Source: an uncultured Candidatus Saccharibacteria bacterium
GTDB lineage: Bacteria > Patescibacteriota > Minisyncoccia > Minisyncoccales > JAGGXC01
Direction of reading: 5' to 3'
Length of the DNA stretch: 56,388 nucleotides
NCBI GenBank assembly: GCA_964607015.1
Contig: CAZSHN010000002.1
Span: 1-56,388, forward strand
The notes beneath the pieces were generated by a model. That model searched no databases. It had not been told where the DNA came from and saw only the letters and a list, made by a program, of their open reading frames with translations. The translations under genes and the position numbers were made by a program. Numbering within the stretch: position 1 is the stretch's first letter; each line of letters opens with the position of its first letter. Positions 1 through 56,388 of this stretch are shown here, one piece after another.

Positions 1-1401
1 CTAACTATTTTCATTTCTTTCTTCGGAAATAAAATGATTTGAAATACCCATCATGGTAATGGTAAATGCTGTTCCCACCGGAGAACCTGTTTTATAAAAA
101 GCTTGTTCCCCGTTAGAACATATTCCAAATACAGGAACATCTTCTTTTCCGAGAGTTTTCTTAATTTCTTCAATCTCTTTAAAATAACTTCTTCCCATAA
201 CCATTCCTCTTACTGCGCAAGAGAAGAACAAGACAAAGCCAAAATTATTAGTATTAATATCTTCAATCATTAATTTGGTTGCATTAACGGTGGCCTCGCC
301 ACAAGAATCTTTAGTATTTTTACCAAGGGCAAACATTGTTCCCTTTTTAACAGGAAGCATCATTTTAACACTTTTGTCTTCTAGCACTTTCGTAGGGAAA
401 TTAGACCAAAAAAGCTCTCCTCTTGTTTCAGGAGAAACTAATGCATAGCCCTCCAATCCTAAAAGAGCTGGTACTTCATAAAAGTTCTTTTTGTTAAGAG
501 GAGTATTTTTTTCAACTACCTTATAAATAACATCTGCAGCTGGTTCTCCGTTTATTTCCTTTATAGTCCACTCATCCTCTCCTATTTTCGTAACTAACCC
601 TATATTATCAATTGGTTCTGATCCTGAACCAACTCCAAAACCAATAGTCAGCTCTGATCCAAAAATTGTAACTATTGTTGTTTCTTTATAAATTTCACCG
701 TTATAAAAAGCTGTTCCACCTAAAGTACTTTTTTTGTCAGTTCCTCCGCACAGTCCACCTCCTTGAATTTTTAAAGAATCTTTTGCAACAGAAATAACTC
801 CTTCAATAATTCCAGAGTCATAAAACTTTCCTTCATCACAATTTCCCGGAGTAATCAAAAAACCATTTACCGGTCTAATTCTTGTAATATCTTTCGCTCC
901 TTTTTTAAGAGCAGCAAGATAAGCCACTTGAGGATTATAATCAAGATTATCTAAAGCTCTTTCAATAGCTTGACGACCAGCTAAACGAGGATCCTTGAAA
1001 GTATTTTCTCCGATACCAGTTCCTACTTGAATAAATTCAGATTCTAAAGATACAACAACTGCTCCACTAAACTTTAAAGATTTAAATACTTTTCCAACAG
1101 CATTAGATAATTTTCCTATTGTCTCTCCAAACAACCCGACATCAAAATAATATTTATCTTTCGCAAAAAAACCAAGGGTTGTTCCTCCAATCAAAGGAAC
1201 TGATTTGTCTCCGAATACTTCATATACAGCTTCTTGAGCTTCTTTATATTGTTTTTCTGGATAATTATAAGTACAGAAGAACATTAAAAGCTTAGGAGTT
1301 TTTCCCTCTATCTCCTTTTTTGATTCTTTAGCTGCTTCAGTTGCCGCTTTTACTAAATTATCTTTTTTTGATACTCCTATTCCAACGCTTATTAAGGCCA
1401 T
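1..1401 (-). CDS. FIST-domain sensory protein (FIST_N + FIST_C)
   Basis: 466-aa ORF with its stop at the window edge. Two-lobed layout with the C-terminal motif FFSCAVRG, typical of FIST_C (xFSCxGR). Confidence 0.65.
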   Translation of the reverse strand: MALISVGIGVSKKDNLVKAATEAAKESKKEIEGKTPKLLMFFCTYNYPEKQYKEAQEAVYEVFGDKSVPLIGGTTLGFFAKDKYYFDVGLFGETIGKLSNAVGKVFKSLKFSGAVVVSLESEFIQVGTGIGENTFKDPRLAGRQAIERALDNLDYNPQVAYLAALKKGAKDITRIRPVNGFLITPGNCDEGKFYDSGIIEGVISVAKDSLKIQGGGLCGGTDKKSTLGGTAFYNGEIYKETTIVTIFGSELTIGFGVGSGSEPIDNIGLVTKIGEDEWTIKEINGEPAADVIYKVVEKNTPLNKKNFYEVPALLGLEGYALVSPETRGELFWSNFPTKVLEDKSVKMMLPVKKGTMFALGKNTKDSCGEATVNATKLMIEDINTNNFGFVLFFSCAVRGMVMGRSYFKEIEEIKKTLGKEDVPVFGICSNGEQAFYKTGSPVGTAFTITMMGISNHFISEERNENS

Positions 1402-1463
1402 GTTTTTTGATTAAGGTCTTTATTTTTATAGTATTATAGCAAAATTAATGAAAAAGAAATAAT

Positions 1464-2204
1464 TTATTTTTTAAATTTCTTCAACTTAAAATCTTTTCTT
1501 TCAAAAACAGCATAATTAAAATCTTCTTCCCAGCAACCAAGATTAATATATAACTTATTGTCCTTTTTGCAATAATCTTCTTTATGGGTGTGCCCCATTA
1601 TAATAACGTCTATTTCAGAGTTATCTAAAACCTTTATTGCCTTTTCTCTATACTTTAATTTAACCTCTTCAAGGTTAACTTCTTTAAAGGTCTTATTCCT
1701 TATCTTTTTAGCAATAAATTTAGCAAAAGGAATTCCAATGTCTGGATGAACTAATTTGTATAAAAAGATATTAACTTTATTCCTTAATATTTTCTTAGCA
1801 AAACTAAAATCAAGAGTAGATTTTAAGAAACCATCACCATGATGAATAAGAACTCTTCTTTCATCAATATTTACTTTAAGAGATTGGAATTGAACCTTAA
1901 TCCCTATTTTGTCTGTCAAAAAATTCCCTTTCCAAAAATCATGATTTCCTCCGATATAGACAACTTCGGTGCCAGACAAAACTAAATCACGTAAAGCAGA
2001 AATTGCTTCGAAATATTCAGAAGGAATTACTTCTCTGTACTCAAACCAAAATTCAAAAATATCTCCTACGAGATAAAGTTTTTTAGCCTTTCCTTTGATA
2101 AGCTTACAAAAATCAACAAACTTTTCTTTTTTAATTTCTGATTTGTCCGAATCCTTTCCAAGATGAACATCAGAAACAAAATAAACTTTAGTTTTCTTTC
2201 TCAT
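1464..2204 (-). CDS. LpxH/YbbF-like calcineurin-type metallophosphoesterase
   Basis: Ordered metallophosphoesterase motifs: SDVHLG, VGDIFEFW, GGNHDFW, HHGD, GHTH. Confidence 0.75.
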   Translation of the reverse strand: MRKKTKVYFVSDVHLGKDSDKSEIKKEKFVDFCKLIKGKAKKLYLVGDIFEFWFEYREVIPSEYFEAISALRDLVLSGTEVVYIGGNHDFWKGNFLTDKIGIKVQFQSLKVNIDERRVLIHHGDGFLKSTLDFSFAKKILRNKVNIFLYKLVHPDIGIPFAKFIAKKIRNKTFKEVNLEEVKLKYREKAIKVLDNSEIDVIIMGHTHKEDYCKKDNKLYINLGCWEEDFNYAVFERKDFKLKKFKK

Positions 2205-2242
2205 AATTCTATTTTATCAAAAAATTAAGTTAATTACGAAAA

Positions 2243-2265
2243 ATAAAAAAGGGAGAATCTCTCCC
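2243..2265 (-). terminator. Rho-independent terminator after ORF 2281..2520
   Basis: Minus strand reads GGGAG-AGATT-CTCCC followed by TTTTTTATTTTT. Confidence 0.6.
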
Positions 2266-2280
2266 TGTTTTTCTTTTTGA

Positions 2281-2520
2281 TTACTTCTTATCTTCCCAAA
2301 CAATTTTACGACCGTCTTTTATCTCATTAATCTTGCCTAGTTTTTCCCCGCAAAAAGGACAATAAACAAATCTCTCGGAAAGCGGAGTATCAAAAATCTT
2401 TACTTCTTCTTTCTCAATCCCTGTAAAACACAGGAAGGTCTCTTTCATATTTATTGTTTGGTGTCTAAATGGATACTTCTGGAATTCTTTTTTGTAATGA
2501 TCAAGTATTCTTGGTTTCAT
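2281..2520 (-). CDS. Hypothetical small protein with CPFCGEK zinc-ribbon-like motif
   Basis: 79-aa ORF with GGAGGT immediately upstream of the ATG and a terminator downstream. No family recognised. Confidence 0.5.
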   Translation of the reverse strand: MKPRILDHYKKEFQKYPFRHQTINMKETFLCFTGIEKEEVKIFDTPLSERFVYCPFCGEKLGKINEIKDGRKIVWEDKK

Positions 2521-2611
2521 ATTACCTCCAAAGATATAATAACTTAAAGAAAACAGCTGTCAATAAAAAAACACCTGACATTAAACCAGGTGCTTTAAAA
2601 AAACGTTTAAA

Positions 2612-3127
2612 TCACTCAGGCAAAACAGCAAGGGTATTATTGAATCGGTTAATATAGTTAAATAAACCTATTACAGAAACCAATTCAACAATTTGAGCAT
2701 CAGACAATTTTTCTCTCAATCTCTCAAACGTCTCCGGATCATCAACGTTGGCATTATCAGTCACATCTTTAACTAGCTTCAAAATGTCCTCTTCTTCTTG
2801 AGATAAATTCTTCATCTCTTTTATATTCTCTATTTCTTCTTCGTCTGCCCCAAACTTAACCATCATTTTACTGGTAACATCCACACAAAAGGGACACTTA
2901 AGAGCATTGGAGACGGTATAAGCCATTTTCCATTTTAACTTATTCTCTATCTCGCCTTCTCCCATAATTGATTTAAATAATTCTGTAAATTCTTTTAGTA
3001 TTTCGGGCCTATTAGCCATTACTTTTGCCCATTCTGGAACAGACCCAGTATCTTTTTCAAATTTTTCATAAACAGGTAAAGCCCTATCGTCAACATCTTC
3101 TTTTTTTATAGAAGGAACTAAAGCCAT
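2612..3127 (-). CDS. Carboxymuconolactone decarboxylase / AhpD-like family protein
   Basis: 171 aa, all-helical. CPFC (CxxC) motif in the context ALKCPFCVDV, typical of the AhpD-core domain. Confidence 0.7.
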   Translation of the reverse strand: MALVPSIKKEDVDDRALPVYEKFEKDTGSVPEWAKVMANRPEILKEFTELFKSIMGEGEIENKLKWKMAYTVSNALKCPFCVDVTSKMMVKFGADEEEIENIKEMKNLSQEEEDILKLVKDVTDNANVDDPETFERLREKLSDAQIVELVSVIGLFNYINRFNNTLAVLPE

Positions 3128-3240
3128 ATGTTTTTATTTGTTAATTTAATATTAATTTAAAACCTTTTCTTCTTTTTTGTGCTAATTTATTTTAACATAA
3201 AAAACCGTATTATCTTAAAATAATACGGATATTAAATATT

Positions 3241-3621
3241 TTACATATTTTTGGTAAGCTTCCTAAGAGAAGTTATTCTCTTTTCAATATTTTCTTTCTG
3301 CTGCAACAAAGAAATCTCTAGATCGTTAACAAGAAAATCCTTGCTAATCGATTTTGGTCTAAAATAAACATTGTGAGGCCTTCCTCTTCCGTCTTTATCA
3401 GAAGTTACTCGAAGCAAACCCTTTTTCACTATTTTTTTCGCCGCTTCTGATACCTGAGGCTGACTCATTTTCATTTCTTTCTCAATTTGAGCCGATGATC
3501 CTCTTTCGTTATAAAGGAAATAAGCAATTACCTTTGCCTCCATCCTTTTATACCCTATTCTAGCTATTAATCCTACAACGTCCTCTTTTTTCGAAAAACT
3601 CTTTTTCTTATTACTTCCCAA
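3241..3621 (-). CDS. Winged-helix transcriptional regulator (MarR/TrmB-like)
   Basis: 126 aa with a TTG start in the track frame. The segment SSAQIEKEMKMSQPQVSEAAKKIVKKGLL followed by GRGRPHNVY looks like an HTH plus wing. Confidence 0.55.
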   Translation of the reverse strand: MGSNKKKSFSKKEDVVGLIARIGYKRMEAKVIAYFLYNERGSSAQIEKEMKMSQPQVSEAAKKIVKKGLLRVTSDKDGRGRPHNVYFRPKSISKDFLVNDLEISLLQQKENIEKRITSLRKLTKNM

Positions 3622-3676
3622 AATATATCACCTTTTTAAAGTTCTGTTAATTTTCTAACCAATAAACCAAGGAATG

Positions 3677-3805
3677 TCAAATAAAATGAGACGCTGAACA
3701 CGCCTCTTTTTCTTCTATAAATTCTTCTTCAATTTCTGGACGATCAAGCATTGCAATTCTACCTGCCCTTTTAATCAAATGTTTTGCTATCATTTTCCTA
3801 AACAT
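3677..3805 (-). CDS. Possible 42-aa small protein (MFRKMIAKHLIKRAGRIAMLDRPEIEEEFIEEKEACSASHFI)
   Basis: Hand-translated and not in the ORF track. GGGAGTGG SD-like box 4 nt upstream of the ATG. Lies between the HIT gene and the regulator. Confidence 0.25.
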   Translation of the reverse strand: MFRKMIAKHLIKRAGRIAMLDRPEIEEEFIEEKEACSASHFI

Positions 3806-3896
3806 CTTACCACTCCCTATTTACAATGTTCTATAATAATATTAATATTTTAAACTTTAATTTTCAAGTAAATCTTAATTAATGAACTAACTTTAT

Positions 3897-4364
3897 TTAA
3901 TTTTCTGATTCTTCTGCCAAAATATGAAAATGAAGATAATTTACTGTTTGATAAGAAGGACCATTTGTATAGACTTTGTATTCCCTGAGACCTGCCTCTC
4001 TAATAATTTCACCAATCACCGCATAAGAATCAGCAAGATATTCTTTATCTTCCTGAGTAAGGTCAGCTATATCTTTTATATCTTTCTTAGGAATTATTAC
4101 ATAATGAATAGGAGCTCTATGAATAGGAGAATCTATAGCTATTGTCTTATCTGTTTCTTTTACAATTGAAGGAATTAATTCTGGAGATTTCTGAGCAACA
4201 ACAGATCCGATTAATCCCAATAATTCATTTGACTCTAGACAAGTTTCATCGCAATCATCAAATCTCAAAAAAGACCTTGGTTGAGTGTCTCTAAAAATAT
4301 ATCCTCCAATTATTATTCCAACAAAAAGAATAAACAATGAAATAACAATCTTTTTAATTTTCAT
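3897..4364 (-). CDS. HIT-family nucleotide hydrolase/transferase with N-terminal membrane anchor
   Basis: 155 aa. N-terminal TM segment (IVISLFILFVGIIIGGYIF). C-terminal histidine-triad region NYLHFHIL, in which the first His of HxHxHxx is Tyr. Confidence 0.7.
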   Translation of the reverse strand: MKIKKIVISLFILFVGIIIGGYIFRDTQPRSFLRFDDCDETCLESNELLGLIGSVVAQKSPELIPSIVKETDKTIAIDSPIHRAPIHYVIIPKKDIKDIADLTQEDKEYLADSYAVIGEIIREAGLREYKVYTNGPSYQTVNYLHFHILAEESEN

Positions 4365-4725
4365 GCCTCAATCTTAATTTTAAATTATATATTTCATTTT
4401 ATCAGAAAATAAATATTAAATAAAAAAAGACCCTACTAAAACCATCTCTTTACTCAATATGTTTCTAATTAGAAATCTGTCAAAATAGTAAATATTCAAA
4501 CTTTATGTTTTGTTATAAATCAATATTTTGCAATTTCAATTAACGAAAAAAGCAAGTCAAGTTCATTGCAGATGAAGTACTTTCAACAAGAATATTTTTC
4601 CACAAAATTTATCCTGCTAAAACAGATAATACAGTTAAAAAACGTTTCCAAATCATGCCAATTCTTACTTAGTCTTTGTATATTTCTATGATCCGATTTT
4701 AAATTCTTAACAGATTGCTCTAAAA

Positions 4726-5430
4726 TTATTTTTTCTTCAGAGTATCAATTCTTTCCATTACTTCCTCTGCAGAATCAACCAATTGATATATATCTAAATT
4801 TTCCTTTTTAATCGACTTATGCTTTAAGTAAACCTCTGACTTAATAAATTTAAATAAAGGTTTCCAATATTCTTCTCCAACAGCAATAATAGGAACCGGT
4901 CTTGCTAACTTTCCTGTTTGAACAAGCGTAATCATCTCAAAAAATTCATCTAACGTTCCAAATCCACCAGGAAAAAAGATATATGCCTCGGAAGAAAAAG
5001 AAAGCATTACCTTTCGAGTAAAAAAATGATTAAATCCAATTGGCTTATCAACATAAGCATTCATTCTTTGTCCTTCTGGAAGCTGAACGTTTATTCCTAC
5101 CGATTCTCCTCCTGACTCAAGAGCGCCACGATTAGCTGCTTCCATAATACCTGGCCCACCACCAGTAATTACAGTATATCCCTTTTCAGCCAAAAGATTG
5201 CCCAGTTTTCTTGATTCCTTATAGTAATGATTGCTAGGTAAAAAACTGCTTGAACCGAAAATAGTAATAGTTTTTTTAAGATCAGCAAGAAAATGATATC
5301 CATCAATAAATTCCGCCATGATCCTGAAAATTTTCCATTGAAACGTTTCTCTAAAATCTTCTTTAGTTGATGGTAATTCAGGATCTGGATATAAATTCTT
5401 TTCTCTAGCCTTTTTGTTTATTTTTGCCAT
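4726..5430 (-). CDS. LOG-family / TIGR00730 Rossmann-fold nucleotide-binding protein (cytokinin riboside 5'-monophosphate phosphoribohydrolase-like)
   Basis: GGGPGIMEAANRGA and PGGFGTLDEFFE signature motifs. Confidence 0.85.
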   Translation of the reverse strand: MAKINKKAREKNLYPDPELPSTKEDFRETFQWKIFRIMAEFIDGYHFLADLKKTITIFGSSSFLPSNHYYKESRKLGNLLAEKGYTVITGGGPGIMEAANRGALESGGESVGINVQLPEGQRMNAYVDKPIGFNHFFTRKVMLSFSSEAYIFFPGGFGTLDEFFEMITLVQTGKLARPVPIIAVGEEYWKPLFKFIKSEVYLKHKSIKKENLDIYQLVDSAEEVMERIDTLKKK

Positions 5431-5568
5431 GTTTTTTGTTTTATATTACCACAAAAGAAAAAGTTTGAAAAAAAGAAATTAAATCCTAAGACTATTCTTC
5501 TATAATTTCTTTAATAAAAACTACTTCTTTTACAGTTTATTTTTAAAAAATAAATTCATACTGAATAA

Positions 5569-6045
5569 TTACCAGCAAGTTGCTCCACCCTGATCAAGCT
5601 CTCCCGAGGGTTCGTCCTCTAAGTAGCTAGTCCCTTTTTCACTAGCAGCAAAAAAACCACCCTGTTCTAATTCAGCCCAAATACAATATTTATTTTCAGC
5701 ATAACGATTTCTTAAACAGCAGTAATTCTCACCTTTTTCGTCATTGCAATTTCCACTTCCTCCCCCCGGATCCTTTGGTAAAGGATATAAATAAGGAGAA
5801 AACATCATCTCTGAATCAAGGCCTATCCTATTCTCAGCATCCGGTTCCGTCCAAAAATATTCATCTTCTTCATCGTATATCATTTCCATAGCCAAACTTA
5901 TTTGTTTAATATCAGATTTTCTTTTTGCGTCTCTAGCCTTCCCTCTTGCTTCGCTCAAAGAAACTAAGGCAATCGAAGCCAAGACGCCAATAATTGCAAC
6001 AACTACTAGTAATTCAATTAGTGTAAAACCTTTCTGTATTTTCAT
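5569..6045 (-). CDS. Type IV pilin / pseudopilin (prepilin-type N-terminal cleavage-methylation domain)
   Basis: N-terminus MKIQKG|FTLIELLVVVAIIGVLASIAL. Cys-containing C-terminal globular part. Confidence 0.8.
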   Translation of the reverse strand: MKIQKGFTLIELLVVVAIIGVLASIALVSLSEARGKARDAKRKSDIKQISLAMEMIYDEEDEYFWTEPDAENRIGLDSEMMFSPYLYPLPKDPGGGSGNCNDEKGENYCCLRNRYAENKYCIWAELEQGGFFAASEKGTSYLEDEPSGELDQGGATCW

Positions 6046-6051
6046 TTTTTT

Positions 6052-6060
6052 ATTATACCA
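6052..6060 (-). promoter_or_regulatory. Extended -10 box TGGTATAAT, 6 nt upstream of the pilin ATG (candidate leaderless start)
   Basis: Minus strand reads TTTTTTGGTATAAT-AAAAAA-ATG with no Shine-Dalgarno sequence. Confidence 0.45.
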
Positions 6061-6241
6061 AAAAATCTTATAAAAAAACTTTAAAAATTTTTAAATACTA
6101 AAGCTGTAACCAGAAAAATATTTTTTAAATTAATTTTTTTCAAAGAAAAATAAAAAATCATATTCGTTTCTAAAAACTTCTTCATTAATAAAATTTTTCT
6201 TTGTTTTAAATTATTAAAATTATTATATAAATTATTCTCGC

Positions 6242-6272
6242 AAAAAAATAACGCGCCGCAGCCCCGGCGCGT
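6242..6272 (-). terminator. GC-rich rho-independent terminator after ORF 6330..6995
   Basis: Minus strand reads ACGCGCCG-GGGCTG-CGGCGCGT (8-bp perfect stem) followed by TATTTTTTTG. Confidence 0.8.
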
Positions 6273-6329
6273 CAATTTTATCAAGCGAGAAAGATCATGT
6301 CACCTCGAGTATTAACTGGATATCCTTTA

Positions 6330-6995
6330 TTAATAGTAAATAACATCCGCCTCACTTTTCAGTCGTTCTACTAGTTTTCCAATTTCTTCCTGTTGTTTTT
6401 CTTGCTCAAGAAATTGAATTATTTGAGGCTCTACTTCTTCGTATGAAGGCATTTCCTCTTCTGATTGCTGACTATACTCTTCATAAAAAGTTATAGCCTC
6501 TTCTTCGGTTATCTCAAAATCCTTCCCACTAAGAAAGTCTGTTAGGTAATCTTGAGTGGCTACCTGCTTTCTATAATTTTCTACTTCTTCTTCGTAAGAA
6601 GCATCCTGCTCTTCAAGTTCCTGTTTAAATTCATCTAAGCTAGAACCTTGTTCAGAAAGCTGACGACTTATCTTCTCTTCCACCTCTTGCTCTGTAGGAA
6701 CATAATCTTCCTTCTCTGCTTTCTGATATAATACTTCTTGACTTATGAGCTCTTCTAACACTTCTTCTTCAGATATTTCTTGTCCTTGAGATTCAAATAC
6801 CTTTTTCATGTCTGTTACTTCTTCAGATTTTATCTCTTGACCATTAACAGTTGCCCGAATCCCATCAGCTTCTCCTTTTTCAAGATCAACAGAGACTTTT
6901 TCATTAATATTGTTAGTTTCACTAAAAACAAATATGCCACCAGCTACTATAATTATTACAACAATTAATCCAATAATAAGATTTTTCTTTTTCAT
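6330..6995 (-). CDS. Membrane-anchored SurA-N-terminal-like chaperone domain protein, very acidic
   Basis: 221 aa. N-terminal TM, then the ATVNGQEIKSEEV...EELISQEVLYQKAEKEDY pattern seen in SurA_N/PrsA-like proteins. No PPIase domain is visible. Confidence 0.45.
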   Translation of the reverse strand: MKKKNLIIGLIVVIIIVAGGIFVFSETNNINEKVSVDLEKGEADGIRATVNGQEIKSEEVTDMKKVFESQGQEISEEEVLEELISQEVLYQKAEKEDYVPTEQEVEEKISRQLSEQGSSLDEFKQELEEQDASYEEEVENYRKQVATQDYLTDFLSGKDFEITEEEAITFYEEYSQQSEEEMPSYEEVEPQIIQFLEQEKQQEEIGKLVERLKSEADVIYY

Positions 6996-7129
6996 AATTA
7001 ATTATTAATTAATTTCACATTTTTATTTATAACCTTTTGTATTTTTGCAGGATAACAAATACTGTTGACTATGTAAAATTATACACCCAGAAGAAGAAAA
7101 ATATTTAATAATTTATTTTTATTATATAA

Positions 7130-7157
7130 TTGACTTTTATGATTAATATGTTATAAT
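7130..7157 (+). promoter_or_regulatory. Sigma70-type promoter for ORF 7230..7631
   Basis: TTGACT (7130-7135), 16-nt spacer ending TGt, TATAAT (7152-7157). Followed by an 8-bp 5'-UTR hairpin ATCCTAAG/CTTAGGAT (7188-7207) and an AAGGAG SD. Confidence 0.55.
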
Positions 7158-7229
7158 GAAGAAGTAAAAAATCTATAATTTTTTACCATCCTAAGTAATC
7201 TTAGGATAAAAAAATAAGGAGTGTTGAAA

Positions 7230-7631
7230 ATGGAAGAAACCGATAAGAAAGTTAAAGAAAATATAGATCTAGAAAAAGAAAAAGAAGAGATAAGCAGATT
7301 ATTAAATACTCGTGCTTACCAGGTTGAAAAAATAAGAAAAGAACTATCGGAGCCTAAGGGCTTTCTTCAGAAAAAATGTCCAAAATGCGGAGAAAAACTA
7401 TGGGGTGGTCGTTTAAACTCGTACTATAAATATTTTATATGTATTCATTGTTTTTACGACTATTCTAAACTAATAAAATTTTCTCTCCCGAACTTATTAA
7501 AGAACTTCATTCACCCTGTTTACAGCAAAGAATTTCTGGATTTTTTGTTCAAGGAAGAAAGAGTGGTAAACATAAAAGAAATCTGTCACAGACTTACAGA
7601 GATTAAAAGAAAAGAAAAATCTTCAATATAG
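7230..7631 (+). CDS. Hypothetical protein with CPKCGEK...CIHC zinc-ribbon motif
   Basis: The track ORF starts at GTG 7221. I prefer ATG 7230 because AAGGAG lies 8 nt upstream. No family recognised. Confidence 0.5.
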   Translation: MEETDKKVKENIDLEKEKEEISRLLNTRAYQVEKIRKELSEPKGFLQKKCPKCGEKLWGGRLNSYYKYFICIHCFYDYSKLIKFSLPNLLKNFIHPVYSKEFLDFLFKEERVVNIKEICHRLTEIKRKEKSSI

Positions 7632-7686
7632 GCTTTTGATTTATTCTAATCTTAAGCCTCTTTTTTTTAAACTTATAGAAAGTTTT

Positions 7687-7717
7687 AATAAAAAGCACAC
7701 CAGCAGTCCCGGCGCGC
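7687..7717 (-). terminator. Orphan GC-rich hairpin + T-tract on the minus strand, related to the 6242..6272 terminator
   Basis: Minus strand reads GCGCGCCGG-GACTG-CTGGTGTGC (9 pairs including G.U) followed by TTTTTATT. There is no minus-strand ORF upstream of it. Confidence 0.45.
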
Positions 7718-7749
7718 GAAAATCTCTAAGCGAGGAAGAGTGTACTTGC

Positions 7750-7775
7750 GTGCTGCGATACTAGGATTCGAACCT
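7750..7775 (-). repeat. Fragment copy of the tRNA-Gln 3' end (T-arm + 3' acceptor strand), att-like direct repeat
   Basis: gtgctgcgatactaggattcgaacct here versus gtgctgcgggactaggattcgaacct at 9736..9761, 24/26 identical and in the same orientation. No D or anticodon arm adjoins it. Confidence 0.7.
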
Positions 7776-7817
7776 TATTCTGTTCGCACTACTGATATAG
7801 GATATTTTTAGGTTCGT

Positions 7818-7845
7818 TTGCATTTAAAAAAATACATGCTATATT
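7818..7845 (+). promoter_or_regulatory. Sigma70-type promoter for the GNAT-ASCH gene
   Basis: TTGCAT, 16-nt spacer ending TGc, TATATT. The roughly 100-nt leader holds two hairpins (CAGGAA/TTCCTG and TATCTCT/AGAGATA) and an AAGGAG SD. Confidence 0.5.
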
Positions 7846-7951
7846 AATCTAGATTCAGGAAGTCTTGAATTCCTGTAAACAGTTCTTTTAAAATTAATGA
7901 GTTACACATATCTCTCTTAGAGATAGTAGCTCGGCAAAGGAGAAGAAAAAA

Positions 7952-9304
7952 ATGGAAAATAAGAAAGCAATAATTAGAAAAGCTCGAAAAGGAGACTTTG
8001 AATGGATTAAAAACCTGATGCAGGACGCTTTAGAACCTTACTATGGAGGAGATCATAAAGCACACGCAAAACGTATATTCAATGCTCATATTAAAGGAGG
8101 CATTGATCGAATTGGATTTTTCTCTTTTGAACAACGCATGTTTGTCGCAGAAGTTAATAACCAGATCGCTGGAATGATCCATTTAGTTGGAAAACGTCAA
8201 TCAACATACAAGATTAGCCCACTCATCGTTTCACCTAAATTTCGAGGATGCCTAGGGATAGGAAGCAGACTTTTGTATTTTGCTGAAAAATATGCAAGAA
8301 AAAACCAGGCACGCCAACTATATTGTACTGTAGCAAAGCAAAATATTGCATCCCTGCAATTTTTCCTTCGCAAGGGGTTCATTCAAGCAGGAAGCTCTGA
8401 AAGCCATTACAAAAATGGCATAACAGAAACAATGCTCTACAAGCCATTGTACGGAATAAGTAAAATAACATCCTTAGATCAACTTCATGTATCTGTTCTG
8501 CCATTTGACGAAAAAAACACTGGCATAAAAGAGCAAATTGAAAGATTGTTGCTGGGAAAACTTCAGAATTCTTTTGAAGGAATTACCGATGAATGGGTTC
8601 GTGCCCTTTTTGACGGTTACAGTCGGAGAAACAGTAAAGACATTAACACAAAATACAAGCTTATTTACGTAGCCACAGATAGTACAGGAAGAGTCATTGG
8701 TATAGTCGGGGCAACACCGAAAAAAGGAAGTCCAATTAAGATAATGCCTTTTATTGCAACAAATATAGTTGCCTTCGAAGCACTATTAATCGATCTTCCC
8801 TATCAATTGGCCCGATACGGTCATAAACTTTACATTCATCTTAATCCGAGTTCAGACGAAGTTGTTTCCCTCCAAAGACTTGGATGGAAATTAGATGCAG
8901 TAATGCCTGCGGCATATCATCAAAATATTATCACTCAACAATGGAGCTTGGATGTAGGAGAAGGTACCATGAGAACAATGAGAGTAAAAAGAAGGTTTTT
9001 TAACCTAATAAAGTCAGAAGCAAAAACGCTGGAAGTTCGTGTTCGATACAAAAACATTGACCGAATTCAAGCAGGAGAAATTATTTCCTTGGTCACGCAT
9101 AACGAGAGTATGAAAATAAAAGTAAAAAATGTTCGACACTATCACAGTTTCGAACAAATGCTCCAAAGAGAACCATGGGAAAAAATAGCCCCAGAATTAA
9201 ATTCCAAAGAAGAGGTTTTTTCTTTGTTAAAACAAATATATCCTTACCGCAAAGAAAAACTTGGTGTTGTAGTTTTCGAGTTTTCTCGTCCTAGCAACAT
9301 TTAA
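7952..9304 (+). CDS. Three-domain protein: GNAT N-acetyltransferase + degenerate second GNAT-like domain + C-terminal ASCH (PUA-like) domain
   Basis: 450 aa. Residues 1-165 hold GNAT motif A (IVSPKFRGCLGIGSRLLYFAEKYA). Residues ~175-335 are GNAT-like without the acetyl-CoA motif. Residues ~340-450 show the ASCH pattern (TLEVRV...IQAGEIISL...HYHSFEQML...SKEE...IYP...GVVVFEF). Confidence 0.7.
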   Translation: MENKKAIIRKARKGDFEWIKNLMQDALEPYYGGDHKAHAKRIFNAHIKGGIDRIGFFSFEQRMFVAEVNNQIAGMIHLVGKRQSTYKISPLIVSPKFRGCLGIGSRLLYFAEKYARKNQARQLYCTVAKQNIASLQFFLRKGFIQAGSSESHYKNGITETMLYKPLYGISKITSLDQLHVSVLPFDEKNTGIKEQIERLLLGKLQNSFEGITDEWVRALFDGYSRRNSKDINTKYKLIYVATDSTGRVIGIVGATPKKGSPIKIMPFIATNIVAFEALLIDLPYQLARYGHKLYIHLNPSSDEVVSLQRLGWKLDAVMPAAYHQNIITQQWSLDVGEGTMRTMRVKRRFFNLIKSEAKTLEVRVRYKNIDRIQAGEIISLVTHNESMKIKVKNVRHYHSFEQMLQREPWEKIAPELNSKEEVFSLLKQIYPYRKEKLGVVVFEFSRPSNI

Positions 9305-9317
9305 GATTGCCTCAAAT

Positions 9318-9352
9318 GTCCAGTGAGCTCATATAGCAACTGGACTTTTTTT
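9318..9352 (+). terminator. Rho-independent terminator of the GNAT-ASCH gene
   Basis: GTCCAGT-14 nt-ACTGGAC followed by TTTTTTTAT. It overlaps the stop codon of the convergent ASCH gene. Confidence 0.65.
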
Positions 9353-9692
9353 ATTTAACTAACTCTATTTTTATACCAACAGCATTATATTTCTGCTGTT
9401 CTTCTTTTGAGTAAAATTTATTAACTTCTTTAATTAGTTCTTCTTTTGAGTTTCCGCCAAATTTTTCCGGAGGAAAATCAGAAAAAAGTTCTTCAAAAGA
9501 ACTGTAGAGATAAATAGCCTTTACTTTCGTTAATATTTTTTGAGAAGAATCGTCTTTGTAAGTAAATTCAATTTGGTCACCAACACTAATCCTTTGACGT
9601 TTTTCGTCATACAACCTAGACTCAATATTTTTATTACTACTAACAACCTTCCTAAAAGGAATGGCAGCTAATTTCATTTGGTGTTTTGTCAT
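9351..9692 (-). CDS. Stand-alone ASCH-domain protein
   Basis: 113 aa. Pattern MKLAAIPFRKV...NIESRLYDEKRQRISVGDQIEF...YSSFEELF...SKEE...FYSKEEQQKYNAVGIKIEL. Same subfamily pattern as the C-terminus of 7952..9304. Confidence 0.7.
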   Translation of the reverse strand: MTKHQMKLAAIPFRKVVSSNKNIESRLYDEKRQRISVGDQIEFTYKDDSSQKILTKVKAIYLYSSFEELFSDFPPEKFGGNSKEELIKEVNKFYSKEEQQKYNAVGIKIELVK

Positions 9693-9738
9693 ATTTTTAA
9701 TTAAAAAATTAATTCCTCTCAGTTTCTCAAACCGTGTG

Positions 9739-9809
9739 CTGCGGGACTAGGATTCGAACCTAGATAGACAGCTCCAAAAGCTGTTGTCCTACCATTAGAC
9801 GATCCCGCA
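9739..9809 (-). tRNA. tRNA-Gln (anticodon UUG)
   Basis: Hand-folded cloverleaf: acceptor TGCGGGA/TCCCGCA (U1-A72), U8, D-stem GTCT/GGAC with GG in the loop, anticodon stem ACAGC/GCTGT, loop TTTTGGA, T-arm CTAGG-TTCGAAT-CCTAG, discriminator G. CCA is not encoded. Confidence 0.85.
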
Positions 9810-9815
9810 AGACTA

Positions 9816-11288
9816 TTATCTATTTAAATACATATTAAAGAAATTGTAAAGTTCCTTTGAATCTTTGTTTCCTTCAAAAGAATCAGGAGATAAAGGAGTT
9901 ATTAAAAAAGCACTTTGTTCTTTTATGCTAACTCCTCCATGACAACTAAAATTAGAAGAAAAACTAACAACTTTATCTTTTACTTTATCATTAACAACAA
10001 TCAAATCACCAGAAAACTCCATCTTAATTAAATCAACAAGCATCTTTAGAACAAAGTCTCTGTCAAAAACACCCGCTAAAGGATCTTTTCTTTCTATTTT
10101 TTCTTTAGAATCATTTAAAATTATTCTTCCTTCTTTTCCTAAAATAAGTATTCCTTCTTTAGAATTAACTAATAACAATTTAGTTACTTCGTGATTTAAA
10201 AGAAAATAAGCAAAACCAGGATATTTTTCATTAATATCTTCAAGAAGTAGCTTTCTACTAGAATCGTTAAAATAGATGTGGCCAATATTTGATAAAGGAA
10301 CAAAGTTTATCTTTTTATCCGAAAAATCCTTTTCGTCTCCAAGGTAAGCCTTCATTAAATTACGAAAAGGTTTACTCATCTGATCAAGCCAAGGAATTTT
10401 AACTATTGATTCCTCTATTTGATCTATGAAAGATTGATCTTGAAACTGGTCTCCTCTTCCAATTTCAGTTTCCAGCTTCTCTTCAAGAACAAAATCAAAT
10501 CTCTTTCCAAAATTATCTTCAAAAGAGGTAGATCTTTTTTGACCATGATCAGACATAACAAAGAAATCATAATCTATATCTTTACTTTCTTTGAGAAGAT
10601 TATAAATATCCTCTACCTTTTTATCTATTTTCCTAATTACTTTTTTTGTAAGGAAGCTGTTCTTTCCAAACATATGAGACCTTCTATCATAACCACTAAA
10701 ATTAACAAAAATATAAGGAGTCCCCTTTTCTATTTCTTTTTTAACAAGCAAGAAAGTAGCTTTTCTCAAGACACAATCTACAAAAAAACCACTAAAGAAA
10801 TTTACTCGATGAAGCCTGGTAACCAAAGAAAGAATCAAATCTATTAATAAGACAAAAGGGCTAAGAAAAATATAAAAAGCTACTTCTAGCTTAGAAAAAT
10901 TATCAATAACATTAGCAAGGTCAAAATTAGAAACAGAAAAGTTATCCTTTGCTCCTCCGGAAAATATAGAACCAATTGTCACTCCTTTTTTAAAAACACC
11001 ATTCTGCCATTTTTTCTCCATTCTCTTCGCTTCTTTCTTATTAAACAAACTTCTAAATCTTCTATTCTGTTTGTCGTACCAAGTAAGACCGGGAACATCA
11101 ACAGATTCTTTATGCATTAATCCAGCTTGAAGATTTAAGGCAGGAAGCCCACAATAAATTCTCTCTAATTCTGCCTCTTTATTTTTAACTAGCTTATTCA
11201 AAAAAGGAGCCCTTCCTTTTTCAATTGCTCCTTTTATTCCCTGATAAGACAATCCGTCTATTTCTATGATTATAAAGCCTTTTTTCAT
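9816..11288 (-). CDS. Alkaline-phosphatase-superfamily protein (type I phosphodiesterase / nucleotide pyrophosphatase-like)
   Basis: 490 aa. N-terminal IIEIDGLSY metal-site motif and FVMSDHGQ motif. An internal hydrophobic segment (FYIFLSPFVLLIDLILSLV) is unusual. Confidence 0.55.
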   Translation of the reverse strand: MKKGFIIIEIDGLSYQGIKGAIEKGRAPFLNKLVKNKEAELERIYCGLPALNLQAGLMHKESVDVPGLTWYDKQNRRFRSLFNKKEAKRMEKKWQNGVFKKGVTIGSIFSGGAKDNFSVSNFDLANVIDNFSKLEVAFYIFLSPFVLLIDLILSLVTRLHRVNFFSGFFVDCVLRKATFLLVKKEIEKGTPYIFVNFSGYDRRSHMFGKNSFLTKKVIRKIDKKVEDIYNLLKESKDIDYDFFVMSDHGQKRSTSFEDNFGKRFDFVLEEKLETEIGRGDQFQDQSFIDQIEESIVKIPWLDQMSKPFRNLMKAYLGDEKDFSDKKINFVPLSNIGHIYFNDSSRKLLLEDINEKYPGFAYFLLNHEVTKLLLVNSKEGILILGKEGRIILNDSKEKIERKDPLAGVFDRDFVLKMLVDLIKMEFSGDLIVVNDKVKDKVVSFSSNFSCHGGVSIKEQSAFLITPLSPDSFEGNKDSKELYNFFNMYLNR

Positions 11289-11294
11289 TTTAAC

Positions 11295-12416
11295 TTATTC
11301 GCTATCCATAATATCTACCGCCTGCACCAACGCAAGCTCTAAGGGTAGCTGGGAAATAGAAGAATACCTTGTTTTTGCTTCTGCCTCTAAAAACAAGTTT
11401 AAAATATTGCGAATCTGTTTTTCGGAAAAAGACTTAATCTGATTTTCAAGTCTTTCTTTTTCTTCCTTAGTTAAGCTCTCAACAAAAGGATCATCAAAAT
11501 CAGAACTAATTTTCAAAAGCAATGCTTGTCTTAAATAGCTTATTAAAGCGGATAAAAACTCTTGAGGATCATAACCGGCACCGAAAGTTTTATTCAAGAA
11601 CTCAAGAGCTCCTTTATTATTTTTATCAACGATAAAATCAACAAACTCTCCTACTATTTCTACTTCAACTGCTCCCAAGAGACCTCTAATATCCTCTGTT
11701 TTTATTTCTTTCCCATTGCCAGAAAAAGTTAACACTTGATCTAAAAATCCTTCTGCATCTCTTATTGATCCTTCAGAATTAAGAGCAATTAAATTAAGAG
11801 CCTTCTCTTCTATTTTAATTCCTTCTTTCTTAACAATGAATTTCATCTTCTTAATAATCTCTGGAGCTCTTAATTTCCTGAAATCAAATCTTTGGCAGCG
11901 AGAAACAATAGTTCCTATCATCTTATGGGCTTCAGTAGTAGCAAGAATGAAGATAGCATGAGCTGGAGGTTCTTCTAATGTCTTCAGCAAAGCATTAGCC
12001 GCATCTTTAGATAATTGATGGCATTCGTCTATAATAAAAACCTTGTATTTTAATTTACTTGGAGAAAAACGAATACCACTTTTAAGATCTCTTATCTCGT
12101 CAATTCCTCGATGAGACGCAGCATCAATTTCAATCAAATCTATTGCTCTTCCTTTCTCAATTTCCAAACAAGAGGAGCACTTATTACATGGTTCAAATTC
12201 TCCTTTCTTTTTATTTTCACAATTAACTGCCTTAGCTAACAAACGAGCAATAGTAGTCTTTCCTGTTCCTCTTGGACCAGAAAACAAATAAGCATGAGAA
12301 ACCATCTCTTCAGAAAGAGCGTTGGTTAAAGTTTTAACAACATGATCTTGCCCAACTACTTCAGAGAATTTAGTTGGACGATATTTTCTATATAATACTA
12401 AGTTTTCTTTTTCCAT
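11295..12416 (-). CDS. dnaX: DNA polymerase III subunit gamma/tau
   Basis: YRPTKFSEVVGQ, GPRGTGKTT Walker A, a CxxCxxC zinc module, and IIDECHQLS. Start moved to the internal ATG (MEKENLVLYRKYRP) because the 24 upstream track residues look non-coding. Confidence 0.9.
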   Translation of the reverse strand: MEKENLVLYRKYRPTKFSEVVGQDHVVKTLTNALSEEMVSHAYLFSGPRGTGKTTIARLLAKAVNCENKKKGEFEPCNKCSSCLEIEKGRAIDLIEIDAASHRGIDEIRDLKSGIRFSPSKLKYKVFIIDECHQLSKDAANALLKTLEEPPAHAIFILATTEAHKMIGTIVSRCQRFDFRKLRAPEIIKKMKFIVKKEGIKIEEKALNLIALNSEGSIRDAEGFLDQVLTFSGNGKEIKTEDIRGLLGAVEVEIVGEFVDFIVDKNNKGALEFLNKTFGAGYDPQEFLSALISYLRQALLLKISSDFDDPFVESLTKEEKERLENQIKSFSEKQIRNILNLFLEAEAKTRYSSISQLPLELALVQAVDIMDSE

Positions 12417-12505
12417 ATTTAAATATTTTAACATAGCATAAGACAACTTGAAACAGTTGACATTGTAGAATAATGACTTATTATTCAACCGAGGAAAGAT
12501 TAACG

Positions 12506-12766
12506 ATGAGCTTTGAAAAAGAGATAATAGAAGGAAGAAAAGGACAAAAGATAGAAATAAGAGGAAGAGAAGTAAAAGAAATAATAATCAGGGATTGCAA
12601 CAAAACCAGAATATTCATATCAGATAATAACAATCTAGAAAGCGTTCATATTAAAAACTCTTACCTCAGAAACCTAACCTTAGCCCTTTCAAAATCAGAA
12701 ATAAAGATAGAGAATACAAAGATAAAAGATGCCTTTATTGTAATAGAAAACAAAAAGAACCCATAA
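12506..12766 (+). CDS. Hypothetical 86-aa protein
   Basis: The internal ATG is preceded by GAGGAAAG. A hairpin terminator spans the stop codon. No family recognised. Confidence 0.4.
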   Translation: MSFEKEIIEGRKGQKIEIRGREVKEIIIRDCNKTRIFISDNNNLESVHIKNSYLRNLTLALSKSEIKIENTKIKDAFIVIENKKNP

Positions 12767-12785
12767 AAATGGGTTCATTTTTTTT
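12757..12785. terminator. Bidirectional hairpin terminator between convergent genes
   Basis: GAACCCA-TAAAAA-TGGGTTC flanked by A-run and T-run on both sides. Confidence 0.7.
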
Positions 12786-12799
12786 ACAAAAACCTATTA

Positions 12800-13462
12800 C
12801 TATTTCTTGAAGACAAGAAACTTGTAACCAACAAAATTCCAAACAAAGGCAGCAAAGGCAGCTATAACGATTGAGATATTCCCCCAAATCTTAACTGTTG
12901 TTCCGAACTGAGGACCAATATATTTTGATACAAAGGTAGCAACTCCTACATTGATTGCAAGCCCAAGCAGAGTAACCAAATAAAGTTTTCCGAATTCTTT
13001 TGTCCTGGACTCAGAATCTCTTTTGTTGAAAGTCCAATACTTGTTCCAGAAATAAGAATTTACAGCTCCGGCACTAAAAGAAACAGCCTTTATAGCAGCA
13101 AAAGCTAAAGCTCCAATAGTAATTCCTTTAATAAAGGCTTCATCTTGATTTGCAAACAAAACAGGCAAAGCAGAAGGCAATAAAATATAAAACAATAAAT
13201 TGAATATTCCCAAATCAACTAAAGTATTCAGAACTCCTGCAAGAAAGCATCTTGCTATCTGCAAAAGAACTGGCATCTTACGAGACATGACAGAAGCAAC
13301 AAAAATCATTCCAATAGCACCGATTGGAAGAACAACAAACAGTAAAATAGGATAATCTCCAACAATAGGTAGTTTTAGCCCAATAAAACTTAAAATAAAA
13401 AAACCTATTAAAGCAGAGATTAACCCAATAGTTACAGAACCTAAAATATCACTTTTCCTCAT
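12800..13462 (-). CDS. GtrA-family membrane protein with extra N-terminal TM helices
   Basis: 220 aa, polytopic. GtrA-like signature FLAGVLNTLVDLGIFNLLF ... FVWNFVGYKFLVFKK at the C-terminus. Confidence 0.65.
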   Translation of the reverse strand: MRKSDILGSVTIGLISALIGFFILSFIGLKLPIVGDYPILLFVVLPIGAIGMIFVASVMSRKMPVLLQIARCFLAGVLNTLVDLGIFNLLFYILLPSALPVLFANQDEAFIKGITIGALAFAAIKAVSFSAGAVNSYFWNKYWTFNKRDSESRTKEFGKLYLVTLLGLAINVGVATFVSKYIGPQFGTTVKIWGNISIVIAAFAAFVWNFVGYKFLVFKK

Positions 13463-13564
13463 ATTTTTAATAATAAATTATTTTTTTAATATTACTCATT
13501 ATATCATAAATATATTTAAAAATAAGGTGTGAAAAACTAAAAGAATGTGATAAAATAAAAATCG

Positions 13565-14977
13565 ATGATAAAAGTATACAATACCCTATCAAAAGAAAAA
13601 GAAGCCTTAAAACCTCTTAAAGACAAAGAGATCAATCTTTTTGTTTGCGGTCCTACTGTTTATGACTTCTCTCATATCGGTCATGCTAGAACTTATATTA
13701 TCTTTGATGTAATCGTAAATTACCTCAAAAGCCAAGGTTTCAAACTTTTTTACCTTCAAAATATAACAGACATTGATGACAAGATTATAAAAAGAGCAAA
13801 AGAAAAAAACAAAGAATGGAAAGAGATCGCTAAAAAGTTTGAACTAGAATATAAGAAAGACATGAAAGAGCTAAGAATAGACAGCGTAGACAAATACGCT
13901 AAAGCAACTGACTATATCCAAGCAATAGAAAGCCAGGTGAAAAGATTAATGGAAAAAGGATTTGCTTACAAATTAAATGATGGAATTTATTATGATATAA
14001 GCAAATTCAAAGAATACGGAAAACTATCAAAAAGAAAAGCAGAAAAATCAGAAGATGCAATCTCAAGGATTGATAAAAACAAAAATAAAAGAAACAAAGG
14101 AGATTTTTGTCTCTGGAAATTCTCAAAACCAAACGAACCTAGCTGGAAAAGTAATCTTGGCGAAGGAAGACCTGGCTGGCATATAGAAGATACTGCAATT
14201 ACTGAAAAAGAATTTGGTTTTCAATACGATATTCACGGAGGAGCCCGAGATCTAATCTTCCCTCACCATGAAGCAGAAATAAGTCAGATGGAAGCTTTGT
14301 CAGGCAAAAAACCAATGGCAAAATACTGGCTGCATACAGGTTTCTTAAGAGTTGAAGGAAGAAAGATGTCTAAGTCTTTAGGAAACTTTATTACCATAAA
14401 AGAATTCTTAAAAGAAAACTCTCCGAACCTTTTAAGATTTCTTATTATTAAAAGCCATTACCGTTCTCCAATAAATTATAGTGAAGCAAAGTTAATCAAA
14501 ACAGAAAAAGAGCTTGAAAGAATAGAAGAATTTGTTGCCAGATTAAAAGAAATTAAAAACAACAAAAGCAGCAAATCAAAGCTCGCAGAGAAAACAAGAA
14601 AGGAATTTCAAAAAGCAATGAATGATGATTTCAATACTCCGGAAGCAATCGCCTCAATCTTTAATCTAGTTAATAAAGGAAACAAGTTAATAGACCAAGA
14701 AAAAATAAGCAAAAAAGAAGCAGAAGAAATAATTAATCTCCTAAAAGAAATCGATAAAATATTCAAAATTGATCTAACGAAAACAGACGATAGGATTACC
14801 TTAAAAAATAAAGTTCAAATATCAAAGAAATTAAACGCACTTATCAATAAAAGAGAAAAGCACAGAAAAAACAAAGACTGGGAAAAGGCTGACAAAGCAA
14901 GAAAAGAAATAGAAAAACTAGGATACAGAATAAAAGACACTAAGGAGGGACCAAAAATAAAGAAATTTAGCAAATAA
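13565..14977 (+). CDS. cysS: Cysteine--tRNA ligase
   Basis: HIGHARTY (HIGH) and KMSKSLGN (KMSKS) class I motifs, plus the CGPTVYD N-terminus. Confidence 0.95.
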   Translation: MIKVYNTLSKEKEALKPLKDKEINLFVCGPTVYDFSHIGHARTYIIFDVIVNYLKSQGFKLFYLQNITDIDDKIIKRAKEKNKEWKEIAKKFELEYKKDMKELRIDSVDKYAKATDYIQAIESQVKRLMEKGFAYKLNDGIYYDISKFKEYGKLSKRKAEKSEDAISRIDKNKNKRNKGDFCLWKFSKPNEPSWKSNLGEGRPGWHIEDTAITEKEFGFQYDIHGGARDLIFPHHEAEISQMEALSGKKPMAKYWLHTGFLRVEGRKMSKSLGNFITIKEFLKENSPNLLRFLIIKSHYRSPINYSEAKLIKTEKELERIEEFVARLKEIKNNKSSKSKLAEKTRKEFQKAMNDDFNTPEAIASIFNLVNKGNKLIDQEKISKKEAEEIINLLKEIDKIFKIDLTKTDDRITLKNKVQISKKLNALINKREKHRKNKDWEKADKARKEIEKLGYRIKDTKEGPKIKKFSK

Positions 14978-15024
14978 AATCCCTTGTAAAGCAAAATAAA
15001 TTTTGCTAAATTCAAGATAGAATA

Positions 15025-16383
15025 ATGGCTAAAAACAAAAACAACAATTTCAACTCTTCAAACAAACTTCCTCCTCAAGATAAAGAGGCCGAAAAGTCAT
15101 TAATCGGCTCTTTAATGCTTAGCGAAAAAGCAATCTATAAGGTGATTGACTTTTTAACTCCCGATGATTTTTATAGAGACTCTAATAGAAAAATCTATCA
15201 AGCAATGGTAGATTTATTCGAAAAGCAGGAAGCAATCGATGTATTGTCGGTAACTACCCGCTTAAAAGAAATGAAGGAGCTGGAAAATATAGGAGGATCT
15301 ACTTATTTATCAGAATGTATCAATTCAGTTCCTACCGCTTCTCATGTTTTAAACTATGCAAAAATAATTCAGAAGAAGAGAATATTAAGAAATTTAATTG
15401 ATGCCTCTTATGATATTGGAGAATTGGGATACGATGAAAGAGAAGATATTGATGTTACTTTAGATAAAGCAGAAAAAAGAATTTTCAGCGTAGCTCAACA
15501 AAGTCTAACTCAATCATTTTCCGCAGTAAAAGATAATTTAGTAGAAGCTTTTGAAAGAATAGAAAGTCTCTCAGAAAACAGAGATGCGGTAAGAGGAGCT
15601 TCTACTGGATTTGTTGATTTAGACAAGATAATATCTGGTTTCCAGAAATCGAACTTCATAATTTTGGCAGCAAGACCAAGTCTTGGTAAAAGCTCCCTTG
15701 CTTTAGATTTTGCAAGAAATATTGCTACAAAAGAAAATACACCTGTAGGTATTTTCAGCTTAGAAATGTCTACCGATCAAATAGTAGACAGGTTAATTGC
15801 TAGCGAAGCAAACATTGATCTTTGGAAGATAAGAACTGGATATCTTTCAGATTCTGGAGAAAATAATGATTTTGTTAAAATAAGGCACGCTTTAGATACT
15901 TTAAATAATGCTCCTATTTACATAGATGATGCTGCTAACGTAAATGTGCTCCAGATGAGAGCAATGGCTAGAAGGCTACAGGCAGAAAAAGGATTAGGAT
16001 TAATCATTATCGATTATCTCCAGCTTATTGAGCCAAAAACTTCTTTTGACTCAATTGTTCGTCAGATAACAGAAATATCAAGAGCATTAAAGGGATTAGC
16101 GAAAGAATTAAATATTCCTGTCTTAGCATTGTCTCAGTTGTCACGTGCAGTAGAACAAAGAACTCCTCAGGTACCAAGATTGTCTGACCTTAGAGAATCA
16201 GGTGCTTTAGAGCAAGACGCAGACGTTGTTATGTTCATTCACCGAGAAGATCGTTACAGACCCGAAACTTCAAGAAAAAATATTGCTGATATCATTGTAG
16301 CGAAACACCGTAACGGTCCAATCGGGAAAGTAGAACTTTTCTTTAATGAAAGATTAGCTTCTTTTAGAAACTTAGAGAAATAA
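15025..16383 (+). CDS. dnaB: Replicative DNA helicase
   Basis: PPQDKEAEKSLIGSLM N-terminus, ARPSLGKSS Walker A, IIIDYLQL Walker B, AKHRNGP. Confidence 0.95.
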   Translation: MAKNKNNNFNSSNKLPPQDKEAEKSLIGSLMLSEKAIYKVIDFLTPDDFYRDSNRKIYQAMVDLFEKQEAIDVLSVTTRLKEMKELENIGGSTYLSECINSVPTASHVLNYAKIIQKKRILRNLIDASYDIGELGYDEREDIDVTLDKAEKRIFSVAQQSLTQSFSAVKDNLVEAFERIESLSENRDAVRGASTGFVDLDKIISGFQKSNFIILAARPSLGKSSLALDFARNIATKENTPVGIFSLEMSTDQIVDRLIASEANIDLWKIRTGYLSDSGENNDFVKIRHALDTLNNAPIYIDDAANVNVLQMRAMARRLQAEKGLGLIIIDYLQLIEPKTSFDSIVRQITEISRALKGLAKELNIPVLALSQLSRAVEQRTPQVPRLSDLRESGALEQDADVVMFIHREDRYRPETSRKNIADIIVAKHRNGPIGKVELFFNERLASFRNLEK

Positions 16384-16388
16384 AAAAA

Positions 16389-17003
16389 GTGTACCCGAAA
16401 TCGATCCAAAAACTGATCAAACAATTTTCTAATTTCCCATCCGTTGGTCCAAAAACAGCAGCTCGTTTTGTATTCTATCTTCTAAATTCACCAAAAGGAG
16501 AAACAGAACAATTAATAGAAACAATATCAAGATTGTCAGAACAAGTAAAACAATGTTCTTTTTGCTTTAAGTCGTTTGAAGGTGAAGGAAATTTATGCGA
16601 AATATGTTCTAACACTGGAAGAAATAGATCAAAAATTTGTGTAGTAGAGAAAGAAATAGATCTCAATGCTATTGAAAAAACTAAAATATACAAAGGAGTT
16701 TATTTTATTTTAGGAGGAAACATCTCTCTTAAAAAAGACTCTGAAGAAAAGATAAGACTAAAAGAGCTAATTGAAAGAATAAAAGATCCCGCTTCTTTTC
16801 ATCTGTTCAACGCTTCTTTTGAAGAAATTATAATAGCAACCAATCCAACTACCGAAGGAGAAGCAACGAGCAGGCTTCTAAAAGCAAAACTTTCTCCTTT
16901 TAATAAAAAAATAACCACTCTAGGACGTGGTTTGCCAACGGGCGGAGAATTAGAATATGCAGATGAAGAAACACTAGAAGAAGCGCTGAACAGAAGAAAA
17001 TAA
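16389..17003 (+). CDS. recR: Recombination protein RecR
   Basis: FPSVGPKTAARFVF HhH motif, a C4 zinc finger (CSFC...CEIC), and a Toprim segment. GTG start. Confidence 0.95.
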   Translation: MYPKSIQKLIKQFSNFPSVGPKTAARFVFYLLNSPKGETEQLIETISRLSEQVKQCSFCFKSFEGEGNLCEICSNTGRNRSKICVVEKEIDLNAIEKTKIYKGVYFILGGNISLKKDSEEKIRLKELIERIKDPASFHLFNASFEEIIIATNPTTEGEATSRLLKAKLSPFNKKITTLGRGLPTGGELEYADEETLEEALNRRK

Positions 17004-17019
17004 AACTCCCCTATTATTA

Positions 17020-17056
17020 AAAAAATGAGCCATTTTAGAAAAAAATGGCTTTTTTA
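17020..17056. terminator. Bidirectional terminator between recR and the minus-strand small unit
   Basis: AGCCATTTT-AGAAA-AAAATGGCT (9-bp stem) with T-runs on both strands. Confidence 0.75.
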
Positions 17057-17091
17057 TAGATAGAGATATTTTATTGTTTAAAAGATCGTCC

Positions 17092-17196
17092 TTATTGTTG
17101 TTCTAACAGGAACGTTCTTACTTCCTCTTTGTTGTCGGAGTTGAGAACCATTACTTCTCCGCCAACTTGCACCATTGTGCTTCCAGGAATTATCAT
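17092..17196 (-). CDS. Possible 34-aa small protein (MIIPGSTMVQVGGEVMVLNSDNKEEVRTFLLEQQ)
   Basis: Hand-translated. GGAAGGAAAG lies directly upstream of the ATG at 17196. The ORF sits between a consensus promoter and a strong terminator. The in-frame ATG at 17217 abuts the -10 box and is probably not transcribed. Confidence 0.3.
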   Translation of the reverse strand: MIIPGSTMVQVGGEVMVLNSDNKEEVRTFLLEQQ

Positions 17197-17217
17197 CTTT
17201 CCTTCCACCTCATCCAT

Positions 17218-17247
17218 ATTATATCACAGATGCCTATATTTTGTCAA
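17218..17247 (-). promoter_or_regulatory. Consensus sigma70 promoter immediately downstream of the rplU stop
   Basis: Minus strand reads TTGACA (17242-17247), 18-nt spacer ending TGa, TATAAT (17218-17223). Confidence 0.65.
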
Positions 17248-17252
17248 GGGTA

Positions 17253-17564
17253 TTACGCCTCTATCTTTTCTATCTCTATCTTGGTAAAAGGCTGGCGATG
17301 TCCTTTCTTTGATTTTTGTCTTGTTTTTGGTTTGTAATGAAAAACAATTACCTTCTCTCCTTTTCCATGCTCTAGAATTTTAGCAACAACTTTAGCTCCT
17401 TTAACGAAAGGAGTTCCAATTTGTTTTTTTCCATTCTTTTCTACCAACAACACTTCATTAAAGGTTACTTTTCCGCCTTCCTTCTTGTCTATTTTTTCAA
17501 TTTTTATCTTGTCTCCCGGAGAAACTAAATATTGCTTTCCTCCAGTTTTGATTACAGCAATCAT
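17253..17564 (-). CDS. rplU: 50S ribosomal protein L21
   Basis: MIAVIKTGGKQYLVSPGDKIKIEK... with C-terminal KKGHRQPFTKIEI. Confidence 0.95.
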   Translation of the reverse strand: MIAVIKTGGKQYLVSPGDKIKIEKIDKKEGGKVTFNEVLLVEKNGKKQIGTPFVKGAKVVAKILEHGKGEKVIVFHYKPKTRQKSKKGHRQPFTKIEIEKIEA

Positions 17565-17592
17565 GTTAAATAATTTAAATTAATAATTAAAA

Positions 17593-18609
17593 TCAAGATT
17601 GATCTGGTTTGTCTACTTCTAATGGTTTAACTGATTTCTCTTTTTCTGTCAATCTAGCCAGATCTTTATCAACCTTAGAAAACTCTTTATAAGTTTTGTT
17701 ATAAGAATTAACTGTTGTTTTTAAATGATAACCAAGCTTTTGAAGAAATTCCTCATAATTCAATAAGTGCTTCCTTAAATACTCTACTTGGGTTCTTATC
17801 TGTTTAGCAGACTCTTCAATCTGAAGAGCTCTGAGTCCCTGAAGAACAGTTTGAAGATAAGCATAAAAAGAAGTTGGAGAAACTACGATCACATGCTTGT
17901 CTTTAAAAGCATACTCAATCAAATCAGAAGTACTGCTCTTTATTCCTCCGACTTGGTTTACCAACAAGTCATAATAAATTCCTTCCGAAGGAATAAACAT
18001 GAAGGCAAAATCCATTGTTTCTTCGCTTGGTCTAATATATTTTGAAGTTTCTTCAATTCTATTTTTTAAATCATTCCTGAAATCCTTCTCTAAACTTTTC
18101 TTCTTCTCTGGGTCATCTTCTTCTACTATCCTATTATAATTTTCCAGAGAAAATTTAGCATCAATTGGTATTATCTTGTCTTTGACAAAAATAACAGCAT
18201 CAACTACATCTCCATTCTTAAACTTATACTGACACTGATACTGGTGAGGCTGAAAAATATTTTTAAGCAATGTTTCTAAAAAATATTCTCCTAAGATTCC
18301 TCTTTGTTTTGGATTAGCCAAAACATCAGTCAACTTCCCTAATTGATTCTTAACATCAACCACATTCTTGTGATCGGAATGCATTTTTTCCAGCTGAGAA
18401 GTAACATCTTTAACAATCTTATTACTCTCTTGTAATTGATTTTGCAAAGACTCCATGCTCTTTTCTCTTGAATATTTCATCTCTTCTTTTATCTCCTTTA
18501 ACTCTTCTCTAAAAACAGAAAAATCTCCCCTATTCCCTTTTAAAAGAAGATAAAAAGTCACGAAAATCAGTATAGCAATAACACCTAAAAGAGCTAATTC
18601 CATGGTCAT
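17593..18609 (-). CDS. rmuC: DNA recombination protein RmuC
   Basis: N-terminal TM plus coiled coil. RmuC nuclease-like core (RGILGEYFLE, PIDAKFSLENY, MFIPSEG). Confidence 0.85.
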   Translation of the reverse strand: MTMELALLGVIAILIFVTFYLLLKGNRGDFSVFREELKEIKEEMKYSREKSMESLQNQLQESNKIVKDVTSQLEKMHSDHKNVVDVKNQLGKLTDVLANPKQRGILGEYFLETLLKNIFQPHQYQCQYKFKNGDVVDAVIFVKDKIIPIDAKFSLENYNRIVEEDDPEKKKSLEKDFRNDLKNRIEETSKYIRPSEETMDFAFMFIPSEGIYYDLLVNQVGGIKSSTSDLIEYAFKDKHVIVVSPTSFYAYLQTVLQGLRALQIEESAKQIRTQVEYLRKHLLNYEEFLQKLGYHLKTTVNSYNKTYKEFSKVDKDLARLTEKEKSVKPLEVDKPDQS

Positions 18610-18619
18610 AATATTAGCA

Positions 18620-19576
18620 TCAATTCATTAAAATTTCAACTAGAACAAACAAGACGTATATCTCAATCAAAAATAATGCTTCTTTCTTATCTATTTCCTG
18701 TCCGGTACGAGAAAAAACCAAGAAAGAAAACACAGCAATAACAGTAAAAACTACTCCTGCAAGATAAACAGAAGGCACAGACAATTCAAAGGGAGAAATA
18801 AGGGCAACCAACCCAAGGGCTAAAGAAGAATTAACCACTATTGATCCAAGAGCATCACCAACAATCATTTCATTATGCCCCATAATAATAGATCTTACTC
18901 CAAAAACAATTTCAGGAATAGAAGTCCCAAAGGCAACTAGAAATATTCCTAATATAATCAAAGGAAGGTCAAATTGATTGGCTAGTTCTGTTGCTGAATA
19001 AACAACCCCTTCGGCGCTTAACAAAAGAACAACTACCGCTATCAAGAAAATACTCAAATCTTTAATAAAACCCTTAAAACTCACCCAATCTCTTTTAAAA
19101 TGGTTGGAAAACTTTTTGGTAAATCTTTCTTCTTGGCTAAAAAGCCTATAAAAATAAAACAACAACCCAAACAATAAAACCAATCCATCGAACCGAGAAA
19201 GACCGCCGTCAATTATTAAGATCAAAGGTAAAAAAGCAATAAAGGCAGCATAAATAGCAGATCTTTGCAAAATCTTACCTTCCAATTTCAAACCATTAGC
19301 AACAATTGCTGCTATTCCTACTACTAAGGTAAGAATAATAATATTAGAGCCAATAATGTTTCCAACAGAAAGTTCTGGTGTCTGATGAAGAGCAGAAGTT
19401 AGTCCAATAAATATCTCTGGCAAAGAAGTAGTAAAGGCCATTAAAATCGAGGCAACAACAAATTCTCTCCAACCTAAAAATTGAGCTATCCTAGTTAAGG
19501 ACCTAACAATCCATGCACCAGCACGAACTAAGACAAAACAAGATAAGATAAAAATTAATATGTATATACCAGCCAT
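18620..19576 (-). CDS. CaCA-family Na+/Ca2+ (K+-dependent) exchanger, YrbG-like
   Basis: Two alpha-repeat motifs (GNIIGSNIIILTLVVG and GDALGSIVVNSSLALG) in a 10-TM protein. Confidence 0.8.
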   Translation of the reverse strand: MAGIYILIFILSCFVLVRAGAWIVRSLTRIAQFLGWREFVVASILMAFTTSLPEIFIGLTSALHQTPELSVGNIIGSNIIILTLVVGIAAIVANGLKLEGKILQRSAIYAAFIAFLPLILIIDGGLSRFDGLVLLFGLLFYFYRLFSQEERFTKKFSNHFKRDWVSFKGFIKDLSIFLIAVVVLLLSAEGVVYSATELANQFDLPLIILGIFLVAFGTSIPEIVFGVRSIIMGHNEMIVGDALGSIVVNSSLALGLVALISPFELSVPSVYLAGVVFTVIAVFSFLVFSRTGQEIDKKEALFLIEIYVLFVLVEILMN

Positions 19577-19583
19577 GCACTAC

Positions 19584-20696
19584 TTAAAAAAGATAAATAA
19601 CTTTATAAGCAATAGCCAACATAAAAATAAGCATCAAAGGAATGGTTATCTTAAAAGCTTTTCTTCCTTTTAATTTCTGATACATGAGAAGAATTAATAT
19701 CCCGTCAATTCCAAGAGTTATTGCTCCAACAAAAGAAATAACTCCAATAAAACTAAATCCAATTAAGAATAAAAATAAAGGAACGAAACAGGAAATTACA
19801 AAAGAAAGATTCTTATTCATTTTCAAGTCGTACCAAAGAGTCTTTTTTAAAGTAAGACCAAGAATTATAAAAGAAGTGAAGGTAGTCAGAAGCCCGAAAG
19901 CAAGAACCAGACTAATAATTTTATCATCCAAGAAATTCCTTAGCCCTTCAATAGCATCTACAGAAGTTTCTCCCCCGCTAATTCCAACAACTATAAAGAT
20001 AAACGAAATATAAGCAATAATTGGAATTATTACAGCGATAGGAATAATCTTTTTTAAAAGATGTTTGTCTTTACCAAGCATTTCTTCAACCTCAGGAATA
20101 AGTCCTATTCCCCACAACGAAAAAAGGATTGGACCATAAGGAAGAAACAGATTTCCTTTATCGGTAGAAAAATAAACATTATTTAATTCAAAACAAGGCA
20201 ATCCTCTAAAGAAAATAACAATCATTATTCCAAAGAACAAAACTAATCCTAAAAACTCTATTTTGGAAACCATCCCGATTCCAAAAAAGATAATAACAGA
20301 GCCAAGGATAAAATAAACTAAGGTATACATAAGTTCAGACCCACCAAAGTAAGGAGAAAGTAAATCAGAAAAAAACTTCCCTCCGATTATAAGATAAGAA
20401 AGAAGAACTCCGAACATTCCTGTAACAAAAGATGCTAACGATATTCTCTTCCCCCACTTTCCTAAATGAAAATTGGCAAAGCCCGGAGATCTCAAAAAAT
20501 CAGGAGTTTTTAAAGCAATATCACTAAAAATTAACTGCATAATAATAGCCAGAGCTCCTAATCCTATAAAATATCCGATTACTATCCAAGTGCCTGATTG
20601 AACAGTAATATATGGCAAAGCAAACAATCCTACCCCAATAATAGTTCCTGAAAGCGTACAAACCCCATAAACAAACTTTTTAACAATAGAATTCAT
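19584..20696 (-). CDS. Amino-acid transporter-like permease (Aa_trans / Trp-Tyr permease-like)
   Basis: 370 aa, about 11 TM. N-terminal GTIIGVGLFALPY motif. The family assignment is tentative. Confidence 0.5.
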   Translation of the reverse strand: MNSIVKKFVYGVCTLSGTIIGVGLFALPYITVQSGTWIVIGYFIGLGALAIIMQLIFSDIALKTPDFLRSPGFANFHLGKWGKRISLASFVTGMFGVLLSYLIIGGKFFSDLLSPYFGGSELMYTLVYFILGSVIIFFGIGMVSKIEFLGLVLFFGIMIVIFFRGLPCFELNNVYFSTDKGNLFLPYGPILFSLWGIGLIPEVEEMLGKDKHLLKKIIPIAVIIPIIAYISFIFIVVGISGGETSVDAIEGLRNFLDDKIISLVLAFGLLTTFTSFIILGLTLKKTLWYDLKMNKNLSFVISCFVPLFLFLIGFSFIGVISFVGAITLGIDGILILLMYQKLKGRKAFKITIPLMLIFMLAIAYKVIYLF

Positions 20697-20738
20697 AAAA
20701 ACAGTTTTACTTTAATTTACAATCTTTAAACCTTTCTT

Positions 20739-23306
20739 TTATTTAAGACTTTTTTTGACGATAAAATACCATTTAGTAATTTCAATAGACATTAATTTAA
20801 CAGAAGAAAGAGCTAATATAATAACCCAATCATAAAAACTTAATGCTGTTGTTTTTAAAAGGACCTGAAAAGGATGAAAGTAAACAGCAGCAACCATCAT
20901 CAATACTCCAAAAAGAAAACCCATGATCAAATGCTTGTTTGAAAATATATTAATATTCCAAATATTTCTTCTTAAGCTTTTGCAAGAAAAAACATAAAGC
21001 AAAGTTGCCATAGCAAGCATTGTGAAAAGCATTGTTCTGATATAAACGAGGTCATGACCCTGGTCCATTAATAAAAAGAAAACTATAAGTAAAATTGTAT
21101 CAGTGACAGCCCCGATAATGAAAATTATTGTTTTCATTGCTTGAGTCAACAAAGGAACATTATGACCCTGGGGTTTTTGTTTCATTAAATCTTTCTCTTT
21201 TGATTCAAATGCTAAAGCAAGGCCAGGAAAACCATCATTAGCAAGATTCACCCACAGAATTTGAACGGCAGTAACAGGCAAAGGAAGACCAGCTAAAATA
21301 CTGCCACTAATTAATATAATTTCGGTGAATGCGTCAGCAAGCAAATAAGTAATAACTTTTCTAATATTATCAAGAATAGCCCTTCCTTCTTCGACTGCTG
21401 CTACAATAATAGAAAAACTATCATTTAATAAAATTAAATCTGAGGTTTCTCTAGCAACCTCAGTTCCCGATCCAATAGCAACTCCAATATCAGCTTTTTT
21501 AAGAGCAGGTGCGTCGTTAATCCCGTCTCCGGTCATTGCAACGACTTCTCCTTTTTCCTGCCAAGCTTCAATGATTCTCATTTTATGCTTTGGTTCTACC
21601 CGAGCATAAATTTGGATTTTTTCCAATCTCTTTTCTAATTCTGCGTCTGACATCTTATCAAGCTTCGTTCCCTCTAAAATATTTTCTTCTTTCATTTTAA
21701 ACCCAAGCTCTTCAGCTATTGCTTTTGCAGTAAGCTTATGGTCACCGGTAACGATAATTGGCCTCATTCCTGCTTTACGACAAACGCTCATTGCTTTTTT
21801 AACCTCTTTTCTTACTGGGTCTTTTAAAAGAACGAGTCCGGCAAAATCAAGCTTTTTTGTCATTTCTCCAATTGGTTTTTTAATTTTTGTTTCTTTGTAA
21901 GCACTAGCTACAACTCTTAACCCCTGGCTAGCAAATTTCTCTAATTCTTTTTTGAGTTCTCTTTCCTTATTCTTAGTTAATTTACAAATAGCAATAACTT
22001 TCTCTGGAGCTCCGCAGACATAAAGAACCTTCTTGTCTCCTTCTTTGTAAAGAGCAGCGGCATATTTATTAATAGGATTAAACGACGATTCAGATATTTT
22101 ATCTTTTTCAAAGCTTTTGTCCTTTTCTAGTCCAATTTCATTAATACCTGCTTCTAACAAAGCTTGATCAGTAGGTCTTCCTCTAAAAATCCACTTATCC
22201 TTAGATTCGCTTGGATTTTCTAAAAATGCTTCTGAGGTTAGTGCTCCTGCCTTGATAGCCATCTTCTTTTTTCCGTAAGCGCCAACTACTTTCATTTTTC
22301 CTTCAGTCAGGGTAGCAGTTTTATCAGTACAAATAACGGAGGTACTTCCAAGTGTTTCTGCTGAAGATAATTTTCTGACCAATCCTTTCTTTTTAAGGAT
22401 TCTTCTCATTCCCAATGAAAGAATTACCGTCATAGCAACCGGAAGCCCTTCTGGAATAGAAGCAACTGCTATTGCGACTGCCGTGCTAAACATTTCTACA
22501 AAATCTTGACCAGTCAATATCCCTTCTATAAAAACACCAAAAGAAATTAACGAAATTAAAATCCCAACCATTTTGGAAAAACGAGCTAGTTTTTTCTGGT
22601 ACGGAGTTTCTTCTTCCTTTGTTTCGCCCACCATTTCTGCTATTTTCCCAATTTCGGTTTTTTCTCCAGTAGCCGTAACTACTACCTTCGCTTTACCATC
22701 TTCTATTACTGTTCCCATGTAGACCATATTATCTCTATCTGCTAAAGTAGTTTCTTCTTTTAAAATTTCTTTTCCTTTGCTAGCGGCAAGCCATTCTCCA
22801 GTCAATGCCATTTCATTCACTTTAAGATTGTGCTCTTCGATAATCCTTCCATCGGCAGAAATTTTATCACCTGGATTAAGAATTATAATATCTCCCGGAA
22901 CCAATTGAGAAGAATCAATTATTTTTAATCTTCCTTCTCTTAAAACTTCTGCTTCATGCTTAACCACTCTTCTTAACTCTTCTAATGTTTTTGATGCCTT
23001 GTTCTCCTGAACAAAACCAACGATTGCATTTAAAAATACAGCCGCGAGAATAACAATAGAATCTGTTCCTTCTCCAAATAAAAAAGTAACAATTCCAGCA
23101 ATTAATAAGATGTAAATTAAAGGACTGCGAAATTGCTCTAAAAATACTTTGATCTTAGAAGAAGACTTTTTTTCTGAAAGTAAATTAGGGCCAAATTTTT
23201 TTCGCCTTTTATTTACTTCTTTTTCGTCAAGTCCTTTGTTCTCGTCAGTATCAAGAGCTTTCACTGCTTCTTCCCAAGAAATATTATGCCATTTTTTCTC
23301 CTCCAT
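20739..23306 (-). CDS. P-type ATPase, type II (Ca2+-transporting, PMCA/SERCA-like)
   Basis: Cation_ATPase_N start, TGEW (TGES position), phosphorylation loop CTDKTATLT (Ala in place of the DKTGT Gly), TGDHKLTA, and TGDGINDAPALKKADIGVA. Confidence 0.9.
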   Translation of the reverse strand: MEEKKWHNISWEEAVKALDTDENKGLDEKEVNKRRKKFGPNLLSEKKSSSKIKVFLEQFRSPLIYILLIAGIVTFLFGEGTDSIVILAAVFLNAIVGFVQENKASKTLEELRRVVKHEAEVLREGRLKIIDSSQLVPGDIIILNPGDKISADGRIIEEHNLKVNEMALTGEWLAASKGKEILKEETTLADRDNMVYMGTVIEDGKAKVVVTATGEKTEIGKIAEMVGETKEEETPYQKKLARFSKMVGILISLISFGVFIEGILTGQDFVEMFSTAVAIAVASIPEGLPVAMTVILSLGMRRILKKKGLVRKLSSAETLGSTSVICTDKTATLTEGKMKVVGAYGKKKMAIKAGALTSEAFLENPSESKDKWIFRGRPTDQALLEAGINEIGLEKDKSFEKDKISESSFNPINKYAAALYKEGDKKVLYVCGAPEKVIAICKLTKNKERELKKELEKFASQGLRVVASAYKETKIKKPIGEMTKKLDFAGLVLLKDPVRKEVKKAMSVCRKAGMRPIIVTGDHKLTAKAIAEELGFKMKEENILEGTKLDKMSDAELEKRLEKIQIYARVEPKHKMRIIEAWQEKGEVVAMTGDGINDAPALKKADIGVAIGSGTEVARETSDLILLNDSFSIIVAAVEEGRAILDNIRKVITYLLADAFTEIILISGSILAGLPLPVTAVQILWVNLANDGFPGLALAFESKEKDLMKQKPQGHNVPLLTQAMKTIIFIIGAVTDTILLIVFFLLMDQGHDLVYIRTMLFTMLAMATLLYVFSCKSLRRNIWNINIFSNKHLIMGFLFGVLMMVAAVYFHPFQVLLKTTALSFYDWVIILALSSVKLMSIEITKWYFIVKKSLK

Positions 23307-23372
23307 ATATTATTATTATAACAAAAAATAGAGCCTTTTCTAGCTACAAATTTGTGGATTTTTAAATAGTTC

Positions 23373-23397
23373 AGAGAGCGCCTCTTTGGCGCTCTCT
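23373..23397. other. 10-bp perfect GC-containing hairpin between the acidic micro-ORF and the ATPase promoter
   Basis: AGAGAGCGCC-TCTTT-GGCGCTCTCT. No clean U-tract on either strand. Confidence 0.5.
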
Positions 23398-23409
23398 TTA
23401 AAAAACTAA

Positions 23410-23502
23410 CTACTCTTCGTCTTCATCTTCTTCGTCTTCATCTTCGTCTTCATCTTCTTCGTCTTGAAGGAAAAAGTTAAGACCTGGTTTTGTTTCGAAC
23501 AT
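23410..23502 (-). CDS. Possible 30-aa micro-protein with poly-acidic tail (MFETKPGLNFFLQDEEDEDEDEDEEDEDEE)
   Basis: Hand-translated. A TTGACA-17 nt-TATTTT promoter-like box lies about 130 nt upstream. The coding repeat is (GAA/GAC/GAT)n. Confidence 0.2.
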   Translation of the reverse strand: MFETKPGLNFFLQDEEDEDEDEDEEDEDEE

Positions 23503-23667
23503 GTTTCTTTCAGAAGATTCCTTAAAATTAACAAGAAGAGCTAAAATAGCTCGCCTTGAACAAAAAGAACCTCTTTTTTAAAGGAATAGCAAGTCGACCT
23601 AACTTGCTCTCTGTCTCAACAAAAATACTAAATTAAACAATCATTGTCAATAGAGATTATCAACAGA

Positions 23668-23988
23668 TTATCTTTTTGTCTTGTCTGCTAAGAAACCGAA
23701 TAAAAATCCAATTAAACCAAACAGGATTACAGGGCTTATTATCAATAAAATTCTGAACTTAATTTCGGCAGAAAAAGGAAGAAAAGAAACAATCGGAGCG
23801 AAAATAAAATAAATTAAAAATTCAATAATACCAACAATCAACTGAGCTGAATTTTTACAAGCATCTACCCCGCCACCCAAAATCTGAGGATGACATTGGG
23901 TAATATTGCTATAGAGGGCAAAAACTAATCCGATAGCAATTCCTACAATAAGTCCTTTTTTGGAATGAGATAAATTTTTCCAGTTCAT
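23668..23988 (-). CDS. Hypothetical small membrane protein (3 TM)
   Basis: 106-aa hydrophobic ORF. No family recognised. Confidence 0.45.
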   Translation of the reverse strand: MNWKNLSHSKKGLIVGIAIGLVFALYSNITQCHPQILGGGVDACKNSAQLIVGIIEFLIYFIFAPIVSFLPFSAEIKFRILLIISPVILFGLIGFLFGFLADKTKR

Positions 23989-24046
23989 TTAAGTAAAAAG
24001 GTCAAAGGTTTCCCTTTTGACCTCTATCAATAAAATTAATTAAAAA

Positions 24047-24577
24047 TTAGGGTTGGAATAAAGATTCTGGCTGAATAGAAACTTCTTTCACAATTGGAAA
24101 TTGTTTTGCTGTTTTTTCTATTTGAGCTCTTAATATTCCTATCCTGCAAGAACCTCCGCTAGTAAATCCAGGTACCTCAGTAAATTCCAAAGAAAGAATC
24201 CCGTCTTTTAAATTAGTCCCAGTAAGTTTAAAATCAGGATGAGGAAATTCAGTAGAAAAACCTTGCTCTCTTTCCACTGCAGTTAATTCTCCTTGAATCA
24301 AATATCTAATCGTGTCCCTTATTGGATTCGGACTAGCTGAAATTTTTCTTTCAACAGGAATAACTGCTTCTGGACTACAAAGATCACCAATTTCTTCTGC
24401 TTTTTCTTGGTTGTAATAATAAAGTTTTACTAATATTGATTCTGGTTCAGGAGCTTCCCGAGAAGACTCTTCTCTAATCAAGAAATACTGCCAACCAACT
24501 CCTATCCAACAAAAAATAGCAACAATTAAAACAATGATGACGGCGTATTTTGATCTGATTATATTAGAAATACTCAT
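24047..24577 (-). CDS. GerMN-domain protein, N-terminally anchored
   Basis: TM anchor, then the VKLYYYN...VIPVERKI...IRDTIRYLIQGELT..EREQGFSTEFP...LKDGILSLEF pattern typical of GerMN. Confidence 0.55.
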   Translation of the reverse strand: MSISNIIRSKYAVIIVLIVAIFCWIGVGWQYFLIREESSREAPEPESILVKLYYYNQEKAEEIGDLCSPEAVIPVERKISASPNPIRDTIRYLIQGELTAVEREQGFSTEFPHPDFKLTGTNLKDGILSLEFTEVPGFTSGGSCRIGILRAQIEKTAKQFPIVKEVSIQPESLFQP

Positions 24578-24635
24578 ATAAAATATTATAAATTACCTTC
24601 ACTACTTATTTTAGCACAAAAAAATAAATTAACAA

Positions 24636-25067
24636 TTATTGAAAAACCGCTATTTCTTCTTCTTGAATAGAAAATCTATCAGCCATGCCAGAATTTAATT
24701 CCAAAACATATCTTACTTTTTCTTCAGGAAGAATAGCTCTGCACTCTTCTGTAATACAAGGTTGAACATTTTTATCAATACCAACTACTTCCTTGTCTGT
24801 ATTCATCCAAATAATATCTATCGGAAATTCCATATTCTTCATCCAAAAAGAATGCTTTCCTTCTTCGTCAAAAACAAAAAGCATCCCTTTCTCCAAGTCT
24901 AAATCTTTTCTAAACATCAACCCTCTTGCTCTCTCTCTGTTAGTGTCAGCAATTTCAACTATAAAGCAATTGTTTTCGAAGCAAACCTTCTTTGAATCAA
25001 AGAATACAGCCCTAAATGAGGCAAGAACAATTATGATTATAATAATTAATAATATTAACTTCCTCAT
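24636..25067 (-). CDS. DUF192-domain protein
   Basis: VEIADTNRERARGLMFRK...GMLFVF...FWMKNMEFPIDIIWM signature. Confidence 0.7.
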   Translation of the reverse strand: MRKLILLIIIIIIVLASFRAVFFDSKKVCFENNCFIVEIADTNRERARGLMFRKDLDLEKGMLFVFDEEGKHSFWMKNMEFPIDIIWMNTDKEVVGIDKNVQPCITEECRAILPEEKVRYVLELNSGMADRFSIQEEEIAVFQ

Positions 25068-25104
25068 TTTTAGAAAAACTACCTCTTTAAAAGGCAGTAT
25101 TATG

Positions 25105-25177
25105 TGACCCTAAGGGGATTCGAACCCCTGTCACCACTGTGAGAGAGTGGCGTCCTAAACCACTAGACGATAGGGCC
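25105..25177 (-). tRNA. tRNA-Glu (anticodon CUC)
   Basis: Hand-folded: acceptor GGCCCTA/TAGGGTC, D-stem GTCT/GGAC, anticodon stem CCACT/AGTGG with loop CTCTCAC, T-arm AGGGG-TTCGAAT-CCCCT, discriminator A. Confidence 0.9.
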
Positions 25178-25216
25178 TTCTTTCCAATTTTTAACATATT
25201 TCCAATCAATTGTCTA

Positions 25217-25822
25217 TTAGCTTAACTCCTTTATTTTCCTTGAAATATTAACTAAATTCAAATCAAGCATTTTCCCTAAAGCAATCCCTGCCAATACTGC
25301 AGAAACTTTTTTTTCATCATTTTTTCCTTTTAGCCAAAATGGAATTATATTTCCTTGGAAATTAATTTTAAAGTTAGTATCATCATTGATTTTCATATCA
25401 GTTCCTTGAAAATCAGATTTTTTACTAAAACCAAAACTATAAACTTCAGAAAAATTATCTTTTTCAAAATTACTTATGGTAATTGCGTCTGAATTAAAAA
25501 GCAGAAATTTAAAATTTAAAGGAATTTCAATATTATTTTCATAATTCTTTTTGTCCGTTCCAGCAAAAACTAAAACTGATTCTTTAGAATTTTTTAATAA
25601 ATAATTATAAGATTCAATTTCTTTAATATCAGAATTTATCAAAATAAGTTCTCCAAAAAGAATATCAGAAAAACTCAGAGTTCCTTTAACTTTTCTTACT
25701 TTAAAATAATTGTTAATAATTAAAAAAATAAAGTCTGTGATATAAGATTGACTATCTTCTACCACTATCACAATTTTTGGCTTCTTTATTTTTAAAATTA
25801 TTTTTTCAATTACTTTTATCAT
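25217..25822 (-). CDS. Hypothetical protein, possibly a degenerate Mur-ligase-like remnant
   Basis: 201 aa. A 4-nt ATGA overlap with the ftsI stop suggests operon coupling. The C-terminal VSAVLAGIALGKMLDLNLVNISRKIKE resembles the NALAA..A..lG segment of MurE/MurF. There is no GxxGKT P-loop. Confidence 0.4.
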   Translation of the reverse strand: MIKVIEKIILKIKKPKIVIVVEDSQSYITDFIFLIINNYFKVRKVKGTLSFSDILFGELILINSDIKEIESYNYLLKNSKESVLVFAGTDKKNYENNIEIPLNFKFLLFNSDAITISNFEKDNFSEVYSFGFSKKSDFQGTDMKINDDTNFKINFQGNIIPFWLKGKNDEKKVSAVLAGIALGKMLDLNLVNISRKIKELS

Positions 25823-27528
25823 TCTTCTTCCTCGTTATAATCAGGAGGTATTTGATAATAATTAATAACATATTCAGCTAATTCTCTAAAAATAGGAACA
25901 GCCGAATATTCTGCTGTTCTTGTATTGGGATTATCCAGTTTAACTAGAATAATAAATTCAGGAGAATAAGCAGGAGCAAAACCAATAAAGGTTTGAATTG
26001 TTTTCTCTGAATACCCAGACTTATTAACGCCCATAGAAGAAAAAGAAACTTGAGCTGTACCAGTCTTGCCTCCAACATAATAACCAGGGACTTTCGCTTT
26101 TTTGCCAAAACCGTTCTCTACAACGCTGACAAGCATATCTCTTACTTCAGAAGCAGTCTTTTCAGAAATAACCTGATCCTGAACTTCTAAACTGTTATCT
26201 AGAATAACTTCTTCTGAGTTGACAATCTTATCAACTAAATAAGGTCTAACTAGCTTTCCTCCATTAGCAAAAACAGAGAAAGCTCTAATCAATTGAATAG
26301 GAGTCATTTCTATTCCTTGACCAAAGGATGCTGTAGCAAAATTCACTTCATAACCTTTTTTCAATTCTTTGTTTTCTGAACAAACCTCCCCTTGAGTATC
26401 AATTCCTGTTTTTTCAAAAACTCCAAATTTCTCAATATAATCAAGAAAGGTATCGGGAGACATTTTCTGCGCTGCAAAAACTGCACCAGTATTGATTGAT
26501 TTCTCCAGCACCTCTGTCATCGTAGACTCGCCATAAACTCTATTAGAATAATTATGAATAGTATCAGGTCCAATTTTTATAAAACCTTCATCAACGTATT
26601 TAGTTTCAGGAGTTATTTCCTCCTCTTCTATTGCTGCCGCCATGGTAATTGCTTTAAAAACTGATCCAGGTTCAAAAAGACTCTGAGACACTGGATTAAT
26701 AAATGATTGCAATTCGTAATCAGAATAATCATTGGGATTAAAATCAACTAAAGAAGCTAATGCTTTAATTTCTCCTGTTTTAGGATTAATAACTAATATC
26801 TGACCATTCTCAATTTCTAATTCTTCTTTTGCTTTTTGAAGAAGTTTTCCTGCTTTATATTGAATGTAAAAATCTATTGTTAAAATAAGATCTGATCCTT
26901 CCTGAACAGGCAAAGAGCTGTCTGAATCAAAAAAGATCATATAACCATCAGAACTTCTTTCTCCTACAGCAACTCCTTTTTCTCCCTTTAGCTCCTCTTC
27001 ATAAAAATTTTCTACTCCATATTGCCCTCTTTGTTCTCCGCCAACAAATCCTATTGTATGTGCAGCAAGATCATTTTCTGGGTAATATCTGGTTATCTCG
27101 CTTCCGACATGAATAGAGTCTTCTTTATAATCCTTTACTTTTTCTTTTTCCTCTTCTGATATTTCTTTTTTAACAACAACAAAAGATTTACTATCATCTT
27201 CTACTTTTTCAGAAATTAAATCTTCTTCTAGTCCAAGAGACTGAGAGAGAAGATCTACTACCTTCTCTTTGTCTTTCACTTGAGAAGGAGAAACAAAAAC
27301 AAAATCTGAATTTTTATTGGTAGCTAAAAGAAAAAGACCGCCATCTCGATCTTGAGCAAAAATATCTCCTCTGTTGGGAGTTATAGAATAAGAGATAATT
27401 TGTTGTCCTTTAGCTAAAGCTCTATAAAAATCGTAATTTAGTATTTGAAGATAAGCTAAGCGACATATAATAACCAGGCCAAAAGTAATAATAAGTATTA
27501 AAACTATTTTAATCCGTCGCTTATTCAT
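25819..27528 (-). CDS. ftsI: Penicillin-binding protein 2 / FtsI-type peptidoglycan D,D-transpeptidase
   Basis: N-terminal anchor, PBP dimerisation region, SVFK (SxxK), SIN (SxN) and KTGT motifs. Confidence 0.9.
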   Translation of the reverse strand: MNKRRIKIVLILIITFGLVIICRLAYLQILNYDFYRALAKGQQIISYSITPNRGDIFAQDRDGGLFLLATNKNSDFVFVSPSQVKDKEKVVDLLSQSLGLEEDLISEKVEDDSKSFVVVKKEISEEEKEKVKDYKEDSIHVGSEITRYYPENDLAAHTIGFVGGEQRGQYGVENFYEEELKGEKGVAVGERSSDGYMIFFDSDSSLPVQEGSDLILTIDFYIQYKAGKLLQKAKEELEIENGQILVINPKTGEIKALASLVDFNPNDYSDYELQSFINPVSQSLFEPGSVFKAITMAAAIEEEEITPETKYVDEGFIKIGPDTIHNYSNRVYGESTMTEVLEKSINTGAVFAAQKMSPDTFLDYIEKFGVFEKTGIDTQGEVCSENKELKKGYEVNFATASFGQGIEMTPIQLIRAFSVFANGGKLVRPYLVDKIVNSEEVILDNSLEVQDQVISEKTASEVRDMLVSVVENGFGKKAKVPGYYVGGKTGTAQVSFSSMGVNKSGYSEKTIQTFIGFAPAYSPEFIILVKLDNPNTRTAEYSAVPIFRELAEYVINYYQIPPDYNEEEE

Positions 27529-27539
27529 TGTAATAAAAA

Positions 27540-27905
27540 TTACTTAGCTGCTACTGCAGTATCAATAACGCGAATATATTCTACTTGAGCAACTTTTTCA
27601 AACTCAAGTTCTTCCAATGAATCTTCTAAGCTTTTTAAAGAATTGCTTTTTGAAAAAGAAACTTCAAACTCTTTGTTTTGCTGAACTAGATAATTAACCT
27701 CCTTTTCATATTCTTTGATAAGGGAAGTTTTTTGAATCATAACTCCAACCTGAAAGATGTAAGAAGATAATAGGAGTAGCAAAGAACCAATAATTAAAAT
27801 CCAAAATATTTTAAGATTTGAGTCTTTCCTCTTGGCAACTTTTATTCTGGTAGCCTTTAGGTTGTTTAATAAATTTTGTTTTGCTTTCTTAGTCATTTTT
27901 TTCAC
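27540..27905 (-). CDS. FtsL-like cell-division protein
   Basis: 121 aa, single TM plus coiled coil. Positioned between rsmH and ftsI. Confidence 0.5.
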   Translation of the reverse strand: MKKMTKKAKQNLLNNLKATRIKVAKRKDSNLKIFWILIIGSLLLLLSSYIFQVGVMIQKTSLIKEYEKEVNYLVQQNKEFEVSFSKSNSLKSLEDSLEELEFEKVAQVEYIRVIDTAVAAK

Positions 27906-28791
27906 CTGTTCTCAGTTTAGCAGAACGGGAACGTGGATTTATTTCAATTTCTTTTTTACTCGACCTTATTGGTTTTTTAGTTAATATTTTAAGTGATCCC
28001 TCCTTAACTTTATTTTTAAAAAAATTTTTAACAATTCGATCTTCTAAAGAATGGAAAGATATTACTACTATTCTCCCCGATGGTTCTAATACCTTGAATG
28101 CTTGCTCTAAAGCTTTTTCAAGATTACCTAGCTCATCGTTTACCGTTATTCTTAAAGCCTGGAAAGTACGGGTTGCGAAATGAATTCTCTTATGATGATA
28201 CCAAGGAGGGGTGGCTTTTCTTACAACCTCTACCAACTGCTTTGTAGTAGTTATAGGATTTTTCTTTCTTTCTTTTTCGATCTGACTAGCAATCTTTCTG
28301 CAAAATCTTTCTTCTCCATAATCCTTTATTATTTCTTCAATCTTATTGATCGGAAAATCATTGATAATCTTTTCTGCTGTTAATTCTTCTTCTGGGTTAT
28401 ATCTCATGTCTAGTTTCTCTTCTTTTCGAAAAGAGAATCCTCTCCCACTTTCTTCTGTATGCCAGCTGGAAAATCCTAGATCAAACAAGAATCCATTACT
28501 TTTAAAATTATATTTTTTAACGATCTCTTCTATGTTTGAGAAATTATCACAAACAAGAATCAATCTCTCTTTACTCCATCCTGCCTCTTGAAAACAATTC
28601 TCTAGCTTATCTTTAGTCCTTCTGAAAACTTCTGGGTCGCGCTCTACCCCCAGAAGTTTTCCTGAAGGAGTACTATTTTCCAAAATTGCTAAGCTGTGTC
28701 CTCCTTCCCCTAAAGTACAGTCAACAAAATTCTTTCCTGGTTCTGGTTTTAAAAATTCTATTACTTCTTTTTGAAGAACAGGAATGTGCAT
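27889..28791 (-). CDS. rsmH: 16S rRNA (cytosine1402-N4)-methyltransferase
   Basis: MHIPVLQKEV, DCTLGEGGHS, FDLGFSS and SFHSLEDRIVK motifs. Start taken at ATG 28791, 2 nt after the mraZ stop. Confidence 0.95.
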   Translation of the reverse strand: MHIPVLQKEVIEFLKPEPGKNFVDCTLGEGGHSLAILENSTPSGKLLGVERDPEVFRRTKDKLENCFQEAGWSKERLILVCDNFSNIEEIVKKYNFKSNGFLFDLGFSSWHTEESGRGFSFRKEEKLDMRYNPEEELTAEKIINDFPINKIEEIIKDYGEERFCRKIASQIEKERKKNPITTTKQLVEVVRKATPPWYHHKRIHFATRTFQALRITVNDELGNLEKALEQAFKVLEPSGRIVVISFHSLEDRIVKNFFKNKVKEGSLKILTKKPIRSSKKEIEINPRSRSAKLRTGEKND

Positions 28792-28792
28792 C

Positions 28793-29224
28793 TTAAACAC
28801 CTAATTCTTTTAATCTACCAGCAATATCTCCAACCGCTCCCTCTGTCTTCTTCTTGTAATCTTCCCACTTGCTTTCTTCCCAGACTTCTAACCTATTAAA
28901 AAGTCCTGTTACTACTACCCTCTTCTTTAAAGAAGCATATTTTTTCAAATAGTCAGGAATAAGGATTCGACCAAGATTATCTAGCTTTACATCCATTGCC
29001 CCTGCAAGCATGATTCGGGCAAATTTTCTTGCATCAATTTCTGCAGTAGGAAGGTTCCCTAATTTTTCAGCTAGTTTTTCCCACTCTTTCATTGGGTAAA
29101 CAACAAGACAATTATCAAGTCCGCGGGTAATAACCGCTTTCTTTCCCAGTTCTTTTCTAAACTTTGACGGGATAGCCATTCTCTTTTTCTTATCAATTGT
29201 ATGTGAGTATTCTCCTATAAACAT
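28793..29224 (-). CDS. mraZ: Transcriptional regulator MraZ
   Basis: MFIGEY...DKKKRMAIPSKFR and the second SpoVT/AbrB-like repeat DNLGRILIP. Confidence 0.95.
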   Translation of the reverse strand: MFIGEYSHTIDKKKRMAIPSKFRKELGKKAVITRGLDNCLVVYPMKEWEKLAEKLGNLPTAEIDARKFARIMLAGAMDVKLDNLGRILIPDYLKKYASLKKRVVVTGLFNRLEVWEESKWEDYKKKTEGAVGDIAGRLKELGV

Positions 29225-29229
29225 ATCTT

Positions 29230-29343
29230 TTATCCCCAGATCCGGGGCCTTTTCCCACTTTTATCCACATTTATAACCTACAATTACAGAATATCCCACC
29301 AGACCGTCCTTGTCAACTTCTTTTTCTCCACAAATTATCCCCA
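29230..29343 (-). promoter_or_regulatory. mraZ promoter/operator region with an array of TG(G/T)GGATAA-like direct repeats
   Basis: Minus strand holds TGGGGATAA (29335-43), TGTGGAGAA (29324-32), GTGGGATAT (29291-99), TGTGGATAA (29261-69), GTGGGAAAA (29250-58) and TGGGGATAA (29230-38). TTGACA at 29311-16 with TATTCT 17 nt downstream. Confidence 0.55.
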
Positions 29344-29410
29344 AACAAAAAATAGCCATTTAAGGCTATTTTTCACTTTAAACTCCTGTTTGAAGTTTAT
29401 AAAATTCTAT

Positions 29411-30487
29411 CTATTGATTGTAGTTCTCGAACATAGATTGCATGATTATCATCTGCATTGTTTGTATCAGCTTTGATATAGATTGATAATCTTCAGGTTC
29501 GCTGATAGCTACTGGATCATTAAAGTTAGAAAAATCAATCTCAGTAAGGACAATAAACTTCCCTTCCTCTGTTTGTTGAGAATTAAGAAGTTCTGCTACC
29601 TTTTCACTGCTGATAGTTTTTTCAAACCTTGCCTTGTAAAGATAATAATCTTTCTGTCCTACCCAAATCTCAAGTTCTAGATTTCCTACTTTCTCAAAGA
29701 ACTTATCCAGACTGCTGGAAACTTCTTCTCTCATTCCCTCAAGCTCTCCTTCACTTGGATCTTGCCCTTGCAAGTAATTGCTTGCCAAGACCTCAATCAA
29801 TTCAGGAACAAATTCTTTCACTGCTTCCTGGTCTAGCTCTAAAAGATAATGATAAGCCATCTTCCCATTAATCTCTTCGTCTTTCAATTCTTCCTTTACG
29901 TTATAAAGATCTTTTCCTTCTAAAAGATTCTTAACCTTGTTAAGGATTTCTTCTTGTTTTCCTTCTGGTAAAGATTGATAATCTTGCCCAAGCTGATCAG
30001 AGATAACCTCTAAATCTTCTTGACTCACTCTTATCCATTTTCCTCTAACCATTCCTAGCATTTCAGACATCATCGGAGAAGTGTTTCCAAGATTAGGAAG
30101 TTCATTAATTTTAAAATAAGATGCTTGTCCTACGCTAATCATTTCTCCTGACCCTGAAATGGTTACTCCTTCAGTAGACAAGTCTACCTCAAAACTTCCT
30201 TTGCTTTTCGGATTATCTTGATCGGTATTATCTGAATCTGTAGAAAGATTAATTAAAGCACTCATAATATTTCGATTTTCTTCCCCTCTCGCTCCAATAT
30301 CGATTCTTACATCACTGTGAACAGCATCTAAACCATTCATCTTAGTTGCCATTTCTTTAACAACAACTTCGGGGTCAGGTCGAAAAGGATTCCACATAGG
30401 ATTCCATGTATGAGTATAAAGAGCTGCTACAGTCCCTCCTGCCCCAATCAAGACTACAGCAATAATACCTATAACTATCTTTTTCAT
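29411..30487 (-). CDS. Hypothetical N-terminally anchored extracytoplasmic protein
   Basis: 358 aa with a signal-anchor (IVIGIIAVVLIGAGGTVAAL). No family recognised. Confidence 0.5.
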   Translation of the reverse strand: MKKIVIGIIAVVLIGAGGTVAALYTHTWNPMWNPFRPDPEVVVKEMATKMNGLDAVHSDVRIDIGARGEENRNIMSALINLSTDSDNTDQDNPKSKGSFEVDLSTEGVTISGSGEMISVGQASYFKINELPNLGNTSPMMSEMLGMVRGKWIRVSQEDLEVISDQLGQDYQSLPEGKQEEILNKVKNLLEGKDLYNVKEELKDEEINGKMAYHYLLELDQEAVKEFVPELIEVLASNYLQGQDPSEGELEGMREEVSSSLDKFFEKVGNLELEIWVGQKDYYLYKARFEKTISSEKVAELLNSQQTEEGKFIVLTEIDFSNFNDPVAISEPEDYQSISKLIQTMQMIIMQSMFENYNQ

Positions 30488-30548
30488 ATTTATTTAATTA
30501 ATTAATATTAAAAATGAAAAAACCTTTATTTGTATCTATTATACAATA

Positions 30549-33101
30549 TTAATCAGGATTAACAATTAACTTAAATCCATTAGGATCAACTTTAACACTA
30601 TCTCCTCTTTTAAGATCTCCTCTAAGCAATGCCTCAGCTAAAGCATTTTCTACATTGTCCTGAATCACTCTCTTCATCTCCCTTGCTCCAAAATTAGGAT
30701 TGTAGCCTAATTCAACAACTCTTTCCTCGAGCTCAGGAGTAATAATAAAATCTATATCTCTTTTAGCAAGATTACTCTTTGGTTTGTTAAGCAATAATCC
30801 AGCTATACTTATTAAATTCTCTTTACTCAAAGGTTTGAAAATAACAACACTGTCAAATCTGTTAACTAATTCTGGCCGGAAGACCTTGTTCTCAAATATG
30901 AAATCAAGAAGCTTGCTTTCAATTTCTTCAAAAGGAGTATCTTTTTTAATAGCATCTAAAATAACTAAATAACCTGCATTAGAAGTAGCAATAATTATTG
31001 TGTTTTCAAAACTAACTTTTCTTCCAAGTCCATCAGTTAAATGTCCTTCATCAAAAACTTGAAGAAATAAATTCAAGATATTAGGATGAGCTTTTTCAAA
31101 TTCGTCTAAAAGAACCAAAGAAAAAGGATCTTCTCTGACTTTAGTGGTCAAAAGACCTTCTTCTCCTGGAGATCCTATTAAACGAGGAATATCTCCTATT
31201 GATTGAAACTCAGACATATCTAATCTTATCATCTTCCCTTCTGACCCAAAATAAATTTCAGACAAAGCTTTAGCAGTCTCTGTCTTTCCCACTCCGGTAG
31301 GACCAAGGAATAAGAAAGCTCCCATTGGCCCTTTTCTTTCTGTTACATCAGCCCTTGCCCTCCTTAAGGCAGAACTTATAGAATCTACTGCTATTTCCTG
31401 ATTAACAATTCTCTTATGGATTAATTCTTCTAAATTCAATAATTTCTCCTTCTCGTGAGTTTCTGCCTCTCCTACTGGAATTTCTGTCTTGTCAGAAAAT
31501 ATCTTTGCCACATGTTTTGGTAAGACAACTTTATCTCCAATAGAGCTAACATAAACCATTATCTCGTCTAAAAGATCAACAGCTTTTTTAGGAAAAGGAA
31601 TCTCTTGTAGATACTTATCAGAGAAATTAATAATATCTCTCAAGGCAGGATAAGAAACAAATATTCCATATTTATTCTCTAAACTCAAGGTTATTCTCTC
31701 TAAAATCATTAAAGTTTCTCTTTTGCTTAACTCAGAAACTTCAACTTTTTCAAATAAAGAAAGAATGGAAGGGTCTTGTTCTATGTATTTATGTAAACCA
31801 GTATAAGTAGTAAGGGCAATTATTTGAAATTGAGGAAGGTGTAAATATTTTGCTATTATTCCAGAAACATTGATTATTCCTGGTCCTCCTGCTCCTTTTA
31901 CAAAGTTATGAAAATCTTCAATTACTAAAACAACATTACCTGCTTCTACAACTTCCTGAAATACTTTCTCTAAAACCCCTTCCAATTCTTCTGGACTTTC
32001 AGTGTTCGAAGCAACTAAAGACAAATCTAACTGAACAAACCTCTTGTAATTAACCTCTGGTAACAGCTTGCCTAGAAAACTCATCTCTGAAAGAGATTCA
32101 ATTATACTAGTTCTTCCTACTCCAGGCTGGCCCACTAATAAAACATTATTTATCTCTCTGCGAGAAAGAATCCTCTCCATCTTTTCCAATTCTTTTTCAT
32201 GACCAATCACTTCCGAAAATCCATAACGTTTAATATTCTGAGACAAATCAAAAGAGAAAGCATCTAAAGTTACTGTATACCCGGATGCCCATTCTTTTCC
32301 TAGGCTGCCTTTTCTAATAAGGTTTTCCCACTCCCAAAACTTTTTTTTCTTCTTCATCTTTCTCCTAAAAGAATCTATCCACCATGTTAGATTTTCAATG
32401 TCTTCGGGTCTAATCTTTGACTGAATCATAATTTCTTTCAAAATAGAATTATGCTCTGCAAGAGCAGTAATTATGTCCCCTGTCCCCACTCTTTCGTGTT
32501 CTTTCTTCTGAGCAATTTCAAATGCTTTCCAGATTACCTTTTTGAAATCCTGAGAATACTCTCCGCTAAAACTCCCTTTATCAAGGTTTTTAAGACACTT
32601 TCCTAATAAGTCTTTAATATCTTTCCAATCAATATTAACCCTGGAAAAGATAAAATTAACATCCTCGGTATTCTTAAGGATAAAATAAGCAAGGATAGAT
32701 GAATTAACCTCGGGGATATTTTTAGATTTAGCAAATTTAAAAGATTTGGATACTGATTTTATCGATTCAAAATCAAGGAAATCAGCCAGATTAAATTTCT
32801 CAGAGCTAGAAAATACTTCTTCTATACTTCTCTTCAATTTAGGATTTTTAATCTTTTTCTCAAAAAACAATAAAGCAAAGCAAGAAGCAACAAAAAAAGC
32901 TAAAACAATAAGGCAACTTCCAAGTAAAAATTTAAGTAATCCCTGAGCAAAACTTTCTGTTAAAAATCCATAAAGAAAAATTGAAAACAACAAAAGTAGT
33001 AATCCAGCAAAAAGATTCCTAATCAATCCTATTAGCTTAAAACTTTTTGACCACCTAACCGCCTGATATATTGCTGCTCTTTTGAAATCAAAATTAAACA
33101 T
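30549..33101 (-). CDS. Membrane-anchored ClpB/ClpC-like double-AAA+ protein with degenerate first nucleotide-binding domain
   Basis: 850 aa. Two N-terminal TM helices and a Clp_N-like repeat (GTGDIITALAEH). NBD1 has GQPGVGRTS (Lys->Arg) and VLVIEDFH (DE->ED). NBD2 is canonical: GPTGVGKTE and LLDEFEKAH. Confidence 0.8.
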   Translation of the reverse strand: MFNFDFKRAAIYQAVRWSKSFKLIGLIRNLFAGLLLLLFSIFLYGFLTESFAQGLLKFLLGSCLIVLAFFVASCFALLFFEKKIKNPKLKRSIEEVFSSSEKFNLADFLDFESIKSVSKSFKFAKSKNIPEVNSSILAYFILKNTEDVNFIFSRVNIDWKDIKDLLGKCLKNLDKGSFSGEYSQDFKKVIWKAFEIAQKKEHERVGTGDIITALAEHNSILKEIMIQSKIRPEDIENLTWWIDSFRRKMKKKKKFWEWENLIRKGSLGKEWASGYTVTLDAFSFDLSQNIKRYGFSEVIGHEKELEKMERILSRREINNVLLVGQPGVGRTSIIESLSEMSFLGKLLPEVNYKRFVQLDLSLVASNTESPEELEGVLEKVFQEVVEAGNVVLVIEDFHNFVKGAGGPGIINVSGIIAKYLHLPQFQIIALTTYTGLHKYIEQDPSILSLFEKVEVSELSKRETLMILERITLSLENKYGIFVSYPALRDIINFSDKYLQEIPFPKKAVDLLDEIMVYVSSIGDKVVLPKHVAKIFSDKTEIPVGEAETHEKEKLLNLEELIHKRIVNQEIAVDSISSALRRARADVTERKGPMGAFLFLGPTGVGKTETAKALSEIYFGSEGKMIRLDMSEFQSIGDIPRLIGSPGEEGLLTTKVREDPFSLVLLDEFEKAHPNILNLFLQVFDEGHLTDGLGRKVSFENTIIIATSNAGYLVILDAIKKDTPFEEIESKLLDFIFENKVFRPELVNRFDSVVIFKPLSKENLISIAGLLLNKPKSNLAKRDIDFIITPELEERVVELGYNPNFGAREMKRVIQDNVENALAEALLRGDLKRGDSVKVDPNGFKLIVNPD

Positions 33102-33103
33102 AA

Positions 33104-33502
33104 TTAAAATAAGACTCTAAGTCCCAGGATAAAAACAAATACCAACATTAAAGGCCAAATAAACCATGAAATTAATAAAAGCAAACCAAAAAAGAAAATA
33201 AGGATCTCCACTATTATTCCAATAATTATAAATATAATCCTCAAGAAAGCTCCAAGAGCTCTAGAAATAGCATTTGAAGCAAAAGCTTCTAGATATCTCT
33301 GAAAATCAAACCCCCTTCCGTAAGACCAAGTATATCTTCTCCAAGGAGCAAAAAGAGTTTTTAAAAGAAAAGTAATAGAGAAATATTGTAAATTAAATTT
33401 AAGGAAATTAACCCAAGCTTTAAAAATAGCCTTGGGCTGATCATAAAAATACCACTCTATAAATTTTCTGATGATAAATTTTCTCTTTGCTGCCTGTTCC
33501 AT
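33104..33502 (-). CDS. Hypothetical membrane protein, translationally coupled to the Clp-like gene
   Basis: 132 aa. The stop lies 2 nt before the Clp-like ATG. TGATATAAT box 6 nt upstream of its ATG. Confidence 0.5.
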   Translation of the reverse strand: MEQAAKRKFIIRKFIEWYFYDQPKAIFKAWVNFLKFNLQYFSITFLLKTLFAPWRRYTWSYGRGFDFQRYLEAFASNAISRALGAFLRIIFIIIGIIVEILIFFFGLLLLISWFIWPLMLVFVFILGLRVLF

Positions 33503-33585
33503 TAGTTTATTATATCATTTTATAAAACAAACTTTCAACAAAAAATCTGCACTATGCAGATTTATTATTTTATTAGCAATAAATA

Positions 33586-34125
33586 TTAAATTTGTTTTTC
33601 CTTTTTCTCGGTAGTAACCCTTCCTCCCTGCCATTGTCCTCGATATAAATTAGAATCTCCTTTTACTTGAAAAAACATGAGATGCAATACTCGAGCACCA
33701 AGCTCTAATTTAAATTCTTCATTGCTAAAATTATAAATTCCCATTGTTAATCCTCCGCAATATCCAGGAGCTACCTGACCACCGAAGATATAGACTCCTG
33801 ACCTGAAAAGAGTAGAACGAGGAGTAAACATCGCCAAAAGATCTTTTGGTATATTAACCTTCTCGATCGTTTTCATCAGATAATAAGTATTAGGATTGAG
33901 AGAAACTTCTCTTCTTTCTTCTGGATCAAACTTCGCAATTAATTCAGTATGAGGAGTATCTCTTTCTTCAACTCCTAAAAATCCTTCTCCTCTCACTTCG
34001 TACAACTCCCCTATTCTAATATCAAAACCTGTTCCTTCAGGATGAGTTCTTTCTCTTTCACAAAGATTTTCTACTAAATTCTTTTCCTTAACAAGTTTTA
34101 ATAATTCATTTACGCCTAAAATCAT
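33586..34125 (-). CDS. dCTP deaminase / dUTPase-superfamily protein (second Dcd paralogue)
   Basis: 179 aa. GFDIRIGELY and GGQVAPGYCGGLTMGIYNFSNEEFKLELGARVLHLMF, a beta-barrel trimeric dUTPase-fold pattern. Overlaps the folD 3' end by 20 nt. Confidence 0.7.
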   Translation of the reverse strand: MILGVNELLKLVKEKNLVENLCERERTHPEGTGFDIRIGELYEVRGEGFLGVEERDTPHTELIAKFDPEERREVSLNPNTYYLMKTIEKVNIPKDLLAMFTPRSTLFRSGVYIFGGQVAPGYCGGLTMGIYNFSNEEFKLELGARVLHLMFFQVKGDSNLYRGQWQGGRVTTEKKEKQI

Positions 34126-34954
34126 TTCTTGCTGCTAAATAAACATTTTTTAAAAGATAAGCAACGGTCAAAGGGCCAATCCCTCCTGGAACAGGAGTGA
34201 TAAAAGATGCCTTCCCTTTTACGCTTTCCTTGTCTACGTCTCCCACTATTCCATTCTTCATAAATCTAATGCCGGCATCAATTAAAACACTTCCTTTTTT
34301 AATCATATATCCTTTAATAAAGCGAGGCCTACCACAAACAGAAATAACAATATCAGCTGAACTAATTTTGGGCTTAATCTTAGAAATAGCTTTCTTGTCG
34401 GCCAAAACATAATCTGAATCTATTCCTTTCCTCTTGAAAAAATTCTCTATTGTTTTTCCAAAAACATCTGAGTTGCAAACAGTTACAATCTTTTTGTCAT
34501 CGAAATCCTCTACTACCTGCTCCATTGAACGTAAAACTGCTAAAGGCAAAACAGGCAGGAAATAAGGGTTATTGCTTTTAAGTAAATTTCTATTAACTTC
34601 GTGAAATCCATCTACATCTTTTTTTGGATCAACAGAAGAAATCACCTTTTTTGTATTAATTCTTTCTGGAAGAGGAAGTTGAACAATAATACCATCTACT
34701 AAAACATCTTCATTAAGTTCTCTTATTTTGTCAATGATTTCATATTCATTTGCCTTTTCTGGAAAATTATAACAGAAGATTTTCATTCCTATTTTGTAAG
34801 CAGCTCTCTTTTTATTTCTAATATATAAATCCACATCAGGATTATTCCCTACTTTGATTATTGCCAATGTTGGCGAAACATCTTTTTTCCCTAACTTCTT
34901 TTTAATATCACTAAGTATTTCCTCTGCTACTCTGTTTCCATTAAAAATTATCAT
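34106..34954 (-). CDS. folD: Bifunctional methylenetetrahydrofolate dehydrogenase / methenyl-THF cyclohydrolase
   Basis: DGIIVQLPLP, DVDGFH and TPVPGGIGPLTVAYLLKN motifs. Confidence 0.9.
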   Translation of the reverse strand: MIIFNGNRVAEEILSDIKKKLGKKDVSPTLAIIKVGNNPDVDLYIRNKKRAAYKIGMKIFCYNFPEKANEYEIIDKIRELNEDVLVDGIIVQLPLPERINTKKVISSVDPKKDVDGFHEVNRNLLKSNNPYFLPVLPLAVLRSMEQVVEDFDDKKIVTVCNSDVFGKTIENFFKRKGIDSDYVLADKKAISKIKPKISSADIVISVCGRPRFIKGYMIKKGSVLIDAGIRFMKNGIVGDVDKESVKGKASFITPVPGGIGPLTVAYLLKNVYLAARNDFRRK

Positions 34955-35027
34955 AAAATAAACAAATTTTAAAAATTAAATCTTCTGTTGTTTTATTATA
35001 TTGTAAATTGCCAAAGCTGACAATTTA

Positions 35028-35498
35028 TTAATTATTGTTTTCAGTTCTTCTAATGCGTCCCCATCTTACCTTGTTCCAAGAATATTCATGAAAATAATAT
35101 TCAACAATATTAAGTAAAGCATCAGCAATAACTATCCCAGAAGATATAAAGAAAACTTGGTCGCTGAAATAATGAATAATAAAAAACAAGTATAGGCTGG
35201 CAAGAACCCTCCAGCTAAAAGATTTCGCCAACATTCTTTTCCTTCTTTCTTCAAACCTTCCATCTATAAATTTTCTTCCCCAGTCAGTCCAATCCCAGAT
35301 CCTTTCATGACAATAATAAAGAATAGTATTAGAAACAACATCTACTATGCTCAATCCAGAAGCCAACATCATTTCTCCGGTAAAAATATAAACGGTAAAC
35401 CAAAGAGAAACAGTTCCAACGACTCTCCAGGTAATCGCCTTGGCAGCACTCCTCTCTAATGACACTCTTCCCGGATAATGGGAATAAGAAAAATCCAT
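35028..35498 (-). CDS. DUF2061-type membrane protein (tandem duplicated module)
   Basis: Two repeats of the AKAITWRVVGT / AKSFSWRVLAS motif, each followed by TM helices and HERIWD / HEYSWN. The ATG overlaps the glyA stop (TAATG). Confidence 0.6.
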   Translation of the reverse strand: MDFSYSHYPGRVSLERSAAKAITWRVVGTVSLWFTVYIFTGEMMLASGLSIVDVVSNTILYYCHERIWDWTDWGRKFIDGRFEERRKRMLAKSFSWRVLASLYLFFIIHYFSDQVFFISSGIVIADALLNIVEYYFHEYSWNKVRWGRIRRTENNN

Positions 35499-36736
35499 TA
35501 ATATTCAATATTATTATAAATTGGAAATTCTTTAGAAATTTCTTTTACTCTTTCCTTTACTTTCTCTTTTATAGAATCAGATTCAATGTTTTTAATTAGC
35601 TCACAAACTAATCCTGCTATTTCCCCTGCTCCATTTTCCTTGATTCCCCTAGTAGCAATAGCAGGAGTGCCCATCCTGATGCCAGAAGGATCAAAGGCTG
35701 ATTTTTCATCAAAAGGAATTTTATTCCTGTTTACAAAAATTCCTACCTTTTCTAGCTCATCTTGAACGGTCATTGAAGAAGACTTGGTTGAAGAAATGTC
35801 AATAACAAATAAATGATTATCAGTTCCTCCACTCACTACTCTAAATCCATTTTCTTTAAAAACATTCACCATTTCTGTTGCATTTAAAAGTATCTGTTTC
35901 TGATAACCTTTAAAATCATCTTCTAAAGCTTCTTTAAAACAAATAGCTTTAGCAGCAATTACATGCTCTAATGGGCCACCCTGCACTCCCGGAAAAACAG
36001 CTCTATCAATTTTCTCTGAAAACTCTTTCTTAGATAGAATTAAGCCTCCTCTTGGCCCCCTAAGAGTTTTGTGCGTGGTAGTAGTTACTACATCAGCATA
36101 AGGAAAGGGATGAGGATGAACACCGGCTGAAATCAGTCCAGCAATGTGAGCAATATCTGCCAACAAATAAGCTCCTACTTTATCAGCTATTTCTTTAAAT
36201 TTTTCAAAATCAAGTTTTCGGGAATAAGAAGTGGTAGAAGCTATTATTAATTTAGGTTCAAATTTTAATGCTTTCTCTTCGACTTCACTAAAATCAATTA
36301 ACTCACTTTTTTTATTAACTCCGTAATGGAAAAAATTATAGGTGCGACCAGAAAAATTAATCTTAGCTCCGTGACTTAAATGACCTCCAGCTGACAGATC
36401 AAGAGCCAAAACTTTATCTCCAGGATCAAGAAGAGCAAGATAGGCAGCCTCGTTGGCTTGAGAACCAGAGTGAGGCTGAACATTAGCATGGTCTGCATTG
36501 AACAATCTTTTTGCTCGATCAATAGCTATCTCTTCTATTTGATCAATAAAACAATTTCCTGAATAGTACCTTTTTCCAGGATATCCTTCAGAATACTTAT
36601 TACTTAAAGGAGTAGCCATAGCAGAAAGAACTTCCAAAGATGCATAGTTCTCTGAAGGAATTAAAGTTAATCCTTCTTTTTGTCTTTCAATCTCCTTCTC
36701 AATTAAATTATAAATTTTAGAATCTTCTAGTTTCAT
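35498..36736 (-). CDS. glyA: Serine hydroxymethyltransferase
   Basis: SENYAS, YSEGYPGKRYY, and TTTTHKTLRGPRGG (PLP-Lys) motifs. Confidence 0.95.
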   Translation of the reverse strand: MKLEDSKIYNLIEKEIERQKEGLTLIPSENYASLEVLSAMATPLSNKYSEGYPGKRYYSGNCFIDQIEEIAIDRAKRLFNADHANVQPHSGSQANEAAYLALLDPGDKVLALDLSAGGHLSHGAKINFSGRTYNFFHYGVNKKSELIDFSEVEEKALKFEPKLIIASTTSYSRKLDFEKFKEIADKVGAYLLADIAHIAGLISAGVHPHPFPYADVVTTTTHKTLRGPRGGLILSKKEFSEKIDRAVFPGVQGGPLEHVIAAKAICFKEALEDDFKGYQKQILLNATEMVNVFKENGFRVVSGGTDNHLFVIDISSTKSSSMTVQDELEKVGIFVNRNKIPFDEKSAFDPSGIRMGTPAIATRGIKENGAGEIAGLVCELIKNIESDSIKEKVKERVKEISKEFPIYNNIEY

Positions 36737-36767
36737 ATTCTAAAGTATCAATATCTATAAAAAATAT

Positions 36768-37241
36768 TTACCTTGTTAGCTCTACAAACTTATATTTAAT
36801 ACCGTTTTCTTCTTGTATCTCACTTTCAGAAATCACTTTATTAAATTCAGAATAATCTGGAAAAAATGTATCAGCCCGAGGAGAATCATCAACCAAAGTT
36901 AAATATAGTTTCTTTGCATATTTTATAAATTGTTTATAAATGCTAGCTCCTCCTATTACAAAAACTTCTTCTTCAGAGTCTTTATATCTATTTGCAATTT
37001 CCTCAAGATTATTAGAAACCTCGCAATTCTCTGCCTTGTAATTTGGATCCAAGCTGAGCACGATATTTTTTCTACCTGGCAATGCTTTTCCAATTGATTC
37101 AAAAGTATTCTGACCCATAATTACGCAATGCCCCATAGTTGTTTTTTTAAAATGTTTCAAGTCTCCAGGCAAATACCATAATAATTTATTTTCAAATCCA
37201 ATTCCTTTATTCTTGCCAACTGCACAAATCATTGAAATCAT
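36768..37241 (-). CDS. folA: Dihydrofolate reductase
   Basis: ICAVGKNKGIG, LPGDLKHFKKTT, and VIMGQNTFESIGKALPGR. Confidence 0.9.
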   Translation of the reverse strand: MISMICAVGKNKGIGFENKLLWYLPGDLKHFKKTTMGHCVIMGQNTFESIGKALPGRKNIVLSLDPNYKAENCEVSNNLEEIANRYKDSEEEVFVIGGASIYKQFIKYAKKLYLTLVDDSPRADTFFPDYSEFNKVISESEIQEENGIKYKFVELTR

Positions 37242-37242
37242 T

Positions 37243-38232
37243 TTATTGATTTTTATTTTTTTGTATAAAATCTTTCCAGTCCTTGGTAACTATCCCCCCT
37301 GCTGGAGACAGACTTGCTTTAATCCTAGGGTGAGGATCATAACCTACAAGCTCTACGTTCTCTGGTGAAAAATCATCTATTTCTTTTACATTAGGATCTA
37401 ATTTTACTTTCGGGAAGGGTCTTGGTTCTCGTTTAAGTTGCTCTTTTATAGCCCCTAAATGATTTTCGTAATAGTGAACATCTCCAAGGGTATGAATAAA
37501 TTCTCCTGGTTCATTTCCTGTAACCTGAGCTAGAAACATTGTAAGCAAAGCATAACTAGCTATGTTAAAAGGAATTCCAAGGAAAATATCACAAGAACGC
37601 TGGTAAAGCTGAAGTGAAAGCTTGCCTCCGTTAGTATTTATTTGAAAAAAAGTATGACAAATTGGAAAACGACAAGCTTCATCAGGTAAAGCCATTTCAT
37701 AAAGATATTCCGGGTTCCACGAATTTACTATTGCGTTATGAGCGCTTTTGTCTTTTCGTACAGTTTCTATTATCCATTTCAATTGATCAATTGATCTGCC
37801 ATCTTTTGCTGGCCAATGACGCCACATATCTCCATAAACGTGTGGTAAACTTCCATGCTTTTTAGCAAAATCATCATCGTCTTTTATTCTCTCGATAAAT
37901 TCTTCTTGGGTCATTTCTTTTTCCAACCCTTTCTTCATTTTCTCCCGATAAATTCTGTAAGGATAGTCATCCCAAATATGAACATTATTATCAACCAAAT
38001 ATTTTATATTTTGCTGACCACTTATAAACCAAAAAAGCTCATAAAGCAATCCTTTCCAATAAACTTTTTTTGTTGTTAACAGAGGAAATCCTTCGGAGAG
38101 ATCGAAACGAAATTGTCTTCCAAACAAACTGTATGTTTTAACTCCTGTGCCCGCATCAACTTGCTCAGCACCTTTCTCTATTAACTCTTTTAATAAGTCT
38201 AAGTATTGATATTCGGGATGTCTTTTTTCCAT
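37243..38232 (-). CDS. thyA: Thymidylate synthase (ThyA type, long form with insertion)
   Basis: FPLLTTKK, catalytic FPICHTFFQ, and LYQRSCDIFLGIPFNIASYALL (Asn retained, so dUMP-specific). Confidence 0.9.
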   Translation of the reverse strand: MEKRHPEYQYLDLLKELIEKGAEQVDAGTGVKTYSLFGRQFRFDLSEGFPLLTTKKVYWKGLLYELFWFISGQQNIKYLVDNNVHIWDDYPYRIYREKMKKGLEKEMTQEEFIERIKDDDDFAKKHGSLPHVYGDMWRHWPAKDGRSIDQLKWIIETVRKDKSAHNAIVNSWNPEYLYEMALPDEACRFPICHTFFQINTNGGKLSLQLYQRSCDIFLGIPFNIASYALLTMFLAQVTGNEPGEFIHTLGDVHYYENHLGAIKEQLKREPRPFPKVKLDPNVKEIDDFSPENVELVGYDPHPRIKASLSPAGGIVTKDWKDFIQKNKNQ

Positions 38233-38247
38233 GTTTATTTCAATAAA

Positions 38248-38820
38248 TTATTCTTCCTCCTCTATTTTACTTGCTTGAGGAGAAGATTGACCAGCATATT
38301 TATGATCTTTTTGTTTAAGATAAGGAATTTCTGATGAAGAAGATAAGGTTTCAAAAGTCATAGCACAAATTCTGATTCCAGGATAAAGAGCAATAGGAAT
38401 AACTCCTAAGTTTCCTATCTCCATTATGGCTTTTCCTTTCCAGCCAGGATCAAATCTAGCTGCTGTGGAATGAACCACCAATCCAAGTCTACCAAGAGAG
38501 CTCCTTCCATCCAACCTTCCCATAATATCAGGAGATAAAATAATGTCTTCTTCGGTAACAGCAATAACAAAATCCCTTGGTCGTAAAATCAAGGGCTTTT
38601 CTTCGGTAATTTTTATCTCAGTCATTATTTTATCAATAGGGGTTTTATGATCTTTTAAATCAATAAAAGGACACTCTGCATGCTTAAAAAGCTTGAAAGA
38701 ATCCCCTAGATGTAAATCTAAAGAACAAGGACCTAGTTGTTTTTCGAAATTAGGCTCAGGGGTAATCTTAATCTTACCTTCTGAGATATATCTTTTAATA
38801 TCTTTATCAGAAAGGATCAT
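38248..38820 (-). CDS. dcd: dCTP deaminase
   Basis: MILSDKDIKRYISEGKIKITP, SLDLHLG, and GRSSLGRLGLVVHSTAARFDPGWKG. Confidence 0.85.
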   Translation of the reverse strand: MILSDKDIKRYISEGKIKITPEPNFEKQLGPCSLDLHLGDSFKLFKHAECPFIDLKDHKTPIDKIMTEIKITEEKPLILRPRDFVIAVTEEDIILSPDIMGRLDGRSSLGRLGLVVHSTAARFDPGWKGKAIMEIGNLGVIPIALYPGIRICAMTFETLSSSSEIPYLKQKDHKYAGQSSPQASKIEEEE

Positions 38821-38842
38821 ATTTTTTTGATTAAATTAAAAT

Positions 38843-39271
38843 TTATGATTTCTCTATTTCAAGACCCATGCTTTTTGCTGTTCCTTCAACAACTTTCATT
38901 GCCTGCTTGATATCAGTAGCGTTCAAGTCCTCCATCTTCTTTTCAGCAATTTCTTTAAGTTGTGCCTGGGTAATTGTTCCTACTTTTTTTCTATTAGGTT
39001 CTCCTGAACCCTTCTCTACTCCAACAATCTTTTTAATCAATTCAGCCGTTGGAGGTTGCTTCAATTTAAAATCGTAGGTTCCATCTTCATAAACTTTAAT
39101 TTCTACCGGAATCAACCATCCCTTCTTATCCGAAGTCTGGTCATTAAATTTCTGACAAAATTCAGAAATGTTAATTCCATGCTGAGCTAAACTCGGTCCA
39201 ATAGGAGGAGCCGGAGTAGCTTTACCAGCAGGTATTTGAAGTTTAACTAATGATTTAACTTTTTTTGCCAT
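38843..39271 (-). CDS. rplK: 50S ribosomal protein L11
   Basis: [35 protein letters not shown]. Confidence 0.95.
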
Positions 39272-39285
39272 ATTAATAATTACAA

Positions 39286-39831
39286 TTAAACTTTCTTAAT
39301 TTGCAATGAATCAAGTTCAACCGGCGTGTCCCTTCCAAACATATTTACTAAAACTTTGATCTTTCCTCTTTCAAGATCTACTTCATCAACCTTTCCTTCT
39401 AGATCTTTAAAAGGACCATCAACAATTTTAACTAAATCACCTTTCTTGAATTCAATTTTATATTTAGGTTCCTCAACTCCCATTCTAGACTTAAGACCTT
39501 CTATTTCTTTTTTCTTAACAGGAATTGGAGTTGTTCCCGCTCCAATAAAACCAGTAACTCTTGGAGTATTTCTAACTACGTACCAAGAATCATCGGTAAC
39601 AATCATTTCTACTAAAATATATCCAGGATATATCTTTTCTTCTACTGTTTTTCTTTTTCCGTTTCTAATTTTTATCTTTTTTTCTTTTGGAACTAAAACA
39701 TTAAAAATCTTATCTTCCATTCCTAAATTTTCAATCCTTTGTTTTAGATTTTTAGCAACTGCGTCTTCGTATCCAGAATAAGTGTGAATAACATACCATC
39801 TTCTGTCTTGTGAAACTTTTTGTCTTGGCAT
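39286..39831 (-). CDS. nusG: Transcription termination/antitermination protein NusG
   Basis: [15 protein letters not shown] start and KOW motif [18 protein letters not shown]. Confidence 0.95.
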
Positions 39832-39845
39832 AATTTAATCTAAAA

Positions 39846-40058
39846 TTAACTTAAAATAAATCTTTCTAAAATTTTAGTGAAAAGAAAATCAAGGCCGCCC
39901 AGGAAAGCTGCCACTGCAGCAGAAACCATTATTACAATAAAAGTATATTTTAATGTTTCCTGTTTGGTAGGCCAATTAACTTTCTTAAGCTCTAACTGAA
40001 CTTCTTTCAAGAAGCTCTTTATTTTCCCAAATATATTTTCGAATTTATTTGATTTCAT
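39846..40058 (-). CDS. secE: Preprotein translocase subunit SecE
   Basis: 70 aa. LKKVNWPTKQE followed by a single TM. Canonical position upstream of nusG. Confidence 0.85.
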   Translation of the reverse strand: MKSNKFENIFGKIKSFLKEVQLELKKVNWPTKQETLKYTFIVIMVSAAVAAFLGGLDFLFTKILERFILS

Positions 40059-40071
40059 AACAATTAATCTT

Positions 40072-40093
40072 ATTTAAAAAGCCCTTGCGGGCT
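40072..40093 (-). terminator. Terminator after the CapA-like gene
   Basis: Minus strand reads AGCCC-GCAA-GGGCT followed by TTTTAAAT. Confidence 0.6.
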
Positions 40094-40133
40094 TCTTTAA
40101 TACTAGCATAAAAAAGCCCTCTGTCAAGAAAAA

Positions 40134-41147
40134 CTAATTCTCAAATTCAACCTGAAAATAATCATTAATTACTGTTTTTCTTTCAATAACCTTTTCTATT
40201 TTATCATTTATAACAGTAATCTCCAATATCATTCCTTCCATTGTTTCTTTGGAAAAACTCTGGTCAAAAACAAAGTTTCCTAAACTATAAGCAATCCATC
40301 CATCTTTATACTCTTCTACTCTCTGAGTAACATGAGGATGATGCCCTAAAAAAACATCAGCCCCTGAATCAATAGACAATTGAGCAAAATCTTTTTGGAA
40401 TTGGGAAGGTTCTGAAGAATATTCAATTCCTGCATGCAAAGAAACAAATAAGACATCTACTTCTTTAGAAGCTTTCTTAATTTGATTCTCTACTAAACCT
40501 AAATCATCTTGATCAACCCAAGCCATTCCTATTCTATTATCACTAGCTCTCCAGGACTGAGGACCCAAACCAAGATAGGCCAAGAAGCCAATCTTTGTTC
40601 CTTCAATCTCTTTAATTTTAAAAGAGAAAGCTTCTTCCTCATCAATCCCAGCTCCGACATATTCTATCTCGTTCTCTTTCAAATAATCCATCGTGTCTTT
40701 TAGAGCAACTCCTGCATAATCAAACATATGATTATTTGCTAAAGAAAAAATATTAAACCCGGCATAATTAATTCCTTCAAAAACATCCGGATCCATTCTA
40801 AAAGAATAAATACTTCCTACCTTCACTCCTCGTTCTGATACAGGTCCTTCAAGATTACCAAACAAAATATCTGCCTCATTCAAATAATCAGATATTTCAA
40901 GAAAAGGAAATTTAAAATCTCCTGCTCCTTCTCTTAAAATCATTGCCTCTACTCCCCTGTCCAACATAATATCTCCAACGGCAAAGATCTTTACCTTTCT
41001 TTTCTCATCTGGTTCTTCTTGATTATAAGGAACAATGGAAGCTGTTCCTTTTTCTTCTAAAGGATTTCTTTCTGAATTAAAAGCTAGTCCTGCTATCGCA
41101 AGAATCAGAGCAATAATGATAAGGATTGATGAAATAAGATTTTTCAT
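40134..41147 (-). CDS. CapA-family (PGA_cap) metallophosphatase-like protein, N-terminally anchored
   Basis: AVGDIMLDRGV, FGNLEGP, LANNHMFDYG, and GHHPH motifs. Confidence 0.75.
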   Translation of the reverse strand: MKNLISSILIIIALILAIAGLAFNSERNPLEEKGTASIVPYNQEEPDEKRKVKIFAVGDIMLDRGVEAMILREGAGDFKFPFLEISDYLNEADILFGNLEGPVSERGVKVGSIYSFRMDPDVFEGINYAGFNIFSLANNHMFDYAGVALKDTMDYLKENEIEYVGAGIDEEEAFSFKIKEIEGTKIGFLAYLGLGPQSWRASDNRIGMAWVDQDDLGLVENQIKKASKEVDVLFVSLHAGIEYSSEPSQFQKDFAQLSIDSGADVFLGHHPHVTQRVEEYKDGWIAYSLGNFVFDQSFSKETMEGMILEITVINDKIEKVIERKTVINDYFQVEFEN

Positions 41148-41160
41148 AAAAGAGATTTAG

Positions 41161-41194
41161 AAAAAAAACAATAACCCATCCAAAAAGATGGGTT
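41161..41194 (-). terminator. Terminator after gyrB
   Basis: Minus strand reads AACCCATC-TTTTTG-GATGGGTT followed by ATTGTTTTTTTT. Confidence 0.7.
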
Positions 41195-41220
41195 ACCACC
41201 TTTCGGCTGAGCAAATTAAA

Positions 41221-43176
41221 TTATATATCAAGATTCTTAACTGTCTTGGCGTGAGTTTGAATAAATCTTTTTCTTGGAAAAACTTCTTTTCCCATTAAAG
41301 TGTCAAAGATATGATCAGACGCTTGAGCGTCATCAATAGTAACTTTAAGCAAAGTTCTGTTTTCTGGATTCATAGTAGTATCCCAAAGCTGATCTGGATT
41401 CATCTCACCTAGACCCTTGTATCTTTGAAGAGAAGGTTTTTGATTCTTCTTTTTCATCTCTCCTATAATCTCTAATCTATCAGCTTCAGTATAAGCATAT
41501 TCTATTTGTTTCCCTGCTTGAATTCGATACAAAGGAGGCTGGGCAATAAACAAGTGCCCTTTTTCAATTAATGGCTGGAAGTAGCGATAGAATAAGGTTA
41601 ATAAAAGGGTTCTTATATGAGCACCATCAACATCAGCATCAGTCATAATAATAATCCTGTGATATCTTAATTTTTCCAGATCAAAATCTTCAGAAATGGC
41701 AGTTCCCAAAGCAATAATCAGAGACTTGATCTCATTAGAAGACAAAATCCTATCTAATCTTGCTCTTTCTACATTAAGAATCTTTCCTCTAAGAGGAAGG
41801 ATTGCCTGAAACCTCCTGTCTCTCCCCTGCTTACTAGAACCTGCCGCACTGTCACCCTCAACAATATATAATTCTGACTCTTCTGGTTTTCTAGAAGAAC
41901 AGTCAGCTAATTTTCCCGGAAGGGTTAATCCACCAAGAGCTCCTTTTCTAATAACAGTTTGTTTTGCTGCTTTAGCTGCAACCCTTGCCTTTTTAGCCAG
42001 AAGACAACTTTCAATTATTGTTCTCGCATCTCTTGGATTCCTTTCCAAGAAATCGGATAATCCCATTGCCACTGTTCTTTCTACTGCTATCTTTGCTTCA
42101 GGATTACCAAGCTTTGCTTTTGTCTGTCCTTCAAATTGAGGATTTTCTATCTTTACCGAAACAACACCAGTAAACCCTTCTCTAACATCCTGACCAGTTA
42201 AGTTCTCGTCTGATTCTTTAAGATAACCTTCTTTCCGAGCGTAGTCATTTAAAGTTCTGGTCAAAGCAGTTCTTAGTCCGGTAAGATGAGTTCCTCCTTC
42301 CCCGGTATATATGTTATTAGCAAAACTTTCTTCGAAACACTCTCTTTCCTCAGTATACTTGAAAGCAACCTCGACAATAACTCCATCTGTTTCGTTTAAG
42401 GCATAGAATGTTTTCTCATGTCTTGGTTTGGAATCTTTGATTAAATATCTAACATAAGAAGCTATTCCTCCGTCAAAGTAAAAAGTGTAAGTAAGATGCT
42501 TTTCTGGATCTTCGTCTCTTGAATCTTTTACCACAATCTTTACCCCTTTTGTTAAATATGCTTGCTGGCGAAGATGCTTTAAGATTCTTTCAAAGTTAAA
42601 ATTAACTTCACTAAAAATCTCTGAATCAGGTTCAAAAATTACTGTTGTTCCACTATCTTCACACTTTCCTTCTTTTTTAATTTTTCCTTTTACTGCTCCT
42701 TTGGCATATTCTTGAACATACCTCTTGCCGTCACGACAAACCTCTGCTCTTAAGCTAGTAGACAAAGCACAGACAACAGAAACTCCAACTCCATGTAATC
42801 CTCCTGCAACCTGATAAGCCTTTCCTCCAAACTTAGCTCCAGCATGCAAAGTAGTCATTACTGTCTCTAAGGCAGACTTCCCTGTTTGAGGATGTTTGTC
42901 TGTTGGAATTCCACGACCATTATCACTAGTTCTCACTTTATTTCCAGGCAATAATTCAACTTCTACCTTGTCAGCATAACCAGCAATTGCCTCATCTAAG
43001 GAATTATCTACACATTCCCAAATCAAATGATGAAGGCCATCAGGACCAGTGGAACCAATATACATTCCAGGTCTTTTTCTTACTGGTTCCAGTCCTTTAA
43101 GAACGTAAATGTCCTTCGCCCCGTAATCTACTTTCTTTTTGTTTTTTGCTTCTTTTTTGTTTTTCTTTTCTGGCAT
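41221..43176 (-). CDS. gyrB: DNA gyrase subunit B
   Basis: GLEPVRKRPGMYIG, LHHLIWECVDNS, GGLHGVG, the Toprim motif ELYIVEGDSAGGS, and PLRGKILNV. Confidence 0.95.
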   Translation of the reverse strand: MPEKKNKKEAKNKKKVDYGAKDIYVLKGLEPVRKRPGMYIGSTGPDGLHHLIWECVDNSLDEAIAGYADKVEVELLPGNKVRTSDNGRGIPTDKHPQTGKSALETVMTTLHAGAKFGGKAYQVAGGLHGVGVSVVCALSTSLRAEVCRDGKRYVQEYAKGAVKGKIKKEGKCEDSGTTVIFEPDSEIFSEVNFNFERILKHLRQQAYLTKGVKIVVKDSRDEDPEKHLTYTFYFDGGIASYVRYLIKDSKPRHEKTFYALNETDGVIVEVAFKYTEERECFEESFANNIYTGEGGTHLTGLRTALTRTLNDYARKEGYLKESDENLTGQDVREGFTGVVSVKIENPQFEGQTKAKLGNPEAKIAVERTVAMGLSDFLERNPRDARTIIESCLLAKKARVAAKAAKQTVIRKGALGGLTLPGKLADCSSRKPEESELYIVEGDSAAGSSKQGRDRRFQAILPLRGKILNVERARLDRILSSNEIKSLIIALGTAISEDFDLEKLRYHRIIIMTDADVDGAHIRTLLLTLFYRYFQPLIEKGHLFIAQPPLYRIQAGKQIEYAYTEADRLEIIGEMKKKNQKPSLQRYKGLGEMNPDQLWDTTMNPENRTLLKVTIDDAQASDHIFDTLMGKEVFPRKRFIQTHAKTVKNLDI

Positions 43177-43208
43177 AGTTTTTTAAAAAATAAATTAAAT
43201 TCAATTAT

Positions 43209-45263
43209 TTATCTTCTCACCTCCCAATCAATTTTTTCTTCAAGAGCATTAATAATTTTCTCTTGAATTTTATCAATTTCTTCTTTTTCTAAAGTCCTCT
43301 CTTTTGACTGGTAGATAATATGAAAAGCTAAGTTCTTTTTCCCTTCAGGAACACCAGAACCATCATAGATGTCAAATATATCAACATCTCTTACTAATGT
43401 TCCACCTACATTATTAATCAAACTTAACACTTCGACTACTTTTACCTCCCCTGGAACAAGAACAGCCAAATCTCTCACTGCTGCAGGAAATTTAGATATG
43501 GGCTGATATTCATGTTCTTCGCTGCATAGTTTCTGTAATTTATCAAAATCAATATCAAAAGCAATAACTTGTTCTGAAATATCAAAACCTTCCAATACTT
43601 TAGAATGAATTTCTCCTAAGAATCCTACTTCTGTATTTCCTATCTTTATTTCCGCTCTTATCCCTGGCTTCCAAATAGATAAAGCTGAATCTTCCGGAGT
43701 TGGTTCAAATTCATCATACCAAACATCAGTAACTCCCATTTTTTCAAAAAGAAGATCAAGGATTCCTTTCATTCTAAAGAAATTTTTAGAATTTCCTTTT
43801 GGTTTTACTAAAACTCCTGCCAAATTTCTTTTTTCTGGACTTTTTAAATTATTGTAAATTCTTCCTAATTCAAATATCTTCACTTCTGGAAAGTTCTTCA
43901 AATTATCTTTTAAATTCCTTAATAACCCAGGAAGAAGTGAAGGTCTGAGATATTTATGATCAATACTAATCGGATTCTTAACCTCTATCAATGTTCTTTT
44001 AGGAAGAGAACAGCTATTTGCCTCTTTTTCGCTTATAAAAGAATAATTATATACTTCTGAAAAATTACATTCAACTAAAATATCCTTACATCTATTCTCC
44101 CAAAAAACATCGTCATTTCTTTCAGGAAGAACAGCTAAAATATTAGGAATCTTAGCTGGTATTTTATCAAAGCCATAAATCCTACCTACTTCTTCTACCA
44201 AGTCTCGAGGAATAGAAATATCTTTCCTAAAAGTTGGTACTTCTACCAAAAGATCTTCTTTTTTAGAAGAAACGATTTTAAATTCAAGGCTTTTTAGAAT
44301 GTCAACAACTTCTTTTTTCTTAATATTAACTCCAAGCAAACTTCTTGTCTTGTCTAAATCAAGCTTCACCTTAACTGAATTTTCTTTCTGAGAATAAACA
44401 TCTAAAACACCTTTAGCAACCTTTCCTCCGCAAATATCTTTCACCATCTGTGCTGCTCTATTAATAACAGGCAGAGTAAGGTTGGGATCTGGTTCATGTT
44501 CAAACCTCAAAGAAGCATCTGTTTGAAGAGAAAGTTTTTGTCTTGCTCGGCGAATAGTAAGCATATCAAAATTGGCAGATTCAATAACTATATTCTTAGT
44601 ATCTTCTGTAATTTCAGCCTTCTTTCCTCCTTTAATACCTGCTATTGCCAAAGGATCTTTACTGTCAGCTATAACAAGAACATTAGTTCCCAATTTATAC
44701 TGATTATCATCCAAAGCATTTATCCTCTCCCCTCTTTTCGCTTTCCTGACAACTATCTTCTTCTTTCTCCTTCCTGCTAATTTATCTAAATCAAAAGCAT
44801 GGAGAGGTTGGCCAGTCTCAAGCATTACATAATTGAGAACATCAACCACATTATTAATAGATTGCAAACCTAAAGAGTTTAATCTTTCCTTAATATGTTT
44901 TGGTGTCTCTCCTGCTTTAATGTCAGTTAGAACTCTAGCATTATAACGAGGGCACAATTCTTTTTCTTTTACGTCAATGTCAACAAAATCAGAACTCTTT
45001 GTTTTCCGATCTTCTTTAACAGAAAAAGAAGGCTTATTAAATTTTGCTTTTGTAAATACGGCACACTCTCTTGCAATTCCAATAAAAGAAAGACAATCAT
45101 GGGCTCGGTTTGGTAAAACATCAACATCAATCAACCAATCTTTCCCTCTTTTTTTCACTTCCTCTACTTCAAAAGAATGCAAAGACAAAAGCTCTCCTAA
45201 CTTTTTAGCGCTAGGAACTCTTCCTTTTAAATAATCTTTTAACCAATTATATGAAATTATCAT
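43209..45263 (-). CDS. pheT: Phenylalanine--tRNA ligase beta subunit (short form lacking the N-terminal tRNA-binding OB insert)
   Basis: MIISYNWLKDYL start, B3/4 and B5 regions, FDIDFDKL, and the C-terminal FDIYDG...AFHIIYQ anticodon-binding domain. Confidence 0.9.
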   Translation of the reverse strand: MIISYNWLKDYLKGRVPSAKKLGELLSLHSFEVEEVKKRGKDWLIDVDVLPNRAHDCLSFIGIARECAVFTKAKFNKPSFSVKEDRKTKSSDFVDIDVKEKELCPRYNARVLTDIKAGETPKHIKERLNSLGLQSINNVVDVLNYVMLETGQPLHAFDLDKLAGRRKKKIVVRKAKRGERINALDDNQYKLGTNVLVIADSKDPLAIAGIKGGKKAEITEDTKNIVIESANFDMLTIRRARQKLSLQTDASLRFEHEPDPNLTLPVINRAAQMVKDICGGKVAKGVLDVYSQKENSVKVKLDLDKTRSLLGVNIKKKEVVDILKSLEFKIVSSKKEDLLVEVPTFRKDISIPRDLVEEVGRIYGFDKIPAKIPNILAVLPERNDDVFWENRCKDILVECNFSEVYNYSFISEKEANSCSLPKRTLIEVKNPISIDHKYLRPSLLPGLLRNLKDNLKNFPEVKIFELGRIYNNLKSPEKRNLAGVLVKPKGNSKNFFRMKGILDLLFEKMGVTDVWYDEFEPTPEDSALSIWKPGIRAEIKIGNTEVGFLGEIHSKVLEGFDISEQVIAFDIDFDKLQKLCSEEHEYQPISKFPAAVRDLAVLVPGEVKVVEVLSLINNVGGTLVRDVDIFDIYDGSGVPEGKKNLAFHIIYQSKERTLEKEEIDKIQEKIINALEEKIDWEVRR

Positions 45264-45266
45264 AGC

Positions 45267-46301
45267 TTAAAACTGATTTAAAAATCTTAAATCTCCTGAA
45301 TAAAGCAAACGAATATCATTAATTTTGTATCTCATCATAACCAATCTATCAAAACCGATCCCAAATGCGAATCCTTGCCAATTATCAGGATTTAATCCTC
45401 CTGCTTTTAAAACATTAGGATGAACCATCCCACCAGGACATAATTCTATCCAACCAGAATGACCACAAGTAGAACAACCTTTTCCACCACAGATAAGACA
45501 TCTTATGTCTACTTCAAAGCTTGGTTCAGTAAAGGGAAAAAATCCTGGTCTCAATCTTGTTTTTACCTCTCTCTTAAAAAATCTTTTCAAGAAATCTTGA
45601 ATCACTCCTTTAAAATCAGCGACAGAAATATCTTCATCTATCATCAATCCTTCAACTTGATAAAATTGAACGTCATGAGAAGCGTCCGAAGCTTCATGAC
45701 GAAAAACTTTTCCTGGAGCAATAATTCTCATAGGAGGATTATTCTTTTCCATATAACGAACCTGAACTGGAGAAGTATGAGTCCTTAATAAAAATTTCTT
45801 AGAAGACAATTTTTTATTAAGCCAAAAAGTGTCCCATAAATCTCGAGAAGGATGATTCTTAGGAATATTCAGAGCATCGAAATTATACCATTCTGTTTCA
45901 ATGTGAGGACCTTCTGTAACAGAAAATCCTATTGATCTAAAGATATCTTCTACTTCTCTCCTGATTAAAGTAAGTGGATGCAAATGCCCCGTCTCTACTT
46001 TCTTTCCAGGCAAGGTAATATCAAATCCTTTCTTTTCAGAACTACTTTCAATTTTATTTTTAAGTTCGTGAGCTTTTTTATCAATTTCTTTTCTTAAAAA
46101 AGATTTAAGGTCGTTTGCCTTCTTGCCAACCTCAGCTCTTTTCTTTTTGGGAAGCTCTTTCAAAGAACTCAAAATTTCAGTAATTTCTCCTTTTTTACCT
46201 AAATATTTTCGGAAGACAACGTCTAATTCTTCCAACTTCTTTGCTTCTTTTATCTCTCTCTTGCTTTTATTCTTAAGAGTTTGGAAATTTAATTTCCCCA
46301 T
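45267..46301 (-). CDS. pheS: Phenylalanine--tRNA ligase alpha subunit
   Basis: HPLTLI, LLRTHTSPVQVR, FRHE, FPFTEPS, and GFAFGIGFDRLVM class II motifs. Confidence 0.95.
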   Translation of the reverse strand: MGKLNFQTLKNKSKREIKEAKKLEELDVVFRKYLGKKGEITEILSSLKELPKKKRAEVGKKANDLKSFLRKEIDKKAHELKNKIESSSEKKGFDITLPGKKVETGHLHPLTLIRREVEDIFRSIGFSVTEGPHIETEWYNFDALNIPKNHPSRDLWDTFWLNKKLSSKKFLLRTHTSPVQVRYMEKNNPPMRIIAPGKVFRHEASDASHDVQFYQVEGLMIDEDISVADFKGVIQDFLKRFFKREVKTRLRPGFFPFTEPSFEVDIRCLICGGKGCSTCGHSGWIELCPGGMVHPNVLKAGGLNPDNWQGFAFGIGFDRLVMMRYKINDIRLLYSGDLRFLNQF

Positions 46302-46387
46302 AAATAAAAAAACCTAAATTACTTGTTTCTACTACTTATTTTAACCTAAAATCACCCCCAATTCAAGAAGAAAAATTAGTGGAAAAA

Positions 46388-46414
46388 TCAATAAAAAGAA
46401 GGGATTAACTCCCT
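46388..46414 (-). terminator. Terminator directly after ORF 46415..46624
   Basis: Minus strand reads AGGGA-GTTAA-TCCCT followed by TCTTTTTATTG. Confidence 0.55.
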
Positions 46415-46624
46415 TTATTTTATTATTTTAATTCCCTGCTCTTCTAATACTTTTTCTAAATCTTTCTTTGGTTTTTTCCTTATTATCTTTTCGATTAAAG
46501 GGTTCTGCTCCGAAACACTATCGTTGAAAAATGCCTCTAGAATCTCTTTCTTTTTGTCTTTGGGCAAGCTATCTAATATATTGTCAACAGGAACCGGTAT
46601 TGGATCCAATCTAATCACCTCCAA
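46415..46624 (-). CDS. Hypothetical small protein
   Basis: 69 aa in the track (TTG start). The first codons contain GGAGGTGAT, so the real start may be the TTG 5 codons in. No family recognised. Confidence 0.45.
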   Translation of the reverse strand: MEVIRLDPIPVPVDNILDSLPKDKKKEILEAFFNDSVSEQNPLIEKIIRKKPKKDLEKVLEEQGIKIIK

Positions 46625-46657
46625 TAACTATAATACAAGAATTAATATTTTTTTCAA

Positions 46658-48166
46658 TCACTCAAAGATAATAGTAGAAATCATATTATCAAAATATTCC
46701 TGACAATTGTAAAGGAAATTCTCAGGAACTGGTTGGCCCGGTCTCAAATCATTCATTTCATCTTCTGGTTCAATATAGAAATATTTTCCTTCTTTTTCAA
46801 AGTAATATCTTACAAATCCTTGTCTTGTTGGACAAGAAATTTTATCAAAATTAATTTCATTCTGAACTAATCCTTCTGAGATGCAACCGCTATCGATATA
46901 ACTATCTTTTCCTTCGTGCCCTGATTCCGTTATCTCTAAAATATGCAAAGAGCAATTTTCTTTTTTAATAATAGTTTCTATTCTTTCCGAATTATGAATT
47001 TCTTCTGTTTCAATAACCCAATCTGAAGGATGTTTTATTCTATAGCCATACTTTTCACTAACATAATCTTCCCAATCAGACATTTCTCCTTCTTCAATCT
47101 TGAAAGTAGAAAGCATCTGATAAAGAATTCTTGTTTCTTTCTCTTCGTTAAATTCTTCAGGAGGATCATCAAAAACACCAGGATTAACTGAGCCGAGAAC
47201 AAACATTAAATTAAAACATCTTCCATCTTTTTTTGTAGAGTAACTAATATAATCATGTCTTGTTCCAGCCGCTCCTTCCCTTCCTTCCTCTCTTTTAAAC
47301 TCAAGGCCATTCAAACTTATTTCTTTCTCGTCTTCGATAGGAACACTAACGGGAATGGAACATTCTACAGGAGAAGGATCTATTACTTTTATCTTCAAAT
47401 ACTTTTCTTTTAAAGTGGTATTATCATTAAAAGGCAAGCTAATTGAAATCTCATCCCCTATCGACGATAACTCATTAAGCTCTGCGTCCTTGGGATACTT
47501 TATTTCAAAATCATAATTTCTACTATTATAAACTTCCCAATTATAAGTTTCGTCTTCGTCGACAAACTTAAACGATGAAATCATTTTATTAAAAATTGGA
47601 AGATAAACATTTTCATTCTTAACAACAGCATATATTCTATAAAATCGATTATTTCTTTCCATTAAAATTCTAAAGATAGAGCTATTTTCCTCAGAAACAA
47701 ATAATTTCTTACCCAAGATGCCATCTAGAAAGATATTTTTAACCTCTGGGTCGCTAACAAAAAAATCTTTTTCTTTTTCAATAAATTCCTGGAAAGAAAC
47801 ATCTTCCTCTGTTTCCCAGGAATTAACTTCTATTCTAAGACCATTTTCTGGATTTTCAGAAAGAATACGAGCAAGATAAAGACTCTGGAGGGAAATACCG
47901 GAAAAATTTAACATATAGTCACCGGGTATATCTGGATATACTGTAATTTCAAGCGGAGCTTGAATGGAGAAACCAACTTGAGGACTTTTATAACGATCCC
48001 AATTATTCTCTTCACTCTCCTCTTCTCCGTTCGTCTCTTCTATCTGATTTTCATCTTCAGGATTTTTAAGATTTACTAAATATCCTTTCCCGACATAAAG
48101 AACTCCCGTAATGAGAGCAATAACAATAATTACTATAAAGATAATTGTTTTTTTACTAGAAAACAT
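46658..48166 (-). CDS. Hypothetical anchored extracytoplasmic protein with three internal repeats
   Basis: 502 aa with a signal-anchor. Three modules open with NWDRYKSPQVGFSIQAP, NWEVYNSRNYDFEIKYP and DWEDYVSEKYGYRIKHP. Confidence 0.55.
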   Translation of the reverse strand: MFSSKKTIIFIVIIVIALITGVLYVGKGYLVNLKNPEDENQIEETNGEEESEENNWDRYKSPQVGFSIQAPLEITVYPDIPGDYMLNFSGISLQSLYLARILSENPENGLRIEVNSWETEEDVSFQEFIEKEKDFFVSDPEVKNIFLDGILGKKLFVSEENSSIFRILMERNNRFYRIYAVVKNENVYLPIFNKMISSFKFVDEDETYNWEVYNSRNYDFEIKYPKDAELNELSSIGDEISISLPFNDNTTLKEKYLKIKVIDPSPVECSIPVSVPIEDEKEISLNGLEFKREEGREGAAGTRHDYISYSTKKDGRCFNLMFVLGSVNPGVFDDPPEEFNEEKETRILYQMLSTFKIEEGEMSDWEDYVSEKYGYRIKHPSDWVIETEEIHNSERIETIIKKENCSLHILEITESGHEGKDSYIDSGCISEGLVQNEINFDKISCPTRQGFVRYYFEKEGKYFYIEPEDEMNDLRPGQPVPENFLYNCQEYFDNMISTIIFE

Positions 48167-48210
48167 AATTGATTATATTCATTTTATCATAAAAAAGTTC
48201 TTAAATCATC

Positions 48211-49446
48211 TTAATCGTTATTCAAAGCTTTTTCAGTATAGACATTATAAGAATTCCAAAGCATATACCCTGCATAATCTTCACCAGTAACATCTTTTAA
48301 TGCTTTAATTTGAGCTTTTACCATTTCTGCATCATAATCAGTTTTCAAACTAAAATCCTGAAGCCAAGGACGTAATTTAGCTCTGTAATTTTTATCGTCC
48401 TTCAATCTTTCTAAAGCAACACTAACTGATCTTTCAACAACCTCATAAGGATATTCAGCCGGCTTCTCATATCCCAGAAAACCACTACTATAATGAGAGG
48501 GATAAATCATCGGACAAACATAATCAAAATTAATATAAGCATCTTCAATAATTTGTCCAATTCCCAAATCATTATAACTCACCGTAGAAAGACCGAATAA
48601 ATCAACCGATAAAGTTTCTTCGGGCATTTCTTTTCTAAGATAACCGAAGAAATCCCCTACCACTTCATGTCTTGTCTTCTTTCTATCCCAAAAAGGAAAA
48701 ACCATATCTTTCAAACTTCCATCTGAAGGAAAACGAACATAATCAAAATTAACTTCGTCAAAACCATGATTCAAAGCATCTTTTGCAATAGTAATATTAT
48801 AATCCCATGAATCTTGAGCAGCAGGATCTATCCAGGCAAGCCCAAGATCGTCTTTCCATAAAACATCTTTTGCTGTAGAGCTGCTTAAAGATTCTTTACT
48901 TTTAACAGCAAGATCAGGCCTTACTCTTGCTAGCACAGGATCTTGAAAAACAGTAACTCTGGCAATGACATAAACTCCTGCTCCGTGTAATCTTTCAATT
49001 AAAGAATCTATATCCTTAATCCTTTTCTGTTCTACTCCATATTTTTCTAGTTCTTCAATATCGGTATCATATGCTACATAACCAGAAAAATCTTTAACAT
49101 CAATAACAACAGCATTAATATCAGTCTCTTTAGCCAAATTTATTATGTACTCAATATGAATCTCTTTGCTAGCAGACCAACTAGTAAAATAAACCGCCTT
49201 TATCTTGTCGGGAGCAGGAAAAGAAGAACTATTAGAAATCTTTTCTTCTGGATAAGAAGGACTATCCTTCTTGTCTTTCTTTTCTTTAAAAATTTCGTCT
49301 ATAAGATTTCTATTAGAAACAGAAGAAGAAAGTTCAAGGTTGTTATTTTCCTCAAGAGAATAATCATTGCTTGCGATAAAAATCAAGCCACCTATCAAAA
49401 AGGTGGCGACTAAAAAAGAAAAGGTAGCATATTTATTAACCGCCAT
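48211..49446 (-). CDS. Putative TIM-barrel glycoside hydrolase (DUF4015 / COG1306-like), anchored
   Basis: The KAVYFTSWSAS...INAVVIDVKDFSGYV...FDEVNFDYVRFP pattern recalls the DUF4015 putative glycosyl hydrolase family. Tentative. Confidence 0.5.
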   Translation of the reverse strand: MAVNKYATFSFLVATFLIGGLIFIASNDYSLEENNNLELSSSVSNRNLIDEIFKEKKDKKDSPSYPEEKISNSSSFPAPDKIKAVYFTSWSASKEIHIEYIINLAKETDINAVVIDVKDFSGYVAYDTDIEELEKYGVEQKRIKDIDSLIERLHGAGVYVIARVTVFQDPVLARVRPDLAVKSKESLSSSTAKDVLWKDDLGLAWIDPAAQDSWDYNITIAKDALNHGFDEVNFDYVRFPSDGSLKDMVFPFWDRKKTRHEVVGDFFGYLRKEMPEETLSVDLFGLSTVSYNDLGIGQIIEDAYINFDYVCPMIYPSHYSSGFLGYEKPAEYPYEVVERSVSVALERLKDDKNYRAKLRPWLQDFSLKTDYDAEMVKAQIKALKDVTGEDYAGYMLWNSYNVYTEKALNND

Positions 49447-49464
49447 TAATCCAAAATATCTAAT

Positions 49465-50097
49465 TTATCTTTTTAATAAAATAATTTCTTTAACTAGAAC
49501 AGCGTCATCTTTTTCTACCCCAGAGACAGAGACTCTTTCTCCAATTAAACTACCATCAACAAAAAGCTCACAATTATTTTCTCCCAGATAATCACATTCT
49601 GTTTCTTTATTAAAAACAAGATTAACGCTCAAACCTGGAGCTCCAGGTTTTTCATATACCAAGTACCATCCCTCCTCAAGACCAGGAGGATCTTTTACTA
49701 AATTTCCTTCTTCTTCAAAATTAATATTAATTGGACTGACAGAAACACACTCTCCTCCTTGACATTGACAGTTATTCATCGCACAAAAGGCATCAACAGA
49801 TTCTATCTGAAGACATTCAAAATTGTCAGAAGAAACAACCTCTTTGTTTACACAGACGTTTTCATCTAACGGCTGATCATTTAAAAGAACGCTATCGCAA
49901 CAAATACAATCGGAAGCTGAGCTACAATCAGTTAATTTTTTTTCTTTTTCTGGAAATTTCAATTCTGCAAATTCAAACTTAAGGTCTTGAATTTCTTTGT
50001 ATTGTAAATAATCAATAACTCCTACTGCTGAAGCAAAAATAACAATAATGATAATTGCTAGCGGAGTGGACACTCCTCTGTTTAAATGTTTCCACAT
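49465..50097 (-). CDS. Cys-rich anchored protein, paralogue of 54490..55605
   Basis: 210 aa. N-terminus MWKHLNRGVSTPLAIIIIVIF is shared with 54490..55605. Contains a Cys-rich block (CSSASDCICCD...CQCQGGEC). Confidence 0.55.
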   Translation of the reverse strand: MWKHLNRGVSTPLAIIIIVIFASAVGVIDYLQYKEIQDLKFEFAELKFPEKEKKLTDCSSASDCICCDSVLLNDQPLDENVCVNKEVVSSDNFECLQIESVDAFCAMNNCQCQGGECVSVSPININFEEEGNLVKDPPGLEEGWYLVYEKPGAPGLSVNLVFNKETECDYLGENNCELFVDGSLIGERVSVSGVEKDDAVLVKEIILLKR

Positions 50098-50155
50098 ATT
50101 ATTTTAATTTATATATTATTAAATCATTCTACCAGAAAAAAACTTTATTAGAAAA

Positions 50156-51346
50156 TCAATCAATAATAAAATCTCTTTTCAATTCCATTATACGATTGTA
50201 AGATTCCTCGATTCTTTCTTCGGAAATTTCTCCATTCAATACTGCATGATAAATAATTTCTTGAATTTCATAAGGAAGATTCTTATCATACCCAATTTCA
50301 CTATTATTAGAAAAAAGAAGAACATCGCACCCTGAATTAATTGCCCTCATTATTGCTTCTTTTCTTTCATAATTATCAACAATGGCTCCCATCTGCATGT
50401 CGTCTGAAATAACAACTCCTTCAAATCCTATTTCTTCTCTTAATATGTCTTTAATAAAATTAGGAGAAAGAGTAACAGGATAATCTTTATCTATATTTTT
50501 ATTAAAGACGTGAGCAGTCATTACAGCCTTAAGTAGTTCTTTTTCTTGGAACTCTTTATAAGGAATAAGCTCCTCTTCCCTATAAGTCTCTGTAACATCA
50601 ACGAGTCCTAAATGACTATCCTCTAAAGAGCTTCCATGGCCAGGAAAATGTTTTGCTACTGCAATAACACTATTTTGATTATGTGCTTCTATAAAAGCTT
50701 GGCCATGCAAAGAAACTTCTTGATAGTCAGAAGAAAAAGACCTTCCAATTTTTCCAATGACAGGATTTTCAGGATTAATATTAACATCAACTACCGGAGC
50801 AAAATTCATATTGAAACCCAATCCCTTAAGCTCTTGGGAAATATCAAGAGCTACTTCTTCAGTAGCACTATAATTTCCAACTTCTCCTAATTCTTCTGGA
50901 GAAGGGAAATCAGAAAAACCATAATCCGGATCTAAACGATTAATCTCCCCTCCCTCTACATCAACTGCAATAAAAAGAGGAACAGAAGAATGGTTCTGAA
51001 GGTCTGCTATAAGATTTTTTGTTTGCTCTGGATTAATAACATTCCTTGGAAAACTTTTTGAAGGAACATCGAAATCAAAGAAAATTACTCCCCCTATTTC
51101 AACATCTTTAATAACGTCTACGATATAAGAGTCTTCTTCTATTTCTGTTCCTCGAAATCCAACCATTATCATCTGCCCTATCTTTTCTTTTAACAACTCT
51201 TCTTCGCTAGATTTGTTTCCTATTTCAAAACTACAACTACTGCAAGGAAAAATATCTTTCAATAAAAAAACAGACAAAACAGGAATAGTAATTAACAAAA
51301 TAAAGAATATTAATACTTTTTTAAAACCAGGGACAAATATTTTCAT
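50156..51346 (-). CDS. nagZ: Glycoside hydrolase family 3 beta-N-acetylhexosaminidase (NagZ-like), anchored
   Basis: GQMIMVGF, FIAVDVEGG, NFAPVVDV, KHFPGHG, and VISDDMQMGA. Start set at ATG 51346 (MKIFVPGFKK + TM) because the 61 extra track residues cross a terminator hairpin. Confidence 0.8.
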   Translation of the reverse strand: MKIFVPGFKKVLIFFILLITIPVLSVFLLKDIFPCSSCSFEIGNKSSEEELLKEKIGQMIMVGFRGTEIEEDSYIVDVIKDVEIGGVIFFDFDVPSKSFPRNVINPEQTKNLIADLQNHSSVPLFIAVDVEGGEINRLDPDYGFSDFPSPEELGEVGNYSATEEVALDISQELKGLGFNMNFAPVVDVNINPENPVIGKIGRSFSSDYQEVSLHGQAFIEAHNQNSVIAVAKHFPGHGSSLEDSHLGLVDVTETYREEELIPYKEFQEKELLKAVMTAHVFNKNIDKDYPVTLSPNFIKDILREEIGFEGVVISDDMQMGAIVDNYERKEAIMRAINSGCDVLLFSNNSEIGYDKNLPYEIQEIIYHAVLNGEISEERIEESYNRIMELKRDFIID

Positions 51347-51352
51347 ATTTTT

Positions 51353-51361
51353 ATTATAACA
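51353..51361 (-). promoter_or_regulatory. Extended -10 box TGTTATAAT, 6 nt upstream of the nagZ-like ATG (candidate leaderless start)
   Basis: Minus strand reads TTTTTTGTTATAAT-AAAAAT-ATG with no SD. Confidence 0.45.
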
Positions 51362-51372
51362 AAAAATAACCA

Positions 51373-51412
51373 TTAAAAAGAGAAAAGGATTTTCTACAAA
51401 GAAAATCCTTTT
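51373..51412 (-). terminator. Strong rho-independent terminator
   Basis: Minus strand reads AAAAGGATTTTC-TTTGTA-GAAAATCCTTTT (12-bp stem) followed by CTCTTTTTAAT. Confidence 0.8.
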
Positions 51413-51426
51413 TATATAAATTGCGG

Positions 51427-51567
51427 TTAATGCGGTAAATTGACTGTATTGACCATTTCTATGGCTAGTTCTATTAATTCTAGAATAAGTTCCTCGAATG
51501 CAGAGAAGATAGTCGGAGAAATGATCCACAATACGAATATAAGAACCGCAAAATGAAGTGGTTTCAT
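51427..51567 (-). CDS. Possible 46-aa small membrane protein (MKPLHFAVLIFVLWIISPTIFSAFEELILELIELAIEMVNTVNLPH)
   Basis: Hand-translated. Hydrophobic N-half and acidic amphipathic C-half. No SD (CCTCCATCC precedes the ATG). Lies between a consensus promoter and a strong terminator. Confidence 0.3.
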   Translation of the reverse strand: MKPLHFAVLIFVLWIISPTIFSAFEELILELIELAIEMVNTVNLPH

Positions 51568-51710
51568 GGATGGAGGAAAAAACAGGTATTACTTTTAACA
51601 GATATGACTAATATCTGTGAGGTATGTAGAAATAACACACCTCTACTCCTATTAATTCCTACAGAAACTCCATAAAACCTTTCCAAAAAACTTTACAAGG
51701 AGCTATCTAT

Positions 51711-51739
51711 ATTATAGCAAACTAAATTACCTTTGTCAA
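51711..51739 (-). promoter_or_regulatory. Consensus sigma70 promoter
   Basis: Minus strand reads TTGACA (51734-39), 17-nt spacer ending TGc, TATAAT (51711-16). Confidence 0.7.
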
Positions 51740-51744
51740 AGAAA

Positions 51745-51843
51745 TTAAAGAGATATCATATAAAGCAGCGCTATTATTATAATGATAATGACAAATATTA
51801 CATCTATAATTAAGAATACAGATGATCCTTTATTTTTCTTCAT
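51745..51843 (-). CDS. Possible 32-aa hydrophobic peptide (MKKNKGSSVFLIIDVIFVIIIIIIALLYMISL)
   Basis: Hand-translated. AAGGAAA SD about 9 nt upstream. Begins 15 nt after the stop of the 62-aa membrane protein gene. Confidence 0.35.
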   Translation of the reverse strand: MKKNKGSSVFLIIDVIFVIIIIIIALLYMISL

Positions 51844-51858
51844 TTTATAATTTCCTTC

Positions 51859-52047
51859 TTATTTAATTAAAAAATCAAGGGCGTAATAAACAAGAAAAGC
51901 CGGCCACACCAAAGCTTTAAAGAGACCAATTACTCCCATCAATAAGGTAGTAGCATTACTGATGAAATAGAAAGCAGCTCCAATAAATCCTAGACCATAA
52001 ACAGCTGCCCCGCTTTGATTAATATGTTCTTTCATTTTTCTATGCAA
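51859..52047 (-). CDS. Small membrane protein (2 TM)
   Basis: 62 aa in the track (TTG start); the ATG 4 codons in (MKEHINQSG) is an alternative. No family recognised. Confidence 0.5.
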   Translation of the reverse strand: MHRKMKEHINQSGAAVYGLGFIGAAFYFISNATTLLMGVIGLFKALVWPAFLVYYALDFLIK

Positions 52048-52059
52048 TTATTTATTGAT

Positions 52060-52335
52060 TTATTTTAAACCTACAACGTAAATATATTCTAAATCCTCTT
52101 TAGAATTATTTAAAACATTATGAATAGTATTTTTCTTAATGTAATGAGTCTCACCAGCAGTTAATTTGATTTCTTTTTCTTCTTTCTGCAATGTTGCTAC
52201 TCCACACAAAACAATTATAATCTCTTCTTTTTCATCGGTAGAATGGATGCCTATTTCTTCTCCTGAAGATAAGATCACTCTCCCACTCTTTAAAATCTTA
52301 CTTTTTGGAGGTTTTAATAAAGACTTTGTTTTCAT
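52060..52335 (-). CDS. Cupin-domain protein
   Basis: 91 aa. GxxxGxHxxxxxE-like (GEEIGIHSTDEKEE) and GETHYIKKNTIHNV cupin motifs. Confidence 0.7.
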   Translation of the reverse strand: MKTKSLLKPPKSKILKSGRVILSSGEEIGIHSTDEKEEIIIVLCGVATLQKEEKEIKLTAGETHYIKKNTIHNVLNNSKEDLEYIYVVGLK

Positions 52336-52367
52336 TTTTCAAATTATAAAAATTAAGAAGCAATAAT

Positions 52368-52403
52368 TTATTTTACCAAAAAACCACCCTTAATACGAGG
52401 TGG
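52368..52403 (-). repeat. Intergenic module copy 1: short hairpin + T-tract + TGGTAAAAT
   Basis: Minus strand reads CCACCTCGTATTAAGGGTGG-TTTTTTGGTAAAATAA. The same module occurs at 54382..54417 and 56364..56388. Confidence 0.75.
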
Positions 52404-52493
52404 GGCTTCCTTTACGAAGACTAGCTGATAGTTTTGGAACTTTTAAATGAGTAGATTTGAAGAATAATTACAAAAGCCTGATAAACATAACTT

Positions 52494-53261
52494 TTATTTC
52501 TTAGAAGCAATAATCATAATATCTCTACCAAAAAATCTTTTAATGTAAGGCAAATTAGTTATTTTATCTCTAAAAGTTAACTTATCAATTACGCTTAAAG
52601 GAAAAAGAGAATGAAAAACTTTTACATCAATTAAATTAAATCCTTTGAGATGTTTCTTTAAATTTCCTATTGAAAAATAATGAATAGGTAAAACTTTTTT
52701 GTAATTTATTATCAGTTCATTAAATTCTTTACTGGAAATTTCTTTTTCTACTACTCCACCATTTTGAATCATATTTTTCATAAAAAATTGTTGCTTATTC
52801 TTTGAATGATTCGTAGTTATCATCAAAATCCCTTTCTTTTTCAGAATAAAATTAATTTTTTTAAAAAAATCACTTAAATCATTAGTATTAACATGTTGAA
52901 TAATATGGCTACAGATAATAATATCAAACTCCTCAGGAGAAAAATTAACATTTAAAAAAGATTTATTTATAAAATTAACATTATCCAGATTATTTTTCTG
53001 AACTAGTTTTTTAGCTTCTTCTATTCTTCTTTTGTCGGGCTCTAAGGCTACAACCTCATTGAAGTAATTCGAAAATCTTTTAATTAACCTTCCTCCCCCA
53101 CATCCTAAATCTAACAGACGAGAATAATTGTTCTTTTTTATTATTTTCTCAAAATAAGAAAAAACAAAGTCTTCCGACTTTTTCCAGTAACCAGGATAAG
53201 GTTCATTGTCTTTAATAAACTTTATTATATTTTTATCTTCTATATCTGGATAGAATTTCAT
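52494..53261 (-). CDS. Class I SAM-dependent methyltransferase
   Basis: Motif I LLDLGCGGGRL, then VVALEPD and IIICSHIIQHV. The start lies 1 nt after the GH15 stop (TAA-T-ATG). Confidence 0.8.
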   Translation of the reverse strand: MKFYPDIEDKNIIKFIKDNEPYPGYWKKSEDFVFSYFEKIIKKNNYSRLLDLGCGGGRLIKRFSNYFNEVVALEPDKRRIEEAKKLVQKNNLDNVNFINKSFLNVNFSPEEFDIIICSHIIQHVNTNDLSDFFKKINFILKKKGILMITTNHSKNKQQFFMKNMIQNGGVVEKEISSKEFNELIINYKKVLPIHYFSIGNLKKHLKGFNLIDVKVFHSLFPLSVIDKLTFRDKITNLPYIKRFFGRDIMIIASKK

Positions 53262-53262
53262 A

Positions 53263-54375
53263 TTAAATATAACCTAGCTCTACTGCGGCATGTATAAACA
53301 TTGCGTGAGACCATAAAAGAGGTTTTACTCCCACTCTTGGATCTCCTTTGGGAAATATTTGTTCGGGAATTAATAAGTCTTCATCTAATTGATTTACAAC
53401 TAGCCAAAAATAATCTTCGGCTTCCTTTTTATTTCCCATTTTACCTTGAGCTATACTCATCCAGAAAGTTAATAAAGGCCATGCTCCAGCTCCCATTTTG
53501 TAATGCAAATCTGTATTTTCTATTTCCCCTTCATACTCATCGAATTGATATCTATACACCCCTTTCTCGTCTACAATACTATTTTCAATAGCCTTTACAG
53601 TGTTTATCATTCTTTTGTCGTCCGGTTTTACAATTTCAAAAGGCCAAACCAGAGCTAAAAGAGAGGCATCTATATTTCTGTCTCCTTCTACTTTGCCCCC
53701 AAAACGTCTTAAGAAATAACCTGCTTTTTTATCATAAGCATTATTTATTAGAACTTTCATTTGATCTGCAGTTTTCTTGGCTTTCTTATTGGGAATTATT
53801 TTGTTTGACTTTTCAAGGCCTGTAGCACAAGCGGCTAAAGAGTAAGTTAAGTTATTCTTAAACCTAGGGTGAGCTATTCTCTCTTCCCACGGATCCTCAA
53901 TAAAGATCCTAAAATGATCTTTTTCCCAAATATCAATTAATCCTTTGGTGCTTTTTTTAATTATTTTTTTAGCTAACGGAGAAAGCTTATTCCTTTTACC
54001 ATGCTCATAAATAGCCCAAAGAAGTGTGCCTGTCTGGTCTGGCTGAAAATGATTTTCTCTCAACCTTCCATTAACATGATAGCTGCGGAATAAAAGCCCT
54101 TCTTTCCATTTTGCTAAGGGTTTTTGATAATCTTCTGCCCTATTCCAAATCCAAGATAAGGCATCATCAAAGATGTCTATGTCAATATACAAGCCAGCAG
54201 TAGCACTAAATCCTAAATCTCTACCAGGCCAACAATATAAATAACTTTTAGCTCGAGAAGGATAATACGGCATATGACTAGGAGCCGCTATTAAGCATCC
54301 ATTGGGCAATAAGCAATCATTAAAGACTTTTTTTGTTTCTTTGATTATTCTGTTTATCTTCTCTTTTTCCTTCAT
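53263..54375 (-). CDS. Glycoside hydrolase family 15 (glucoamylase/trehalase-like catalytic domain only)
   Basis: (alpha/alpha)6-type pattern: YLYCWPGRD, QPDQTGTLLWAIYEH, GAGAWPLLTFWM, and KPLLWSHAMFI. Confidence 0.75.
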   Translation of the reverse strand: MKEKEKINRIIKETKKVFNDCLLPNGCLIAAPSHMPYYPSRAKSYLYCWPGRDLGFSATAGLYIDIDIFDDALSWIWNRAEDYQKPLAKWKEGLLFRSYHVNGRLRENHFQPDQTGTLLWAIYEHGKRNKLSPLAKKIIKKSTKGLIDIWEKDHFRIFIEDPWEERIAHPRFKNNLTYSLAACATGLEKSNKIIPNKKAKKTADQMKVLINNAYDKKAGYFLRRFGGKVEGDRNIDASLLALVWPFEIVKPDDKRMINTVKAIENSIVDEKGVYRYQFDEYEGEIENTDLHYKMGAGAWPLLTFWMSIAQGKMGNKKEAEDYFWLVVNQLDEDLLIPEQIFPKGDPRVGVKPLLWSHAMFIHAAVELGYI

Positions 54376-54381
54376 ATTATC

Positions 54382-54417
54382 TTATTTTACCAAAAAACCA
54401 CCCCTAACGCGAGGTGG
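54382..54417 (-). repeat. Intergenic module copy 2: short hairpin + T-tract + TGGTAAAAT
   Basis: Minus strand reads CCACCTCGCGTTAGGGGTGG-TTTTTTGGTAAAATAA. The -10-like box ends 8 nt before the GH15 ATG. Confidence 0.75.
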
Positions 54418-54489
54418 ACTTTGTTATCCGCAGACAGAGGTGCAGACTGGTTCTTGATCAAAAAAGGTTAGAATAAAACTATTAATAAG

Positions 54490-55605
54490 TTAGTCTGCAT
54501 GGCTTAGTTCTAGTTTAAACTCAAAATCATCTTGTTTTGCCCAACCCTTTATTCCTCCTGCTTCAAGTTGGAACCACTCACAAAAATAAGTATCACAACC
54601 TTCGGCAATAATAATTTTTACTTCTTCCTCCGGCTTGACTTCTTTTACTATTTCTGAATCATAGCTTTTTTCTTTATAAAGGCGAATAGTTTCAGAAGCC
54701 TTTGTTTCTATACCAACTTCATAAATTTCTTTAGGAATCCATTTCAAAAGATGCGTTTCTTTATCAAGAATATAGTTGTCGGTTTTGAGCCAAAAACCCA
54801 TCCAATCATTTACAATCACTTTTCCATTACCCAAGAGTTCAGGCCATCTACTTAACTTACCCATTTTTTTTATCTCTTTACCATTATACCAAAAGAATAA
54901 GCTTACATCATCGTTACTAGGACCCGGATTATGTAGAACTACTTCTTGGTATTTATCGTTTTCATCAATGTCAATAACTGAAAAATCAGTAGGCCAAAAT
55001 TCTAATTTTTGACTCTTTTCACCAATATGTAAAACAAAACCAATCCCTTCCGAAAATTTTACTTTGTCAACATAAATCTTCTCTTCCCTACCATCTCCGT
55101 CAAGGTCCCTTTTTATCAAAGTCTCTCCAGTATTCTTAATTTCTTCACCAAGAAAAATTTTTCCTGAAGGATAAGTGTAGAAACTTACTTTCTCTAAAAC
55201 AAGAGGAAGATCTAATTTCTCATCAGAGACTCCATTCTCTTTAATATATTGATAGATACAAGTGCCATCAATACATTTACAACCATAATCAGGATCAGGT
55301 GCCTCACACTCTACTCCTGTATATTTACATTGTTCATTTTTAGAAATGCAGTCACATCCACATTCAAACTCACAATCATCGTCAACTTGGCAAGATCTGT
55401 CACAAGGATCCTCCCCTTCTCCCATATAGTTTAAAGCTGCGTCTTGAGAGCAAGTAGATTTGTTTAAATTTAATAATGGAATATTATTAAAATTATCTAT
55501 CTCTCCATACTGCCACCAAGTAAAGCCTCCTATGGCAATTACTAGGATTAAGATGATAGTTATCGCTATCGGGGTAGATATTCCCCTATTAAGGTATTTC
55601 CACAT
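54490..55605 (-). CDS. Cys-rich anchored protein, paralogue of 49465..50097, with extra C-terminal beta-rich domains
   Basis: 371 aa. N-terminus MWKYLNRGISTPIAITIILILVIAI. Contains the Cys-rich block CDRSCQVDDDCEFECGCDCISKNEQC...CKCIDGTC. Confidence 0.55.
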   Translation of the reverse strand: MWKYLNRGISTPIAITIILILVIAIGGFTWWQYGEIDNFNNIPLLNLNKSTCSQDAALNYMGEGEDPCDRSCQVDDDCEFECGCDCISKNEQCKYTGVECEAPDPDYGCKCIDGTCIYQYIKENGVSDEKLDLPLVLEKVSFYTYPSGKIFLGEEIKNTGETLIKRDLDGDGREEKIYVDKVKFSEGIGFVLHIGEKSQKLEFWPTDFSVIDIDENDKYQEVVLHNPGPSNDDVSLFFWYNGKEIKKMGKLSRWPELLGNGKVIVNDWMGFWLKTDNYILDKETHLLKWIPKEIYEVGIETKASETIRLYKEKSYDSEIVKEVKPEEEVKIIIAEGCDTYFCEWFQLEAGGIKGWAKQDDFEFKLELSHAD

Positions 55606-55640
55606 ATTGTTATTAGTTAATTGATGTTTCTTTATTGTAT

Positions 55641-55663
55641 CAAAAAATCGCCTGTGAGGCGAT
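55641..55663 (-). terminator. Terminator after ORF 55724..56338, fused to a TGATACAAT box
   Basis: Minus strand reads ATCGCC-TCACA-GGCGAT followed by TTTTTTGATACAAT. Confidence 0.7.
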
Positions 55664-55723
55664 TTCTTTGTAGGGACTGGCGGACAGTTTTCGAACCTTT
55701 GAGTGGGTGGAATTTAATAAATA

Positions 55724-56338
55724 TCATTTGAATTTATAAAAAACTAATCCCAAATCGCTGGTTGGTTTCATTTGTTTTCTTTCAAGTTTTGAAGACAGGA
55801 AGCTCAAAACTTTGTCAGAATTTTCTTTTTCAGCGCGCACAATTACAAAAACTTTATATAGTTTAGAAAAAGAACTAACCGATTTCTTTTTTAGGTAGAA
55901 AATTTGTCCTTCCACAGATTCCTCTGCTTTTAACAAATCGCCTCTAAAAGAATTGTTATCTTCCGGCTCTGTTCTTATTGTTCGGTAAGGATAGAAAAAA
56001 TCAAAATCATTCCATGAAAAAAATTTTTCATTTTTACCTTTAGCAATCTTTATTCCCTCTTTGTTTAAAACATATGATCTTTTTTTGTATGGAAAAAATA
56101 AGTTTACTAAGAAAAATAAAACAGTCATAAATAATACACCTAATATTACCGCAACAACATTAACAACCGCCTTCCTTATCCCATCTCTTAAGACCCAAGA
56201 AACAAAATTGTTTACATATTCAAAACAGCTATAAACGGTTATTAGTGTTAAGGGCACCCAAGAAAGCAAAATGAATTTTTTAATCTGAGACCTTCTTTCT
56301 GACGGAGTTATTGTCCAAGTTAAAATTTTTTCGCTCAT
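55724..56338 (-). CDS. Hypothetical membrane protein (2 TM + cytoplasmic beta-rich, PH-like domain)
   Basis: 204 aa. No family recognised with confidence. Confidence 0.45.
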   Translation of the reverse strand: MSEKILTWTITPSERRSQIKKFILLSWVPLTLITVYSCFEYVNNFVSWVLRDGIRKAVVNVVAVILGVLFMTVLFFLVNLFFPYKKRSYVLNKEGIKIAKGKNEKFFSWNDFDFFYPYRTIRTEPEDNNSFRGDLLKAEESVEGQIFYLKKKSVSSFSKLYKVFVIVRAEKENSDKVLSFLSSKLERKQMKPTSDLGLVFYKFK

Positions 56339-56363
56339 CGTTATTAAATATTTTACTATTAAT

Positions 56364-56388
56364 TTATTTTACCAAAAAACCACCTCTA
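56364..56388 (-). repeat. Intergenic module copy 3 (truncated by the window edge)
   Basis: Minus strand reads TAGAGGTGG-TTTTTTGGTAAAATAA, identical to copies 1 and 2 over the 3' arm, T-tract and box. Confidence 0.7.

What the first reader, a model, noticed from the sequence alone, without database searches (positions are those of the whole stretch)
7750..9809. Partial duplication of the tRNA-Gln 3' end brackets a 2-kb two-gene islet (att-like direct repeats)
The 26 nt at 9736-9761 cover the T-arm 3' half, the 3' acceptor strand and 4 nt beyond the discriminator of tRNA-Gln. They recur in the same orientation at 7750-7775 with 24/26 identities; only GG->AT in the acceptor strand differs. The copy at 7750 has no D or anticodon arm, so it is a fragment and not a second tRNA. 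Duplicated tRNA 3' ends are the classic attL/attR scar of site-specific island insertion. The bracketed segment carries only the GNAT-GNAT-ASCH gene, the ASCH gene, and their own promoter and terminator. No integrase lies between the repeats, so this would be a decayed or trans-mobilised islet. By eye, the 7952-9304 gene uses CGN arginine codons more often than nearby genes. I did not quantify this.
Basis: partly seen in the sequence, partly recalled or inferred. Interest (0 to 1): 0.65.

Follow-up and report, generated by a model that had tools for sequence, protein, structure and literature searches.

The report
Integrase-less gene islet in tRNA-Gln
A 2-kb, two-gene segment sits between an intact tRNA-Gln gene and a displaced 26-base copy of that tRNA's 3' end in an uncultured Patescibacteria (CPR) genome; this is the usual scar of DNA insertion into a tRNA gene, here without any integrase, so it is a small, fairly ordinary example of a known kind.

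Summary
tRNA-Gln(UUG) lies at 9739-9809 (minus strand). Its last 26 nt (9736-9761) recur at 7750-7775 with 24/26 identity, in the same orientation and downstream of the tRNA. No shuffle gave a second copy.

The fragment is followed by a 25-nt trailer and a rho-independent terminator (7717-7695). An X4/X5 metagenome contig carries an intact tRNA-Gln, identical to this one, directly followed by a similar trailer and terminator, which looks like an empty site.

The closest long relative (82% nt) has tRNA-Gln, a terminator, then the HIT gene. The 95%-identical relative keeps the left flank up to 7746 but lacks the islet.

No integrase, recombinase or transposase is found in the scanned ORFs of the 56-kb window. 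No part of the module is found in IMG/VR viral contigs.

The cargo is a tandem-GNAT/ASCH protein plus a small ASCH protein. This gene pair is strongly conserved across Patescibacteria (62-74% aa), and its location varies; it lies next to tRNA-Asn or tRNA-Leu in two other genomes. Its CGN-rich, GC-rich composition is real (p = 2e-6) but is a family trait, so it does not show recent import.

Best reading: a relic attL/attR-type insertion into the T-arm/3' end of tRNA-Gln. The recombinase either acted in trans or was lost.

It is a new member of a known kind, of modest interest.

The parts
9739..9809 (-). Intact tRNA-Gln(UUG). Its 5' end is 6 nt from the stop codon of the phosphodiesterase-family gene.
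   Evidence: ARAGORN; Rfam RF00005, 64.3 bits, full length. The same phosphodiesterase/tRNA-Gln junction is present in L003 and L028.
9736..9761 (-). Right copy of the 26-nt repeat (attR-like core): the 3' part of the tRNA from the T-stem to 3 nt past the discriminator.
   Evidence: Homology of L003 and of the X5 266-nt contig to the window starts at 9737 and 9736 respectively.
7750..7775 (-). Displaced 3' fragment of tRNA-Gln (attL-like core). It is 24/26 identical to the window tRNA and 24/25 to the tRNA-Gln of relative L003.
   Evidence: No tRNA call here. No extension of similarity into 7776-7850.
7725..7749 (-). Trailer that follows the fragment, i.e. the former 3' flank of a tRNA-Gln gene.
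   Evidence: X4 and X5 contigs align to 7703-7775 and run on into a complete tRNA-Gln. L009 carries an L003-like trailer at the same place.
7695..7717 (-). Rho-independent terminator (9-bp stem, 6 G-C pairs, U-rich tail). It is read as the former terminator of tRNA-Gln, now separated from the tRNA by the islet.
   Evidence: Conserved at 95% in L009-L011.
7776..9735 (.). The islet: 1960 bp between the two repeat copies.
   Evidence: Absent from L003 and L009-L011. Contig depth is about 0 in X4 over 7772-9640 while both flanks are covered. The core 7831-9706 is 84% identical to L019, where it lies beside tRNA-Asn.
7817..7894 (+). Two sigma-70-like promoter candidates for the large gene (TTTGCA-17-TATATT with TG; TTGAAT-18-TAAAAT).
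   Evidence: consensus matches only. An RNA contig 100% identical to 8169-8317 exists in a metatranscriptome.
7900..7931 (+). 5'-UTR hairpin (ATCTCT / AGAGAT core) just upstream of the ribosome-binding site. It is also present in L019 with a different loop.
   Evidence: -10.1 kcal/mol, z = -1.7; weak.
7952..9304 (+). 450-aa protein: N-terminal GNAT acetyltransferase domain, a second GNAT-like domain (about residues 181-334), and a C-terminal ASCH domain (344-445).
   Evidence: Pfam; PDB sequence hits; AlphaFold2 model, pLDDT 82.8; Foldseek hits to tandem-GNAT proteins 2wpw and VipF; 609 homologues.
9318..9352 (+). Terminator hairpin plus U7 between the two convergent genes.
   Evidence: -13.4 kcal/mol, z = -2.3 on the + strand; z = -3.8 on the - strand.
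9351..9692 (-). 113-aa ASCH-domain protein. It starts 46 nt downstream of tRNA-Gln on the same strand, with no terminator or promoter match between them, so it is probably co-transcribed with the tRNA.
   Evidence: Pfam ASCH, 4.6e-10; PDB hits 2z0t and 1s04; no structure in the spacer; no promoter match.

Best explanation
The 26-nt repeat is the scar of a Campbell-type (single-crossover) insertion of a small circular DNA into the 3' part of the tRNA-Gln(UUG) gene, at the T-arm/acceptor 'sublocation'.

The incoming DNA carried the tandem-GNAT/ASCH gene, the small ASCH gene, and a copy of the tRNA's last 26 nt. Recombination within that block left a complete tRNA at 9739-9809, whose 3' end now abuts islet DNA. 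It pushed a 3' end fragment 2 kb downstream (7750-7775), together with the trailer and terminator of a tRNA-Gln gene (7749-7695).

The tRNA stays functional. It has lost its own terminator, and transcription probably now runs on into the ASCH gene.

The recombinase is not in the islet or in the 56-kb window. Either a tyrosine integrase encoded elsewhere acted in trans, or the integrase part of a larger element was later deleted, as in the cis-mobilisable elements (CIMEs) left by ICEs.

Shown: the repeat, its geometry, the absence of the islet from relatives, an apparently unoccupied tRNA-Gln site in other samples, and the lack of an integrase.

Inferred: the circular intermediate, the site-specific enzyme, and co-transcription of the tRNA with ASCH. 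The event may have happened in a donor lineage, with the whole arrangement then brought in by homologous recombination, because sequence identity to the nearest relative already drops at about 7724.
For: (1) The repeat is real and non-random.

(2) Its geometry is the one the Islander algorithm uses to map tDNA islands: a 3' fragment, downstream of the tDNA, in the same orientation, reaching the 3' end, outside any CDS and outside any full tRNA (PMC4383910; sequence). The block starts in the T-stem, which is the commonest class together with anticodon-centred sites.

(3) The duplication has a sharp edge. There is no similarity beyond the 26 nt.

(4) The fragment carries a trailer and a terminator. 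X5's 266-nt contig is 100% identical to 9736-9799 and then continues into sequence aligning to 7703-7749. X4's 151-nt contig shows the same arrangement. Both represent a tRNA-Gln with this trailer and no islet.

(5) L003/L004 (82% nt) align to 9737-15998 and then jump to 3909-4432. There, tRNA-Gln is followed by a terminator and the HIT gene.

(6) L009-L011 (95% nt) align to 7107-7746 and then diverge. At that point they keep only about 6 nt of the tRNA-Gln 3' end plus an L003-like trailer.

(7) The block CysS-GtrA-DnaX-phosphodiesterase-tRNA-Gln is conserved in L003 and L028. L027 has an extra 230-aa gene between the phosphodiesterase gene and tRNA-Gln. The DNA 3' of the tRNA differs in L003, L028 and the window; L027's contig ends at the tRNA.

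(8) An independent assembly (X3, 181-nt contig covering 9666-9846, no differences) spans the right junction.
Against: No integrase, excisionase or other recombinase is present in the islet or among the scanned ORFs of the window.

No excised circle or empty-site joint was seen in the source run, although only contigs could be examined.

The islet is tiny (1960 bp), with only 55 and 29 nt outside the region shared with L019. That leaves no visible remnant of a larger element.

The cargo is a gene pair conserved across Patescibacteria, not typical island cargo. It was not found on IMG/VR viral contigs.

The other breakpoints of the same variable zone (4432/4433, 7107, 9822-9825) carry no tRNA repeats, so non-site-specific rearrangement is also active here.

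The trailer 7725-7749 is only about 60% identical to L009, although the preceding 640 nt are 95% identical. The history is therefore more complex than one clean insertion.

The X4/X5 'empty site' matches the trailer at only about 70-80% and comes from very short contigs.
Confidence: 0.58

Rival explanations
1. Truncated second tRNA copy. The module once lay between two complete tRNA-Gln genes. These could have arisen by integration of a circle carrying a whole tRNA-Gln through homologous recombination, or by a segmental duplication. A later deletion removed the 5' 46 nt of the downstream copy. No site-specific enzyme is needed.
For: No integrase is present. In L015 the same module is bracketed by a partial recent duplication: 137 nt of ASCH at 92% plus a 21-nt perfect repeat. 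This shows that duplication followed by deletion does happen around this gene pair. The fragment is nearer to the L003 allele (24/25) than to the adjacent tRNA, as expected for a second, diverged copy.
Against: It requires a deletion whose end point falls by chance in the T-stem, which is where integrase cores typically begin. No trace of the tRNA body remains next to a 92%-conserved 26-mer. No relative with two tRNA-Gln copies at this locus was seen.
Confidence: 0.2
2. Recombination hot spot without a dedicated element. The 3' side of tRNA-Gln is a plasticity zone where foreign or relocated DNA is exchanged by homologous or homology-facilitated illegitimate recombination, with the conserved tRNA as an anchor. 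The 26-mer is a by-product of one such imprecise event.
For: Relatives differ at several breakpoints that have no repeats: 4432/4433 inside a terminator hairpin, 7107, about 7724, and 9822-9825. L006 and an X5 contig have no tRNA-Gln after the phosphodiesterase gene at all. The tRNA-Gln alleles of the window and L003 differ in 4 of 5 anticodon-stem pairs, which suggests allele replacement.
Against: Double-crossover replacement does not duplicate the anchor. A direct repeat that brackets the insert needs a single crossover with a circle, or a duplication. The repeat geometry passes every Islander configuration test.
Confidence: 0.15
3. The fragment is a functional tRNA-like RNA element, for example a processing signal or small RNA ending at the 7717-7695 terminator. 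On this reading it is maintained by selection and is not a scar.
For: It is followed by a good terminator on the same strand, and 24 of 26 positions are preserved.
Against: The 146-nt minus-strand region folds no better than shuffles (z = 0.12). There is no Rfam match, no minus-strand promoter match in 7776-7900, and no RNA contig over it. The 95% relative L009 has lost all but about 6 nt of it. Half a T-arm and one acceptor strand cannot form a tRNA-like fold alone.
Confidence: 0.04
4. Chance similarity or assembly artefact.
For: None beyond the short length of the repeat.
Against: None of 100 shuffles gave a second copy. The repeat (26 nt) is shorter than the 31-letter words of the Logan index (tool description; an inference, not measured here). 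Depth is uniform at 23x across both junctions. An independent X3 contig spans the right junction.
Confidence: 0.02

Closest known systems
tDNA-integrated genomic islands as defined by Islander (Hudson, Lau & Williams 2015, PMC4383910; Williams 2002 on sublocation preference, cited from my own knowledge)
   Same: There is an intact, regenerated tRNA gene at one end and a displaced 3' tDNA fragment at the other. The fragment is in the same orientation, lies downstream, and starts in the T-stem region. Relatives lack the insert.
   Different: There is no integrase gene, and the islet is 1960 bp, below Islander's 2-kb cut-off and far below the 13.6-kb and 39.9-kb size peaks. It has no phage or conjugation genes. 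Its cargo is a lineage-wide conserved gene pair.
CIMEs (cis-mobilisable elements) and other integrase-less derivatives of ICEs, such as those next to ICESt1/ICESt3 of Streptococcus thermophilus (Pavlovic et al. 2004; own knowledge, not re-read here)
   Same: The element is flanked by attL- and attR-like repeats but has no recombination or transfer genes. It could be mobilised only by an integrase supplied in trans.
   Different: No cognate ICE or integrase is known for this organism. Mobilisation has not been observed. CIMEs are usually several kb and sit beside the parent ICE's site.
ASCH-domain amidohydrolases acting on N4-acetylcytidine (E. coli YqfB, PMC6972931; archaeal ASCH tRNA ac4C 'erasers', bioRxiv 10.64898/2026.02.27.708502)
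   Same: Both islet proteins contain an ASCH domain (Pfam E = 5e-10 and 9e-09). The small protein is the size of YqfB (113 vs 103 aa).
   Different: No catalytic residues were checked and no assay exists. The fusion of ASCH to two GNAT domains is not described in those papers ('GNAT' occurs 0 times in the preprint). Any writer/eraser role is speculation.

Membership tests
tDNA-integrated genomic island (Islander definition) | A full-length tRNA/tmRNA gene plus a fragment of the same gene elsewhere on the replicon | tested here: met
   tRNA-Gln at 9739-9809; 26-nt fragment at 7750-7775, 24/26 identical.
tDNA-integrated genomic island (Islander definition) | Configuration and orientation: a 3' fragment lies downstream of the tDNA on the same strand | tested here: met
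   Both are on the minus strand, and the fragment lies at lower coordinates, i.e. downstream.
tDNA-integrated genomic island (Islander definition) | The fragment is an end fragment, not internal, and lies outside CDS domains and outside another full tRNA | tested here: met
   The fragment reaches 3 nt past the discriminator. It lies in the 7632-7951 intergenic space, and there is no tRNA call there.
tDNA-integrated genomic island (Islander definition) | An integrase (tyrosine recombinase) gene inside the candidate island | tested here: not met
   The island holds only a GNAT/ASCH gene and an ASCH gene. No recombinase Pfam hit was found among the scanned ORFs of the window.
tDNA-integrated genomic island (Islander definition) | Length between 2 and 200 kb | tested here: not met
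   There are 1960 bp between the repeats (1986 bp start to start), just under the cut-off.
tDNA-integrated genomic island (general) | Presence/absence polymorphism: related genomes have the uninterrupted site | tested here: met
   L003/L004 have tRNA-Gln, then a terminator, then HIT. X4/X5 contigs show tRNA-Gln directly followed by a fragment-type trailer. X4 depth is about 0 over the islet. Caveat: the X4/X5 contigs are 151-266 nt long and the trailer match is about 70-80%.
tDNA-integrated genomic island (general) | Excision to a circle, or integrase-dependent recombination of attL x attR | not testable with these tools
   Only contigs, not reads, of the source run were available, and no joint between 7775 and 9762 was seen in them. 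The attP-type pattern is absent from IMG/VR.
CIME-like integrase-less element | att-like repeats flank DNA that has no recombination or transfer genes | tested here: met
CIME-like integrase-less element | A cognate integrase-bearing element uses the same att site in the same or related genomes | tested here: inconclusive
   No integrase was seen 3' of tRNA-Gln in L003, L028 or L009 within the DNA available. Whole genomes were not searchable.
ASCH ac4C amidohydrolases (YqfB-like) | ASCH fold | tested here: met
   Pfam PF04266; PDB hits 2z0t, 1s04 and 1xne.
ASCH ac4C amidohydrolases (YqfB-like) | Catalytic residues and activity on N4-acetylcytidine | not tested
   No residue-level comparison or assay was done.

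The most novel reading that the evidence does not exclude
The tandem-GNAT/ASCH plus ASCH gene pair may itself be a horizontally spreading, tRNA-associated cassette of Patescibacteria. This would explain several observations:
- its 62-74% protein identity across phylum-level lineages;
- its GC content above the surrounding DNA in low-GC hosts and its CGN-rich arginine codons;
- its changing location;
- its position directly 3' of three different tRNA genes (Gln here, Asn in L019, Leu in L015);
- bracketing repeats in two of these three cases.

On this reading it inserts at tRNA 3' ends with the help of a trans-acting recombinase, is co-transcribed with the tRNA, and acts on tRNA, for example as an acetyl-cytidine writer/eraser pair.
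Probability: 0.12. Interest if true: 0.6.

Novelty: new member of a known kind. Interest (0 to 1): 0.33.

Why it matters
Integration scars at tRNA genes are textbook material in cultivated bacteria, but I found few papers describing them for Patescibacteria (CPR), whose small genomes are usually thought poor in mobile elements.

This case gives a nucleotide-precise example. It shows that the 3' side of tRNA-Gln is a gene-content hot spot in one CPR clade. It also flags islands that standard tools such as Islander would discard, because they have no integrase and are shorter than 2 kb.

The cargo may be the more interesting part. It is a very strongly conserved, uncharacterised acetyltransferase/ASCH pair that sits beside tRNA genes in three genomes and may act on RNA.

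Tried and rejected
- A GTDB genome scan with the flanking phosphodiesterase protein found no close relative.
- Exact-protein look-ups showed the window's own contig in only one sample.
- IMG/VR scans found nothing. I tried the 450-aa protein, a 20-sequence profile, and an attL/attP junction pattern.
- The idea that L019 has a tRNA-Asn fragment on the far side of the module was tested and rejected. The best flank match is a 9-mer, and 60 of 300 shuffles score as well. Rfam found nothing in that flank.
- The idea that 7776-7850 is a decayed tRNA body was rejected.
- The structured-RNA reading of the fragment was rejected.
- A search for further tRNA-Gln fragments 3' of the tRNA in L003 and L028 found none.
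- Looking for the islet's left junction in other runs found only X1 and fragments in X6 that stop short of the junction.
- The X5 left-flank motif is in none of the fetched loci, so the genomic position of the 'empty' tRNA-Gln remains unknown.
- Compositional atypicality as proof of import was rejected after the same bias was seen in homologues from other low-GC genomes.
Full report
**1. The observation**

The window is a low-GC (32.5%) Patescibacteria/CPR-type contig. It is the same sequence as Logan contig SRR15425350_1419.

ARAGORN and Rfam place tRNA-Gln(UUG) on the minus strand at 9738/9739-9809. The 26 nt at 9736-9761 recur at 7750-7775 with 24/26 identity; only GG->AT differs. These are the only two matches in 56 kb at up to 3 mismatches, and none of 100 dinucleotide shuffles produced two.

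On the tRNA, the block runs from the last three bases of the 5' T-stem strand, through the T-loop, the 3' T-stem, the acceptor strand and the discriminator, to three bases beyond.

The copy at 7750 is not a tRNA. The 75 nt next to it show no similarity to the rest of the tRNA (279 of 1000 shuffles score as well). The duplication therefore has a sharp edge.

**2. Anatomy**

Reading the minus strand from the conserved side, the order is:
- the DnaX gene and a phosphodiesterase-family gene (9816-11288);
- tRNA-Gln, 6 nt downstream;
- the 113-aa ASCH gene (9692-9351), 46 nt further on, with no hairpin or promoter match in the spacer;
- a hairpin plus U7 terminator at 9318-9352, shared with the convergent 450-aa gene (7952-9304, + strand);
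- that gene's promoter-like sites (7817-7894);
- the tRNA fragment (7775-7750), a 25-nt trailer, and a good rho-independent terminator at 7717-7695.

The terminator directly after the fragment is what one expects if this stretch was once the real 3' end of a tRNA-Gln transcription unit.

The 450-aa protein has a Pfam GNAT domain (8-158) and an ASCH domain (344-445). The middle part has no sequence-family hit. In an AlphaFold2 model (pLDDT 82.8) it has GNAT-like topology, and tandem-GNAT proteins (2wpw, VipF) are among the best Foldseek matches.

**3. Relatives**

Five kinds of relative were recovered.

(a) L003/L004 (82% nt identity; 447-kb ENA contig). Homology to the window runs from 15998 down to 9737, exactly the 3' end of tRNA-Gln, and then jumps to 4432-3909, the HIT gene. 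In L003 the tRNA is followed by a short trailer, a terminator and HIT. Relative to L003 the window has 5.3 kb extra, and the islet is the tRNA-proximal 2 kb of it.

(b) L009/L010/L011 (94-96% nt; ENA ERZ10759773/4 and Logan ERR6290779 = run X4). These share 2617-4432 and 7107-7746 with the window, but not the islet. After the shared terminator they carry an L003-like trailer and only about 6 nt of the tRNA 3' end, then unrelated genes for a serine hydrolase and two methyltransferases. Contig depth in X4 is about 0 over 7772-9640, while both flanks are covered.

(c) Short contigs in X4 (151 nt) and X5 (266 nt). These align to 7703-7775 and then continue with AGATAGACAGCTCCAAAAGCTGTTGTCCTA, which is the body of tRNA-Gln. 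The X5 contig is 100% identical to 9736-9799. This is an intact tRNA-Gln directly followed by a fragment-type trailer and terminator, so it looks like an unoccupied site. The trailer match is only about 70-80% and the contigs are tiny, so this is good evidence but not conclusive.

(d) L028 and L027 (phosphodiesterase protein 44% and 48% identical). L028 and L003 share the block CysS-GtrA-DnaX-phosphodiesterase-tRNA-Gln. L027 has an extra 230-aa gene before the tRNA, and its contig ends there. The genes after the tRNA in L028 differ from those in L003 and the window.

(e) L006 (87% nt) and a 641-nt X5 contig (99% identical to 9825-9928). Neither has a tRNA-Gln after the phosphodiesterase gene.

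The 3' side of tRNA-Gln is thus the edge of a conserved block and the start of a highly variable zone. Some of that zone's breakpoints have no repeats: 4432/4433 inside a terminator hairpin, and 7107.

**4. What the cargo is**

The 450-aa protein has 609 detectable homologues. It is 62-74% identical across many Parcubacteria-type lineages, including Wildermuth-, Andersen-, Jackson-, Moranii- and Paceibacteria. The mean column identity of 20 diverse members is 73%.

In all ten loci with enough flank it is paired with the convergent small ASCH gene. The pair's location varies. The closest copy, L019 (88% aa, 84% nt over window 7831-9706), lies 56 nt 3' of tRNA-Asn(GUU). In L015 the pair lies 3' of tRNA-Leu(CAA). 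In the seven other loci where both genes could be located, no tRNA lies next to the pair; the nearest is a tRNA-Gln(CUG) about 1.7 kb away in L024.

L019 has no bracketing repeat. L015 has a perfect 21-nt direct repeat plus a 137-nt, 92%-identical partial ASCH duplicate.

The pair was not found in IMG/VR.

**5. Composition**

The large gene uses CGN for 17 of 29 arginines, against 19% for all window ORFs (p = 2e-6). Its GC is 0.370 against a gene mean of 0.328 (sd 0.030). The islet's tetranucleotide distance from the window average is in the top 4% of equal-sized windows, and its GC is in the top 10%.

The same gene is also GC-richer than its surroundings in other low-GC hosts: L014 0.428 vs 0.366, L015 0.395 vs 0.332, L025 0.428 vs 0.368. 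It is CGN-rich in most genomes checked. The bias is therefore a property of the family, from slow amelioration, constraint or repeated transfer. It does not date this insertion.

**6. Mechanism**

The geometry is the one that Islander uses to map tDNA islands. [quoted passage not shown]

The candidate passes the tDNA, CDS, internal-fragment, configuration and orientation filters. It fails the integrase filter and, narrowly, the 2-kb length filter.

No recombinase domain was found in the islet or among the scanned ORFs of the 56-kb window.

I therefore read it as a relic, or a trans-dependent attL/attR-bounded islet comparable to a CIME (the CIME comparison is from my own knowledge). My confidence is about 0.58.

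Which side contributed which copy is uncertain. The fragment (acceptor strand TATCGCA) cannot pair well with the present 5' strand TGCGGGA, and it is one base from the L003 allele TCTCGCA. It is therefore either the element's copy, derived from another host, or a mutated resident end.

Identity to L009 falls from 95% to about 60% at about 7724, which is 25 nt before the fragment. The arrangement may therefore have been assembled in another lineage and acquired by homologous recombination.

**7. Rivals**

- A deletion-truncated second tRNA-Gln copy (0.20). The L015 duplication makes this plausible. It is disfavoured by the T-stem end point and the lack of any tRNA-body remnant.
- Generic hot-spot recombination (0.15). 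This explains the other breakpoints but not a bracketing direct repeat.
- A functional tRNA-like RNA (0.04). Against it: z = 0.12, no Rfam hit, and loss in L009.
- Chance or misassembly (0.02).

**8. Verdict**

Insertion at the tRNA 3' end with a displaced fragment is well supported. Integrase involvement is inferred only. 'Foreign composition' is not diagnostic here.

It is a new member of a known kind. The more unusual lead is the cargo: an extremely conserved CPR acetyltransferase/ASCH pair that sits behind tRNA genes in three genomes.

Noticed in passing
L015:5590-5680 and L015:7800-7875: In a Paceibacterota MAG the GNAT/ASCH + ASCH pair is bracketed by two copies of a roughly 65-nt element: GAGACTYGGTCACA, a hairpin whose stem differs between copies but still pairs, then CGCGACCCCTATTCTCGTCTC (21 nt, perfect). 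The left side also carries a 137-nt, 92%-identical partial duplicate of the ASCH gene. Rfam has no match. It could be an att-like or regulatory RNA element.
   Followed up: partly
window 7952-9304 and homologues P0130-P0248: The 450-aa tandem-GNAT/ASCH protein is 62-74% identical across phylum-level CPR lineages, with mean column identity 73% in 20 diverse members. In low-GC genomes it is GC-richer than the surrounding DNA. This points to either extreme constraint or frequent horizontal transfer. Its function is unknown.
   Followed up: partly
window 9693-9809; L019:2079-2207; L015:7727-8041: The small ASCH gene lies directly downstream of a tRNA gene on the same strand in three genomes: tRNA-Gln (46 nt), tRNA-Asn (56 nt) and tRNA-Leu (233 nt). 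In the window there is no terminator between them, so co-transcription with a tRNA seems likely.
   Followed up: partly
window 4425-4440 (compare L003:11575-11600 and L009:1385-1420): A second synteny breakpoint lies inside a terminator hairpin next to the HIT gene. The window keeps only the left arm (…AAAAAAAGACC|). Between 4433 and 7106 the window has LOG, a type IV pilin-like gene and a SurA-like gene, where the 95% relative L009 has an aldose epimerase and a peptide-deformylase fragment.
   Followed up: partly
L006:1764-2103; X5 641-nt contig at window 9825: In an 87% relative and in a 99% relative, the phosphodiesterase gene is not followed by tRNA-Gln. L006 instead has an HTH_23 (homeodomain-like) ORF starting 46 nt after the stop codon.
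   Followed up: no
L027:3188-5611: The DnaX (gamma/tau) gene of a more distant relative carries an intein with a LAGLIDADG homing-endonuclease domain (Pfam Intein_splicing, LAGLIDADG_3). The window's DnaX (11295-12488) is intein-free.
   Followed up: no
window 7900-7931: A 5'-UTR hairpin (ATCTCT…AGAGAT) lies just upstream of the ribosome-binding site of the large gene. It is conserved in L019 with a different loop and may be a translational control element.
   Followed up: no
window 7341-7593 and 8169-8317: Contigs 100% identical to these stretches occur in two salt-lake metatranscriptome runs (X7, X8). The organism, or a near-identical strain, is therefore present and probably transcribing the 136-aa gene and the GNAT gene there.
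   Followed up: partly
window 9739-9809 versus L003:11480-11551: The tRNA-Gln genes of two genomes that are 82% identical in the flanks differ at 4 of 5 anticodon-stem base pairs, all compensatory, and at one acceptor pair. This is unusually divergent and suggests allele replacement.
   Followed up: no
window 33586-38820: A compact folate/thymidylate cluster lies on the minus strand: dCTP deaminase-like x2, FolD, SHMT, DHFR and ThyA. It sits next to ribosomal protein L11 and NusG.
   Followed up: no

Follow-up and report, generated by a model that had tools for sequence, protein, structure and literature searches.

Operons that couple a (PIN)-GNAT-EVE gene to an ASCH gene were reportedly predicted by Iyer et al. 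in 2013. They are known computationally, having been surveyed by Bell et al. 2020 (PMC7641849), with base or aminoacyl-tRNA acetylation proposed as their activity and a toxin-antitoxin or defence role as their function (PMC7641849). They are also the closest described analogue of a gene pair that we analysed in a contig of an uncultured Candidatus Saccharibacteria bacterium (CAZSHN010000002.1; the whole stretch of 56,388 nucleotides is referred to here as the window). As in those operons, a GNAT protein is fused at its C terminus to a PUA-like domain of the kind that binds modified bases, a separate ASCH gene lies next door, and the neighbourhoods are variable and mobile. However, the fused PUA-like domain is here an ASCH and not an EVE domain (Pfam finds no EVE match in the fusion), the GNAT is a tandem with an apparently degenerate second copy, there is neither a PIN domain nor an AAA_17 partner, and the distribution is mainly in the CPR, whereas (PIN)-GNAT-EVE genes are found in proteobacterial prophages or archaeal RM loci. 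A specific kinship between the first GNAT domain and the GNAT of PIN-GNAT-EVE was rejected, the similarity being generic (hhalign probability 23%). A first-pass annotation, made from the sequence alone, had considered the architecture undescribed; this holds for the exact pair, which matches no known toxin-antitoxin or defence family, but not for the general arrangement, for which GNAT-EVE with a separate ASCH is a computational precedent (PMC7641849).

Three other groups of described systems bear on the pair. Type II toxin-antitoxin systems of the GNAT-RHH kind (TacAT, AtaRT, ItaRT) consist of a single-domain GNAT toxin of about 170 aa and an upstream DUF1778/RHH antitoxin; the present pair is not of this kind, with a 450-aa three-domain protein, an ASCH partner, and no DUF1778/RHH match in Pfam. 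Neither gene matches known toxin-antitoxin or defence families (Pfam, NCBIfam, PADLOC), PADLOC-DB 2.0 giving only a marginal match to the GNAT region (candidate PDC-M11A, E 2e-4) and none to the stand-alone ASCH protein. In DarT-DarG, a base-marking enzyme is encoded beside an enzyme that removes the mark, and the system is accessory and mobile; the same logic is proposed here, although its chemistry is ADP-ribosylation of thymidine in ssDNA, its folds are unrelated to those described below, and DarT is a toxin whereas toxicity of the fusion is putative. The known ac4C writers TmcA, NAT10 and TmcAL perform the reaction proposed for the fusion, transfer of acetyl to cytidine N4, and the catalytic domain of TmcA and NAT10 is likewise a GNAT. 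Those two are recognised by DUF1726, helicase/ATPase, GNAT_acetyltr_2 and tRNA-binding domains; the fusion is much smaller, and Pfam finds in it no DUF1726, helicase/ATPase, GNAT_acetyltr_2 or tRNA-binding domain. TmcAL is unrelated and synthetase-like.

Domain architecture of the fusion and its ASCH partner

Both open reading frames are present where the first-pass annotation had placed them, and its division of the longer one into three modules is borne out by Pfam, AlphaFold2, Foldseek and alignment. The features are as follows.

7952-9304, plus strand: fusion gene, 450 aa, comprising GNAT1, GNAT2 and ASCH-B (ORF, Pfam, alignment, AlphaFold2, Foldseek)
7952-8455, plus strand: GNAT1, residues 1-168, predicted catalytic acetyltransferase domain (Pfam Acetyltransf_1 at residues 46-143, E 1.1e-15)
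8474-8956, plus strand: GNAT2, residues 175-335 (AlphaFold2 strand order, Foldseek tandem-GNAT matches, alignment)
8969-9289, plus strand: ASCH-B, residues 340-446 (Pfam, alignment, pI)
9318-9353, no strand: hairpin and U-run in the gap where the two genes converge; it resembles a terminator of the fusion and is common to both genes (folding z-scores)
9351-9692, minus strand: ASCH-A, stand-alone ASCH gene, 113 aa, or 108 aa from the start at 9677

The two genes converge with a gap of 46 nt, and gene callers choose the internal start of ASCH-A at 9677. A terminator region shared by the two genes had been proposed for the gap, and a hairpin at 9318-9345 followed by a U7 run on the plus strand is found there (z = -2.5 and -3.3 on the two strands).

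Membership of the GNAT superfamily (Pfam CL0257) was taken to require a profile match above the gathering score and an acetyl-CoA pyrophosphate loop, Q/R-x-x-G-x-G/A, after strand 4. GNAT1 scores 58.3 bits with PF00583 against a cut-off of 20.7, and its loop is intact: motif A (IVSPKFRGCLGIGSRLL) lies at residues 92-108 of the fusion, with G99, G102 and G104 invariant or almost so in the family alignment. The acceptor-side motif PYYGGDHxAHAxRI is very conserved, and the GNAT1 motifs are also present in stand-alone tandem GNATs and in the MazG-type tandem GNATs discussed below. The nearest named relatives of GNAT1 are weak matches of a generic kind (RimI, streptothricin, sugar and polyamine acetyltransferases).

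No Pfam match is found for the region at about 175-335. In the AlphaFold2 model (pLDDT 85) this region has the full GNAT order b1-a1-a2-b2-b3-b4-a3-b5-a4-b6-b7, and the best full-length Foldseek matches to the fusion model are solved tandem GNATs (2wpw, 5kgh, 3n7z, 6wqb); the loop after strand 4 (269-275) lacks a glycine-rich Q/RxxGxG/A motif in the alignment. This bears out the earlier description of a GNAT-like middle fold that lacks the acetyl-CoA motif, and GNAT2 is, as modelled, a degenerate or pseudo-GNAT with a predicted GNAT fold and no CoA loop. It contains invariant basic motifs (KYK at 234-236, TPKKG at 255-259) and is the most constrained domain of the fusion (dN/dS 0.035). The solved tandem GNATs, which are a clavulanate-pathway protein (2wpw), the C. 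acetobutylicum glucosamine N-acetyltransferase (5kgh), an Eis-like protein (3n7z) and VipF (6wqb), also have two GNAT folds per chain, but are only 9-15% identical to the fusion; none of the matches listed is annotated with an ASCH or MazG module, and their substrates are unrelated to nucleotides.

For ASCH modules, both the gathering score of PF04266 (21.2 bits) and the octapeptide G-K-x-x-x-[E/T/S]-x-R were considered. The Pfam search finds PF04266 in the C terminus of the fusion (residues 344-445, E 9.2e-9, 36.4 bits) and in the partner (residues 12-113, E 4.6e-10, 40.6 bits), and K358/E361/R363 of ASCH-B and K21/E24/R26 of ASCH-A are invariant in the alignments. Aligned with each other, the modules are 29% identical (E 4e-8), and the sequence pattern that the first-pass annotation had read in both is visible. 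ASCH-B, which resembles PF0469 (EVRVxY), is strongly basic (median pI 9.8), and ASCH-A, which resembles PF0455/PH0355 (RLYDEKR), is near neutral (7.4); both match solved Pyrococcus ASCH proteins (2z0t, 1s04, 1xne), lying near PH0355, PF0455 and PF0469. A split operon of ASCH-A (114 aa), tandem GNAT (326 aa) and ASCH-B (108 aa) is present at loci L094-L097, and the gene unit is thus one of three modules, a tandem GNAT plus two distinct ASCH paralogues, ASCH-B, in most cases joined to the C terminus of the tandem GNAT, and ASCH-A. ASCH-B-like domains are fused to single GNATs too.

The ASCH modules had also been compared with YqfB, an N4-acylcytidine amidohydrolase with the residue set Thr24, Lys21, Arg26 and Glu74 (PMC6972931). 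At the level of residues the comparison does not hold, as neither module is of the YqfB type, both having Glu in place of Thr24. The broader link between ASCH and N4-acetylcytidine is nonetheless strengthened, as far as conserved motifs can indicate, by the invariant Lys, Glu and Arg of both modules and by a 2026 preprint (10.64898/2026.02.27.708502), in which 19 of 19 ASCH proteins, all of them other than the proteins analysed here, are reported to deacetylate ac4C, in tRNA. That set includes Glu-type ('GKER') members from Thermus and Pyrococcus, the latter given by UniProt id and perhaps different from PF0455 and PF0469, and the motif Lys and Glu form the essential dyad for deacetylation (10.64898/2026.02.27.708502). 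The same dyad of the Glu-type proteins is present in both modules here, the deacetylase activity being known from other members. The ASCH ac4C erasers (YqfB, TthASCH, the Pyrococcus and Archaeoglobus ASCH proteins, and EOLA1) have the octapeptide G-K-x-x-x-E-x-R in common with both modules, but none of those tested to date is linked to an acetyltransferase, unlike ASCH-A and ASCH-B. Because it keeps the catalytic motif, ASCH-B is not obviously a passive module that aims the acetyltransferase, as had been suggested; in homologues, moreover, a MazG-like nucleotide pyrophosphohydrolase domain takes its place.

Conservation, loss and mobility of the gene pair

Across about 80 related loci (79-81; L001-L085), no genes other than the fusion and ASCH-A form clusters of shared neighbours. 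These sole conserved neighbours occur together at 67 of 76 evaluable loci and in three gene orders: convergent (27 loci), ASCH followed by fusion (35), and fusion followed by ASCH (5). Chance adjacency was rejected, as only these two genes co-cluster across 79 loci, and the co-occurrence in other genomes, together with the split three-gene version, supports the functional pairing supposed at the outset. ASCH-A adjoins most intact fusions, including all evaluable ones from CPR-labelled MAGs; six fusions from non-CPR-labelled MAGs, on contigs of 32-62% GC, have no adjacent ASCH-A (L038, L041, L042, L049, L050 and L055). ASCH-A itself is frequently found without the fusion (31/70 evaluable loci). 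The two-gene unit of 1.9 kb is common in ultra-small CPR bacteria, and sequence identity is 48-73% between CPR classes and 50-56% where the genomes compared have 53-62% GC. Longer homologues (P0200, P0201, P0203, P0224) have no Pfam domain in their N-terminal extensions, and the term 'ASCH' was not found in the supplementary tables of the Southlakia epibionticum Tn-seq study.

Strong purifying selection acts on the fusion (dN/dS 0.06-0.09; 0.061 against L105), and the values for ASCH-A are 0.10-0.26. ASCH-A is under purifying selection even where the fusion has been lost, and so has a use of its own. Such loss has occurred by two independent deletions in the closest relatives of the window, both leaving ASCH-A, and among Nanosynbacter strains that are 92-95% identical around one locus the fusion is present in some, such as TM7-053, and absent in others that keep the free ASCH, such as TM7-008 and TM7-076. 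The fusion is accessory, though strongly conserved, and these deletions and strain differences led us to reject the idea of an essential housekeeping gene, which identities of 62-88% had first suggested. A phage-borne module was also rejected, IMG/VR giving one match, at a contig end; two Streptomyces phages have only ASCH-like 'RNA-binding proteins'.

The first-pass annotation had described an islet next to a tRNA, and a direct repeat of the tRNA-Gln 3' end together with boundaries drawn from relatives support this. The pair forms a 1.9-kb cassette, at about 7821-9706, directly on the 3' side of tRNA-Gln. At the far end lie a displaced tRNA 3' fragment and an orphan terminator-like hairpin.

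7695-7717, minus strand: GC-rich hairpin and T-run; read along the minus strand, it follows the tRNA fragment at a distance of about 30 nt
7750-7775, minus strand: tRNA-Gln 3' fragment (T-arm and acceptor 3' strand), the left direct repeat, identical to 9736-9761 at 24/26 positions
7821-7951, plus strand: leader/promoter region that travels with the cassette (nucleotide homology limits, promoter-like hexamers, predicted fold)
9738-9809, minus strand: intact tRNA-Gln(UUG), immediately preceding ASCH-A on that strand, with the right direct repeat at its 3' end (9736-9761)

The hairpin at 7695-7717 has a 9-pair stem with 6 G-C pairs followed by TTTTTATT, in a window of 32.5% GC, and has the look of a former tRNA-Gln terminator that has been parted from its tRNA. 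Homology with the closest relative (L086) breaks within the tRNA fragment, and comparison with relatives confirms the cassette boundaries. Nucleotide homology to L105, L108 and L090 is confined to the cassette, the flanks there being unrelated and the tRNA a different one (Asn); in the leader it extends from 7831 (L105) or 7821 (L108), with unrelated DNA further left. Promoter-like hexamers are located at 7817-7845 and 7865-7894, and the leader has a predicted fold with z = -2.9. A regulatory RNA in the leader or intergenic regions was dropped as a candidate, since Rfam found only the tRNA there and no leader family.

Between the window and L087 the cassette is less diverged than its flanks (dS 0.28 versus 0.8-1.6; nucleotide identity 89-93% versus 77-85%). 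Flanking direct repeats of at least 17 nt are present at 6 of 63 loci, compared with 1/99 shifted same-locus and 0/311 cross-locus controls, and tRNA genes are present in the 300 nt upstream of ASCH-A at no fewer than 8 of 67 loci, with the window and L105 as further cases. Gln, Asn, Leu, Val, Glu and Arg tRNAs are all among these neighbours, a diversity more easily reconciled with insertion sites than with substrates. No recombinase is encoded within the 1.9 kb, and an integrase-free cassette of this size at tRNA genes is relevant to gene flow in the CPR. An 87-nt flanking repeat at L018 may be a multi-copy intergenic element, and is not counted as strong evidence because a shifted control gave an 88-nt match.

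Possible substrates and roles of the pair

Homologous tandem GNATs (P0222, P0252, P0254) have a C-terminal MazG-like/dUTPase_2 domain in place of ASCH, and Nuc_deoxyrib_tr proteins, which are nucleoside deoxyribosyltransferase-like (NDT), come after MazG-type tandem GNATs at L093 and L099. The homologue at L102 is flanked by P-loop kinase-like and dCTP-deaminase-like proteins, with a Ham1 gene close by on the opposite strand; the L042 fusion has a MazG neighbour, and one homologue adjoins both a PIN-GNAT-EVE + ASCH pair and a dCTP-deaminase-like gene. P0254 is the first gene of an operon whose further genes encode a DegT aminotransferase, a GT4 glycosyltransferase, a methyltransferase and an NDT-like protein. 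The operon adjoins ABC-F, TetR and MFS genes and resembles cytosine-nucleoside antibiotic clusters. From the exchange of ASCH for MazG and the NDT-like and dCTP-deaminase-like neighbours, contexts seen at few loci and in part with Pfam scores below gathering thresholds, the evidence points to a putative substrate among the cytosine nucleosides and nucleotides, or to cytidine within RNA. The MazG replacement would argue for a role at the nucleoside or nucleotide level at least as much as for RNA targeting.

Since relatives of the ASCH modules are reported to remove acetyl groups from cytidine, the cassette may well write and erase an acetyl mark on cytosine, and we tentatively favour the reading that the fusion and ASCH-A constitute a reversible cytosine N-acetylation writer/eraser unit. 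With acetyl-CoA as donor, GNAT1 would N-acetylate cytosine at its exocyclic amine, the acceptor being a free cytidine or deoxycytidine nucleoside or nucleotide, or cytidine in RNA. GNAT2 could be a degenerate basic copy that binds substrate or partner, ASCH-B may recognise cytosine or nucleic acid and possibly hydrolyse as well, and ASCH-A would hydrolyse the N4-acetyl-cytosine product as eraser or safeguard; we infer the substrate, the direction of each reaction and the counteraction of the fusion by ASCH-A. It is awkward for the model that the writer is fused to a domain keeping the eraser motif, and ASCH-B could undo the product of GNAT1.

ASCH proteins have only recently been proposed as N4-acetylcytidine erasers. 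An acetyltransferase that hundreds of genomes couple physically and genetically to two ASCH paralogues, and that is under strong purifying selection, is a natural candidate for a writer wired to erasers. If the substrate is a free cytosine nucleotide, a new branch of nucleotide-pool chemistry would be defined, in organisms that depend on salvage. Cultivated Nanosynbacter strains with and without the fusion at one locus are direct test material, and Saccharibacteria are genetically tractable (PMC10633639).

A DarTG-like toxin-antidote or defence cassette, in which the fusion stops growth, for instance when a phage attacks, by acetylating the cytosine of nucleotides, RNA or DNA, with ASCH-A as enzymatic antidote, seems to us unlikely. 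The cassette-limited homology, the flanking repeats, the tRNA genes upstream of ASCH-A, the low divergence relative to the flanks, the loss of the fusion with retention of ASCH-A, the absence of intact fusions lacking ASCH-A from CPR-labelled MAGs, and the homologue beside a PIN-GNAT-EVE + ASCH pair and a dCTP-deaminase-like gene are all consistent with it; yet a conflict gene would not be expected to be so highly conserved across CPR classes, phage and viral collections are practically devoid of the module, some fusions have no adjacent ASCH-A, purifying selection on ASCH-A outlasts the fusion, and the 'antidote' motif is kept within the putative toxin. The toxin-antidote idea of the first-pass annotation finds no GNAT toxin, DUF1778/RHH or PADLOC match, and the asymmetric presence and absence of the two genes is its sole basis. 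A toxic fusion would represent a new reversible-modification type of toxin-antidote pair. The combined proposal, that the tandem GNAT represents a new class of cytosine N4-acetyltransferase that needs no ATP, has an architecture unrelated to TmcA/NAT10 and acts with dedicated ASCH deacetylases, within a mobile DarTG-like toxin-antidote/defence cassette that lands at tRNA genes in the CPR, is in our view improbable.

CPR bacteria rely on salvage, and the two genes, instead of being writer and eraser, could serve to sanitise the nucleotide pool, in salvage or in the detoxification of antibiotics. In that case the tandem GNAT would acetylate, and so inactivate, a toxic cytosine-type nucleoside, nucleotide or nucleoside antibiotic, and the ASCH, MazG or NDT partners would work in parallel as hydrolases on modified cytosine nucleotides scavenged from the host, cleaning them up. 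MazG-like, Nuc_deoxyrib_tr, DCD-like, Ham1 and P-loop kinase proteins make up a house-cleaning set of partners, the gene content of the P0254 operon agrees, and the frequent occurrence of ASCH-A alone would suit a salvage enzyme for ac4C in general, like YqfB (PMC6972931). We nevertheless give this explanation a minor chance: it offers no reason for the near-constant adjacency of ASCH-A or the keeping of two ASCH paralogues, leaves the tRNA-linked behaviour of the cassette unaccounted for, and finds no nucleoside-antibiotic resistance family matched above cut-off in NCBIfam.

Housekeeping RNA modification is a much weaker candidate. The fusion would be a CPR substitute for TmcA/TmcAL that makes ac4C on tRNA or rRNA, with ASCH-B binding RNA and ASCH-A as a regulated eraser, consistent with the basic ASCH-B, the deacetylation of tRNA by ASCH proteins in vitro, the frequent tRNA neighbours and the very strong sequence constraint. 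Against this, the fusion varies among closely similar Nanosynbacter strains and is deleted in the closest relatives of the window, the neighbouring tRNA identities are varied, and the MazG-for-ASCH swap points to free nucleotides, making this role very improbable. A RimI-like protein N-acetyltransferase, with the ASCH modules as RNA- or ribosome-docking adaptors only, is slightly suggested by the best NCBIfam match to GNAT1 (RimI, E 2.9e-8, far below the family cut-off) and by the RimI-type structure 9mto among the structure matches, but is most doubtful, as the scores are generic for GNATs and the ASCH catalytic motif, the second ASCH paralogue and the MazG, NDT and DCD contexts would go unexplained.

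The gene pair and its domains

The first-pass annotation had proposed a GNAT-GNAT-ASCH fusion convergent with a stand-alone ASCH protein, and both reading frames are borne out: 7952–9304 (+ strand, 450 aa) and 9351–9692 (- strand, 113 aa, or 108 aa from the start chosen by gene callers), the latter referred to here as ASCH-A. The genes are separated by a hairpin and U-run, the window has a GC content of 32.5%, and genes around the pair have their nearest relatives in CPR/Patescibacteria metagenome assemblies. Pfam recognizes the following domains:

Fusion residues 46–143 (+ strand), GNAT domain (GNAT1), E 1e-15
Fusion residues 344–445 (+ strand), ASCH domain (ASCH-B), E 9e-9
9351–9692 (- strand), ASCH across almost the entire ASCH-A protein, E 5e-10

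Profile searching gave no match for the stretch between the two Pfam domains of the fusion. In an AlphaFold2 model (29 homologues, pLDDT 85) residues 181–334 have the complete GNAT strand and helix order (GNAT2), and the top full-length Foldseek matches of the fusion are the solved tandem GNATs 2wpw, 5kgh, 3n7z and 6wqb. The homologue alignment shows GNAT2 to be devoid of the glycine-rich acetyl-CoA loop and to have invariant basic motifs, K234-Y-K236 and T255-P-K-K-G259.

ASCH-A and ASCH-B are 29% identical (E 4e-8) and, judged by their signatures, are distinct paralogues; ASCH-A has 'ESRLYDEKR', as in Pyrococcus PH0355/PF0455, and ASCH-B has 'EVRVxY', as in PF0469. Family-wide, the median pI is strongly basic for ASCH-B (9.8) versus near neutral for ASCH-A (7.4). 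Within the ASCH octapeptide, Lys, Glu and Arg are kept in all aligned homologues (K358/E361/R363 in ASCH-B, K21/E24/R26 in ASCH-A), and both paralogues are therefore of the Glu type ('GKER') rather than the YqfB type. From these motifs, both look catalytic. According to a 2026 preprint (10.64898/2026.02.27.708502), 19/19 ASCH proteins assayed, a set that takes in Glu-type proteins of Thermus and Pyrococcus kukulkanii and to which ASCH-A and ASCH-B do not belong, strip ac4C from tRNA in vitro, free ac4C is also hydrolysed by most of them, and Lys and Glu of the motif act as an essential dyad.

Within the ASCH-A gene is a perfect 15-nt direct repeat, GTTCTTCTTTTGAGT (9398–9412 and 9437–9451), which encodes its two 'SKEE' motifs and resembles the short 'SFEQ' repeat behind an in-frame fusion deletion in the related locus L086.

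Conservation, gene order and loss

Word-indexed searching identified 609 homologues of the fusion, the best 120 of them at 62–88% identity, and an exhaustive search gave 812 representatives with E < 1e-3; relatives are encoded at no fewer than 142 loci in species-representative genomes. When neighbouring ORFs at 81 distinct loci were clustered all-against-all, the fusion and ASCH-A were the only neighbours shared across lineages, the remaining clusters being limited to close relatives. The convergent order of the window is found at 27 loci, mainly MAGs labelled as Parcubacteria-type groups (62–73% identity), ASCH-A followed by the fusion on one strand at 35 (Saccharibacteria, Berkelbacteria and Levyibacteriota; 48–56%), and the fusion followed by ASCH-A at five. 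At L094–L097 the pair takes a three-gene split form of ASCH-A (114 aa), a tandem GNAT (326 aa) and ASCH-B (108 aa), and single GNATs fused to ASCH-B-like domains also occur. Because the association outlasts inversion, reordering and gene fission, these comparisons are strong evidence for a functional link between the two proteins. Beside ASCH-A at L126, L139, L142 and L143, the tblastn match spans fusion residues 8–344 only, which may reflect either frameshifts or additional split versions with the tandem GNAT alone.

Although under strong constraint, the fusion is accessory. Its dN/dS is 0.06–0.09 against the closest intact homologues (GNAT1 0.068, GNAT2 0.035, ASCH-B 0.086), and identity is still 50–56% to proteins from contigs of 53–62% GC. 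In the window's closest relatives, L086 and L087 (~82% nucleotide identity, with CysS-GtrA-DnaX-phosphodiesterase-tRNA-Gln-ASCH-A in common), a deletion between two 'SFEQ' repeats has shrunk the fusion to an in-frame 87-aa remnant, although ASCH-A is intact. At L090, in another neighbourhood, the last ~100 codons of the fusion are left beside an intact ASCH-A. In oral Saccharibacteria that have been cultivated, Nanosynbacter TM7-008 (a complete genome), TM7-076 and TM7-075 align with TM7-053 at 92–95% identity to the end of ASCH-A and again from 3 kb beyond it, the fusion and three small genes being missing. ASCH-A has a dN/dS of 0.10–0.26, and purifying selection persists where the fusion is lost.

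The 3-kb segment of TM7-053 (L074:3897–6866, compared with L145/L138/L153) holds the fusion and small genes of 71, 169 and 139 aa. It is missing from the corresponding locus in TM7-008 and TM7-076; TM7-075 has two of the three small genes at another place in the locus.

The cassette and its tRNA gene

The window and L105, whose fusion is 88% identical, share nucleotide homology over 7831–9706 only; homology with L108 starts at 7821, and with L090 it stops at 9706. The flanks are unrelated between the window and these relatives, and L105 has a tRNA-Asn in place of the tRNA-Gln of the window. The bordering features are:

9738–9809 (- strand), tRNA-Gln, which precedes ASCH-A by 45 nt on their common strand
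7750–7775, a 24/26 copy of the tRNA-Gln 3' end, on the far side of the cassette
7717–7695, GC-rich terminator-like hairpin after the tRNA-Gln 3' fragment

This layout is that expected if the cassette had inserted into the tRNA-Gln 3' end, and L086 homology stops within the 3' fragment (7750–7775). No recombinase is present within the cassette. At L010, 98-nt copies (3779–3876 and 5908–6005; 100% identical), each with an entire tRNA-Leu(GAG), lie on both sides of the pair, and several further loci have flanking repeats of 17–32 nt. Flanking repeats that match exactly over 17 nt or more were found at 6/63 loci, compared with 1/99 shifted same-locus and 0/311 cross-locus controls. At 8/67 loci or more, in addition to the window and L105, ASCH-A has a tRNA gene no further than 300 nt upstream; chance alone would, by a rough estimate, give below 1%. 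In a comparison of the window with L087, similarity is higher across the cassette part than in the flanks (89–93% versus 77–85% identity; dS 0.28 for ASCH-A versus 0.8–1.6), which suggests recent exchange.

At L018 the pair is flanked by a direct repeat (3882–3968 and 5790–5876; 85/87) that contains promoter-like TTGACA...TAGATAAT and a hairpin. One shifted same-locus control, not assigned to a particular locus, gave an 88-nt match, so the repeat may represent an intergenic element present in multiple copies and not a duplicated target. A 3.3-kb segment of the window (4431–7769), with the tRNA-Gln 3' fragment at its right edge, encodes a LOG-family protein, a pilin-like protein, an acidic protein of 221 aa and, at 7221–7631, a Cys-rich ORF of 136 aa. 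This ORF has CxxC...CxxC spacing and only marginal zinc-ribbon matches, and the related loci showed no homologue of it. The segment is missing from the otherwise syntenic L086, where a fusion-leader remnant is followed ~60 nt on by a homologue of 3891–4430. The left neighbour of the cassette at L108 (124–729; fusion 85% identical) encodes an HTH_3 plus SocA_Panacea protein, a domain pairing seen in antitoxins.

Genomic contexts and proposed function

Tandem-GNAT homologues have the signature motifs PYYxGDHxAH, KRQGTxKISP, ARQLYCTV, ATPKKG and TQQW in common, and some are without ASCH-B. In P0222, P0252 and P0254, ASCH-B is replaced by a C-terminal MazG-like/dUTPase_2 domain. A nucleoside 2-deoxyribosyltransferase-family gene directly follows and overlaps that of P0252. 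P0254 comes first in an operon (L099/L100:4001–9126) that also encodes an aminotransferase of the DegT type (DegT/DnrJ/EryC1), a GT4 glycosyltransferase, a methyltransferase and an NDT-like protein, and that is adjoined by divergent ABC-F, TetR and MFS genes; it is a possible cluster for nucleoside-type secondary metabolism or resistance. P0217, a tandem GNAT only, is flanked by P-loop kinase-like and dCTP-deaminase-like proteins (L102; DCD match E 2.8e-5), with Ham1 and AAA_28 genes in the vicinity, and a MazG gene adjoins the L042 fusion. Others have described ParB-CTPase-ASCH fusions in archaea (PMC12704722). Guilt by association points to partner enzymes whose ligands or substrates are the nucleosides and nucleotides of pyrimidines, above all of cytosine; the loci behind it are few, and some scores fall below curated thresholds.

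The sequence comparisons show the architecture, the association, the conserved motifs, the selection and the accessory, mobile behaviour. The best-supported reading is, tentatively, that the pair is a reversible cytosine N-acyl system, for which we infer the substrate and the directions of the reactions. GNAT1 would be the acetyl-CoA-dependent writer and GNAT2 a binding copy without catalysis; ASCH-B would recognise cytosine or nucleic acid, and possibly be hydrolytic, and ASCH-A would be the amidohydrolase taking off the product.

Co-occurrence is asymmetric, such that the fusion wants ASCH-A and ASCH-A can do without the fusion. ASCH-A adjoins every evaluable intact fusion in MAGs labelled as CPR groups, the six cases of a fusion without it being in non-CPR-labelled MAGs (contigs of 32–62% GC); seen from ASCH-A, the 70 evaluable loci comprise 33 with the fusion nearby, six with parts of it and 31 with none. 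This asymmetry fits ASCH-A as a DarTG-like antidote to the fusion, and fits equally a general salvage enzyme that also deals with the fusion's product. For the fusion as a protein acetyltransferase the support is generic only. A housekeeping ac4C writer is unlikely, because the fusion varies between strains.

The family has no dedicated Pfam or NCBIfam entry and no PADLOC model, and our literature search found no paper describing it; public records name its members 'GNAT family N-acetyltransferase', 'ASC-1-like (ASCH) protein/RimI-like enzyme' or 'hypothetical protein'. Among described systems, the (PIN)-GNAT-EVE + ASCH operon, predicted computationally (PMC7641849), comes closest. The design is common to both but the domains are different.

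Next to P0217, L102 (6069–8041 and 5049–5699) encodes, besides the dCTP-deaminase-like protein, a protein of 488 aa that matches PIN_3, GNAT and EVE weakly and one of 172 aa with a weak ASCH match. From these matches, the 488-aa and 172-aa proteins look like a weakly scoring PIN-GNAT-EVE + ASCH pair, and the surroundings may be a defence-island-like neighbourhood.
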